A stretch of 64,000 nucleotides of DNA from Eledone cirrhosa (taxonomy: Eukaryota), in assembly GCA_964016885.1 (NCBI GenBank), contig OZ024742.1, positions 191,394,001 to 191,458,000 of the forward strand, read 5' to 3'. Both the position numbers and the translations under genes were made by a program. This document shows positions 1-64,000 of the stretch, one piece after another (positions within the stretch are counted from its first letter, which is position 1; each line of letters begins with the position of its first letter). The notes below the pieces were generated by a model that made no database searches, was not told the DNA's origin, and saw only the letters and a program-made list of their open reading frames with translations.

Positions 1-259
1 TTTTTTATTAAATCATATTTCTTGTTTCTTCCTGTTTTCCTTCCTTTTGTTGTGGTTAGTTATTGTCTCGCAATAGTGTTATGATATTTTCAATCCATTA
101 GGAAAATGACTCAAATGAAATACACTCATACGCAGGTGAATTAGTTGTGAAATCATGTCAGATTGTATTTCAGTCTCTTTCTGGCTACCTCGTGTCAATA
201 CGAACTGTATTTCAATCGAATGAGATTGAATATAAAGGAGTCTTCAATTTACTATGAAT

Positions 260-760
260 TCCACTAATAACAACATCGTCACCGACTCTACAACTAACAG
301 CATATCCGTTATCCTCCCGTTCATCAGCAACAATAGAGCCAACATTAGAAATACTACCAAATACAATGACATCAGCAACAACAACGGCAACAACAACTAG
401 AATAACAATGACAGCAACAGAACTAACAAAATCAACATCAGAATCAATGATGACAGCTGTAGTAACAACAACAATGATAAAAAATGTCAGAAAAAAATTG
501 TCAGCAACAGCAATGACATCATCAGTAAAAATAACAACAGGAGCAACAACACAAATTGCTAGAAAGAGAGCAATAGCAAAATAAGCAACAACAGCTAAAA
601 AGACTGCAATGACATTATAAACAATAACAACAACACAAGCAACGGCAACAACACACCGATGACAGCAGTGACAACAAGAGCAACAACAACAAAAATAATA
701 ACATCAACGCCAGCGCAACCAGAAATAACGACATCAACACTAGAAGGGAATTAAATAAAA
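260..760. repeat. Degenerate (ACA/AAC)n low-complexity tract
   Basis: Recurrent acaacaac/aacagc units; explains the Thr-rich spurious ORF 366-584. Confidence 0.75.
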
Positions 761-912
761 CAAAGCTTGGATGTATATCTTCGGAATGTTCTGATTCTTG
801 CTTCATAGATCCCTTCACTAAAGATTACACAGATTCCGAGCAGGAAGTGGCTTCCCTTATCTCCTATCTCCTCTGGATGGGGATGTAACAATCGCATTCA
901 ATAATATTATGT

Positions 913-1400
<488 letters not shown>

Positions 1401-1764
1401 GCATACATAATTGTGTGTGTCAGCGTATGTTCATGTATATGTGTTCCTAAATAAATGGATGTGATTGTGGAGGAGCGATACGGACGACATGGGTCGAAGT
1501 CATGAAAAAGATGAAGCGATTAGCTTTCATTCAGTTCCCGATCCAACTTATTATCACCATATTGATGCATTGATACATCCTTGTCAAAAGACAATTGCCA
1601 AATTTGGTAAGAAAGAGAGGGAGTCAGATGAATCGATAGCTAGCAAGATAGATAGATGAATAGATAGAGAGAGAGAAAGAGAGAGAGAGCTGCACTACAA
1701 TAGTTTATCAATAATGGTTGTTAATGACATCTGAATTGAATCAGATTCTTTTACTCCTATGGCT

Positions 1765-2125
1765 GAATCATCATCATCATCATCATCATCATTATCCATA
1801 ACTTTAACGTTCTAATCATCATCATCTCCAGCAATACAACAACTAAACCAACAACCAATTTCAAAATCGATCCAATGAAGCTTCTCCTATTACTAACATT
1901 AACACCAACAATGTCAAAAACAGCAACACTACAACAACTACCAGTATTACCAACAACAGAACGATTACCACCACCACACACCCAACAACATGCTAATACA
2001 ACCAATACTACAACCATAACAAAGGCCCTCATAAACTACTGCCACCAGTACCACCACCATCATCATCATCAACACCACCACCATCATCAACATCACCACC
2101 ACCACCATCACCATCATTATCGTCG
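1765..2125. repeat. (CAT)n/(CAC)n/(ACA)n trinucleotide low-complexity tract
   Basis: Direct inspection; poly-His/poly-Met ORFs are artefacts. Confidence 0.85.
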
Positions 2126-2498
2126 CCCCCACATTGTTTTTGATTACATACATTTTGTTCAACTGCGGATTTTCTTGTTCAACAGTTTTTCTGGCTTATC
2201 ATCCTCTTCTCCACCCCACCCCCATTATTAACAATGTTGTCCTCCATTCTACATTTATTCTCTCTGTATAAGAACTGCAACAACAATAATAAAGGTTCAT
2301 AAGGTAGACGTGCATTATTGCCACTTTAAAAGCATTAGATCATTCAAAAACCAGAGCAGTTCCTAGTTTATCCTGAAAATCAAAAGATAAGTGATCCCCG
2401 CAAAACATATTAGGGCATTCTAAATTTAGGCTACATCACTCTGGAAAGGTTTGTCACACAGCCGTCATATGAATCCAGCTTTTATGATTTTCAGCAAA

Positions 2499-2541
2499 GG
2501 CTCTGATGAGCACCAACAGTGTGAAACAGAATCTGTTAGCT
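2499..2541 (+). ncRNA. Type I hammerhead ribozyme (minimal)
   Basis: ggct CTGATGA gcac-caaca-gtgt GAAA cag-aat-ctg TT agct: core intact, stems I, II and III pair, GUU triplet. Confidence 0.8.
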
Positions 2542-2708
2542 TCTCTCCCTTTTTTTTCCGAAAAAAAAAAGAAGTAAGTGACATAGTCACTACTTTAAAA
2601 ATGATCGAACAAGGTGTTCAAAATGTGTTTAATTAAACATACGGTATATTGCCAAATATACTATACATACATTCATGTATACATCGCTATTTCTGAGCAC
2701 CAATCCTA

Positions 2709-2804
<96 letters not shown>

Positions 2805-3189
2805 TCACTCTCTGTTTCTCCCCTTCTCACTTCCTCCCGTGTGGCTTCTGTGGGTCTCTTTTGCTCACATCTCACACACATCAACACGGTCTGTACCTCT
2901 CTCGGTCATGAAATCCACCCAGCTCATGCTGTCCGGACAAAAATGTTGCTTGCTTATTTTCCTATCTTCGGTTTGCTTTTATCCTTCTATGTTGCTTACT
3001 TGTCCCCCTCGCCTTGCGCGAATTCTGGTCCCAATAACTTTTTTTAGTTATTGCTCGCACCAACCTGAGGTATCTGATTTTTAATGCGATGAAATACCAA
3101 TGATGGTTGGAAAATCACTGAAGAAGGACTATTTTTATCATATGTAACCCATGTGCAAACCACGCAGTATTCTTCTTTCTTCTCATGTT

Positions 3190-3269
<80 letters not shown>

Positions 3270-4070
3270 TTCAAGAGTAACCAATCTTAAAGAGAGAGAT
3301 GGAGATAGTAGAGGAGATATGAGAGGAGAGATTGGTGAGTTAGTTAAAAGCCGAAGCGTAAAGCATGTGCTCAATGTGCAATATGCAGTAGAAAGCAGCT
3401 AGGTGGCTGGGTTCATGCAGAAGTTAGGTGCGCATAGCTGGAAATATTCATTTGTTAAGCAAAACAAGACCACAAACTTCACAAGGAAGACATTTTTAAA
3501 AGATTGTCAACATATTTTAGTTTGATGTAAGGAATGTAGAGAATAATAATAATAATATTAATAATAATAATGTCCGTTTACAATTGTTTACCTACTCCAT
3601 ATAATATTTCTGGATCAGATGACTATATATCATAATTGATCTGGTTCAGTTGAAAATAATTAACATATTTAAAAAACAGAGTGGCTCATCGGAACATCAA
3701 AGGAATCTAAATTAAAATAATGGTATAATGTTACATAATATAATGTTCCATATATTGGTTTATACTATGGTGTCTTGGTTGCATCAGCTGTCAGCCATAA
3801 TCAAGCAGTATTCATCTGTCGAGGTTGCATTGTGTGAGATTTGCCTATGGGTAACAAGATGGCTGCCAAAGGGCATATTTACCTTACTAATTAGAGGGTG
3901 GTTTCAGGGGAAGTAACTTCTCGAGAGATTAGAGATTGTGAGTATTTATAGTTAAGTGCTAGTTTTTAAATTTTTTAATTGAGAGACAATGTAGGGGAGG
4001 TAATTTATAATTATCGAGTTGTTCATAGTAATTTAACTTATTAGCTACAAGTAGAAATGGGGCTACATGA

Positions 4071-4360
4071 CTAAGTTGGGTCAAAAATTCTATTGGCGAA
4101 GGAATTAGCCCTTCGATGTTGACAGCTAATGGTTACCTCCGTTCTATCGTTAATCGGTAGAGGTCGTGATAGAGTTATGTAATATGCTTCCGTAACACAG
4201 AGATCACAAGATTTTCTTCGTCCATTGAACGGTTGGGCCCTAGCCACCATATCCCATTTTAGTGAGTGTTGAACGTTGTTTAATTTAAGGTTTTTAATGA
4301 GCCTAGCTAGCGATGTCGAACATCTCTTGCTAGGGTCTCGGAAGGAAAAAGTGTGCGCAT
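4071..4360 (-). pseudogene. Penelope-like element GIY-YIG endonuclease C-terminal fragment
   Basis: Translation FSFRDPSKRCSTSLA..WDMV..CDLCVTE..INDRTE..SCQHR fits the PLE endonuclease C-terminus (CxLC, N.R.E, CxH). Confidence 0.8.
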
Positions 4361-4789
4361 TTGAACTGTCAACAGGCTGCGGTTCGCACACACATCCCTG
4401 CTGACCATTATCACAACAACGAACCTCTTTACTACTACTACTACTACTACACACACACACACACCCACACACACACATATTTGATTTGAAAGACTTATTT
4501 TTCAGTGACTTCTCAATCAGCCGACACAAACCTACATTTGGCGCAAAATCAATGTTTAACATTCCCATGACCTCTACCGACCAATCAAAACTGTTTTGAC
4601 CACAAGAATTTTTGCAACACGAATTGGCGCGAAACTTATTTTAATACATCTGGAGCCACTTTTTTCACATAAAACAGGTAGAATTTCTAAAACTAATCAG
4701 ATTAGAGCAAACATCACGGGCGCTCTATCTCAAAATAATGTTTAAAAGCATTAGAAATGCGCAACCGGTAAAACCTAAAACCAAAACTG

Positions 4790-7050
4790 AATACTAACCA
4801 ATACTATTACTGATTTATACATTTAAATATTCTGACATCACCACAGATTAACTGTACATCATTCTCACCGCAAGGAAAACTATCCTGGAATTCAACAACG
4901 AATATTCGTCTATGAAGATACCTCCAACAATTTTGATATCACCTAAAATACAACAGTGGGCTCTTACAATGCTACCGCGGGCGCCATGGAGCCCACTTGC
5001 CAGTGGGCAACCTGGCAATCTGGCCAGTTCGTCACTGTGTATATGTACAGTATATACACATACAGCCATACACCGAGACACGCACATACACACGCATAAC
5101 GTCGACGGCTATTCCTCTTTTTCGATTATATTTTCTCTTCTTTTAAAGTTTATTATTTATATCAGTGAGGGCGGTGGATTGGCAGTATCGGTAGAGGGTC
5201 GGACGCCATGCTTTGCAACATAGAGTTACGCCCCTTTATCATCTGAGTTCAAATCCCGCCGAGGTTAACTTTGCCTTTCATCCTTACGAGGTCGATAAAA
5301 TAAAGTACCAGTAATGCACTGATATAATTGCTAGTCTTGTGCCAAAAGTAGAAACAATTATTTATAACGGTGTCTTTAGTGGCTGGCAATTCCGATGTTT
5401 ACAAGGGTAATTGTCCACGTAGTCATATATGATATTCCGTTAAAGTCTTGGTTGGAGTTAGCGAATCTTTTGTTGCAGACTTTTGTCATCATGAATTCTT
5501 TTGCGATTCTTTTAAAAACGTTCTGCTTCGAACTTAATGACTCCGCGTTGTACTGCCTTTTAATTTTTGTTCCCAGGACACACATTCCATGCTAGTGCTC
5601 TTTGTATACCATGTGAGTGTATTTATAAAGTGATGAATTATGTAACAGGATTTGATTGGAATCATTATTTTGAATTCTTTAAATCGGAAGATTCCTCAAC
5701 TTCGCGGTGTAATTTATCGTGACGATGCCCTTTTTACTGTCTTAAACTGTTACTTAGTTAATCTTAATATTATTAAGAATAATATACTTGATCTATTTAA
5801 GCAGCATAACCTAAAAATTGAATTTGAAAACAACGTCAAACTAGCTAACTTCCTGGATATATCCCTTAATCTTGACACCGGCCTATATTACTCTTACCAT
5901 AAAGACAATCAGAATCTAAATTATGTTAATTTTAAATCTAACCACCCTATTAACGTTAAAAATGCTATAGTCAGTAATGTTGAAAAAAGAATCTCAAATC
6001 CATCTACTAATAATCTTATCTTTGACGCTAAAGCCAATTATTACAACAATGCGCTTTCCAGAGCCGGTTATCCTGACAAAATTAAATACAGTAAAGAAAC
6101 CGATCATGGAGGAACTTATAGTAATATACTTAGTTATAAGCATTTCAATAGCATAAAGAAAAGACCTAGATATAAAAATATGATTTGGTACAACGTTCCT
6201 TTTTATCTATCTATTATTAGTAATATTCCAAAACTATTTTTAGGGCCTTAGATAAATGCTTCCCTCCTTCACATATTTATAGTAAGATGTTTAATAAGCA
6301 TACAATTAAATTCTCTTATTCCACCACTTCCAACATCTCTAACATTATCTCAAAACATAATACTAAAATATTAAGTAATAAATCATATCCATCCAACACT
6401 GAGCGTCATAATAATAACAATAGTAAGCCCGACGTCAATGTTAACTCTAGGCTAGATTCTGTAAATTTAAATACGATATCAAACGTAACTTTGTCGAATG
6501 TTCATAATACCAATCTAAATCAGGAAACTTTAGCACCTATCGTAAGTAACTTCTCCAATTCAATTCCTTCTATAAATAATACTGGGTCACTTGCTAATAA
6601 CTCTAATCGTAATTGCAATTGCCCTATTAGAACTAAATGTCCTCTTAGTAACCAATGTCTTGATAAACATTTAGTGTATGAATGTAAGGTCATAACTGGT
6701 ACTCATTTTTTTACCTCTTTCGGTTCCACTTCCACTTCCTTTAAGGCAATAGTTTATAATCACAATTCTTCTTTTAAATACCAACTTAAAAGAACTAACA
6801 CAGCACTCTCAGAACTCATATGGTCCTTAAAGGATAAAAATATTAACTACAACATTTCTTGAAGAAAGGTTTGCAACACCTCTCCTTACCTTATTTCTTC
6901 CCTATCCAGAACATGTAATCTCTGCCTAGCGGAGAAGGGAGACATTTACCATTATCTCTAATTTTAATTCTAGAATAAATAGACGTACGCATTTATTTTC
7001 GCTCTGCTTGCATAAATCCCATAGATCTTTCCATATAGTATACAGCTAAT
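4790..7050 (+). mobile_element. Decayed Penelope-like retroelement (RT + GIY-YIG, possibly Naiad-type), interrupted by a ~650 bp insertion
   Basis: ILTARKTI..FDIT(M)GSY near 4860-4970; YRDD, FLDISLNL, SNHP in ORF 5652-6251; CNC..CPL..CL, LVYECKV..FGSTSTSFK, TALSELIW in 6287-6862; CNLC downstream; frameshifts and stops. Confidence 0.88.
5169..5356 (+). mobile_element. tRNA-derived SINE (MetaSINE-like core) with ~16 bp TSD
   Basis: A box TGGCAGTATCGG, B box GAGTTCAAATCC, core GCCTTTCATCCTTACGAGGTCGATAAAATAAAGTACCAG; flanks attatttatatcagtg / attatttataacggtg; many other copies in window. Confidence 0.85.
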
Positions 7051-7194
7051 ATCTTACTACCTAATAAGTTTAAAATCTTTTTTTTTTCTCAAACACTTCT
7101 ATATATATATATATATATATATATATTTAAATGAAGTAATTCCGTCGAAATGGTCCAGGAAAAAAGAGTGCTCTATGTAGGTTACAGAGCTTAA

Positions 7195-7408
7195 TAGTTA
7201 TGTAATAAACAACATGAGATAATTATTTCATTTACCAGTGGTTTCTTGAAAGCAAACAAAATTTGCTTTTAGTCATCAAAATGAAAAAAATCCTCGTGTA
7301 TTTATTGACAGTAGATTTTAAAAACAAAAATATAATTTATATGAAAGTGAGGCTGGAAAAGGAAGAAGGAAAGGAAAAAAATAAATATAAAAGTAGATAA
7401 ACACACAT

Positions 7409-7485
<77 letters not shown>

Positions 7486-7602
7486 CACACATATATACAC
7501 ATACATATATATATATATACATACATACATATATATATATACATATCCATACATACACATACACAAAAATACACAAACACTCACACATGTATAAATTTAT
7601 AT

Positions 7603-7652
<50 letters not shown>

Positions 7653-7995
7653 ATCATACATATATACACACGTACATACACACACATACATACACACATA
7701 TATACACGCATATATACGCACACACATATATGGCTATATGTACACACACCTACATACGCACACACACAATTAATTATAATAAAAATAATAATAATAAATA
7801 AAAATAAAAAACAATGGACAAACATATAATGCAATAGGCCGTCAAATAAAAATAAAAAATATACGACTTAATAAAATAAAATAAAAATTATTATAAAGTT
7901 GACAGCGATACAGCAACGGACACAAATAAATAAAGAAACACACGTGCTACGCAATACACACATTTACACATACACATACATACATATAAATATAT
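7195..7995 (-). repeat. Distal part of the inverted copy of the PLE 3' region at ~12400-13225
   Basis: e.g. gaaagtgaggctggaaaaggaagaaggaaagg (~7343) is the reverse complement of cctttccttcttccttttccagcctcactttc (~13045). Confidence 0.9.
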
Positions 7996-8017
7996 ACATA
8001 CACACACATACACACAC

Positions 8018-8055
<38 letters not shown>

Positions 8056-8057
<2 letters not shown>

Positions 8058-8270
8058 TGGCTGCCAACTCGTTTTCGAGTACAGCCACTACTTTATATCC
8101 ATGTAGGAGAATCCCTAGCGATGCGCTGATCGAGTGTGACTCTTTAGTCCAGCCAGCGACTTGAAAACTCTGGTACAAACACTACACTTGTGACAATTAT
8201 TGACACATAGTGCTGGGCTCATGGTACCATGTGACAACAAGTGCAGAGAGATCTCCAGATATATGGCAAT
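8056..8270 (-). pseudogene. 3' end fragment of a non-LTR retrotransposon (RTE-like) with C2H2 finger
   Basis: [25 protein letters not shown] followed by a short 3' UTR, embedded in (TA)n. Confidence 0.55.
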
Positions 8271-8304
8271 ATATATGTATGTATATATATATATATATAC
8301 ATAC

Positions 8305-8409
<105 letters not shown>

Positions 8410-8547
8410 TATATATACACACACACATATATATATGTATATATATATATATATATATATGTAAAGTTATATTTAAAATTGTTGGGTTACAACTAGTAAA
8501 TATTTATAACTGATATAAAAGCACTCGACAAATATTTGGAGTATATT

Positions 8548-8916
8548 TACAATATTAAATAAATGGAAAACTATATTTATAAAACCATATTTAATTCATT
8601 ATATATATTTCGGGGATATCATATTAACAATATGCTATGCCTTCATCAGACAAAATACAATATAAACAGTTTTATAGATAAATATATTCGACATACCGTA
8701 ATAAACATCGACTTCATTTGAAGAGGTTTACGCTAGCAGTAAACCTCTTCAAATGAAGTCGATGTTTATTACGGTATGTCGAATATATTTATCTATAAAA
8801 CTGTTTATATTGTATTTTGTCTGATGAAGGCATAGCATATTGTTAATATGATATCCCCGAAATATATATAATGCATTAAATATGGTTTTATAAATATAGT
8901 TTTCCATTTATTTAAT

Positions 8917-8922
<6 letters not shown>
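8548..8922. repeat. Near-perfect palindrome, 184-bp arms, 7-nt loop; each arm has a hammerhead-like core
   Basis: Arms 8548-8731 and 8739-8922 are reverse complements with about 1 mismatch; CTGATGA (8821) ...stem... GAAA TATA TA (8859-8868). Confidence 0.92.
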
Positions 8923-8973
<51 letters not shown>

Positions 8974-8984
8974 GTATATATATA

Positions 8985-9213
8985 TATAAAGAATTAGTAT
9001 ATCTACCAACATGTATATACAGAAGTATACCTATGCAAACAAATATATAGGTTTTGTCTTAGTAACTTTGTGGTTCAATGCATGGGGATGCATATATATT
9101 TGTTCTGCATCCCCATGCATTGATCCACAAAGTTACTAAGACAAGACCTATATATTTGCTTGCATAGGTATACTTCTGTATATATATGTTGATAGATATA
9201 CTAATTCTTTATA
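8985..9213. repeat. Palindrome, ~108-bp arms, 13-nt loop
   Basis: gaattagtatatct...atgcatggggatgca / tgcatccccatgcat...agatatactaattc. Confidence 0.9.
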
Positions 9214-9486
9214 ATTAACTCCAAATTATTTTGTTGAGAAAAAATTTGCCAAAATTACTGTTATAGTTCATAGTAACAGCTTGGCTACTGTCTTTTTACA
9301 CCCCACTCCTCACTGATTATCCTCGATGTCACGTGATTGATTCTTTTGAATTTGCCACCGACCAAGTAGGCCGTGATTTGTTCAATGTCTTGGAATTTAG
9401 GCCACGCTTGCTTTTTTCCATCCACTGAATTATTTTTGTATAAGTTCCCTGTGTCCACGCATCGCCAGGGATCTTAGCTGAGAACG

Positions 9487-9569
9487 ACTTCCTGATGACG
9501 AAATGGCTTCTGATTGGTTTCTATTTGGAAACAATGTTTATTCCCTTTCAGAAACTAATTAGTTGGAGT
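9487..9569 (+). ncRNA. Type I hammerhead ribozyme-like motif with long stem II
   Basis: acttc CTGATGA [gaaa..gtttc/gaaac..tttc] GAAA ctaattag TT ggagt; palindromic stem III; stem I acttc/ggagt. Confidence 0.6.
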
Positions 9570-9619
9570 GAAATTTTAGTAAGTAAGTTAATTTTTATAA
9601 TTTTCTTATTTTATGTCTT

Positions 9620-10372
<753 letters not shown>

Positions 10373-10579
10373 AAGGGGAGATAAGGGAGAAAAAGAATAT
10401 GAGTGTACAGAAAGTGAGTTCAGAGAGGAATAAAAATCGTAGTGAATGTAAGGCGTAGAGAGCAGAGAAGAAGTTCAAGGTGGTTGAGTCATCGTAGGAA
10501 TGTCAATCCAGTTACAGATCAAATGTGATTTCAGGTGAGGACAACATCTGAAGATCTCGGTCTTGAAGTGGCTTTCAAT

Positions 10580-11553
10580 ACTTGAAGTGGCTTTCAATAT
10601 TTTTGCTAATCTAAACCTTAAATTTACTATATATACGAACCTTACCAATGCTAACTTTCTTAAACATTAATTTTGATCTACTTATTGCCTCTTTTAAAAC
10701 TTATCATAACCCTAACGAAAATCTTAGATATATACACAAAGTGTCTTGCCATCCCCCTATAGTTTTTAAAAATGTTATTGCCAATATTAGCCGTAGGATT
10801 TCTACCTTATCTTCGTCTCTAGACATTTTCAACAAAGCCGCCCCTTATTATAATAAAGCCCTTAATAACAGCGGCTTTACAGAACACATTAAATATTTAC
10901 ATAGTCCTCCCCCTAAGAAAATTATTTGGTTTACACCCCTTCTCATTAACTGTCAAAACTAATGTAGGCAGAAAATTCCTTGACCTCTTAGACAAACATT
11001 TTCTCCTAATCATAGATATTATAAGATATTTAACAAAAATGTAGTTACAATCAGTTACTCTTGCTGTCCATCAATGTAGTCTAAAATCACCAATCACCAA
11101 TAAATCCACGATGCAGTTGCAGGAAGCCGGATGAATGCCAATTACAGACCAAATGTAATACCAAATCCGTTGTATATGAGGCCAAAGTGACACCTTTGAT
11201 TAACAACCAGTCAACCAGGAGTGAACGATATGTTGGCATGACTCAGGACAGGTTCAAATCCAGGTTTTATGCACAAGTCGCTTCTTTTAAACACTGATAA
11301 AAGAACGGCAACGGCTCTCGCAAAAAAGGTGTGGGAATTCAAAGATAAAAACATCCCGTACTCTATCGATTGGTCTATTTTAGACCATTCGAGGGAATAC
11401 CAAAGGGTTACAAAGAATTGTTCTTTGTGTTTAAACTTATGTTTAAACTTTTTCCTATGTTACTTATTTTCCTTATTCCCCCTACTTTCTACCTTACCCT
11501 TTACATATCTACCTTTTTTATTTATAGATATTTATTTCTGTGTATGTGTGGTT

Positions 11554-11586
<33 letters not shown>

Positions 11587-11818
11587 GTGTGTGTATATAT
11601 ATATATGTGTATATAATTATATATATCTGTATGTATATGTATGTGTGTATATAGTTATATATATCTGTATGTATATGTATGTGTGAGTATATATATATAT
11701 TTGTGTGTGTGTGTGTGTGTGTGTGTGTATTTTTATTAAGGTGGTGACGTAACTTTTTGTATATATGTGTGTGTGTATATTAGTGTTTGTGAGTGTATAT
11801 GTGTATTTTTATATATAA

Positions 11819-11880
<62 letters not shown>

Positions 11881-12770
11881 TAGCCGTTGAAATGGCTTGA
11901 GCTCTGCTGTCGGGTCATACTTTTTCCTATATATATATATGTATATATATGTATATATGTGTGTATTTGTATGGTGTGTGTATGTGTGTGTGTGTATATA
12001 TTTATGTGTATGTATATGCATAATTACATACAGAGTGATTTAATGTTTATTTTCATCGATTATTTGCTCCAGGAATTGTTGAGTGCTCTAAATCAGCTAT
12101 AAACATTTATACCTTTATTTATTTATGTATTTATTTATTTATTTATTTATTATCTGTCGAATTCCCAACTATTTGTTTACCCCTTCCACATTTTTATTTG
12201 TATATATATATAATATTTATGTATTTTCTCATATATATATATATGTATATATATATATGAGAAAATATATAAATATTATATATATATATAAATAAAAAGG
12301 TGGAAGGTATATATATATGTGTATGTGTTAGTGTATATATATATATATGTATATATGTGTATATATATATATATATGTATATATATGTATATGTGTGTGC
12401 ATGTGTGTGTGCATGTATGTATATATTTATATGTATGTATGTTTATGTGTAAATGTGTGTATTGCTTACCACGTGTGTTTGTTTATTTATTTGTGTCCTT
12501 TCCTGTATCGTTGTCAACTTTATAATAATTTTTATTTTTATTTTCTTAAGTCGTATATTTTTTTTATTTTTATGTGACGGTCTATTGCATTATATGGTTG
12601 TCCATTGTTTTTTATTTTTATTTTTTTCTTATTATTTTTTCTTATAATTAATTGTGTGTGTGCGTATGTAGGTGTGTGTACATATATCTATATATATGTG
12701 AGTGCATATGTATGCGTGTATATATGTGTGTATGTATGTGTGTGTATGTACGTGTGTATATATGTATGAT

Positions 12771-12804
<34 letters not shown>

Positions 12805-13225
12805 CATGTGTGTTGTATTTCTGTATTTGTGTGTATGTGTATGTATGGATATGTATATATATATATGTATGTATGTATATATATATATATGTGTATGTGT
12901 ATATATGTGTGTATGTATATATATATATATATATATATATAATTATATATGTGTGTATGTACATGTGTGTATGTGTGCGTGTTTGTGTGTGTGTGTGTCT
13001 GTGTGTGTATGTGTGTTTATCTACTTTTATATTTATTCTTTTTCCTTTCCTTCTTCCTTTTCCAGCCTCACTTTCATAGAGATTATATTTTTGCTTTTAA
13101 AATTCACTGTCTATAAATACACCAGGATTTTTTCATTCTGATGACTGAAAGCAAATTTTGTTTGCTTTTAAGAAAGCACCGGTAAATGAAAAAATGATCT
13201 TATGTTGTTTATTACATAACTATAT
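10580..13225 (+). mobile_element. 5'-truncated Penelope-like element: RT thumb, GIY-YIG, and microsatellite-rich 3' region
   Basis: FLNINFDL..YIHKVSCHPP..KKIIWFTP (10648-10962); CSCRKPDECQL..C..KSVVYEAKV..YVGMT..FKSR; ATALAKKVW..YSIDWSIL..CSLC. Confidence 0.85.
12182..12307. repeat. Small palindrome inside the PLE 3' region
   Basis: ccttccacatttttattt...attttctcat (TA)n atgagaaaat...aaataaaaaggtggaagg. Confidence 0.75.
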
Positions 13226-13415
13226 ATATATAAGCAGAATGTATAGTCAATTTGTTGGTAATTCAACAAATATATATGTTTCTAACTGATTCAGAGCACA
13301 CGACAGATTTCTGGAGTATAATATTCAATGATATTAAATATATATAATAGAATAAATATGGTTTCATAAATATAGTTTCCATTTATTTAATAACATTGTA
13401 TATAAATATATATAT

Positions 13416-13602
<187 letters not shown>

Positions 13603-13648
13603 AGAAAATGCGAAGTAGATTCAGATGTTAAATTCCTTTATTGATACG

Positions 13649-13723
13649 GCTGTGATACATATTTCAATGACGACAGTGACAACATGATTCCGTGTACCCA
13701 GTGCCATGACCTCGTCAGACAGC
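13649..13723 (-). ncRNA. Type I hammerhead ribozyme in left inverted arm (13597-13750)
   Basis: Reverse complement gctgt CTGACGA [extended stem II] GAAA tatgta TC acagc; perfect stem I; AATAAA downstream. Confidence 0.8.
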
Positions 13724-14449
13724 TTCTTATATAATAATATTACATTCCCGAGGCAATCCAAATTGAAACGCTCCTAAATGTAGAGTGATTTATGGTGTAA
13801 CCGATATATTGTAGATGTGGATGCACCAGCCATCAACTGCACCCAGAAATTCCCTGTACCATGGACACTATTACACATACTGGATATCCCTACTGCTGGA
13901 CATAAAATTATGAACGAACTTTCGACCAAATAAGCGGACCAAAATCCGCTTATTTACCTGCAGCAACTTGCATTTTGCACAAGGGCCTAGAACCGAAGCC
14001 CACTCTCACTTCATCTGATAACGGATGAAAAAGGAATTTTATATGCACATTACATGGACAAAATTGACAAATATTCCCACTGCATTGTGAATGTAATGGA
14101 AATCACTTTTTTCACCACTTCTACCCTCATTTCCATAATGATATGCATATTTTTCTCATATACATATATATTTTTTCTCATATATATTTCCTCTCACGTT
14201 TTACGTTTATGTACTTTTTGTTTTAATTCATGTGATAGAAGATATTAACTAAGTGTTTGTTTAATTATTACGTTGTATGCTCTGAATTGATCTTCCGTTC
14301 TTCTCTACAGTACTATCGTTCAATATATGGATACTATATATGTAACTAGAAGAGGTATCCGGCGTTACCCGGTATAACTCTCAATGGATTCGTCGTTCAA
14401 ATGAACCGAAAGACTTCCGTTAAACACGACTATAGAAGTAACAATGTAT

Positions 14450-14760
14450 CGGTATTGGTCTTAAAGAGGGTCTTTGAATGTTCACTTTGAAATATCTTTG
14501 CGGCGGTGCTGCCAGCAAAGACGAATCCAGCGATAACACTTTATAGTTGGTGGCTCTGAATAGAACCTTTTAAAGTTCACTTTGAAATATCTCAGCGGCG
14601 GTGCTGCCAGAAAAGTTGAATCCGATGGTAACAACTTAAACTTGGTGGCCCTGAAGAGGGCCTTGGATCGTTCACTCTTAAAAGTTCCAGCGGCAGAGCT
14701 CTCAGCAAAGACCACTCCGATTAGAGGTGGTGGCCCTTAAGAAGTCCTTCAAAACACTTT
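14450..14760. repeat. ~80-100 bp tandem repeat (3-4 units) in the Helitron 3' region
   Basis: Repeated ttcactttgaaatatc..gcggcggtgctgccag..aaag..ggtggccct. Confidence 0.7.
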
Positions 14761-16407
14761 GGTGTGTAGTATTTGCTTTGCTTGTTATTTGAGATTGTAA
14801 CCTAGAAAAGCATGTAACAGTCGGTGGCCACAAAAACGGCCTTGGCAAGATCACGCTGTAATGTCAAAAGAATGTGTAAATAAGATGTAGGGAAAAGTAG
14901 ATTAATTAGGTTAAAACTATGGAACATCGATAGCAAAGCGTAATAGCAACATATAAATGCGGAAAACGGAGACATTGAACATTATAACGTATAGCAAAAG
15001 CAACCTCAGAGGCGTATGTAGTATTGTCAAAAGGACAAAAATAGCACACGGCTACAGCAACTGTAAGCACTTATGCATAAAAAACAGCGATTACTTGTTG
15101 ACGGATGAGGTGCCTACAAAACGTCCTTATAGACTATATTTTGGGTTTTCTCGCGAGTTGCAAAAGCAAATAGGTTATGTCGGCTCCCCACGTGAGAGCA
15201 TCCAACATATAGTTCTTCTAAATTAAGCCCTACGAGCGTCAGTGTTTGACCCTGGCGAAACTGAACATGGCGAAACTAAACCGGAGAGGAAATTGCAACC
15301 TTCAGAATGTGAAAGGAATGTCTTTACCGGATGGAATGAGAGGTATCCTTGATATGAAGACAGTATCCCCCTTATCACATCCTGTAAGTATTATTGCCTC
15401 AATAACGAGGCATCACCTTTTGGACGACCAGCCACGTTACGTTGGAAAGCCTTCGGGGTTCCAAATTCCTGAGGAGCATGACAGGGGCACCTTTCTTAAG
15501 TCGCAGTAAGTGCGGTGGCAATCCGAGAGGGTCTAGGGAGTTAATCAATTCTGTGGGGTAATTAACAACTTTGTCCGGATCAGTCATAGAGTCAAGGGAC
15601 TTGTAGACATGCAGGTTTCTAGGCAAGCACAGCATGAGCTGTTCATTGATGTTTCCAGATATGTGGTTTTTCGAAGCCAATATTGCGCGTTCAGACAACC
15701 AATCTTGATTTGTGTAGTTCTCCTCAAGATTAGGACAAACAGACGTCCGTAACTCAGCAATTGACTTAACGCATCTGAAAATCCCTGTGAGGTCCGCTGC
15801 ACCGTCTCCGTCGAGTGGGACTTTGCCATCTCCCAACGACAAAATGGCAGCAGCAAAACCCACTGATGTCTCATCACCTTGCAGTTGTGCTCTCATGTTT
15901 GTTGTAAGCGTCAGCTTTCTTACATAACGCCACAGTGGAGAGGCCTTAAGGCATGCACCAACCTTATCAGCCAGCCCGCGTACCTTTTGGGATTACAGGC
16001 AGAGTCTGTCGGAAGTCCCCAGATAAGAGGAAAGTGACACCGCCCATTGGTTCTTGGCAGTCCCTGATGTCTCTGATGACCGGTCTAATGCCTCGAAAGC
16101 CGCCGTTTGGGCCATTGTTTATTCGTCCGAAACAATTAGTAGGCAGCGCTTTAACACCAGTGCTTTTCCGGAAGACTTGCTGATGTTGCATGTGGGTGTC
16201 TCATTGGGTTAATCTTTTTGTGATCATAGTGTTAATATAAAGCTATGATTTTCCTATGATTTTGAAAATAAATAAAAAAATAATTGGAAAGGTTTAGTAA
16301 TATCACTAACTTTCTCATTATTAAATTTGGTGTTTGGAACACAACTTAATATCGATTCTTACATAAACTCATGATGGAAGGTTTTTTGATAAACACAAAC
16401 ACTTTAA

Positions 16408-16605
16408 CCCTTTTGTTATCATAGTTTTATGAACACTGTCTGTGATTTTCAAATAATTTTGAAAATAATCAAGAATTACGATGGAATATTTTTAGATAAA
16501 TATATAAACATTTTAAAACAATCGGTCTTGTATTATATGAGAAGTGGCTTCCAGTGGTTTATCAGAAGTGTTTGGTGACCTCAGCCAGTTTGGTATCAAA
16601 AGAGG
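16408..16605. mobile_element. piggyBac-like MITE with TTAA target duplication, inside the Helitron helicase
   Basis: TTAA|CCCTTTTGTTATCA ... TGGTATCAAAAGAGG|TTAA; a second related left end at ~16209. Confidence 0.6.
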
Positions 16606-19600
16606 TTAAGCAATTTATCTTGATGTATAAATATTATTTTACCGTTATATAAAATTTGTTTAGCTTCCGTATGTTATTTCACATTCAGTGTGAAAGCAAA
16701 TGCCTGTATATTATCGATAGCTGTGAGAATATTGTTTAATAAATGTTGTTACTTATTGATTTATTGATCTGTCTTTTCTTTAAATATAAAATCATCTTCA
16801 CTTATAATTGTTGTGCCCATGCCTCCAAGTGCGTCCAGGAAGAATATACCCCTCCCCGATTACGGATGGAATCAACGACAATGTTGTAGGCTTGATTTTG
16901 ATCCATTGGAAGTTTTGGTTCATTTTCTTCAACATACCTTTTGAGTTCGTCGACATCAAATGACGTTTCACGTATAATGTCGTTGGAGATGTCAGATGGC
17001 GCATCTGGAAGTGTTTGCGGAAGCCCATATTTCTCCAAGTCATCCCCGCCCATTGAAGCCACTCTGTTTTCAATATCCATCAGAGCTCTGTTATACATAG
17101 CGTCTGAAAAGCCGACATCTAAGTTTGGAGATTTCATTGGAGCAAGACACCTATATTCGTCTGCGAAATCATCTTTAAACTTTTGCCATAAAGTAGAAGG
17201 ATCGCTCAATTCACAGACGTGCAAGAGGATAGCAACAAGTGCCTTTAGACTACGGGATGATTGTGAGATGGTAGCTTCCGTCAAGGTTGCATTCCATTGT
17301 TTGTCATCTTGTAAAGGTCCACGACTCAAGCAGGCTTCCCTGTAAGTTCCGCAGGCGTATCCGTCGACGGTTCTCAGATGAGTGAAGCTGGTCGGCCCTC
17401 TTACCTCATGTAGCAAAAGTCACAGGTAGACGCATTCGTGTTGGATAGAGTGGACCTTATAAACTCGTCCAAGGTAATTGTCGAATTTGATGCCTGGATG
17501 TCCAACCACCTCTTGCCATACCTTCCTTCGAGGCCATTTTGCCCGATCCCATGTATAGTAAGACGGTATTTCAGAATACAGCAGAGTTCGAGCATTAGTC
17601 GTCGTGCTGACAAAGTTTGGAAAACGCGGTGAGTGTAGTTTTCTTTGGTGAGATCGCTAACTGAGCAGCTGTCGTATCGTTGAAATACACCCGTTGACTG
17701 TTTTCAAGGTGAACGGCAAGTTGTTTAACGACGGGTTGTCGTTGGTGCAGTGGGAAGCCTAAATGCGCCAAAAGGCTTCATTGCTGCTAATGTGTCGGCC
17801 TGCTTGGTAGTCAGATACCTCGTCTCTACTGTTTTCATGACGAAGACCAAGACGGCAGCATCCGATCCCTTGTTTACGTACTTACAAACGTATTTAATTG
17901 ATTTTACTTAGTTTCAAAATTCGACGTTTATATGGGCGCTGAGCGCTTTCAAGAGGAGGGGGCAATATGGCACTATCCAGCTGTTGACAATTTCGCGTTC
18001 GCCAACCTTTGCTGTGAATCCACCATCTTCAGGTCTCCTGCGCCTATTCAACGGATATCCATCACCGCCAGTCTGTGTTTCCTGTAAACACGGCCTGGGA
18101 TATCGTTTTGTACATTTTCCGTCGTGTATCATGAGGACTTCATATTGAGTCCATGTTTGATGTGACTATAGAGAATAAGTCCTTGTCAATCGACGGATCA
18201 GGTAGTTTGGCAGAAATGAATTTGTCGATCTAGTTTGAACTGATTTTTGTAACCAACCATTTTTGCAGCCCTCGTTTCTGCCATTCAACCGTGTACATGT
18301 CGAATCTGACAGGCCCAAAAACCTGTCCTTTCTTTAATAAATCCAGTAATTTAGATAATTTCAGGCGAAAGACTCTTGCTATGAGATCATGCCTGTGTGT
18401 TGGCGCTTGACCGTGGAATAGTTCGTTTGTAATGTCCTTCCACTTGGGATTGCATGTAAACGTTATGAAAAGATCGGAGCGCCCATAATGCCGTACGTAA
18501 GTCATGGCGTCCTGAGTCATCTCGTGCATGTATCGGGGTCCCCCGGTGAACATTGAAGGCAAAATACATATTTACCCTAAATTGTCTGGGGATACGTCGT
18601 TGTTAATTCCATCGCGTAGATGAATGTAGCATTCAGATCGAAGTTTCTTTTTATTTAATTTAATGAACCATAATCTCTCGGACTCCGTTTTAACGGCCAT
18701 ATCAACAGCAAATTGTTGGAAAAAGTCCCGACAACGTTGTAGATGGTTGACTGAATTCTCCCTTACCATAAATCGGAAAGCGTAGAAATACATGCAGGTG
18801 ACATTTTTGTTAAGATGTGCCTCACCATTGCCTGCTGAATGTTGAGGAATACCGAAATGGTATCCGTCCTCGCCGTTGACAAATAGCAATGGATACTGGA
18901 GTGTATCGTAGGACCTGTGTGTCTCATTGATACGCTTAATGTCCTGTCTCGGTGCTGTTCACCACAAATAATCGCAGCAATCTCATTACATGTTGGTGCG
19001 TTGAACCGACCAGCGTGTTTCCAGATGGCCTTCGGTCAGCATATATGACCACACTAAAGTAGGGTCCATGGCTGCTTCCAAAGCGCACTTGAAACTGCGA
19101 GCATAGCTGTTTTTGTCATGAAGCATTTCTTGAAGTTTTATTATGGTTTCAATGTTAGTTTCGGACGAAATATAGCTTCGCATCTCTGCCTGCTCCTGAT
19201 AGTTTCCAACGAAGAATAACTGAAGAAATTGATGATCCTTTTCTGCCAGAGGCTGAATAGACCCAATCGAATGGTAGATCTGCCTCTGGACCTTGAAAGT
19301 TGGCATGAACCCACGTTCCGAGACAAGCTTTGCTGCGAAAGATGTCATCTGAAACACGGAATTGTAGCCACGGATATTACGCAGAAACTTCGATGATTCC
19401 TCCGTCGTGTCTGTCAAAAGGAGTTGCAATGTCTCTGGAGGGTCGTGAATAGGAGGTAGTCTAATTTTACCGTTTGAACAGCACATTCCATCTCTCTCCC
19501 CTAGCCACCTTTTGGTATGACAAAACTGGCAAGTAGAGGTCATTTCCCCAATTTGAATATCTGCACGCACGGCGGAGTCGGAGTGGCGGTCGTAGCTAAA

Positions 19601-19689
19601 GGCCTTCAACAACCATCGAGAATTGCAAGTCCTAGAAATGCCACGTAACTATGATCGCTGCTGTTTAATTTGCAGAAGTCAGCCACGTA

Positions 19690-19995
19690 GTTGCTCTATG
19701 GTTTCAGTATTTCGTGCAGCAGCAGTGGCAGCGGCGTCCCCGCTTCGTCGAACGGCGTGTCGTCCTTCATCCTTTCGAGCGCGAGCAGCGGATGTTGCAG
19801 CGGCGACCGTGCTTCGTCGAACAGCGCTTCGTCCTTCATCCTCTTGAGCGCGAGTAACGGCTGTTGCAACGGTGTCCCTGCTTCGTCGAACGGCACGTGA
19901 TTATTCATCCTCTCGAGCGCGAGCAGCGTATGTGGCAGCTGCGAGCCTGCTTCGTTGAACGGTACGTTGTCTTTCATCCTCTTGAGCGCGAGCTT
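19690..19995 (-). repeat. 60-bp tandem repeat (~5 units) encoding 20-aa charged repeats at the RepHel N-terminus
   Basis: Repeated cttcgtcgaac....ttcatcctcttgagcgcgagc at 60-bp spacing. Confidence 0.8.
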
Positions 19996-21880
19996 GGAGG
20001 GGGGGGGGGGCTTTGTTTTTAGAAGATTATCTAGGGAGAACGATAAATAGTGGACAAAAAACGTTTAAGTAAGCAAATCTAAACACGGATATAAATTGTG
20101 AAAAAATGTGATAAAATCTATGTCGTCTGCGAAAGTGGGTAAGTTTTGCAAGATTTTGTGTACCAATCAAATTTCAGGTTTTAAGTTAGCGGCAATGCAG
20201 TGTCCGGACTACCTGTGATAAAGGAAATTAAATAGTGTGGCTACAGTGGTAGGTAGTGTCAGTATGTTTGTTCAGTTCGAACATAGCAATAAGTGGGTAC
20301 TAACCATTGAAAGGATACAGGCAAAAATGGCCGTAAAATCACAGCATGATAAACTGGAACCTTATGACCATAAATACATTAACTAAACCTCTTTTAAGGT
20401 AACAAATGTTGAAGAAGCATGCAATTCAGAAACATGGGATAGCGTATGAGTGTACGCATGTGATAACGAATGTGTGGTGCTTTATCTTATGGCATGCAAT
20501 AACCATTTCGTTTAGTTTTTGTAAGAATCAAGTATAAACTCCCGAGGTTAAAGTGCTTTTTTATTGTGGCAGTTTGAACTTTTATATGTTAATGAATTGG
20601 ACTCATTGTCCTCGAGGGGGTCCTCTTGCTGAATTGAAATGAAAGTAAATGTGCCTCACTGTATCTTCATCTGTAGTACATGAATAACAACTAAGTCTAA
20701 ATTCATTTTAATGGACTACCAATTATTGAAGCTATGACGCTTTGTTGCATTACAATAGCCAACTTCAATAAATGACTCGCCGGTGCTTACTACCCCTGGG
20801 GGTCTCCTTGCTTGTTCCGGGTATAGACAGTGTCTTCAACATCATCTTTAGGCAATGGGTAACCAATACGTCTCGCTTCGTGTAAACCAAACACCAACTC
20901 AAGCAGTTGTGACGTTTTGTTGCATTGATGCTATCAACTTCAACATTCATCAAGTCGGTTTACTGCCCTCCAAGGGGTCCCCTACCTGAAATTCTGCGCA
21001 AGTGCATGCCTGCAAATTTATTTGTAGGCCATAGGCAAACAAAAGATTAATTCTGGTGAAGATGGGAGGCAAACTGCAGGAATTATGGGGCCATTATGCA
21101 GTAGTACTGCTGACTCCAAACGAGAGACTTAAGGGGGTTATCTGCCCCTTGGGGGCCCACAATCGATGTACTGAAAAATAAAATAGCCTACGACGCCTAG
21201 TCGGACTTCAGAAACCTATGTCTGAAATTTGGTGCCAATCGGTTGTAAAATATAGAAATGCATGCGGTTAAACAGACAGACAGACAGACATACATCTTCT
21301 GTTTTAGATATATAGATAACCAAATGGATCCCCTTTCATAATTTCTAACTATAATTTACACATATTCCTATTTATTATATTTTTTATTTATTTCAATCAA
21401 GATTTTAACTTTTAATTTCTAATTTTCAACCTTGTTACCAATTTTAATTTTTCATTGTGAAACCATATCTAGACCTTACAATTAAGTGTATATTCTCCTC
21501 GCGGGTGATGGTCAATTATACTGTCCAAGCATAATTTAGGGGTAGTATCGAAACCTATTGAAACTTATACTCTACCACTAACACTGAGTTTCGGTTGGCT
21601 GCCACTGGAAGAGCAGCTAGCAGTAAACTACAAATTAGATGATGGCACGAACTGTATGACCGTGTGACCTTACCGGCATGGATAGGGATGATTGATTGGT
21701 TGGGAGGGGGGTGCTTGCATAGGCTAGTTTAGTTGTGTTTTGGGGTAGCAGTTAGATGGACAACTTCCTTCACATTTGCTCTTGCAAGGGAACGGGTGAA
21801 GGTTTCAAGAACACTCTTTGTCCGTTCCCTTTTCGTTCCAATTTGGATTGATTTGGGAACGTAATCTTATTATGTAAGAA

Positions 21881-21955
21881 GCTGTCTGATGAGGTCATGG
21901 CACTGGGTACACGGAATCGTGTGGCCATTGTCGTCATTGAAATATGTATCAGAGC
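21881..21955 (+). ncRNA. Type I hammerhead ribozyme in right inverted arm (21855-22007)
   Basis: gctgt CTGATGA ggtcatggca..tacacg-gaat-cgtgtg..tgtcgtcatt GAAA tatgta TC agagc; AATAAA at 21962. Confidence 0.78.
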
Positions 21956-22082
21956 CTTATCAATAAAGGACTTTAATATCTGAAACCACTTCCCATTTTC
22001 TTATTCTACATATACTCCGTCATTCCTATGTGGAAAAAGTACGTTGAGTGCTTGAACTGAATTATATCAACGTTTACCGTAA

Positions 22083-22162
<80 letters not shown>

Positions 22163-22532
22163 AGTTATAAAGCTCATAAGACTAAATTGAATGAAGTACA
22201 CAATTCATATTAGATTGGACAAATTCACAACATTTTTTTTATTGAAGTATATGCCCTACATTTTAATTTCTTTGTTTCTGATCATATTCTAACAATGATT
22301 ACGAAAGATATTAAATTTCAGCCTTGTTATCCAGGCATTTATATACAATATTTAATTGACCAGAAGATAAAAAAGTATCAAATGTACTGCCATATAATTC
22401 TTATGTATGCAGACATATATAACTATAGGTAATAGGTTCATGTGAGAGTGTGTTGAATGCGTGTATGTATCGTGTGAATATATAACTTGTACGAGTCGTT
22501 ATGTATTGAATAATAATAATAATAATAATAAT

Positions 22533-22633
22533 TGTTTCTACTTTAGGCACAAGGCCAGCAAATACCCAGTACATTACTGGTACTTTATTTTATCGACCCC
22601 GTAAGGATGAAAAGCAAAGTTAACCTCGGCGGG
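22533..22633 (-). mobile_element. 5'-truncated SINE with (ATT)n tail
   Basis: Reverse complement of the 3' half of the SINE at 5169. Confidence 0.85.
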
Positions 22634-22660
<27 letters not shown>

Positions 22661-22664
<4 letters not shown>

Positions 22665-22796
22665 GTCTAAACACTAAAGATGCATGTGTGAGTATGTATG
22701 TTCTTTCTTGAACATGGCGGACCTTGTTGTCTCTTGAGGTCACTGGTTGTGACTTGGTGATAACTCGTATGAACATAAAGCAAGATAAATGCAGCT

Positions 22797-22797
<1 letters not shown>
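22661..22797 (+). mobile_element. Isolated 3' UTR of the Dong/R4 family seen at 56371-60260
   Basis: Reverse complement of 56371-56505; flanked by (TAA)n on both sides. Confidence 0.88.
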
Positions 22798-22844
<47 letters not shown>

Positions 22845-23086
22845 TTTTCTTTATTAACCACAAGGGTTCACATAAAGTAGACATTAAGGACAGTACAGGA
22901 CAATACAGGACGGTACAAATGGGCATTTCTGCGTGTAAAAAAACAGAGGTTGAAATAAAATAACAAAGAAAAATTCCCCAATAGGGGGGAGACTTCCAAG
23001 GGACATTTGTGGAGAAAGCCCATTAAAAGACCACAGTGGCCCTGACTACCAGGGCAAGTGCCCTCTCCCAGTTTTCCACCTTTAAT

Positions 23087-26000
23087 TTACAAACACATAC
23101 TCAGTGAGGGCCCATTCATTCGGGCCATACTTGCTTCTCTCACCCATCTTTCAACAAAATGCTGGGAAGAGAGCACTTCCCTCTCTACCCTGATTTTCCT
23201 TTTCAAATGAAATTTGAAAAAGTTAATCAGGGCATCACCGAAGAGGTAAGTGCTCGTCTTCAGCCCTTTCAAACGTGTCCACCATACTATCTCTTTCGCC
23301 ATGGCCACCAGACAGATAAAAACTGCCTGCCCTTCCAGGCTAAAGGAAGGGGGCGGGGCAATCCTCACGATGGACTCAGCTGATAGCTGGATCCGTCCTA
23401 CACGTGACAGCAGGTGTTCGACATAAACCCACAAGTCAGCAATGCTCGGACACTGGACGAGTGCGTGCAGGACGGTTTCGTCGCCCTGCGCGCATCTCGG
23501 ACATGCCCGGCTGACGGCACCTCCATGCCTGTAGAGTTTATCCGGAACTGGCAAAGCTCCTCGGTAGCACTGCCAGGCCAGGGATTTCTGGAAGTTGTCC
23601 ATAGGCCCCGGCCCGAAAGTCCTTCCGAAGAGATTGTCTAGTTGATTTTCGTCGACGCCTAGAGTTTCCCCAAGTACGTCGTCGCTCTTCCCCTCCACTA
23701 ATCCCCTATAGAACGACAAGGTGGAGTTTCCACCGATCACATTGCCCGATTGGTCGAGGGCTGTGAGCGCCTGAAGACATTCCAGTCTCCAAGCGCTCCC
23801 TCTCGGTCTTCGCTTGACCCAGGACTGCAGCTCCGTCAAGGAGACGAGCTGGGGAAAAACGTGTCTTGCAAACGGCGACCACACCTGATCACCGTCGAGG
23901 AAGAGGTGGAGATGTCGTAGCCTGAGCGCGTGTCTGCGCATCATCAGCCACGGCATGCCCAGCCCTCCACGTAGCGGGTGTTGACAGCAGATGGACCGCC
24001 TGACCATCGGAGCGCGTCCCTTCCACAAGAAGCGAAAGAGCAAACGCTCCAGCGCAGTCAGGCGGGGCTTAGGACAAGGTACGACGGTCAGGCGGTAGTA
24101 GATGACGGATGCGATGTACGCATTCGCCACCTCCGCTCGACCTTTCAGGGATAGCTTCCTCTCGGCCCATTTCTGGGTGAGAGAAGCCACCCTGCTCGTC
24201 ACCTCGTCCCAGTTTTTGTCCGTCTGGAGGTCTGGACCGAACCAGACCCCTAGCAATTTAACCGGTCCGTCCATCCAGCGCCCGACGACGCTGTTGGACG
24301 GCAGGGACCTGCCTCTCCAGGTGCCGAGCTGCAGGCCCACTGACTTTTCCTGGTTGATCATTGCTCCTGTCACCGCTTCGTATTCTCTTAGTGTAGTGCC
24401 GATCGCCTCGATGTGTTTGGCGTTCGACACCACTACGGTGACATCGTCGGCATATGCTGACACGGATCTTCCGCATCCTAGTTCGCGCGGGACCCCCCTC
24501 AACGTCTCCAGTTTGTGCAGTAATGGCTCGAGAGTCAATACGTACAATAGGGACGAGAGGGGACATCCTTGGCGGACCGAGCGCATGATGTTGAACGGTT
24601 CCGAAAGGTGACCGTTCACTCTCACTACAGAGCAGATGTCGCTGTGCATGGCAGCGATCCAGCCTCTGAAGACGGGCCCAAAGCCAGCCGCCCTCAGGAC
24701 TGCCGCTAGGTAACGATGGTCGACCCTATCGAAGGCTTTCGACTGATCTAAATTGATCAAAGACCCACCCGTGCCAGGTTCCCTAGCTACCCTCTCTACG
24801 ATGTATCGCATGAGGTGGAGGTTGTCGTGGATGGATCTGTCGGGAATGGCGCATGTCTGTGCCTCTCCCACCAGACCACCAACGACAAGCGCCAACCTCT
24901 TTGCTAGCACCTTGGCCAAAATCTTGAACTCTGTTGTTTAGCAGAGTTATGGGCCTAAAATTATCTATGTTATCCCCCTTGTTCGGATCCTTTCTCAGCA
25001 GCGCCACCGCTCCTCGGCTCACAGAGCTGGGAATTCTCCCGTTCTGTTGCCAGTTGCAGTAGACGTCCGCCAAGAGGCCTCCGAACAAGTTTGGCATTTG
25101 TACGTAAAGTTCATAGGGCAGACCATCCAAACCAGGCGATTTGCCCCTTGTGCAACTAGTCATTGCATCCCGTACTTCAGCGGTTGTTATCGGCTTTTCG
25201 CAACACTCCGCCTCAGTGGCCGAAAGCCGCGGCAGTCCGTCGAGGTAGACACTAAAGTCCATCCCTCGATCCGGCCCGCCACTGCCCCCGAACAGTTGAG
25301 CGAAGTGTCGCTGAAAAGCTTCACACATTTGCCCGGGATCGAGTAGCATGCGCCCGTCGTGGTCCACCAAAGACCGGATCGTGGCTTTGTTGCCACGACG
25401 CGCCTCCGCCACTCGGGCCCATTGAACGGCTTTCGTCCCCTCGTGTCTGAGAGCACGCACCCTAGCTCTGACAACGCAGCCTTCGTGCTTTGCATTGAAG
25501 AATTGGTCAAGGGCCAATTTCGCCGCAAGTACGTCGGTCGCGATGCCTTTGCTAAGCGCCTCATCTAATTTTCTAACTAATTCTCCCTCTGCTCTATTTT
25601 TCTCTATTGCTAAAGTCTTACTAAACCTAATGGACTCTATTCTAATTGCTCTTTTCAGAGCAAACCACCACTTGTTGTTGACGATGGCCCCCGTCAACGC
25701 CCGCTTAACTAGTTCGCTAATCCGGTCTCTGTAGGCCTTGCGCGCTGGTAAGGACGCGTTTAGCTTCCAGTAGCCGGGTCCTCGTCTATGAAGCCTATCT
25801 AAGTCAAGCACACAGATCACGAATTTGTGGTCCGTGTAGCTGACTATCTTGAATTGTGGACAGCCTATGCTAGACCTATCTATTTCCCTACAAAATACTC
25901 TATCTAGATATGATCTGGATGACCCTATGCAATTTGTCCAAGTCCACATTGGTACATTCGGGAAATCCATTCGGTACCTGTCAGACAGTTCAAAACGTCT

Positions 26001-26509
26001 GAGCAGGTTGGTGAGACTCTTGCACCCTCCTTCCCTATCCACTAATCCCACACAATCCCAGCGTGCATCTAAGATCCCGTTCCAGTCGCCCACTAACACT
26101 AAAGAGCGGGACGTTCCAAGAAAGGTCTCCAGACGCCGGAAGAAAACAGGCCGCCCTGCTCCTGTCGGGGCATAGACGGCCACTAACCTGAAAGCTTGCC
26201 CGTCTCCGCTGGTCACGTCCAGCACCACCAACTTACCTTCTGGGTCCAGGAAGATGGCCCGTATGGCAAGATCCAAACCTCTCCGAAAAAGCACAGCAAC
26301 TCCTCCCCCCCCGATCGCGGACGGCTGGGAGATGCGTACACATCGTAGCCGCCGAAGATCGGTGCGAAAGCCTGTGCTTCGGAGATTCTGGTCTCGCTGA
26401 TGGCCACTACATCTATGTTTAGTGACCTGAGGTCGTTGAGCAGGTGGCCCTGCTTCCATGACGACCCCAAGCCACGCGCATTTATGCTGCCTATTCTGAG
26501 TGAGGTCAT
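23087..26509 (-). pseudogene. LINE ORF2 (AP endonuclease, reverse transcriptase, C-terminal CCHC) with 2 frameshifts
   Basis: MTSLRIGSINARGL, SET, GDWN, YLDRVF, TDH; KSPGLDG, FRPITLLN, DQSKAFDRV, RQGCPLS, YADD; CPRC..ETVLHALVQC; shifts at ~26305 (G run) and ~24935. Confidence 0.92.
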
Positions 26510-26543
26510 GTTGAAAAGGAGTGGAAAAGATGGGAAAGACCAC

Positions 26544-28529
26544 TTACCTTACTTCTCGTAGGGGAAGGACGGCTTTTCCATCCTTTTCACTGCTTGTGGC
26601 CTCCTCAGGAAGGATGTCCTTATAAATCCTCCTGGAGAGTGCTTGTCGGAAGTCTCCGATGTCTTTGGGGAATTTTTGTTTTAGTGTCATGTACGTTTTC
26701 TGTGTGATGCGAGTGATTTGTATGTGTGGAGGTGGTGTGAATTTTGGGGTTGTTGTGTAGTCTTTTTCTGTGATGCTGGTGTTGTGTTGGATGTAGTGTA
26801 ATAATTGCTTGTTGTTCAAATTTAATGCTGTGTAGTGTGTATCGTTTTGGTTGTTTTGTTTTGTTTGCGTTTGTTGTGGGTTTCTTTCTGTTTCGAATTT
26901 TGGTGACTTTTGTGGTGTAGGTGATGGTGGTGCTGGGGATAATGATGGTGATGGTGTTGGTGTTTGGGTTGATGGGGTTGGTGATGCTGGTGTGGATGGT
27001 GGCATATCTGTCCTAACTTTTTTGTTTCTTAGTTTATTTGTTTCCCTCTGTATTTTGTTTTTGGAGGGGGAAGGAAGAGAATTTTTTCTTTTTTGGTTTC
27101 TTTTTTTTTTTCCGGATATCGTTTCCCACTCCTCGTCGTCACAATCTGTCTCCAGTTGTGATAGGCCGGGGAGTGGAAAATCCTCCACAGCCGTTAGTTT
27201 TGGTTGTGGTGTGGTGGATGGTGTAGGCGCTGGTGCTAGTTCTGAAGCGTTGGGTGGTGGTGGTGTTGGTTTTGCTGGTGGTGGTAGTGGTGTTGGTTTT
27301 GCTACTGTTGCTGGGGTTGTTGCTGTTATAGTTGCTTCTGTTGTTGCTGCTACAGTTGTTGCTGCCATCTCTGCTACTGGTGGTGTTGATGGTTTTGTCA
27401 CTGGGGTGGGTAGGAGAGGTGGCCTCAACGTTTTAGCCTGAGGGCAGAAAGCCCTTAGGTGGGTTCCTTCACCACAAACGACACACCTAGGTCTTCTGCC
27501 CTCGACAATTACCGTGAGGTGGCTGCCGTCAGTGAGGTCTATTACCTCTGGGATCTCCTCAATGCTTTTTTGGTCCGCTTGGATCAGGAGCTCCATCCCA
27601 GATCCGGACCAGTTTTCCTGCTTTTCTTTTGCTACTGCTATTATTTTCGTGTTGGCTTCGATGCCGGTGAGGACAGCCGCTATTAGCCAGGGAATTTCGA
27701 TGGCCGGTGGAACGTGGGTCACCCTGATCTTTACGAGTCTCTGGCCACAATAGCTTGGGACGAGTGTGAGGTCGTCACTTTTTAATGGGGCCATGGAGTG
27801 TTCTCTAGCCTCCTCTGGTGTTTCAAAGAACACATCCACGGTTCCATACTTTTGCCCACGTCTGATGTGGGTTTTTCTTGCCCACACATGTCCCAAAGCT
27901 TTTTGGATTTGGGACTCGGATGCCCGTTCCACTCGGCGCGATTTTACATTTATTGTTCTATACGACACGGTGCACAGGCGCCGATGCTCCATTTTATTAG
28001 GTGGGGGGGTGAGGCTGACCCTGTACCCATCTTTCTTTACCATTTGTTTGGCATTTTCTAAATCTTCTTGGGTTACCGTGAACGCTTCGAATTGTTTTGC
28101 TACGATGGCGAAACTGAGGGTCGGTTTTATAATGTCATTGTTGTTGTTGTTGCTATCGTTAATATTAATTTTATTTTCAGTTGTGGTGGTTGTGACGTCA
28201 GTCGTCTTTGGTGGGGAAGAGTCCATTTTGCTTGATTTCATTTCGACGTCACGAGTTAATTTATTTTTGTCTTCTTTTGTTTCTGTTGTCGCGGTGGTGG
28301 TGGTGGTGGTGGTTGTTGCGGTGGTGGTGGTGGTGGAGGGTTTAACACCTGCAGTCATTGGTAATGGCGGGAAATGAATGTCTGCCTGAGACAAATTTAA
28401 AATATTGCTACTGCTTATATTTTTTTTTGTGTTGGCAAACGTAGTAACATTTACAATGGTGGTGTCGGTGTGAGGTGTTATTTTGTGAGGAAGGCTTTCA
28501 GCTGCTTCGTGCAGAGGGGAATTAGCCAT
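26544..28529 (-). CDS. LINE ORF1 protein (661 aa; RRM-like region, CX2CX4HX4C knuckle, Pro/Thr-rich linker, basic tract)
   Basis: Uninterrupted ORF; CVVCGEGTHLRAFC; homologous frameshifted ORF1 at 46065-48079. Confidence 0.85.
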   Translation of the reverse strand: MANSPLHEAAESLPHKITPHTDTTIVNVTTFANTKKNISSSNILNLSQADIHFPPLPMTAGVKPSTTTTTATTTTTTTTATTETKEDKNKLTRDVEMKSSKMDSSPPKTTDVTTTTTENKININDSNNNNNDIIKPTLSFAIVAKQFEAFTVTQEDLENAKQMVKKDGYRVSLTPPPNKMEHRRLCTVSYRTINVKSRRVERASESQIQKALGHVWARKTHIRRGQKYGTVDVFFETPEEAREHSMAPLKSDDLTLVPSYCGQRLVKIRVTHVPPAIEIPWLIAAVLTGIEANTKIIAVAKEKQENWSGSGMELLIQADQKSIEEIPEVIDLTDGSHLTVIVEGRRPRCVVCGEGTHLRAFCPQAKTLRPPLLPTPVTKPSTPPVAEMAATTVAATTEATITATTPATVAKPTPLPPPAKPTPPPPNASELAPAPTPSTTPQPKLTAVEDFPLPGLSQLETDCDDEEWETISGKKKRNQKRKNSLPSPSKNKIQRETNKLRNKKVRTDMPPSTPASPTPSTQTPTPSPSLSPAPPSPTPQKSPKFETERNPQQTQTKQNNQNDTHYTALNLNNKQLLHYIQHNTSITEKDYTTTPKFTPPPHIQITRITQKTYMTLKQKFPKDIGDFRQALSRRIYKDILPEEATSSEKDGKAVLPLREVR

Positions 28530-28738
28530 TTTTTTTCAAAGAAATTTTTGGATAATAATAAAAGTTAAAATTTTGGGCACAAGGCCCCAATCTTTTTGGG
28601 TGTCCTTTTCGGAAAACAATGTATGTGTGCTTATAAACAGTTTACAATAAAATTTTCCATAAATGGCAATTTTTAAACAAACGGAAATAACAAACCTTTG
28701 CGGAGCTCACGATAATACGATTTCCTACGTAGGTCGCC

Positions 28739-28769
<31 letters not shown>

Positions 28770-28805
28770 TCATGTATATGTGTGTACTTTTATGCACATG
28801 AATAT

Positions 28806-29034
<229 letters not shown>

Positions 29035-29425
29035 GCTTACCTATATTTTCCTATATATATTAGTGTGCATCGTCTGGCATAAAAATCGATAATCGAGAAG
29101 TAGAATAGATAACATTTTTCTCATAAAATACAATGTTTTATAATAGAGAGAAAATATATAGTCAGTTATTCTGAAATAATTGCATTCTGTAAATATGACT
29201 TAATGATCAATGATGTAGTGTAATAAGAAAGTGGAACAATAGAAGATATTCATAATTAGAACACTATTTAACGCTATGAGGAATACAGGCTAAGACACTT
29301 ACATTGCCAAATAAATATACCAAGCCAATTTAAAAATATATATTCTATTACAGTAAATAGAAATTGCCTGTACAGTGTAGAGATTGCTGATTAGACATAT
29401 TAATGATATTATTATTAATAATAAT

Positions 29426-29810
29426 CGTTTCTGATTTAGGCATAAGGCCAGCAATTTCGGGGAGGGTGGGGAGAGTCGATTAAATCAAAACCAAGGGTAT
29501 TACTAGTATTTTATTTTATCGACCACCTAGGGATGAAAAGCAAACTAACCTCGGCAGGATTTAAATTCAAATTGTAAAGGGGCGTAACACTATGCTATAA
29601 AGTATGTTGTCTGACACTCTACTGATTCTGCCAACCCCTCGTCCTTGGTTTCCGATTTAGGCACAAGGCCAACAATTTTGGTGGGGAAAGGAAAGTCAAT
29701 TAAATGGACCCTAGTGCGTTCTGTTACTTTTATGTTATCGATGAAATGCAAAACATAAAGCGATATAACTGTATGCCGCAAAGTATTTTGTCCGATAATG
29801 CCAGTCCACA
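29426..29810 (-). mobile_element. Two tandem diverged SINE copies (longer subfamily)
   Basis: ttaggcataaggccagcaattt..ttttatcgac..ggatgaaaagcaaa..cctcggcaggattt; second unit from ~29648. Confidence 0.7.
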
Positions 29811-29843
29811 ACTCTTTATAATACTACTACTACTACTACTACA

Positions 29844-29883
<40 letters not shown>

Positions 29884-30255
29884 ATTGTTGACTCTTGCAT
29901 GATTCGAATTCAGAACGTAAAGAGCTGGTGTAGATATTACACACCATTTTCCATCGCGTCGAATAATCATGTATATCATTAGTCTTATTTTCATTACGGA
30001 CTATCTCTTCATTACGAAGCACAACAGTGTGTGCCTTCGGTAAATATAGTTTTGTTCTGGGTGCTGTTGATTCTAAGTATTGCCGTCAATTTATTCGAAG
30101 TAACTTCCACCAAACTGGTGGCTTTCTGATTAAATTAGGAACTTTCGTTATTTTTGTATTAATTGTCCTATCATTAGTAATTTCATATAGAATGGGGAAC
30201 TATAATTTATGTATTGATTTTAGTTTTCGATCTCGTAAAAAGTCGTTAATGAATG

Positions 30256-30291
<36 letters not shown>

Positions 30292-30318
30292 ATAATAATA
30301 TATATGTATGTATATATG

Positions 30319-30388
<70 letters not shown>

Positions 30389-30489
30389 TGTATATATATA
30401 TATTTATTTATTTATTTATCAAGATTAAATCAGTTTTAAACTAGCTAGTCTATTTTTCAACTCGTTATTTGGGATAATAGACTGTGACT

Positions 30490-30615
30490 ATATATCAGAA
30501 AATGTCGGTATCCGACGTCTGAGCTCTTGCCGTTTTAACAGTTAGTTCCAGATCAGCTGTAACTAACGGATGAAACGGCTAGAGCTCATCCGTCGGCCCC
30601 ACTCTTTCTAATATA
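30490..30615. repeat. Imperfect palindrome carrying a hammerhead 3' half (GAAA cgg..ccg TC)
   Basis: ccgacgtctgagctcttgccgtttt..gttagtt / aactaac..gaaacggctagagctcatccgtcgg. Confidence 0.65.
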
Positions 30616-31329
30616 TATATATATATATATGTACATCCATAACATATCACATTCGGATTCTTGGTGTGTGTGTATCTTTTGGAAACTCATTGTAGTATTA
30701 TGACAACTAGAGTATATATATAATATAGATAACACTATTACAACAAATTGCTCTCACTGGATCACGGCTGGAGGTAAATTTAATTCTAAATTCTTGATTG
30801 AACTCATAAAATTGTTCAAACCTTTCCGCACTATATTCCACCGCAATCGATATTTGCTTATGCGTAATCTGAGAGTAAAAGTATTTTTTTCCCCTTGTTA
30901 GTTTTATTATTATTGAAATATACATCGTAGTTGATAGCAAAGCTAAGCCATCTAATAAAGAATTCCATTTAATAGGTTTATTTGACTGACTTGGTCATGA
31001 CATGTTTCTGTTGAATACACATTGGGTACCAATGTTGTGGCATCATCCTTTCATAAAATAAACGTACTTTAACGAGGAGAATCCAATCATAATATATACA
31101 ATTTTCTCACACACACGCACACGTGTGTGGATATATATGTCAGCGACCGTTACTATAGAAAAATATTGCCTGTAACCTCGCTTCTTAGACTATATATAAA
31201 TGTGTATGTGCGTGTGTTTGGTGTGTTTCTGTGTGTATCAAATATATATATATCAGCTCCTGATTATTACTGGAATTCTATAAGAATCCAGCTTCTATAA
31301 TTTTCGGCGGAAGCAGGGGAGGAATGCGT

Positions 31330-31371
31330 GGCTCTGATGAACGCCAACTAGCGTGAAACAGACTCTCAGCT
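31330..31371 (+). ncRNA. Hammerhead ribozyme, paralog of 2499-2541
   Basis: ggct CTGATGA acgc-caacta-gcgt GAAA cagactc TC agct; lies in repeat 31285-31530, homologous to 2470-2710. Confidence 0.65.
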
Positions 31372-31613
31372 TCTCTCCCTTATTTCTTCGAAAAGAAGTG
31401 ACATAGTGACTACTTTAAAATTGATAGCGTATGGTCTTCTAAATGTTTTTAATTAAGCATACGGTATATTGCTAAATATACTATACATACATTCATGTAT
31501 ACATCGCTATCCCAGAGCGCCAACCCTAATACTATATATATATGTGTGTGTGGGTGTGGGTGCGTGGATGTGTGTGTGTGTGTATATGTGCGTGTGCGGG
31601 TGGGTATGTGTGT

Positions 31614-31707
<94 letters not shown>

Positions 31708-31709
<2 letters not shown>

Positions 31710-32270
31710 TAAAATAACAGATAAAGTTTAAGCAAAGAATCGTTGCTTTGACCCTTAACGGGATCTTCTGAAACTAAAAAAATCAATCTGTGAACGCAGA
31801 AGTAAATATTTTGAAAAACGTTGCAACCGAACGAAGACAGGAAGACGATACTTTGGTTCGTGGAGACGTTCCCTTGCAATGAACGGAAGAAAAACAAAAA
31901 CAAAAAAGACCGAAGATAATACGTCATGGGGCGGTGAGAACAATTACAAAACCACGTCTATGGTATAAATGAAGTCGTAGACTAAAATTCTATTTGGGAA
32001 ACCAAATGGTTCTCGGCTTCAGAGTTAAGAATAATGTAAATAAATTACAGAGGTTATTGAAATCAACAATAATTAAATGTATACACACACGTCATCCATA
32101 TACGTAAATACATATGCATACGCGAAAACACCCGCCATGGGTATGCAAGCACGTACACAAAAACACGCACACACATACAAAAACCCGCGTAACACCTGTA
32201 CACGCACAATTACGAACGTATACATCAAATACACATAAAAAAATATATATATATAACATCCGATATTTAA
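31708..32270 (-). mobile_element. PLE 3' region / pseudo-LTR copy, same family as 38833-40258
   Basis: Shared aaagtttaagcaaagaatcg..acccttaacgggatcttctgaaact..gaagacaggaagacgatactttggttcgtgga. Confidence 0.8.
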
Positions 32271-32983
32271 CACTTTTCTCTACGACAAACCACTTCTATT
32301 AAACTACAAAACATCTCGCTATTGTTATTGTTAACACAACATAAGATATTGATAAATGCCAATTGTACAGAATAATGCAACTGTAACGACAGCTTTTCGA
32401 AATATCAATATAGGAAATGTATTTATTCCATAAACAATTTCATCATTATTAATCTAGTTGTATTATTATCAAAGATTCCGATTGATACCACAGAAACCTA
32501 TTGCTCTTAGAGATAAATAAAATATGATTAGAGTATTGTCTATAAAACGTTATCTAGATTACAAAAGAAATGAAAGTTAATAGTATTATATATCTCAGGG
32601 AAGCTGAAAAGAGAAAATTAAATTTCGCAGTTACCCGAGGGCATGCTGGATTAATTTCCTTTCATTCGTGTTAATTCAGTTACGTTACTTTACTATCTAA
32701 ATATCACTGAAGTTTAAAGGACAATAATATTAAGAATTATAAAATCGAATTTCACATGCTGAAGTTTTCAACGTTAAGTTATCCCTATTTCGGTGTCCTA
32801 AATTATTAAAGAATGCAATATATGTAATTCAGAAATAAAATATATTTCATATATTTTAATATATGAAATGGATTTTTAAAGTGTCAAGTTAAATATATTT
32901 CAGTGGAACGCCTATATATGTATGTAAGTACTTATGTACGCATGGAGATACTGACATACATATAATGTATGTGTATAAATAAT

Positions 32984-33569
32984 TGTTTCTACGTTAGGCA
33001 CAAGGCCAGCAATTAACCAGTGTATTACTGGTACTTTATTTTATCGACCCCGTAAGGTTGAGTTAACCTCGGCGGGATTTGAACTCAGAATGGCAAGGGC
33101 CGTAACTCTATGCGTCAAAGCATGGCGTCCGACCCTCTACTGATACTGCCAATCCACCGCCTGATGATGTGGTCAAATAATTGTTTCTATTTTTGGCACA
33201 AGGCCAGCAATTATTTGAGTGTATTACTGGTACTTTATTTTATCGACCCCGTAAGGATGAAAGGCAAAGTTAACCTCGGCGGGATTTGAACTCAGAATGG
33301 CAAGGGCCGTAACTCTATGCGTCAAAGCATGGCGTCCGACCCTCGGCTGATACTGCCAATCCACCGCCTAATGATGTGGTCAAATAATTGTTTCTACCTT
33401 TGGCACAAGGCCAGCAATTTACCAGTGTATTACTGGTACTTTATTTTATCGACCCCGTAAGGATGAAAGGCAAAGTTCACCTCGGCGGGATTTGAACTCA
33501 GTCCGTTAATGGACGTAACTGTGCTGCAAAGCATGGCGTCCGACCCTCTACCGATACTGCCAATCCACC
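32984..33569 (-). mobile_element. Head-to-tail SINE trimer inside one 17-bp TSD
   Basis: Three ~190-bp SINE units; GTATGTGTATAAATAAT at 32967-32983 and 33570-33586. Confidence 0.9.
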
Positions 33570-34412
33570 GTATGTGTATAAATAATGAAATTAGATATGA
33601 TAGCAAAGGCTTTCCTTCTTTGCCTTATTTCCAGATTACTTCCAAACATCACCTCTTAGTCATTCAGTTGCCTCTTTCAATAGTAGCCTCTCGTTTCTCT
33701 TTTTCTCACTCAATCAAGCTCTCCTTCTATCTGTGTTTTAATATATAAACACGTTCACACATTGTACTTCAATGTATTTATGTATACACATATATCAATC
33801 ATTCCGTTATTGATCTATCCACCAATCTATTTATTGTTGTGGCTATTTACGTACCATAATATATATTGATAGCTATGAATCACATGCACATGCTTGTATG
33901 TAATGGAATTTATTAAGTAAATGGATTTAGCCACGGCTTCATCGTTGTGTGTTCCAACTTTTGATCAACCGAAGCAACTAATCATTGTGTCATGGTGTAT
34001 TCAGATTGATAGCTGAGTTTCCAGAATATTTCCATCATTAATGTAAGCCTTAGGCAGATTCATTGTCTAAATGTGAGCGAAACATTAGCCAATCTACCAA
34101 ATTTCACTCCTATTTAGATATTCGATTCGAACCTTTGGTAACAAGTACTTGTCCACGTTGTTAAAATATGGACATTAAATCGAGCATCTAGTGATTGCGA
34201 AAAGCCTTTTAATTATTCGGTCATTTTTACAGGAAATAGATAGAAATATATTCATGGTTGCACAGTCATTCTGACCTTTGGAAATTTGTGGATAAACACG
34301 AAAGAATTGCGCTACTCTCGGATCGATATCAAAATAGTTATACATATAATTATAAATATCTTTTGATGCTTTTGTGCAACTATATTGCTAATATATTATA
34401 CATGTATGTGCG

Positions 34413-34483
<71 letters not shown>

Positions 34484-34572
34484 GATATTAAATAAATGGA
34501 AACTATATTTATAAAACCATATTTATTCTATTATATATATTTCAAATTCTATTCAAAATTCTGAACAGATGG

Positions 34573-34637
<65 letters not shown>

Positions 34638-34675
34638 TTGTGTATGTGTGTGTGGTGTGCGTGTGTGTGTATGTG

Positions 34676-34749
<74 letters not shown>

Positions 34750-35093
34750 ATAGCAATCGACTGTGGTTTCAGTTATATTCTTTGGGTTTTGGATACATGC
34801 AATGTCTAAGAACATCAAATCTACCGAACGCTTCGCTAACTTAGTGTGATAATTTGTCCATCCAAATGCTGTTCATTTGCGGCAATTTCAGCCGGTAGTT
34901 GTGGAAAAATTAATTTAGAGCATACAACAGGATATTAAGGGAAACAGAGTTCGAATCTTCAGTGTGACTGATGGTCACGTTTTTTCCGACTTTAGGGGCA
35001 AAATACGATTTCCTAATCGAAAAATTTCCAATGGGATTACAGTTGATTGTTGTTTTCCGGGATCCTACATATTTTCAGAATTATGAGTGTGTA

Positions 35094-35135
<42 letters not shown>

Positions 35136-35282
35136 GTTGTGTGTGTGTGTATGCGCGTGTTGCGTGTGTGAGGGTGTATGTGTGTGGGGGTGTGTGTGTA
35201 TGTGTGTGTTCAAACAAATATACATAGTCATGTTTGTGTTTGCAAAGTCTGCACATTCTTGTGTGACCGCTTGCATTTGTTC

Positions 35283-35331
<49 letters not shown>

Positions 35332-35928
35332 GATTTCCACCCAATATACTATACATATTTATATATATCTTAATTGCTTCTGAAAGCACGATTTTGAAAA
35401 TAGTCGTGAAGGAGAGGCTTTTATAAGAATAAACATGTAAGTAAATGAAGACGGACAAAAGTTGTGACAAATAACGGATGCATATTAAAGGTTAAGTAAA
35501 CTGCTAAGAGAACTTGATTGTTCCCACATGTATCCGCTCCTCATCAAAAATCTTGAACCATCGCAAACTTAAAGCCGAACAAAGGTCTTATTCTAGTTTT
35601 TGTTATACTTCAAAATCCGGCTCTCAGAGTACGAAGCCACGGGAAAATCGAAAACACTTCCAATGCTGAAATGTCACGTTAAATAACAAAATTCTGCTAA
35701 GAAATGTCAACGATATTTTGAAAATCTAGTGTGAGGTGTGGTATCTGAATCAGCAGGATACATGAATTTGACGAAAATATAAAATTCAGTAGCTGGTAAT
35801 AATTTGAGGAAATTGTCATTAAAGATGAGGATCGTGTGTGGTATATGGTTGTATTTTGTTTCACCGCCGACGTGTCTATACTTACATATCTTTTCATCTC
35901 AAATTCTATAAAAAAATCTGAACAGATG

Positions 35929-35966
<38 letters not shown>

Positions 35967-36004
35967 TGTGCGTGTGTGTGTGTGTGTGTTTGTGTGTGTG
36001 GTGG

Positions 36005-36040
<36 letters not shown>

Positions 36041-37149
36041 TTTTTTTTTTCATGTATACATTCCTTTTTCCAGTATTTTATTTTATCTTATTCTATTTTA
36101 TTTTATTTTATGTACGTACACGCATTTATATATCTGCCCTCATGTTATCTGTGATTAATAGATGGCAACTACGTAGCTATTGCATTTATGCATATTGTGC
36201 ATGCAGTTTCAGGCTTATATCGCCCCATGAATGGGTTGGATACAAGCCTAGAAAATGTTGTCTCATCTAATATTTTATGTGCCATGTGCGCAGTTGCGTG
36301 TGTGTATGGGTATGTAGGTATTCATCAAGTATGTGCTTTTTTTAGGTATAAGGATGCCCATGCGCAGGTACATGTATGTATGTGTGTGCACACACATATG
36401 CATACATGCATCTGTATGCATGTCTGGGTGGATGTATTTGTATGAACATACCTGTATAAGCGTATGCATGTGTATGTGTAGATCTTCCATTTTTTCATCT
36501 GTATAAGTATATTTCATCTGTCTTAAGTATATATGCTTTCTTGAGTACAGTGTGTGTGTAGATATGTGTATATTTATAAAAAATACCTTTGAAATAACTT
36601 TTTCGAAAGGCTTTTTCAAGTATTCTTTTAAAAAAGTTCTTGTTATAGGGATTTTTTTTTTAATGTGTGTTTTTTAAGGTATTCTGGGGGTGTGCTTTTC
36701 TGAAACGTATTTTTAAATGTTTTTTCATCTTTTTTAAAATTCTTCTTACGTACTAGCTGTGCATTCAATATTTAGTGTGACTGTCTCATATAATACAGTT
36801 GCGGGTGTGTATGTGATCGCTGTGGGTGTATAAGTGCCTATATGTATCACGCCTGCGCGAAATATTAACATGGGTGCGGGCGCCTGCAAATTGGCAAGGC
36901 TACGACAGGGTGCAAGCGGTTCAATCATACAACCCCTACCTCCTACAGTAGTAATTCCGATATAAGAAACAACTTGGATTGACAGGTGGCAAATGAAAGG
37001 AATAATATATACGACGGCCATGAGTGGCCAAAAATACCGATGACGTATACAATTCTTGACCACTCTTCGAAAGATAACAAGATGATTTAAGCTACCGAGT
37101 GAAGGCCGCCGGTGTAACTAGATATTTGGAAACTCTGCTTCGTACAATC

Positions 37150-37245
37150 GACACTTCCTGAGGATCTTGCGATTTCAGTGTCGGATTGGATCATTGCATC
37201 GATCGTGCCTCGAGCTGGTCGCCAGAGAAACGATTGTAATATGTC
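37150..37245 (+). ncRNA. Hammerhead-like motif with long stem II, followed by AATAAA
   Basis: CTGAGGA tct-tgcga...tcgc-c-aga GAAA cgattg TA; stem I imperfect (gaca/tgtc). Confidence 0.5.
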
Positions 37246-37326
37246 TAATAAATTTTATTCGTCGCAACATTGATTCTCCGTTTATTACGTGATACGTATA
37301 TATGTATGTATATCTATATCTATATA

Positions 37327-37397
<71 letters not shown>

Positions 37398-37427
37398 AAA
37401 TCAAAAGATGGTTAAAGGAGTTCAATA

Positions 37428-37498
37428 TATTTTATTATGCGCATTTCAAAAACAAACATCATCAAACAATAATATTTGTGTTTTCATCAGAAAAAACA
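37428..37498 (-). ncRNA. Type I hammerhead ribozyme (left arm)
   Basis: Reverse complement copy of 37565-37635 with one stem I mismatch. Confidence 0.8.
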
Positions 37499-37564
37499 GG
37501 AGAACATGATATGAAGAACTGCACTATCAACAAGTGTTTTTTTAGCCTTCATATCATGTTCTCC

Positions 37565-37635
37565 TGTTTTATCTGATGAAAACACAAATATTATTGTTTG
37601 ATGATGTTTGTTTTTGAAATGCGCATAATAAAATA
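37565..37635 (+). ncRNA. Type I hammerhead ribozyme (right arm), predicted cleavage after 37627
   Basis: tgttttat CTGATGA aaacacaaatattatt-gttt-gatgatgtttgttttt GAAA tgcgca TA ataaaata: 8-bp stem I, long stem II, palindromic stem III. Confidence 0.87.
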
Positions 37636-37756
37636 TATTGAACTCCTTTAACCATCTTTTGATCTTATATTATGCATACTCCAGTCCCACAAACTGTAGA
37701 GTGCTTCTTATCCGATATCTGCATTGCTTTATTGTACTACAATAAAACTCACCTCC

Positions 37757-37827
<71 letters not shown>

Positions 37828-38134
37828 AGTAGACATTGATTGACATATATATTTAAAATAAAGACATGAAACAATCACAAGGGATAATTTGTAAAGTGCG
37901 TAATAACACATAGCAAGGTAGGTAACTAATTAAAGTTTAACTAGAGCTACGAATAGTACCTTTTAAAAAATTAATCATTTTTTCAAAGGATTAATCATAT
38001 TTTAAAAGGTAATATATCAATCAATTTCTAGTTGATGCTCGGATCTATTCATTGGAATCTTTGAGCTTATTCTACGGTGGATATGGCGCTTGTCTCGAAC
38101 ATGACTCCCTTAATTTAATAAATTAAATTAATTT

Positions 38135-38173
<39 letters not shown>

Positions 38174-38585
38174 GAAGAGCTTCTCCAGGACTAGAACTGT
38201 TTCATTCGTGAGAAATAATCAGGAAGCTGGCTGTTCAAGTAAGTGGGGGTAATATATATATTTTCTTTTCTTTTCTGGTGGTAGCAGAGGGTGGGGATTT
38301 GGATGGGTGAAGGTCATTGTTTGATGGACTTTAGAAACTAATTATTTAAGGCTAAAATAAGGGTGACAAAAGCAGAAAGGGATCCATCAACAGATTTAAG
38401 TGTTGGGGTGCTTCCCCTTATTGTGAAGTTTCTCTTAATATATATTCCAGGTGTCGACAAGAACATTCACACACGCACCCACTTACCCACGTACACACAC
38501 ATACACGCAGATACACGTACGCACACACAGGCAAGAACACACACAACAAACATACATAATGGTACATACACACACACATACATAC

Positions 38586-38677
<92 letters not shown>

Positions 38678-38832
38678 GTATATATACATATACATATATA
38701 TATATCACAGATATAAATATATGTATATATATATATATATAGTAATAATAATAAATTTGAAGACTAAAATCCAAAGAGGGATCGATAAGGATAAATATAT
38801 ATCAAATATATAAGAACCGTAGAGCAAATATT

Positions 38833-40252
38833 TATTAAATTAACAGATTAAAGTTTAAGCAAAGAATCGCTGCTTTCACCCTTAACGGTATCTTCTGAAA
38901 CTAACAAAGTCAATCTGTAAACGCAGAAGTGGATATTTCAAAACACGTTGCAACCGGAGGAAGACAGGAAGACGATACTTTGGTTCGTGGAAATGTTCCC
39001 TGGCAAAGAACGGGAAAAAACGAATATAATACGTCATTTTTTGGAGCGGTGAAAAACAAATACACACAAAGACAGAACCAAGTTTATGGTATAAAAGAAG
39101 TCGTAGACTAATGTGCACTTAGGTGGTTCGTAGAGACGTTCTCTGGCAATGAACGGAAAAAACGAAGATAATACGCCATATGTGCAGCGTGGAGAACAAT
39201 TGCACGCAAAAACTAAACCACGTGAATGGTATAGCTGACTAAAATTCTAACTAAGAAAGCAAATGATTCTCCACTTCAGAGTTAAGAATAAAGTAAATAA
39301 AATACAATACAGAGGTAATTGAAATTAAATAAATACATACACGCATCCAAATACGTACATATACAAGCATAAGCGAAAACACTCGCCATAGGTATACAAA
39401 ATCACGCACATATAAATATGTGTGTGTGTGTGTGTGTGCGTGTATACAAATAAATAAGTAATTAAATAAACGTATATAAATAAATAAATACGTATATAAC
39501 AAGCGCATGCACATACCTACATGTAAATACACAAATGTTCGGAGACGAAGGTCAATCAAAACATGAAGTACACATATACACGCACCCAACATACGTACGA
39601 ATCCGCATACTCACATAGACTCAAAACTCCCGTAAACACATAACCAAAAGCATATGTACCAGAATATATAAAAATATACGCCATAACATATACAATCAAA
39701 TATACGTACGAAAAAATATACGTACCTTCACAAAACATACAGGTAATATATACTTACCTATGCAAATAAACACAGCATATACTTAGCTACCACATCAAGA
39801 CGTAAAATATCCACGTATAGATCGTACTATCCTTTAGGGTATAATGTGGGACTGTAATAAAGGAAAGTTTTGTGCAATTTATGTTTACAAGCCGAAATTG
39901 CCTCAGATTTTTTGTTTATGATGTGGTCTGTGGCGTAGAGTATTTCCAGCGCCTCAGCGGCGCAGAGGTCACATGGTATTTTATTTCCGTTATACGATCT
40001 AGCCCTAGCTAGGATCTCCCAGTGTAACATATATTGGGTGTGGTTGCTCCTATTAATGACGTATTCTATCCGTTTTATCCCGTTTTTTGCCAGGGAACGT
40101 TTCCACGAACCAAAGTATCGTCTTCCTGACTTCCTCCGGTTGCATATGTTTTTAAATATCAACTTCTGCGTATACAGACTGAATTTTATTAGTTTCAGAA
40201 GATCCCGTTAAGGGTGAAAGCAGCGATTCTTTGCTTAAACTTTAATCTGTTA

Positions 40253-40258
<6 letters not shown>
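38833..40258 (-). mobile_element. 5'-truncated Penelope-like element with inverted pseudo-LTR
   Basis: GIY-YIG C-terminus LHWEILARARSY..CDLCAAE..INKKSE..CKHK (39827-40045); terminus 38833-39040 is inverted at 40050-40258. Confidence 0.85.
40191..40241 (+). ncRNA. Variant hammerhead (CAGAAGA core); further copies at 38852-38902 (-) and 31725-31775 (-)
   Basis: agttt CAGAAGA t-ccc-gttaa-ggg-t GAAA gcag-cgattct-ttgc TT aaact. Confidence 0.65.
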
Positions 40259-40283
<25 letters not shown>

Positions 40284-40313
40284 CACGAACACACACACAT
40301 ATATATATAATTA

Positions 40314-40456
40314 TTTTAATATAGAACAGCTTCTAGATGACTAGAACTGTTTCATTCGTGAGAAATCATCAGGTAGCTGACTTGGATAGTCAGTTTCCTG
40401 ATGATTTCTCACAAATGAAACAGTTCTAGTCCTGTAGAAGCTTTTCTATATTAAAA
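40314..40456. repeat. Palindrome, ~69-bp arms, with two opposed hammerheads
   Basis: Centre gctgact-tggat-agtcagt; a third, mutated copy of the arm at ~38165-38230. Confidence 0.88.
40392..40442 (+). ncRNA. Type I hammerhead ribozyme, predicted cleavage after 40436 (GUA)
   Basis: agtttc CTGATGA tttc-tcac-aaat GAAA cag-ttctagtc-ctg TA gaagct. Confidence 0.78.
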
Positions 40457-40509
40457 CATTTATACTCTACTATGCTTACCGTGGTTACCCCCGATTGAAC
40501 ACGGAATAA

Positions 40510-40549
<40 letters not shown>

Positions 40550-40569
40550 CACACACACACACCCACACC

Positions 40570-40641
<72 letters not shown>

Positions 40642-40666
40642 CAGACACACATATATATATAAGGCA

Positions 40667-40940
40667 AAAAGATGAAATCGAAAATGCAACCGGAGTCTTT
40701 TTTTTTAAATATATTTATTCCGTTCCTTTACCGGTTTCGAAATTCTTGTGCTTTTCATTTTCAAAAGTAGAAATGAGTGGAGGGTTTGTGGTTTTTCTCG
40801 CATCAGATGCAAAAAGAACCACAAACCCTCCACCTCAATTCTACTTTTGAAAAGCACAAGAACTTCGAAACGGTAAAGGAACCGAATAAATATATTAGAA
40901 AAAAAAAAAACGCCAGTTTCATTTTCGATTTGATCCTTTT
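40667..40940. repeat. Diverged palindrome, ~135-bp arms, with GAAA ccgg TA hammerhead-like half
   Basis: gtggagggtttgtggtt..gcatc a gatgc..aaccacaaaccctccac; tttaccggtttcgaa / ttcgaaacggtaaa. Confidence 0.85.
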
Positions 40941-41005
40941 ACTTGTACATTCACTCCTCTAAGACACCTCGTTTTTTTTTATTTTGTAAAAAAACCTCAC
41001 TTTCT

Positions 41006-41091
<86 letters not shown>

Positions 41092-41889
41092 CATATATAT
41101 ATATAAATGAGTAATGCTGGTCAGTGTGCTCGTTGTGTAGATACCCCTATGATCACTACATAAAGGTTTGTATACATAAAAGGGGTGTATTAAACTGGTT
41201 AGGGAACATTGAACTAGATTGCCATTAGGTGGAGGCATTACTACTTCGATCATTAATTAAATGTATGTAGGGCGTTCATCATTTCGGTCAAATGAACGTC
41301 AGAATCGTTCAATAACAAATATGAAGTAAGATATTCCACAGTCAGGTTTATCATTTTCTTAACTTTCTGAAGGAATCTGCGTTACAGTGTTTTATGTTCC
41401 TGGACTGTTCAGTTTGGTCCATTTTCTATTATAGTGTAATGGTAACAATAGTAGATTAGAAACCGAAACTCTATTGATAATGAACCCACCCACAAGGATA
41501 TGGTCCGAACGTGGAAGAGCCGAACTCCCAATGTCATCTCCTCCGTCTCTGTCACCCTCCCCATCTCTTTGTGTGGTGAACAAATGGGTTCAAACGTGTT
41601 GGCCTCTTCACAGCCCCTCAGATGGAATGGAGAAGGCATTTCCCCGGAGGATAGTAAGGGAGATGCGCTGGAAGAGCCATTCCAACTCGCGAGACTCACA
41701 GTTGCGGCTGGACAGATGGTGAGTAGGGAGGCAGCCCTAGGGACAAGGACACCAGATGTCTCCCCTACCAAGGTCACGACCAGTGTGTGCTTGCTTCACA
41801 GACACGCTAAAGGATAATGTAACATTACAAATTAAACGTACAGTCCATATTGATTTATAATGTTTAGGTAGTTGATTATTCTACAGACA

Positions 41890-42260
41890 TTTAACATAAT
41901 TCTCAGGGAGATTCAACATGACTCATTATATGACAGTGTGGCTCTTTGAGTTTCTGATACAAGCCATCCTACGAGTTTGCTTCATTTCTAGTTAATCCAA
42001 CTTTACTCGCATGCTTTGTACAGTTAATTTAATTCTCAGGGAGATTCAACATGTCACAATATATGATAGGGCTGGGTCTTTGAGTTACAGATACAAGTCA
42101 TCTGACGAGCTTCCATACATGTCACGGTCACCCAATTTCACGCGCATGATTTGGTTCGACCCGAGGTTTTTATAAGCAATGTTTACTCAGTACTACTTAT
42201 GATTGGCTCAAACACCGGACCTAATGACTTAGAAGAAACATCGTAACCACTTAGCCATGA
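41890..42260 (-). mobile_element. Old SINE-like sequence with a local ~135-bp tandem duplication; related opposite-strand remnant at ~42575-42722
   Basis: aattctcagggagattcaacatg at 41898 and 42031; decayed tRNA-like head (taaccacttagcc) on the minus strand. Confidence 0.45.
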
Positions 42261-43758
42261 ATGTATTCATTAGATCATTACTAATATGATGTAAGATGAC
42301 TTTTAAAGACATTTTATATACAGTTAGTTTTAATGTTCTTTTTACGTTTTATATATCTTGTAAACAAATCAAACACCTTAACTAATAACTAATTGATTAT
42401 TTGGTTTGTTAGTAAAAGCATGCAATGACGTCATTCATAATGGAATTACTCAATTGATTTTTTGATAATAAAATCATTTGATGTGGAAATGAAAGATGAA
42501 AAGTGTGTATTTAATCAAGAATAAAGATGCGTATATCATAAATAGTCAGAGACACAAATATTAAAAAGTGTGTAGGCAAGCCTGTCTGAGTGGTTTGGCA
42601 ATTTATATCAAAATAGTGTGGTTTCGAGTTTGCTCTCACTGTGCATCTATGAGAGACTTGGTATGATCAAAAACTTGTGATAGGAATTTTGAAGACGGAA
42701 ACCGTATGGGAATCTGTCGTTTAGAATGTACCTTTGCTGAATTCGCAAACTAGATTGGCAATGTAAGTGTTGAATTAGTAATGAACAGTGTGAATTTGTG
42801 GTACTGGGGGCGGACGTGAAGAATATTTAGCGCTTAGAACAAAATGTCTTCTTTCACCATACGTAGACGTTAATCGCTGCTTCGAATACTAAAACGAAAT
42901 GGTGTATTCGTTAATACAGTTTAAAACAATCACAGGAAATTGACTACACTGCAAATTCATTTCCGCGTGTATTATATTGAGAATTATAGTGTTTGATCCT
43001 ATCTTTTTTATTGTTGAATCTTGTAGGAAGTTGCCGTAAATTTGACGTTTTTCAGGCCTCTACGTATGGTGAGAGGTAAGGTGAAAGAAAGTTATTCAGA
43101 AACCGTAGAATTTGCCTGTAAACTTGCAACCGAGTGATCTCCTCTAAAATCGCCAAAAGCGGGAGTGAGGATGTTAAGTGAGTGACGATTAAATTAACAT
43201 ATTTGGTAGAAATATTATATCATCAGACAAAATATCTCGAGATGTTTCATTATAGAACTTTACTTTCTTAATTCAAATTACATTGAGGTCATCTTTGTCT
43301 TTCCTCAACCACTGGTTTGATGAAATAAAGTGCCAGTCACAGAAGGGGGTCTTTATATTCAACTGCTGAACACCTAAACATTTCTGAATATTTCGGCAGT
43401 ACTTACTTTTACTTGTACTTTTAGCGGGGTTCAACTGGAGTAGGTTGAGCCGGCTCCATCGAAGGAATTCATGATGTAAGTTCATTACAATGGTGTTTCT
43501 TCGGGCGTGGTTTTACAAGTGGTGCCCAGCTGCAAGTACATACAATTTAGGATAGAAAAATCAATGCATTAAATCGGTTGTCGCACCGAGCTCTCACTTT
43601 CACATCCAACCCCATTTGGTAGAGCCAATGCCGCAACGGAGACGCACAGAGGGAGTTTTGCCGGCAGATGTGATAAACATAAATTATTTAAGCCATTTTG
43701 TAGAACAGGAGCTGCTCAGCCCACAGCCCAACGCAGGCGTACCGACCCTCAGCACCAT

Positions 43759-43850
43759 TTCGTCCGTACATATACTGATATTGGAATGATACAGATAAAA
43801 TCAGCATGAACTCTGTGGAAAGATGAAAATTCCTGAAGCGTTCCATAATT
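43759..43850 (+). pseudogene. U6 snRNA pseudogene
   Basis: acatatactgatattggaatgatacagataaaatcagcatg...gatga--aaattcctgaagcgttccata aligns to U6; ACAGAGA box mutated, internal deletion. Confidence 0.9.
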
Positions 43851-44239
43851 ATTCAATAGCAGTACCCTTGTCTCATTACAGGTATGTTATGAGAATAAAT
43901 AAAAAAAGGAGTTACTGAACTGTTTTAACGATGGAAGGATAAATAATAAACCCCGATTTTCAACAAATTTGAACTTAGAACATAAGGTTATTTACCTGAA
44001 ACTTGTGTACTAACAATTATGCTATGTCAGCAGCCAGAAACTTGCTGGAGAGGAAAGTCAATAATATCGACCTCGGTGCATGACTGGGACTTTATTTTAT
44101 CGATTTCTGAAGGATAAAACGTAAATTTGATATTGGTAGCATTTGAAGTTAGAATGTAAATGTATATCACTAAATATCTATCAGATATCCCCGCTTTTCT
44201 AATAATTTTATTTCTTACGTTATTATTTCTCTCTCAGAA

Positions 44240-44910
44240 GTTGATCTCCAACAAGCACATGATAAGACGCCGGCACAGAGTATTCTACAAATTATTGGAG
44301 CCGTTTTAATGGGTGAAGGAAGACAGGAGTTTGAATTAAGTGCAGGAATTACAGAATATGGTGCAGTAATGTACCAGTTTCAGCATTCAGACATCAAGAG
44401 AAGGGAAGTAGCTTTAAATTCCAAGCTCACGGTATCCGTACAAACCTTTACATACAATCAAGACTCTTGGTTATTGGCGGAAAGAATGCGATTGCAAATA
44501 CAAGCGGTCGAGATGGCGTTCTCCTGAAGGATCTGTGGTGTAATGCTGTTTAATAGAATTTGTAGCTCGGAGATCACGGAGTCTCTCAAGGTAAATACCC
44601 TAATTGTTCACTCACAGCTTAGATACTATGGACATGGAATTAGAATATCCAAGGAAAGAATCGTTGGACAGATTTTATGCGCAAAACCAAATGCTGGAGT
44701 TCCAGCGGTAGACCACAATCAAGATGGTTGGATTACACCCAAGAGCTCGATTAGTCTCCCTTGGGTATGAAGTCGGATCAAATTGTAATAGTTGTTTATG
44801 ACAGGAACCAGTGGAAGGCGTGAAAACAAGTTCCACCCACGAATAAGCAAAAGAAGAAGTCGAAAGAAGAAGAAGAAGAAGAAGAAGAAGAAGAAGAAGA
44901 AGAAGAAGAA
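44240..44910 (+). pseudogene. RTE-clade LINE 3' fragment with (GAA)n tail
   Basis: TY..DSW.L..IQAVEMAF.RICGV..LRYYGH..R..ERI..IL..GRPQSRWLD, then (GAA)n at 44866-44910. Confidence 0.8.
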
Positions 44911-45114
44911 ATAAAAGCAAAAATAAAAAACAAAAAAGAAAAAGAAAAAAGAAAAAGAAATAAAAGGTATAAAAGAAGAAGAAAAGTTGAAAAAGAAAAA
45001 TAGAAGAAAAAGGAAAAGAAGAAAAAAGCAGAAGGTAAAGTACAGGACGAAGTAGAAAGCGAAAGGAAAAGGATAAAGCAAAGTTTCCATGTTTGTGTAG
45101 TCCTCCAGTAATTA

Positions 45115-45230
45115 TTGTGTCTACATCGGGCACAAGGCCTGTAATTATCCCAGTGAATTACTGGTACTTTATGTTATCGACCACGTAAGGATGAAAGGCA
45201 AAGTTTACCTCGACGGGATTTGAACTCAGA
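45115..45230 (-). mobile_element. 5'-truncated SINE
   Basis: ggcacaaggcc..ctggtactttatgttatcgacc..ggatgaaaggcaaagt..gggatttgaactcaga. Confidence 0.85.
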
Positions 45231-45796
45231 CAAAACCAAAATAAAATATAAAAATAAAAATAAAAATAAAAATAAAAATAAAAATAAAAATAAAAATAAA
45301 AATAAAAATAAAAATAAAAAATAAAAATATAGAAAAGGTGCAAAAGAAGAAAAAGAAAAAAAAGTTGAAACAGAAAAAAAGAAGAAAAAAGAAGAAAAAG
45401 CAGAAGGTAAAGGACAAACAGAAGGAGAAAGCGAAAACGAAAAGGAAAAAGCAAAGTTTCCATGTTTCTGGAGTCCTCCAGTAATTATGTCATTTATTCC
45501 TTACCAAATTTTGCTGTCTGAATAATGTTACAAGCAGAAATTGGAATCGAATTACTTGTACCACATGCAATCTGTTTAAATTTCTTAACTTAATTATTTA
45601 TTTCTATACATCGATCTCTTCTCGTATATTTATTTTGTTTTATATGATTTATACTATTTTTGTTATTTATTTTGATTTTTTATGTTAAATTTTAATTTGT
45701 TTGATTTTAAATATAATTAACTTGGAAACAAATTTAATTTTAAACTAACAATTACTTCAATTAAAATCAGACGGACTCTTGATTGAAAACAATTTC

Positions 45797-45850
<54 letters not shown>

Positions 45851-48800
45851 GGCGACCTACGTAGTAAATCGTATCATCGTGCGCTCCGCAAAGGTTTGTT
45901 AATTTCAGTTGTTTAAAATTACCATTAATGGAAATTTTTTATTGTTAGCTGTATATAAGTGCACATACATTGTTATCTGAAAAGGACACTCAAAAAGATT
46001 GGGGCCTTGAGCCCAAAATTTAAACTTTTATAATTATCAATCAAACATTTTTCTTTGAAAAATCATGAATGACTCAGAGTCACTCCTTCCTCACAAACTA
46101 ACACCTCACACCGACACTACCATTGTAAATATTACTACGTTTGCCAACACTAAAAATATAAGCAGTAACAATATTTTAAATTTGTCTCAGGCAGACATTC
46201 ATTTCCCGCCATTACCAATGACTGCAGGTGTTAAAACTGCCACCACCACCACCACCGCGACAACCACCAGCCCCCCCCCCCCCCATCCACCACCACCACC
46301 ACCGCGACATCAGAAACAAAAGAAAAAAATAAATTAACTCGTGATATCGAAATTAATTCAACCAAAATGAACTCCTCCACACCGAACACCACTGACGCCA
46401 CCACCACCACCACCACAACTGAAACTAAAAAAATTATTAATAACAAAAATAACGATAACAACATCAACAATGACATTAAGAAAACTACCCTGAGTTTTGC
46501 CAGAGTAGCAAAACAGTTCGAAGCAATTCAGGTAACTCAGGAGGAATTAGAAGAAGCCAAAAAAATGGTAAAGAAAGATGCGTACAGGGTCAGCCCCCCC
46601 CCCCCCCCCCCCCCCCTCCTACCCACCTAATAAAATGGAGCATCGGCACCTATGCACCGTGTCTTATCGAACAATTAATATAAAATCGCGCCGAGTGGAA
46701 CGGGCATCCGAGTCCCAAATCCCAAAAGCTTTGGACATGTGTCGGCAAAAAAACCCACATCAGATGTGGGCAGAAATATGGAACCGTGGACGTGTTCTTT
46801 TAAACACCACAGGAGGCGAAAGAACACTCCATTGCTCCATTAAGAAGTGACGACTTCACACTCGTCCCAAGCTATTGTGGCCAAAGACTCGTAAAGATCG
46901 GGGTCACCCACGTTCCACCGGCCATCGAAATTCCCTGGCTAATAGCTGCCGCCGTCCTCGCCGGCATCGAAGCCAACACCAAGATAATCGAAATAGCGAA
47001 AGAAAAGCAGGAGAATGGTCCGGATCTGGGATGGAGCTCCTGATCCAAGCGGACCAAAAAAGCATTGAGGAGATCCCAGAGGTAATAGACCTCACTGACG
47101 GCAGCCACCTCACCGTAATTGTCGAGGGCAGAAGGCCTAGGTGTGTCGTTTGTGGTGAAGGAACCCACCTAAGGGCTTTCTGCCCTCAGGCTAAAAGGTT
47201 GACGCCACCTCTCCTACCCACCTCAGTGACTCAACCATCAACACCACCAGCAGCAGAGATGGCAGCAACAACTGTAGCAGCAACAACAGAAGCAGCTGTA
47301 ACAGCAACAACCCAAGCAACAGTAGCAAAACCAACACCACCACCACCCAGCGCGTCAGAACTAGCACCAGCGCCTACATCATCCACCACGCCACAACCAA
47401 AACCAACGCCTGTGGAGGATTTTCCACTCCCCGGCCTATCACCACTGGAGACAGATTGTGACGACGAAGAGTGGGAAACGGTATCAGGAAAAAAGAAAAA
47501 AAGAAACCAAAAAAGAAAAAAAATTCTCTTCCCTCTCCATCCAAAAACAAAATACAGAGGGAAACAAATAAACTATCAAACAAAAAAGTTAGGACAGATA
47601 TGCCACCATCCACACCAGCATCACCAACCCTATTACCACAAACACCAACACCATCAACACCATTAACCCCAACACCATCAACATCATTAACCTCAACACG
47701 ATCATCACCAACACCACAAAAGTCACCAAAAAGCGAAACAGAAACAAACCCACAACAAACGCAAACAAAACAAAACAACCAAAACGATACACACTACACA
47801 ACATTAAAATTGAACAACAACCAATTATTACACTACATCCAACACAACACCAGCATCACAGAAATATACTACACAACAACCCAAAGGTTCACACCACCTC
47901 CACACATACAAATCACTCGCATCACACAGAAAACGTACACGACACTAAAACAAAATTTCCCCAAAGACATCGGAAAGTTCCGACAAACGCTCTCCAGGGG
48001 GATTTATAAGGACATCTTTCCGGAGGGGGCTACAAGCAATGAAAAGATGGAAAAACCATCCTTCTTCTACGAGAAGTAAGGTAAGTGGTCTTTCCCATCT
48101 TTTCCACTCCATTTCAACATGACCTCACTCAGAATAGGCAGCATAAATGCGCGTGGCTTGGGGTCATCATGGAAGCAGGGCCACCTGCTCAACGACCTCG
48201 GGTCACTAAATATAGATGTAGTGGCCATCCGCGAGACCAGAATCTCCGAAGCACGGCTCTTCGCACCGATCTTAGGCGGCTACGATGTGTACGCATCTCC
48301 CAGCCGTCCGGGATCGGGGTAGGAGTAGCTGTGCTTTTTCGGAGAGGTTTGGATCTCGTCATACGGACCATCTTCCTGGATCCAGAAGGTAAGTTGGTGG
48401 TGCTAGACGTGACCAGCGGAGACGGGAAAGCTTTCAGGCTACTGGCCGTCTATGCCCCGACAGGAGCAGGGCGGCCTGATTTCTTCCGGCGTCTGGAGAC
48501 CTTTCTTGGAACGTCCCGCTCTTTAGTGTTAGTGGGCGACTGGAACGGGATCTTAGATGCACGCTGGGACTGTGTGGGATTAGCGGATAGGGGAGGAGGG
48601 TGCAAGAGCCTTCCCCACCTGCTCAGGCGTTTTGAACTGTCTGACAGGTACCGATTGGGTTTCCTGAATGTGCCAATGTGTACTTGGACAAATGGCATTG
48701 TGTCATCCAGATCATATCTAGATAGAGTATTTTGTAGGGAAATAGATAGGTCTAGCATAGGCTGTCCACAATTCAAGATAGTCAGCTACACGGACCAGAA

Positions 48801-51743
48801 ATTCGTGATCTGTGTGCTTGACGTAGATAGGCTTCATAGACGAGGACCCGGCTATTGGAAGCTAAACGCGTCCTTACCAGCGCGAAAGGCCTACAGAGAC
48901 CGGATTAGCGAACTAGTTAAACGGGCGGTGACGGGCGCCATCGTCAACAACAAGTGGTGGTTTGCGCTGAAAAGAGCAATTAGTATAGAGTCCATTAGGT
49001 TTAGTAAGGCTTTAGCAATAGAGAAAAATAGAGCAGAGGGAGAATTAGTTAGACAATTAGACGAGGCGCTTAGCAAAGGCTTCGCGACCGACGTACTTGC
49101 GGCGAAATTGGCCCCTGACCAATTCTTCAATGCAAAGCACGAAGGCTGCGTTGTCAGAGCTAGGGTGCGTGCTCTCAGACACGAGGGGACGAAAGCCGTT
49201 CAATGGGCCCGAGTGGCGGAGGCGCGTCGTGGCAACAAAGCCACCATCCGGTCTTTGGTGGACCACGACGGGCGAATGCTACTCGATCCCGGGCAAATGT
49301 GTGAAGCTTTTCAGCGACACTTCGCACAGCTGTTCGGGGACAACGGCGGGCTGGATCGAGGGATGGACTTTAGTGTTTACCTCGACGGACTACCGCGGCT
49401 CTCGGCCACTGAGGCGGAGTGTTGCGAAAAGCCGATAACAGTCGCTGAAGTACGGGAGGCAATGGCTGGCTGCACAAGGGGTAAATCGCCTGGTTTTGGA
49501 TGGTCTGCCCTATGAACTTTACGTACAGATGCCAGACTTGTTCGGAGGCCGCTTGGCGGACGTCTACTGCAACTGGCAACAGAACGGGAGAATACCCAGC
49601 TCTGTGAGCCGAGGAGCTGTGGCGCTGCTGAGAAAGGATCCGAACAAGGCGGATAACATAGATAATTTTAGGCCCATAACTCTGCTAAACACAGAGTTCA
49701 AGATTTTGGCCAAGGTGCTACCAAAGAAGTTGGCGCTTGTCGTTGGTGGTCTGGTGGGAGAGGCGCAGACGTGCGCCATTCCCGAAAGATCCATCCACGA
49801 CAACCTCCACCTCATGCGATACATCGTAGAGAGGGTAGCCTAGGGAATCTGGCACGGGTGGGACCTTGATCAATTTAGATCAGTCGAAAGCTTTCGATAA
49901 GGTCGACCATCGTTACCTAGCGGCCGTCCTGAGGGCGGCTGGCTTTGGGCCCGTCTTCAGAGGCTGGATCTCTGTCATGCACAGCGACATCTGCTCTGTG
50001 GTGAGAGTGAACGGTCACCTTTCGGAACCGTTCAACATCATGCGCTCGGTCCGCCAAGGATGTCCCCTCTCGTCCCTCTTGTACGTATTGACTCTCGAGC
50101 CATTACTGCACAAACTGGAGACGTTGAGGGGGTCCCGCGCGAACTAGGATGCGGAAGATCCGTGTCCGCATATACGGACGATGTCACCGTAGTGGTGTCG
50201 AACGCCAAACACATCGAGACGATCGGCACTACACTAAGAGAATACGAAGCGGTGACAGGAGCAATGATCAACCAGTAAAAGTCAGTGGGCCTGCAGCTCG
50301 GCACCTGGAGAGACAGGTCCATGCCGTCCAACAGCGTCGTCGGGCGCTGAACGGATGGACCGGTTAAATTGCTAGGGGTCTGGTTCGGTCCGGACCTCCA
50401 GACGGACAAAAAGTGGGACGAGGTGACGAGCAGGGTGGCTTCTCTCACCCCGAAATGGGCGGAGAGGAAGCTATCCCTGAAAGGTCAAGCGGAGGTGGCT
50501 AACACGCACATCGCGTCCGTCATCTACTACCGCCTGACCGTCGTACCTTGTCCTAAGCCCCGCTTGACTGCATTCCGATGGTCAGGCGGTCCATCTGCTG
50601 TCAACACCCGCTAGGTGGAGGGCTGGGCATCCCGTGGCTGATGATGCGCAGACACGCGCTCAGGCTACGACATCTCCACCTCTCCCTCGACGGTGATCAG
50701 GTGTGGTCGCCGTTTGCTAGACGCGTCTTTTCCCAGCTCGTCTCCTTGACGGAGCTGCAGTCCTGGGTCAAGCAAAGACCGAAGGGAGCGCTTGGAGACT
50801 GGAATATCTTCAGGCGCTCACAGCCCTCCACCAAGCGGGCAATGTGATCGGTGGAAACTCCACCTTGGCGTTCTATAGGGGATTAGTGGAGGGGAAGAGC
50901 GACGACGTACTTGGAGAAACTCTAGGCGCCGACGAAAATCAACTAGCCAATCTCTTCGGAAGGACTTTGGGGCCGGAGCCTATGGACAACTTCCAGAAAT
51001 CCCTGGCCTGGCAGTGCTACCGAGGAGCTTTGCCAGTTCGGGATAAATTGTACAGGCATGGAGGTGCCGTCAGCCGGGCATGTCCGAGATGCAGCGCAGG
51101 GCGACGAAACCGTCCTGCACGCACTCGTCCTGTGTCCGAGCATTGCTGACTTGTGGGTTTATGTCGAACACCTGCTGTCACGTGTAGGACGGATCCAGCT
51201 ATCAGCTGAGTCTTTCGTGAGGATTGCCCCGCCCTCTTCCTTTAGCCGGGAAGGGCAGGCAGTTTTTATCTGTCTGGTGGCCATGGCGAAAGAGATAGTA
51301 TGGTGGACACGTTTGAAAGGGCTGAAGACGAGCACTTACCACTTCGGTGATGCCCTGATTAACTTCTTCAAATTTCATTTGAAAAGGAAAATCAGGGTAG
51401 GGAGGGAACTACTCTCTTCCCAGCATTTTGTTGAAAGATCGGTGAGACAAGCAAGTATGGCCCGTGTGAATGGGCCTACTCTGGGTATGTGTCTGTAAAT
51501 TAAAGGTGGAAAACTGGGAGAGGGCACTTGCCTTGGTGGTCAGGGTCACTGTGGCCTTTAAATGGGCTTTCTCCACAAATGTCTCTCGGAAGTCTCCCCC
51601 CTATTGGGGAATTTTCCATAGTTATTTTTTATTACATCCTCTGATTTTTTACACGCAGAAATGCCCATTTGTACCGTCCTGTATTGTCCTGTACTGGCTT
51701 TAATGTCTACTTTATGTAAACCCTTGTGTTTAATAAAGAAAGC
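45851..51743 (+). mobile_element. Full-length decayed Tx1/L1-clade LINE in (ATT)n
   Basis: Highly similar to 22844-28738; ORF1 46065-48079 and ORF2 48119-51498 broken by frameshifts, stops and a small deletion near 50570. Confidence 0.95.
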
Positions 51744-51794
51744 ATCATTATTTTTATTATTTTTATTATTATTATTATTATTGTTATTGTTATT

Positions 51795-54700
51795 CCTTGA
51801 ATCTCAGTCATTGATGTTGGTTAACTGGAAAGTCCGTTGGATTGAATATCAAGCCACTACCTGCAGCCTCAGATATTCAGGACGTATCGGAGGGTTCTCG
51901 CTGTACCAAGCAAGCATGCCTTTTGAAGCGTTCCAAAAAGCGTGAAGGGGCCGATTTTCTTTAACCATCCCTGGAAACCTTTGGAGATAGTCCCCAGTGC
52001 GCCTATGACAATCGGGATCACTTTGACTTCATGGCAGTTCCAAATCCTTTTCACCTCCCACTTTAGGTCCTGGTATCGGTTAATTTTCTCCCTCTCCTTC
52101 TCTTGCACTCTCGTGTCAATCGGGCAGGCCACATCCACAATCAGGCACGATCTTTTTTCTTTGTCCACAACCACCAGGTCAGGTCTATTGTGTTCCAGTT
52201 TTTTGTCCGTCTGTATCCTAAAATCCCACAGCACCTTCACCTGACTGTTCTCCATCACCGCCTCTGGCCTATGCTCATACCATTTCTCAGAATGTGGTAG
52301 ATTGTTTACTTTGCACAGGTGCCAGTGGATCACCCTGCCCATCACATCGTGTCTCCAGCCCTTATAGTGGGTCTGGGCTAGGTGTTTACACTCGGACACA
52401 ATGTGAGCCACAGTCTCCTCTCTCTCTCCACAGATCCTGCACAGTGGGCTAGCCTCCTCCTTGTAGATATGGTGCTTCAACCACTTCGTTTTGAGGGCCT
52501 GCTCCTGCGCAGCCATTAGCATTACTTCTGTAGCCTTTTTGAGGTCTCCTCTTCTCAACCAGTTCCATGTCTGTGGATCTCTAAATTCAGTTTTCTCAAA
52601 GAAGGTACTATGAAGGGATTTTCCCTTAAGGGTGCTCTTCCTCCTTGATGTTATTTCCTCCTTGGATATCCCCTGGCCTACTGTCCCCTCCTTCAGTACA
52701 GCTCTGAGCATTGGCTCCTTACTATAGGTCACGTATTTGTATAGGTTGTTTTTCTCCATCTGAACACAGTCCTCTATGCTGATAAGACCTCTTCCACCCT
52801 CAGATCTCCTTAGGTAGAGTCTATCGACATCACTCCTCTTGTGGAACATGTTGTAGATAGTCAATATCTTCCTAGTCTTCCTATCCATTTCTTTTTGTTC
52901 AGCAACATTCCATCTCAGAATTCCCGCACTGTACCTAATAATAGACACAGCTCGGGAATTTACTGCGCTTATGGCATTTCTGCTGTTCAGATGTGACTTC
53001 AATACGCTCCTTACTCTCCGAATGTATTCAGTTCTTAACAATTGAAGGATTTGTTGTTCTTTATGCCATCAGCCTCCAGAACGCCCAAATACTTGTATCC
53101 TTCCTCAGAGTCAATTTCCTTTATCATCTCACCTGTTGGTATCTGGATCCCGTTACTTCTGCTCAACCTACCCCTCTTCATCACAATGACTCCACATTTA
53201 CCAATACCAAACTGCATACATATATCACTGCTGAAAATACGGACAGTGTCAACAAGCACATCCAACTCCTTCTCACTTTTCCCGAAGAGCTTAAGATCGT
53301 CCATGAAGAGGAGGTGATTGATGGTAAGCTCTCCCCTTCCCAACTTGTATCCTGCTCTCACTTTTCGCAGCATAATGGTCAAGGGCATCAGGGCAAGGAC
53401 AAACAACAGAGGGGACAGGCTATCTTCACGCTTCCCAAGGATACTCCAGTTGATGTCAACTCTGTCTCCCAGGACCCCATACTCCTGTCCAGCAACTGTC
53501 TGATGTTATCTGCCACCCTGAAGATCTCCAGGCTTTTGGTGATCCAGGAATGAGGCACCATGTCAAATGCCTTTCTGTAGTCTATCCATCCCATGGCAAG
53601 ATCAGTGTGTCTCCTCCTGCAATTCCCCATTACCATCTTATCAATAAGCAACTGGTCCTTTGTACCACGTGACTTCTTTCGGCATCCTTTCTGTTCGTCC
53701 GGTAACAAGTTGTTTGTGTGGAGGTGATGGTAGATTTCCTCAGACACAATGCTCGTCAACAGTTTCCACATTACGGGCAGACATGTGATAGGTCTATAGT
53801 TGGTAACATCATTACCCTTGATTCGGTCTTTCATTATCAGAACTGTGGTACCTTTTGTCAACCACTCTGGCACCTCACCCGACACCAAGCAGTCATTGAA
53901 CATGGCCGTCAGCTTCGGGTGGAGGGATGTTAAATGTTTAATCCAATACCCCTGCACACCATCTGGGCCTGGTGATTTCCAGTTTGTTAGTTTTTTGGCT
54001 TGCCCCTTAAGAGTTTCAACTGTGATACTCAAATCAGTCTGTTGTTGTGCCTGCTTACCGATCTCCCTCTGTACTGTCTCAATCCACCCTGCCTGGGCAT
54101 TGTGTCTAACATCCTGCTCCCATATTCCTCTCCAGAATGTTTTAGCTTGTTCCGCCCCAGGGATCAAGTCGTTGCCTCTTTCTTTCCCCTCAAGCTGTCC
54201 AAACAACATCTTCTGGTTGTTGTCGAACATGCGGTTCTGTTTATACTGACTGACTCTGTTCTCGTATCGCCTGATTTTGGCACTCTTTGCTACAATGCGT
54301 TGCTTCAATTCCTCTATGATAATATTTAGCTTTTTACTCCTAGTTTTGTATTTTATTTCCAGTCTATTTTTAGTGCCTATGTTTTTTAGTGTCCCATTCA
54401 GTAGTGACTCAAGCTTTCCTATGTCATTTCTCATTTCCCCGATTTGCCCACTCAGTCGCTTCTTCCACCACGGCTCTGCTCTTTCTTGTCTGTTGTTTCC
54501 TCTCGCTTTTATACCAAGTAGTTTCCTCACCGTATTTGCTGTTGCTTTGAGTATATTGTTGCACTGGTGAAGACTCCTCGCCTCAAGGTATGGGATGACT
54601 TTGTTTACCTTAGCTGTTGTTTCTTTTAACTTTTTCCTGTCTACAAATCTTAGGTTCATAGGTCTCCCACTATCATTGTTCAACTCATCTACCACTAAAT

Positions 54701-56300
54701 TTAGGATGTCAACCGAATCTTGTCCTAGCCCGTCAGCATTCATCTCCTCAGTGGCCGTATCTCTGTTCCAGGTATTATTTATCTCAGTATTCAGATCATT
54801 GTCTGCTTCGGGTGGTTCCTCCGTTCTCAGGACCTCCTCACCTTCATTTCCCGCCGGCTCGCCTGTCTGGCATACTACACCCGCCATCTCCAAGCCATTC
54901 TCTCTGCTCAGTTCCTCCAGTTCCAGCTCGCTTATCCACCCATTAGTTCTTATTACCCGAGCCTGCCCGGCCAATTTTTGTTCATCTAATTTAAATAAAC
55001 CAATCTCGTTCCAGATGTTATGCATCCGTCTCCTGTAGCCCCTCTCCTTGGGGTTACTTTTCAGGTAGCATTGCATAACAGTTTTATTCAATTCTTTCGT
55101 CCAGTTGGTTCTGGCCCCTTTCCTTCTTCTCCTTCCTCCAACATCAGCAGTATTTGGTTGACAGTCAGGTTCCTGCTGCTGAGCCAGGGGGCACCTGTTG
55201 GGTGAGAGTCTGTCACATGACGTTCTAGTCTCCATTTCACCGTTATTCGAACTGTTTATGTTCGATATTTAAACACTCTTATCGAGGATTGGCGAATGTA
55301 TGTTTACATAGCCATCTGTGGATCCGCCATCCCACTTGGCCCTTGTGTGGCATTATCACCACGCTGTATACGAACACACATAAACAAACAAACACACGGG
55401 CAGAAAGGGCCCCAAAAATGAATAAGCATAAGTTTCATTGTAATGTAGTATTCGAATGTCTGACTTAGTTTTTGTTTTTTAAGTTTTACTTTTTCCCCCC
55501 TCTTCTCTGTCCGTCCGCTTGCTTCTCTCTTCATTCTTATTTTCTTTACGTTTTTGGGGTTTCTTTTTTTGTTTTTGTTTTTCTCTGTTTGTTTTTCTCG
55601 TTTTTTGCTGTTGTTGCTGTGCTGCTTTGGTTTTGTTGTTTGTTTTTTCTTTTTTCTTTTGAGTCTATCTATATATTTTGATGCCTTCCTCTTTGTTAGT
55701 AGTAGGAATTCTATAATGTGGAAGTGGCAGCCAGCAGAGACTGGCGGCGTTGGCGATACTGAGACAGTGGTGGTGGTGATGTCGATACCGAGGCAGTGGT
55801 GGCGGTGATGCGACCGTATTACTGTAGTGATGGTGCTGTAGCGGTGGCAGCAGCAGTGAAGGAGTCAAGGGGTGGTGGCGGCGGTGATGGGATAGTGGTG
55901 GTAATGATGGCCGTAGTGAGCGGTGGCGGTGAAGGTGAAAATGCTGTTGTGTTTAGTGTACACAGATGATGGGGTGGGTGGTGTATCTAGTTTCTGGTGT
56001 TGGTGAGTTTAGCTGTCCTATATAGTGTAGCCAGAGGAGAGGAGGGGGGGGGGTTCTTCTTCTTCCATTCATAGCCATTTTTTGGGGGGGATATACAGTG
56101 TACAATACAAAGTTGAATATTTGAATATTTGAGCCTTATAACAATATATTTTGGGTCCGAATTTTTTGGGGCTCAAGCCGGGTGCTTTACGTAGCATTTG
56201 TACTAAGAGTTGTTATTTCACAAATGATTTAAATATGTTAAAAATTCAAAACTTACGGGAGCGATTTCATGACCTCCGTCACCTCGTGCGTCTTCTTCCC
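51795..56300 (-). mobile_element. R4/Dong-type RLE non-LTR retrotransposon, family B, probably full length
   Basis: ORF 55235-51869: WTKELN, WKSPGPDG, NYRPITCL, WIDYRKAFD, HLLFMDD, CRIC..ETVAHIVSEC, RHD, RPDLVV..DVACP..K..RY; GIFQG motif deleted at ~53420; (TAA)n tail; leader shared with copy at 61931-64000. Confidence 0.9.
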
Positions 56301-56308
56301 TTATTCTT

Positions 56309-56370
<62 letters not shown>

Positions 56371-56371
<1 letters not shown>

Positions 56372-59300
56372 GTTGCATTTATCTTGCTTTATGTTCCTAC
56401 GAGTTATCACCAAGTCACAACCAGTGACCTCAAGAGACAACAAGGTCCGCAATGTTGAAGAAAGAACATACATACACACACATGCATCTTTAGGTGTTTA
56501 GACTTATGATGTACTTATATTGACAGAATCTTCCTTAGTAGTATCCATTAGTACTATCTTTTATATTTCTCCTATACGCGGGTTTCCTAGGATTTGCGAT
56601 AAGTAATCATTAGACCCCTTAGGTATCATTCCTGGAGCGCCTACAACCACTGGTATTGTTTTAGTTCTCAATTTCCACATTTTTCCAATTTCTATCTCCA
56701 GGTCCTTATACTTGCTCAATTTTTCAAATGTTTTTATAGATACATTCTTGTCTATTGGACCGGACATATCAATTAGCAGGCATACCTTCTTTTTAAAGTC
56801 CTTCAGTATTATATCAGGTCTATTTGCATCTATTTTTCGGTCTGTTTGGATGCTAAAGTTCCACAAGATTGAGATCTGATCTTTTTCAAGTATGGCAGGT
56901 GGTTGATGTTCCCACCAATTCTTTTGATGGGGCTGGTCAAAATGCTTACACATTATCCAATGTATGTATTGTGCAGCTCTGTCATGCTGTTTACGTATTC
57001 GGTTGGAGCTATAGGACTGCACATTGAAATTATATGATCAATGGTCTCTGGTTGTTTTTTACATACACGGCATAATGGGCTGCATCCATTTTTTATTATG
57101 TTGGCTTGGTAATTTTTTGTTGGCACACACTGATCTTGTGCTGATATAATCAGTCCTTCAGTCTCCGACTTCAGTCCAGAGGATGCCAACCACTGATGGG
57201 TTAAAGTTTTGCCAACATCAGGATTGTTAGCTCTTTCTGGCTTTCTTGCCATTTCTTAGCCAGTCTCTGTAGCAGTTCTTTCTTTGCAGTTACTTTTACC
57301 TGCTTTGCTTTTTCTGTGTTTTCAATTTCTGACATTTGTAGTCAATTACTGTATCTTTGTGCATCTTTTGTAATGGAGTATGATCTTTTGATGCTTTCGT
57401 GTTTCAAAACGAGTTTGATCATCCAATCATGTGATTCCCTTAGATATGTAGATAATCCAATTGTTGCTGTTTTCAACGCAATATCTAACTGGATTAACCC
57501 ACGTCCTCCTTCTTTCTTAGGGAGATATATTCTATCTGTATCTGCCTTAGGGTGATGCATTCTATGCATGGTTAAGGATTTTCTAATTTATGTATCGAGC
57601 CTACGGATCTCTGTGCTTGACCAGTTGATGACATTGTAACTGTAGGTTACTACTGGTATGGCAAGCGTGTTTATGACATCGATCCTATTCCTTGCATTCG
57701 ATTCCGTTCTTAAGATTGCTCTTACTCTGCGGTAACATTCCTTCCTTATCCTTTCCCTCATTGTCGAGTGCTTGATTCCGTTTCCTTCACAAACACCTAG
57801 ATGTTTGTAAGTTTCCTCTTGATCAAGTTCTCTTATCACATTCCCCCGATCAAGATTAATGTCTGAAATTTTCAGCAGCTTTCCTCTGGTGAACGTTGCT
57901 TTGGCGCATTTATCTAGTCCAAACTCTATTTTAATGTCATCACTGAACTGTGCCACAGTGGATAATAGCCCTTGCAATTGTTCATCATTTTTTGCAAATA
58001 GTTTCAGGTCATCCATGTAGAACAAGTGATTAATGGTTTTGTCATAGACTTTATATCCATGTTTTGTTTCATTGAGCATTTTACTTAATTGTATAAGTGC
58101 GATGCAGAATAAGAGCGGTGATAAAGAGTCACCCTGAAAAATTCCACAATTAATATTAAACTCTCGAACTTCCAGTGATTTTTTTTCACTATACAAAAGG
58201 AGTGTCGTTTTCCATGTCTTCATACTGAATGACAGGAACCTCCTGACAACGGGAGATATTTTAAAAATCTCTAAACATTTTTCAATCCAACTGTGTGGCA
58301 AACTATCGAATGCTTTTATATAATCTATCCAAGCAATTGATAGATTTTTGTGTCTATTATGACAATCTTCCAGTATCATTTTGATAACCAAAAGCTGATC
58401 CTTACAGCCATATGAGCCTCGTTTACACCCATTCTGCTCATTGGGAAATAGGTCATTTGTTATCAGGTGGTCATATGTATATTCAGTTAGGACTGATGTT
58501 AACATTTTATACATTGTGGTCAAGCAAGTTATCGGTCTGTAACTTTTGGGATTGTTTGTCTCATCAGTCTTCGGAAGCAGGGATGTAATGCCGTTAACTA
58601 GCCATGATGGTATCTTTTCTGGCTCCTTAACTATTTCATTGTAAAGTTGGGCTAACAGCTCGTGAGACTCTGTGAAGGCATTTATCCTAAAATGTTGTAT
58701 TTTGTCTTTTCCTGGGGATTTCCATTTGCTGGTTTTTCTAAGAGCCAAACGCAATTGTTCAACTGTTATATTTTACCATATTTGTTCCTTAAGGTGAGCT
58801 GTATCTTTCATTTGCCTGTCTATCCATGGGGCATGTATATTATAAACTTTTTCTTCGGCCCAGATCTTTTCCCAGAATTCTTGCACTTCCTCCTTGGGTG
58901 GTATTGATTTAACAGTTATTGTTGACTTGCCAATTTTTCTGGAGAAGCTTCTTTGGTTGTTTTTGAACATATTATTGTCCCTATAGAATCTAGATCGTTT
59001 TTCAAAGCGCCTTATACGAGCAGCTTTGGCCGACACTTTTTGCTTGATTATTTCTAGTGTATACTGTATTTTCTTTTCAATTTTCTAAGTTTAGTTTGCT
59101 TAACATGTTCACCTACTTTGTAGTTTGTTAAAATTTCTATGTCAGATCGGAGAAGGTTTATTTGGCGATTGATGTTCTCTTGCCAAGTAGATTTCTTATG
59201 GGAATTCCTTTGTTTTTTTCATTTTCTCTCCACATAAGTGAGTGGTGACTTTAGCTGATGCATAATAGAGATGATTTAAATCAGTAATGTTTCGTTTGTT

Positions 59301-60260
59301 TGAGATGAAAATGTTTTTGAGAATTATGTTAGTCTTGTGTATTATCTTTTGGTTCTGTTTGGAGTTCTGGATCTTAGGGAGGGTGTCTCGTTTCCCCATG
59401 TCAGATTCTTTCATTTTCATCCATTCGATCATAATTTCATCCTTCAAGTTGGCAAGTTCATTCTCATTCATTTCTTTATCATTTATGATCTCGTTGTTTT
59501 CATTTCGAGTTTAATCTTGAGCATGCACTCCCTCCACTTTTTAGATCCTTTCTTTAATTTGTTCTGTTGTCAGTGATTCCGCCCCAACCCTGGGATTCGA
59601 AGTGTTACAATTTACCTCGTTTTCACTGACACATGTTTCATTTTCCCTTCGCTGACTTTGTGCTAATAGCTTGATCTGATCAATTTCTATATCAGTTAGT
59701 AACTTTTTTTTAACAATATTTCTTCGTATATTGGCTACTTTGTTACTGTCAATATAGCCTCTGTTTCCGGGATGTTTCTTTTTCCAGTTGATATATGTCT
59801 GTTCTGTATTCGATCTATTTGATGGGTAGTATATAGCAGTGTAGAAAGCTTCAAGGACTTCTTTATTATCTTCCCATGATATTTTTCTCTCTTTTTCTTT
59901 GGATTTCTTGGTGGTGAGCATGGAGGGCCAACATTAGGAGTATTCCGGTTATGGGAGGTCTCCAGCTCCGAAGTGATGGGAAGGTTTGAAACATTAGCTG
60001 ATTTTTCGACCCCAGTCTGGTTCCTCTCTGTAGGAGAATAGTGGTGGTAGCAATGAAGGAGTGGTGGCGGCGGTGATGGGATAGTGGTAGCAATGAAGGA
60101 TGGAGTGGTGGCAGCAGTGATTATAGTGATGGCGTTGTCGTTACTGAGTTTTGTTGAATAGACTGTAGCTGGTTTGATCTGTGTATCTATCCGGTTTGTC
60201 GCATATGTTTAATATATGTGTTGACATATTCTCTTAATATTTGAATTAAACATTTTGAGA
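56371..60260 (-). mobile_element. R4/Dong-type RLE non-LTR retrotransposon, family C, decayed
   Basis: WKSPGKD, YRPITCL, GIFQGDSLSPLLF, HLFYMDD, CRVC..ETIDHIISMC, QHD, RPDIIL; many stops and frameshifts; (TAA)n tail at 56338-56370. Confidence 0.88.
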
Positions 60261-60264
60261 AAAC

Positions 60265-61932
60265 TTGAGATACAATAACAGTAATTCAAACTGCAGCAAG
60301 AAGGAAAACAGCAACAAAATCCCCCCTCCCCCCCAAAAGTACACAGCCATAAACATGGCAAAAAAAGAACTAATACAATATATAAAGCAGCACACAGACA
60401 TCACAGAAAAAAACTACTACACCCCACCAACACCAAGAACTCTCCCGACAAACATAAGCATCATTGAAATCTCAATAGAACAGTAAAAATCTTTAAAACA
60501 AAAATTCCGCAACGCAGTTGGAGACTTCAGAGGGTCGGTTACCAAGAGGATATACTGACATCCTCTTGGAAACACCCATGACCAGCGAAAGGGACGGTTC
60601 TACTGTCCCTTCACCACACGATGAAGGTAAGTGACCCTTTCTCACTTGCCCCGTTTCTCATCCAACATGGCCATACTCAGAATAGGCAGTATAAATGCAC
60701 GTGGCCTGGGGTCATCTTGGAAGCAGGGTCACCTGCTCAACGACCTCAGGTCACTAAACACAGATGTGGTGGCCAACAGTGAGACCAGAATCTCCGAAGC
60801 ACAAGCCTTCGCACCGATCTTCGGCGGCTACGATGTATACGCATCTCCCAGCCGTCCCGGATCGGGGGGAGGGGTTGCCGTCCTTTTTCAGTGAGGCTTG
60901 GATCTCGCCATACGGGCCATCTTCCTAGATCCAGAAGGTAAGTCGATGGTGCTGCACGTGACCGGCAGCGAAGGCAATGCTTTCTGGCTAGTAGCCGTCT
61001 ACGCCCCAACAGGGGCAGGACGGCCAGATTTCTTCAGACGTCTAGAGACCTTTCTTGAAACGTCCCCCTCTTTAGTGTTAGTGGGCGACTGGAACGGTAT
61101 CTTGGATGCACGCTGGGATTGCGTGGGGCTAGTGGATAGGGGAGGAGGGTGCAAGAGCCTCACCAACCAGCTCAGACGTTTTGAACGGTCTGACAGGTAT
61201 CGACTGGATCACCCGAATGTGCCAATGTGGAAATGGCCAAACCGCATCGGGTCATCCAGATCGTATCTCGATAGGATATTCTGCAGAGAACTAGATAAGG
61301 CTAGTATAAGTTGTCCACAATTTAAAATAGTCGACTACACAGACCACAAATTTGTGATCTGTGAGATCGACATAGACAGACTTCATAGACTGGTTACTGG
61401 AAGCTGAACGCGTCTTTCCCGGCGCGCAAAGCCTACAGAGACAGGATTAGCGTATTAGTTAAGAGGGCGTTGACGGAAGCGGTCCTCAACAGGTGGTGGT
61501 TCGCCCTGAAAAGGGCAATTAAAGTAGAGTCGATTAGGTTTAGCAAAGGAGTAGTGATAGAGGAAAATAGAGTAGAGGGAAAGTTAGTCAGAAAGAGGCG
61601 TTTAGGACAGGCATCGCAACCGACGTGCTTGCGGCGAGATTGGCACTCGACCAATTCGTCAACGCAAAACACGAAGGCTGCGTCGTCAGAGCTAGAGCGC
61701 GTGCTCTGAAACACGAGGGGACAAAAGCCGTCCAATGGGCCCGGGGGGCAGAGGCACGACGTGGTAACAAAGCCACAATTCGGTCTTTGTCTGACCAAAA
61801 CAAGTGTGTGATGCTCGAACCCGTGCGGATGTGTGAAGCTTTTAAGCAGCACTTTGCTGAACTGTTCGAGAGCAGCGGCGTCCCGGATCGGGGCATGGAC
61901 TTCAGTGCATACCTCGACGTACTGCCACGGCT
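60265..61932 (+). mobile_element. Internal fragment of a divergent Tx1 subfamily (ORF1 C-terminus, APE domain, linker)
   Basis: MAILRIGSINARGL, GDWN, YLDRIF, TDH; ORF1 tail only loosely similar to the other two copies. Confidence 0.9.
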
Positions 61933-64000
61933 GGTCCTTTGTACCACGGGACTTCTTTCGGCATCCTTTTTGTTCGTCCGGTAACAAGTTGTTTGTGTGG
62001 AGGTGATGGTAGATTTCCTCAGACACAATGCTTGTCAACAGTTTCCACATTAAGGACAGACATGTGATAGGTCTATAGTTGGTAACATCATTACCCTTGA
62101 TTCGGTCTTTCATTACCAGAACTGTGGTACCTTTTGTCAACCACTCTGGTACGTCACCTGACATCAAGCAGTCATTGAACATGGTTGTCAGTTTTGGGTG
62201 GCGGGATGTTACATTTTTAATCGAATACCTTGCACACCATCTGGGCCAGGTGATTTCCAGTTGGTTAGATTTTTGGCCTGCCCCTTGAGAGTTTCAACTG
62301 TGATACTCAAATCAGTTTGTTGGTGTGCCTGTTCACTAATCTCCTTTTGTACTGTTTCAATCCACACTGCCTGGTCATTATGTGTAACATCCTGCTCCCA
62401 TATTCCTCTCCAGTATGTCTTAGTTTGTTCCGCCTCAGGGATCAAGTCGTTGCCTTTTTCTTTCCCTTCAAGCTGTCCAAACAACATCTTCTGGTTGTTG
62501 TCAAACATGCGGTTCTTTCTATACTGACTGATTCTGCTCTGGTATCGCCTAATTTTTGCACTCTTTGCTACAATGCGTTGCTTCAGTTCCTCTATGATAA
62601 TATTTAGGCTTTTCCTCCTAGTTTTGTACTTTATTTCCAGCCTATTTTTAGTGTCTATGTTTTTTAGTGTCCCATTCAGAAGGGACTCACGCTTTCCAAT
62701 GTCATTTCTCATTTCCCTGATTTGACCATTCAGTCGTTTCTTCCACCAAGGTTCTGATCTTTCTTGTTTGTTGTTTCCTCTCGCTTTTATGCCAAGTAAT
62801 TTCCTCGCCGCATTTGCTGTGCTTTGAGGATATTGTTGCACTGGTGAAGGGTCCTCGCCTCAAGGTATGGGATGACTTTGTTTACCTTAGCTGTTGTTTC
62901 TTTTAACTTTTTCCTGTCTACAAAGCTTTCATAGTTCATAGCTTTCCCACTATCATTGTTCATTTCATCTACCACCAAGTTTAGGATATCAAACAAATCT
63001 TGTCCTAGCCTGTCAGCATTCATCTCCTCAATGGCCGTATCTTTGTTCCAGGTATTATTTATTTCAGCATTCAGATCATTGTCTGATTCGGATGGTTCCT
63101 CAGTTCTCTCAACCTTTTCACCTTCATTTCCCACTAGCTCATTTGCCTGGTATACTCCACTCGCCATTTCCAACCTGATCTCTGTTTTCAGTTCCTCCAG
63201 GTCCAGCTCGCTTATCCACCCATTAGTTCTTATTACCCGAACCCGCCCGGCCAATTTTTGTTCATCTAATTTAAATAGACCAATCTCGTTCTAGATGTTA
63301 TGCATCCGTTTCCTATAGCCTTTTTCCTTGGGGTTACTCTTCAGGTAACATTGCATAACAGTTCTATTCAATTCTTTGTCCAGTTGGTTCTGGTCCCTTT
63401 CCTTCTTTTCCTCCGACACCAGCAGTATTTGGTTGACAGCCAGCTCCCTACTGCTGGGCCAGGGAGCACCTGCTGGGTGAGAGTCTGTCACATGACATTC
63501 CAGTCTCCACTTCACCGTTATTCGAACTGTTTTGGTTCGACATTGAAACACACTTATCGAGGATTGGTGAATGTATGGTTACATAACCACCGGTGATTTC
63601 ATCACCTCCGGTGATTTGATCACCCTCGGTGATTTTAGCGTGGCACTATCACGCTGTAGACGAACATAAATAAACAAACAAACAAATAGGTAAACAAAAA
63701 CAAAATAAGCATAAGTAATGTAATGTTTGAATGTCTGACTTAGTTTGTTTTGCTTGTCTGTCTGTCTGTTTGTTTTTCTTTTCTTTTTTCTTTTCTTTAC
63801 GTTTTTCGTTGCTGATGTGCTGTTTTGATTTTTGATTTTTGATTTTTTGATTTTTTGACCGGGTCATCAAATCAGTCTATTTATATCTTGTGATGCTACC
63901 ATGGGAGAGAATAGCGGCGGTAGCGATAATGAGGCAGTGGTGGTGGTGATGTGATCGTAGTACTGTAGTGATGGTGTTGAAGTTGAAGTAGAAATAGAAG
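61931..64000 (-). mobile_element. Second Dong family B copy, 3'-deleted, running off the window edge
   Basis: Colinear with 53652-55850; stops at KKSRGTKDQ. Confidence 0.9.

Follow-up and report, generated by a model that had tools for sequence, protein, structure and literature searches.

How ORF2 protein is produced from the bicistronic RNA of LINE retrotransposons is still only partly understood, and the same is true of the way in which the long intronless RNAs of retroelements escape nuclear surveillance. In mammalian L1, where the two ORFs are separated by a 63-nt spacer, and in SART1 (UAAUG), the proposed route to ORF2 is an unconventional termination-reinitiation (PMC5972666). Spliced human L1 RNAs leave processed genomic copies, named SpIREs (PMC5860796).

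In this study, we analyse the junction between ORF1 and ORF2 of an L1/Tx1-like LINE in a 64,000-nt window (the whole stretch of DNA analysed) of the Eledone cirrhosa genome. The first-pass annotation had proposed that 52 nt at this junction form a mini-intron, whose splicing would control the fusion of ORF1 to ORF2, or else hold a conserved binding site for U1 snRNP. Comparison of lineages of the family suggests that the 52 nt are probably the inter-ORF spacer and ORF2 start of a bicistronic LINE, whose ORF2 would be translated from its own AUG while the donor-like motif on the ORF1 stop serves as a signal in unspliced RNA. It is not likely that the motif opens a very short intron through which the two ORFs are fused.

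LINE copies and the inter-ORF junction

By self-BLAST of the window and reading of the flanks, copy A occupies 22798..28769 on the minus strand (~5.9 kb, 5971 nt) and is bordered by (ATT)n at either end, with a 5' repeat at about 28739-28769 and a 3' tail at about 22798-22843. Copy B, on the plus strand at about 45820-51788, is 91% identical to copy A across ~5.9 kb in the same self-BLAST and carries the 52-nt junction stretch at 48081..48132. Copy C represents a divergent subfamily; its homologous junction stretch measures 54 nt (60627..60680, plus strand), and it has a private 2-nt deletion (241 nt versus 243 nt in the other copies of its subfamily). The family is very young and highly repeated, with 2303 junction-bearing copies of A type, 398 of C type and 550 of D type in its own genome. 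Its copies lie 5.8-6.2 kb apart in head-to-tail arrays (flanks read for copy A alone), a spacing that suggests insertion of copies into each other's tails.

ORF1 of copy A (26544..28529, minus strand) encodes a Thr/Pro-rich protein of 661 aa with one CCHC knuckle, CVVCGEGTHLRAFC, and has no Pfam match above the cut-off. Its nearest Atlas clusters were CCHC / ZCCHC3-like proteins (0.88-0.91), to be taken as a lead only, as are the Atlas pointers to Chordata for ORF2 relatives and to Mollusca for ORF1-like clusters. ORF2 (22800..26509, minus strand) is of the L1/Tx1-group type, with an AP endonuclease, a reverse transcriptase and a C-terminal zinc motif, zf-RVT (PF03372, PF00078 and PF13966), and its nearest solved structure is human L1 ORF2p (E = 2e-21). 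In copy A this frame is broken by a private run of eight G near 26300; the run has six G in all 30 other family loci, and in 21 of these ORF2 continues uninterrupted to where the locus ends.

ORF1 of copy A ends CGA GAA GTA AGG TAA, with the stop codon at 26546-26544, and the donor-like motif AG|GTAAGT (26542..26549, minus strand) overlaps that stop. The inter-ORF spacer (26510..26543, minus strand) is 34 nt long, 79% pyrimidine, and ends in TTCAAC ahead of the ORF2 ATG (26509-26507), after which the sequence continues ACC TCA CTC AG|A ATA. The candidate mini-intron, GT...CAG (26496..26547, minus strand), thus begins with the last base of an Arg codon, runs through the stop and the spacer, and ends 14 nt into ORF2. 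Without 26547..26496, ..E V would continue through AG|A (R) into I G S I N A R G L with the frame intact, an agreement of phase that has a prior chance of one in three. The A-lineage join would read ..GAGAAGTAAG to AATAGGCAGC; the D lineage has its equivalent. A search of 26300-26800 against Rfam returned nothing beyond a chance-level snoRNA match (E = 0.51).

The signals annotated at this junction, namely AG|GTAAGT on the ORF1 stop, the pyrimidine tract and CTC AG|A, are all present on the minus strand, and the arithmetic holds that removing the 52 nt deletes both the ORF1 stop and the ORF2 ATG and fuses the frames. Their recurrence at 48081-48132, on the plus strand, was also borne out; since copies A and B are so nearly identical members of one family, copy B gives weak independent support. 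At 60627-60680 the signals are indeed retained over 54 nt, but there the homologous AG falls out of phase.

A donor-like motif conserved on the ORF1 stop

Seven lineages (A, C, H, D, D3, I and F), whose identity at the ORF2 N-terminus falls to about 55-60%, were compared; H, I and D3 are one copy each, and all belong to one family in one genome, amounting to about five independent branches. RG|GTRRGT lies on the ORF1 stop in all seven, with positions -1, +1, +2, +5 and +6 identical throughout, in the forms AAG|GTAAGT (A, C, F), GAG|GTAAGT (H, D3), AAG|GTAGGT (D) and AGG|GTGAGT (I); GT with the consensus flanks of a 5' splice site is therefore found in every lineage. No other block from the ORF1 tail to the AUG is kept as well, and the flanking sequence can barely be aligned.

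Shared descent, with a match to the donor consensus by happenstance and no function, would be in keeping with the origin of all the data from one family, one genome and about five independent branches, and the ORF1 tail does hold other conserved runs, for instance a 19-nt stretch shared by A and C, 135 nt upstream. Against this, the flanks of the motif have fallen to 3-5 of 7 identical, the ORF1 tails of A and C share only ~39% protein identity, and the motif persists across two ORF1 frames, with the donor at codon position 2 in four lineages (A, D, D3, F) and at position 1 in the other three (C, H, I); the frame over it has changed at least twice while its bases stayed. Conservation by descent without function is thus very improbable. 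Judged by these alignments, the conserved donor-like block at the LINE ORF1 stop is real and, to us, new; a literature search, mostly of listings, returned no description of such a motif at this site in a LINE.

Other occurrences of the motif provide a background. AGGTAAGT is expected 0.07 times by chance in the sense strand of the 5971-nt element and occurs twice. The second occurrence, inside ORF2 (26231..26238, minus strand, codons P-E-G-K-L), serves as an internal control: it is limited to A, C and H, is absent in D, D3, I and F (GGT CAT, GGT CGA, GGC AGC), and is already GGTAAGC in one other locus (L002). Among 46 unrelated L1-like junctions noted in metagenome contigs, from elements 24-42% identical to the query that form a background set and not members of the family, GTGAGT was found on the ORF1 stop in only one.

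The motif is complementary to the 5' end of U1 snRNA, and this match is conserved in the seven lineages without a conserved acceptor. The annotated alternative of a conserved U1 snRNP site is compatible with the data as far as the motif goes, with GTRRGT kept in 7/7 lineages and in two frames, which is conservation of a motif and not of U1 binding. We infer that the motif may bind U1 snRNP without productive splicing, the least certain step of our reading. It is possible, and we put it forward tentatively, that an active LINE family keeps on its ORF1 stop a perfect docking site for U1, or a tiny and rarely used intron. If so, a long intronless RNA would be handled like a host pre-mRNA and shielded from premature cleavage of its 3' end, decay in the nucleus or the silencing of intronless transcripts, and the unspliced RNA alone would be copied back into the genome.

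Frame, acceptor and molecules without the spacer

On the intron reading, the spliceosome would excise the 52 nt from some of the transcripts as a genuine mini-intron and so yield a Gag-Pol-like ORF1-ORF2 fusion. Donor consensus, pyrimidine-rich tract and downstream AG do occur together in every lineage, as an intron would look, and copy A combines a perfect AG|GTAAGT with a pyrimidine-rich tract and CAG|A. In an intron of the U2 type, the 3' YAG comes right after the pyrimidine tract, and the branch point lies 18-40 nt upstream. Here the tract stops about 20 nt before the AG, and the ATG region follows it. The putative acceptor is CAG in A and C only and AAG in D, D3, H, I and F; its AG sits within a conserved Arg codon, preceded by A in 5/7 lineages, and the implied introns span 42-60 nt, with 42 nt in D3. 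On these alignments, the acceptor looks poor and is not conserved.

Aligning the junctions across subfamilies, as the first-pass annotation had suggested, gave a divided answer: all seven lineages keep the donor motif, and four of them (C, H, I, F) lose the frame. A join at the homologous AG (+14) is in frame in three of seven lineages (A, D and D3); lineage F offers a single AG, out of frame, and the C and H joins run at once into TAG. ORF1 of copy C, for example, ends GGT AAG TGA, and removal at the homologous AG gives ..CAA GAA TAG, the ORF1 frame of this lineage having been set from 26 of 28 readable C loci. The coding phase is thus not kept across relatives, which argues against the fusion. 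Coupling by readthrough or frameshifting was also considered and rejected: because ORF2 lies in frame +1 relative to ORF1 in A, +2 in C and 0 in D (spacers of 34, 32 and 33 nt), no common recoding scheme can serve A, C and D.

Retrotransposition of a spliced RNA would leave genomic copies lacking exactly the 52 nt, which had been named as a check on the fusion; they were looked for and none was found. With exon anchors allowing a gap of 0-25 or 0-28 nt, the genome gave no spacerless copy of A, C or D type, versus 2303 (A), 398 (C) and 550 (D) matches, 3251 in total, to the same anchors with the full gap, and the annotated 20-mer junction had no genome match at up to one mismatch. Seven A copies have a base other than G after the donor exon, all through small local deletions or point changes and none joined to distant sequence; in D type there was no such copy. 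The processed, intron-less copies expected of a U2-type intron in a retroelement are thus not found in this genome. Contigs of unspecified library kind, in which rare forms are lost, were compared over 26200-26900 (X1, X4, X5, X6) and over the whole element (X4, X5, X6); among the matches listed, no joint at 26495/26548 occurs, which tells neither for nor against splicing, and X4 contigs (two records) bridge the spacer unspliced. No long protein holding the C-terminal part of ORF1 was found (weak evidence), and the literature search, again mostly of listings, returned no paper on ORF1-ORF2 fusion by splicing.

The in-frame join in A, D and D3 and the donor motif in 7/7 lineages are thus set against 0 spacerless copies versus 3251 with the spacer, the loss of frame in four lineages, a D3 intron of 42 nt, and an ORF2 AUG that is conserved with its context inside the would-be intron. 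The missing spacerless copies and the lost frame are two of the refuting conditions given with the annotation. A splicing-controlled fusion, as originally annotated, is not borne out and seems to us highly improbable. It would, if true, be a new route to a Gag-Pol-like protein; the present data speak against it.

Splicing might also occur without fusion: removal of the ORF2 AUG would leave an mRNA for ORF1 alone, or would mark the RNA as host-like, and only unspliced RNA would be retrotransposed. This would explain why the donor is conserved whatever the frame and why the frame is irrelevant, and the spliced C and H products would end ORF1 no more than 2 codons past the junction. It demands, however, a strict exclusion of spliced RNA from retrotransposition (0/3251), the acceptors look weak and vary between lineages, in introns of only 42-60 nt, and the donor joint is in no contig examined (library kind unspecified). 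We consider it improbable.

The ORF2 start and comparison with known elements

The preferred reading, a bicistronic LINE with an unspliced signal on the ORF1 stop, draws on the conservation of the ORF2 start. All seven lineages have spacers of 24-40 nt (75-81% pyrimidine) and an A at position -3 of the ORF2 AUG, and six have a G at +4. The contexts read ACCAAC ATG G in D3, I and F, ACCAAT ATG G in H, TCCAAC ATG G in C, GCCCAC ATG G in D and TTCAAC ATG A in A. A separate ORF2 start in good context near the ORF1 stop is thus present, as in a bicistronic LINE, and the ORF2 proteins of relatives (40-48% identity) begin at the same place with M-x-L-x-L-A-S-L-N-x-R-G-L. Because its context is conserved in the lineages and relatives at this distance share the start, the ORF2 AUG looks functional. 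Translation of ORF1 would terminate, and ORF2 would then start at its own conserved AUG; by analogy with what has been proposed for mammalian L1, we infer that this happens by termination-reinitiation or by scanning. The donor-like GGTRAGT that overlaps the stop of ORF1 would act as a signal in unspliced RNA, not as the donor of a fusion intron.

The signal might instead serve translation and not U1, with GGTRAGTRA providing stops in two frames and a hairpin with the spacer, so that the ribosome is passed to the ORF2 AUG. A stop triplet is found at +2..+4 in 7/7 lineages, and C, H and I have another at +6..+8. In A, B, C, D and F the spacer is predicted to form a local hairpin with the motif or with the purine-rich tail of ORF1 (z-scores of -2.2 for A, -3.2 for B and -1.6 for C), and termination-reinitiation is the route proposed for L1 and SART1 (PMC5972666). 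The predicted folds differ by lineage, however, 5'-arm changes among A-type copies are uncompensated, and stop codons alone leave the invariant G at -1, +1 and +5 unexplained. A purely translational role is therefore rather unlikely, and a hairpin shared and conserved among the lineages was rejected, given the differences in their predicted folds.

Known 5' splice-site-like elements that are unpaired with an acceptor, such as that of the papillomavirus late 3'UTR and those of U1 telescripting, bind U1 snRNP without being spliced. The element described here resembles them in its near-perfect complementarity to U1, the lack of a convincing acceptor and its apparent maintenance by selection. It differs from them in its surroundings, since their target is a poly(A) signal a short way downstream: all seven sense-strand AATAAA/ATTAAA hexamers upstream of position 5685 are in ORF1, upstream of the motif, and ORF2 has none until that position. 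Telescripting is thus unsupported, the internal poly(A) hexamers lying upstream of the motif, not downstream.

Like the Tx1 clade (Xenopus Tx1L), this family has two ORFs and an AP endonuclease with a reverse transcriptase, and it may insert into a repeated target, here (ATT)n. The sole Tx1-named match to ORF2 is 27% identical, the best unnamed matches reach 46%, and four named fish and Xenopus matches show 32-38% identity over about half of the query, figures that are pairwise identities and not a phylogeny.

As in human L1, the LINE RNA bears consensus donor sequences on its sense strand; unlike human L1 and its SpIREs, there are here 0 processed copies versus 3251 with the spacer, and the motif is conserved between lineages. 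Seven lineages or more have kept it in a family whose near-identical copies number in the thousands, and a donor-consensus element placed on the ORF1 stop offers a compact, mutable test of U1 binding and of stop-proximal signals in LINE expression. Like L1 and SART1, the family has a short spacer between the two ORFs of a single RNA and an AUG for ORF2 itself, and its ORF2 combines the AP endonuclease, reverse transcriptase and C-terminal zinc motif of L1-type LINEs. Unlike them, it has (ATT)n flanks, head-to-tail arrays and a donor-consensus motif on the ORF1 stop, and its ORF1 protein, Thr/Pro-rich, 661 aa long and of the CCHC kind, matches no L1 ORF1 domain of Pfam.

Copy A and the family to which it belongs

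Copy A is a LINE of ~5.9 kb on the minus strand (about 22798-28769) with (ATT)n on both flanks, and its ORF1 (661 aa, 28529..26544) ends in the codons CGA GAA GTA AGG TAA. The perfect AG|GTAAGT that the first-pass annotation placed over this stop was borne out by reading the minus strand (26549..26542). The ORF1 end is directly followed by a 34-nt inter-ORF spacer (79% pyrimidine) and by the ORF2 ATG (26509-26507), which continues as ACC TCA CTC AG|A ATA GGC. As was also claimed, deletion of the 52-nt candidate mini-intron (26547..26496) places ORF1 and ORF2 in frame in copy A. In Pfam searches, ORF2 contains AP endonuclease, reverse transcriptase, and zf-RVT domains, and ORF1, which carries one CCHC knuckle, matched no family above its cut-off; the closest solved structure to ORF2 is human L1 ORF2p (E = 2e-21). 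The 5' (ATT)n flank is bordered on its outer side by a long (TA)n / (TG)n microsatellite (28800-29040), and similar tracts around 900-1350 and 10100-10290 of the window give many self-hits. In sequencing run X4, contig depth peaks at about 100,000 in the Pro/Thr-rich central part of ORF1 (26800-27400) and is a few hundred along the rest of the element; this peak, absent from run X1, probably reflects a low-complexity repeat common to other sequences.

Copy B, on the plus strand at about 45820-51788, has 91% identity to copy A, and copy C (from about 60.3 kb), which represents a divergent subfamily, shares 84% identity in ORF2 and only about 39% in the ORF1 tail protein. The LINE family, tentatively labelled Tx1, is young and very large. 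In the Eledone cirrhosa genome (G000), a 221-nt junction probe has at least 40 places of 100% identity, and 30 loci of 3.2 kb picked by such a match mostly share 98-99% identity with locus L002, itself among the 30, with one at 94.9%. First-look candidates numbered 2869 for subfamily C, 1227 for lineage D, and 1706 for lineage F. Copies A and B are both out of frame at a G run early in ORF2, where copy A has 8 G (26300-26307) and copy B reads GGGGT (about 48300). Since all 30 other loci carry 6 G and ORF2 is open to the locus end in 21 of them, the copy A frameshift is private, and other subfamily C copies show that a 2-nt deletion in copy C is private as well.

The A and D junctions repeat on the same strand every 5.8-6.2 kb (G000:C1:66402377 / 66408272 / 66414184; G000:C1:271077287 / 271083530 / 271089758; G000:C1:168106146 / 168111965 / 168117788; G000:C1:348919618 / 348925453 / 348931288), a spacing that puts full-length elements into head-to-tail arrays. 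Integration of new copies into the (ATT)n tail of earlier ones would produce this arrangement. Two more reverse-transcriptase ORFs on the minus strand of the window (51869-55235 and 57588-58514) belong to a different LINE group, with about 28% identity to copy A in the RT.

Reading frames and the ORF2 start in seven lineages

Further lineages were obtained by searching an 800 kb genome sample with the ORF2 N-terminus, which is about 60% identical to A in D, about 55-59% in F, and 69% in H, and is 80% and 70% identical to D in D3 and I, respectively. The ORF1 end and the codon at the homologous AG just inside ORF2 read GTA AGG TAA GTG and CTC AG|A in A, CAA GGT AAG TGA and CTC AG|A in C, GGA GGT AAG TAA and TTA AG|A in H, GAA AGG TAG GTC and TTA AG|A in D, GAG AGG TAA GTG and CTA AG|A in D3, AAG GGT GAG TGA and ATA AG|A in I, and AAA AGG TAA GTG and ATA CAA G|CT in F. 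In A, D, D3, and F the donor occupies codon position 2, and C, H, and I have it at position 1. Joining at the homologous AG preserves the frame only in A, D, and D3, in line with the one-in-three chance expectation (about 2/6 by independent branches); in C and H it hits TAG immediately, and the single AG of F is out of frame. The base preceding the AG is cytosine in A and C and adenine in the other five lineages, and the implied introns span 42-60 nt. With the frame at chance level and acceptor base and length so variable, the in-frame fusion is not a conserved design.

The ATG-anchored comparison revealed A at -3 in all seven lineages and G at +4 in six, with the context ACCAAC ATG G in D3, I, and F. 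ORF2 proteins of relatives (40-48% identity, 1143-1161 aa) begin with M-x-L-x-L-A-S-L-N-x-R-G-L, and the Met lies three to five residues upstream of the first endonuclease strand in relatives and here alike. Conservation of the start codon and its strong context inside the supposed intron argues that ORF2 would be initiated at this ATG. Among A, C, and D, ORF2 occupies all three frames relative to ORF1, which rules out a readthrough or frameshift scheme common to these lineages. In D, ORF1 and ORF2 lie in the same frame, with a single TAG and a 33-nt spacer free of other stops between them (G000:C3:191385758, position L087:1758 of the extracted locus; loci L108-L137), and D3 has the same arrangement with one TAA and a 24-nt spacer; in these two lineages, stop-codon readthrough alone would yield an ORF1-ORF2 fusion.

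Genomic copies and the question of splicing

A spliced RNA that encodes the replicase should leave genomic copies without the 52-nt stretch; spliced human L1 RNAs leave processed genomic copies (PMC5860796). Searches of the genome with exact exon anchors, which covered lineages A, C, and D, found no short-gap matches in A or C (0-25 nt) or in D (0-28 nt), versus 2303, 398, and 550 matches with the full gap, respectively. The spliced-junction 20-mer of the first-pass annotation likewise had no genomic match at <=1 mismatch. Searches for the donor exon followed by a base other than G, which miss acceptor exons beginning with G, yielded no copies of D type and seven of A type, all accounted for by point changes or by local deletions of 5 or 8 nt. 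Loci L064 and L066, both A-type, have a single GTAAG where the ORF1 end otherwise carries the tandem GTAAG GTAAG, a loss more suggestive of replication slippage than of splicing. Among the matches listed, contigs of four sequencing runs of unspecified library kind contain no joint at the donor, which counts neither way.

The proposal that splicing controls an ORF1-ORF2 fusion is hence highly improbable, as exact-anchor searches of A, C, and D found no spacer-less copies, the frame is kept in a minority of lineages, and the ORF2 ATG persists within the supposed intron. Splicing of any kind at 26547..26496 is less improbable, but still unlikely. The most plausible reading is a plain bicistronic LINE junction, at which translation of ORF2 probably begins from its own AUG.

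The donor-like motif on the ORF1 stop

In the donor-anchored comparison of seven lineages, RAG|GTRRGT is the best-conserved junction block outside the ATG, with per-position identities of 5, 6, 7 | 7, 7, 6, 6, 7, 7 of 7 and flanks at 3-5 of 7, and it is kept despite two different ORF1 reading frames over it. The sole substitutions in it replace A by G, at +3 (I), +4 (D), and -2 (I). As an internal control, the second AGGTAAGT of copy A, within ORF2, is kept in A, C, and H only.

The motif is a predicted match to the 5' end of U1 snRNA, and our preferred guess is that it may bind U1 without splicing. The main rival explanation is a termination or reinitiation signal, in keeping with the stop codons that the motif provides in two frames. 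The motif lies in local hairpins, whose folds differ between lineages. Sense-strand poly(A) hexamers occur upstream of it, not downstream; a simple telescripting role is therefore unsupported by position.

Of 46 L1-like elements on metagenome contigs whose ORF1/ORF2 junction could be read, one was noted to carry GTGAGT on the stop. Because the motif is kept across lineages and frames, the ORF2-internal control is not, and a similar stop was noted in one of these 46 elements, sequence comparison identifies the motif as a real, family-specific conserved element. In L230, a metagenome contig with an unrelated L1-like element, ORF1 terminates in the donor-like stop GGT GAG TAA, and the spacer is 66 nt and not pyrimidine-rich.
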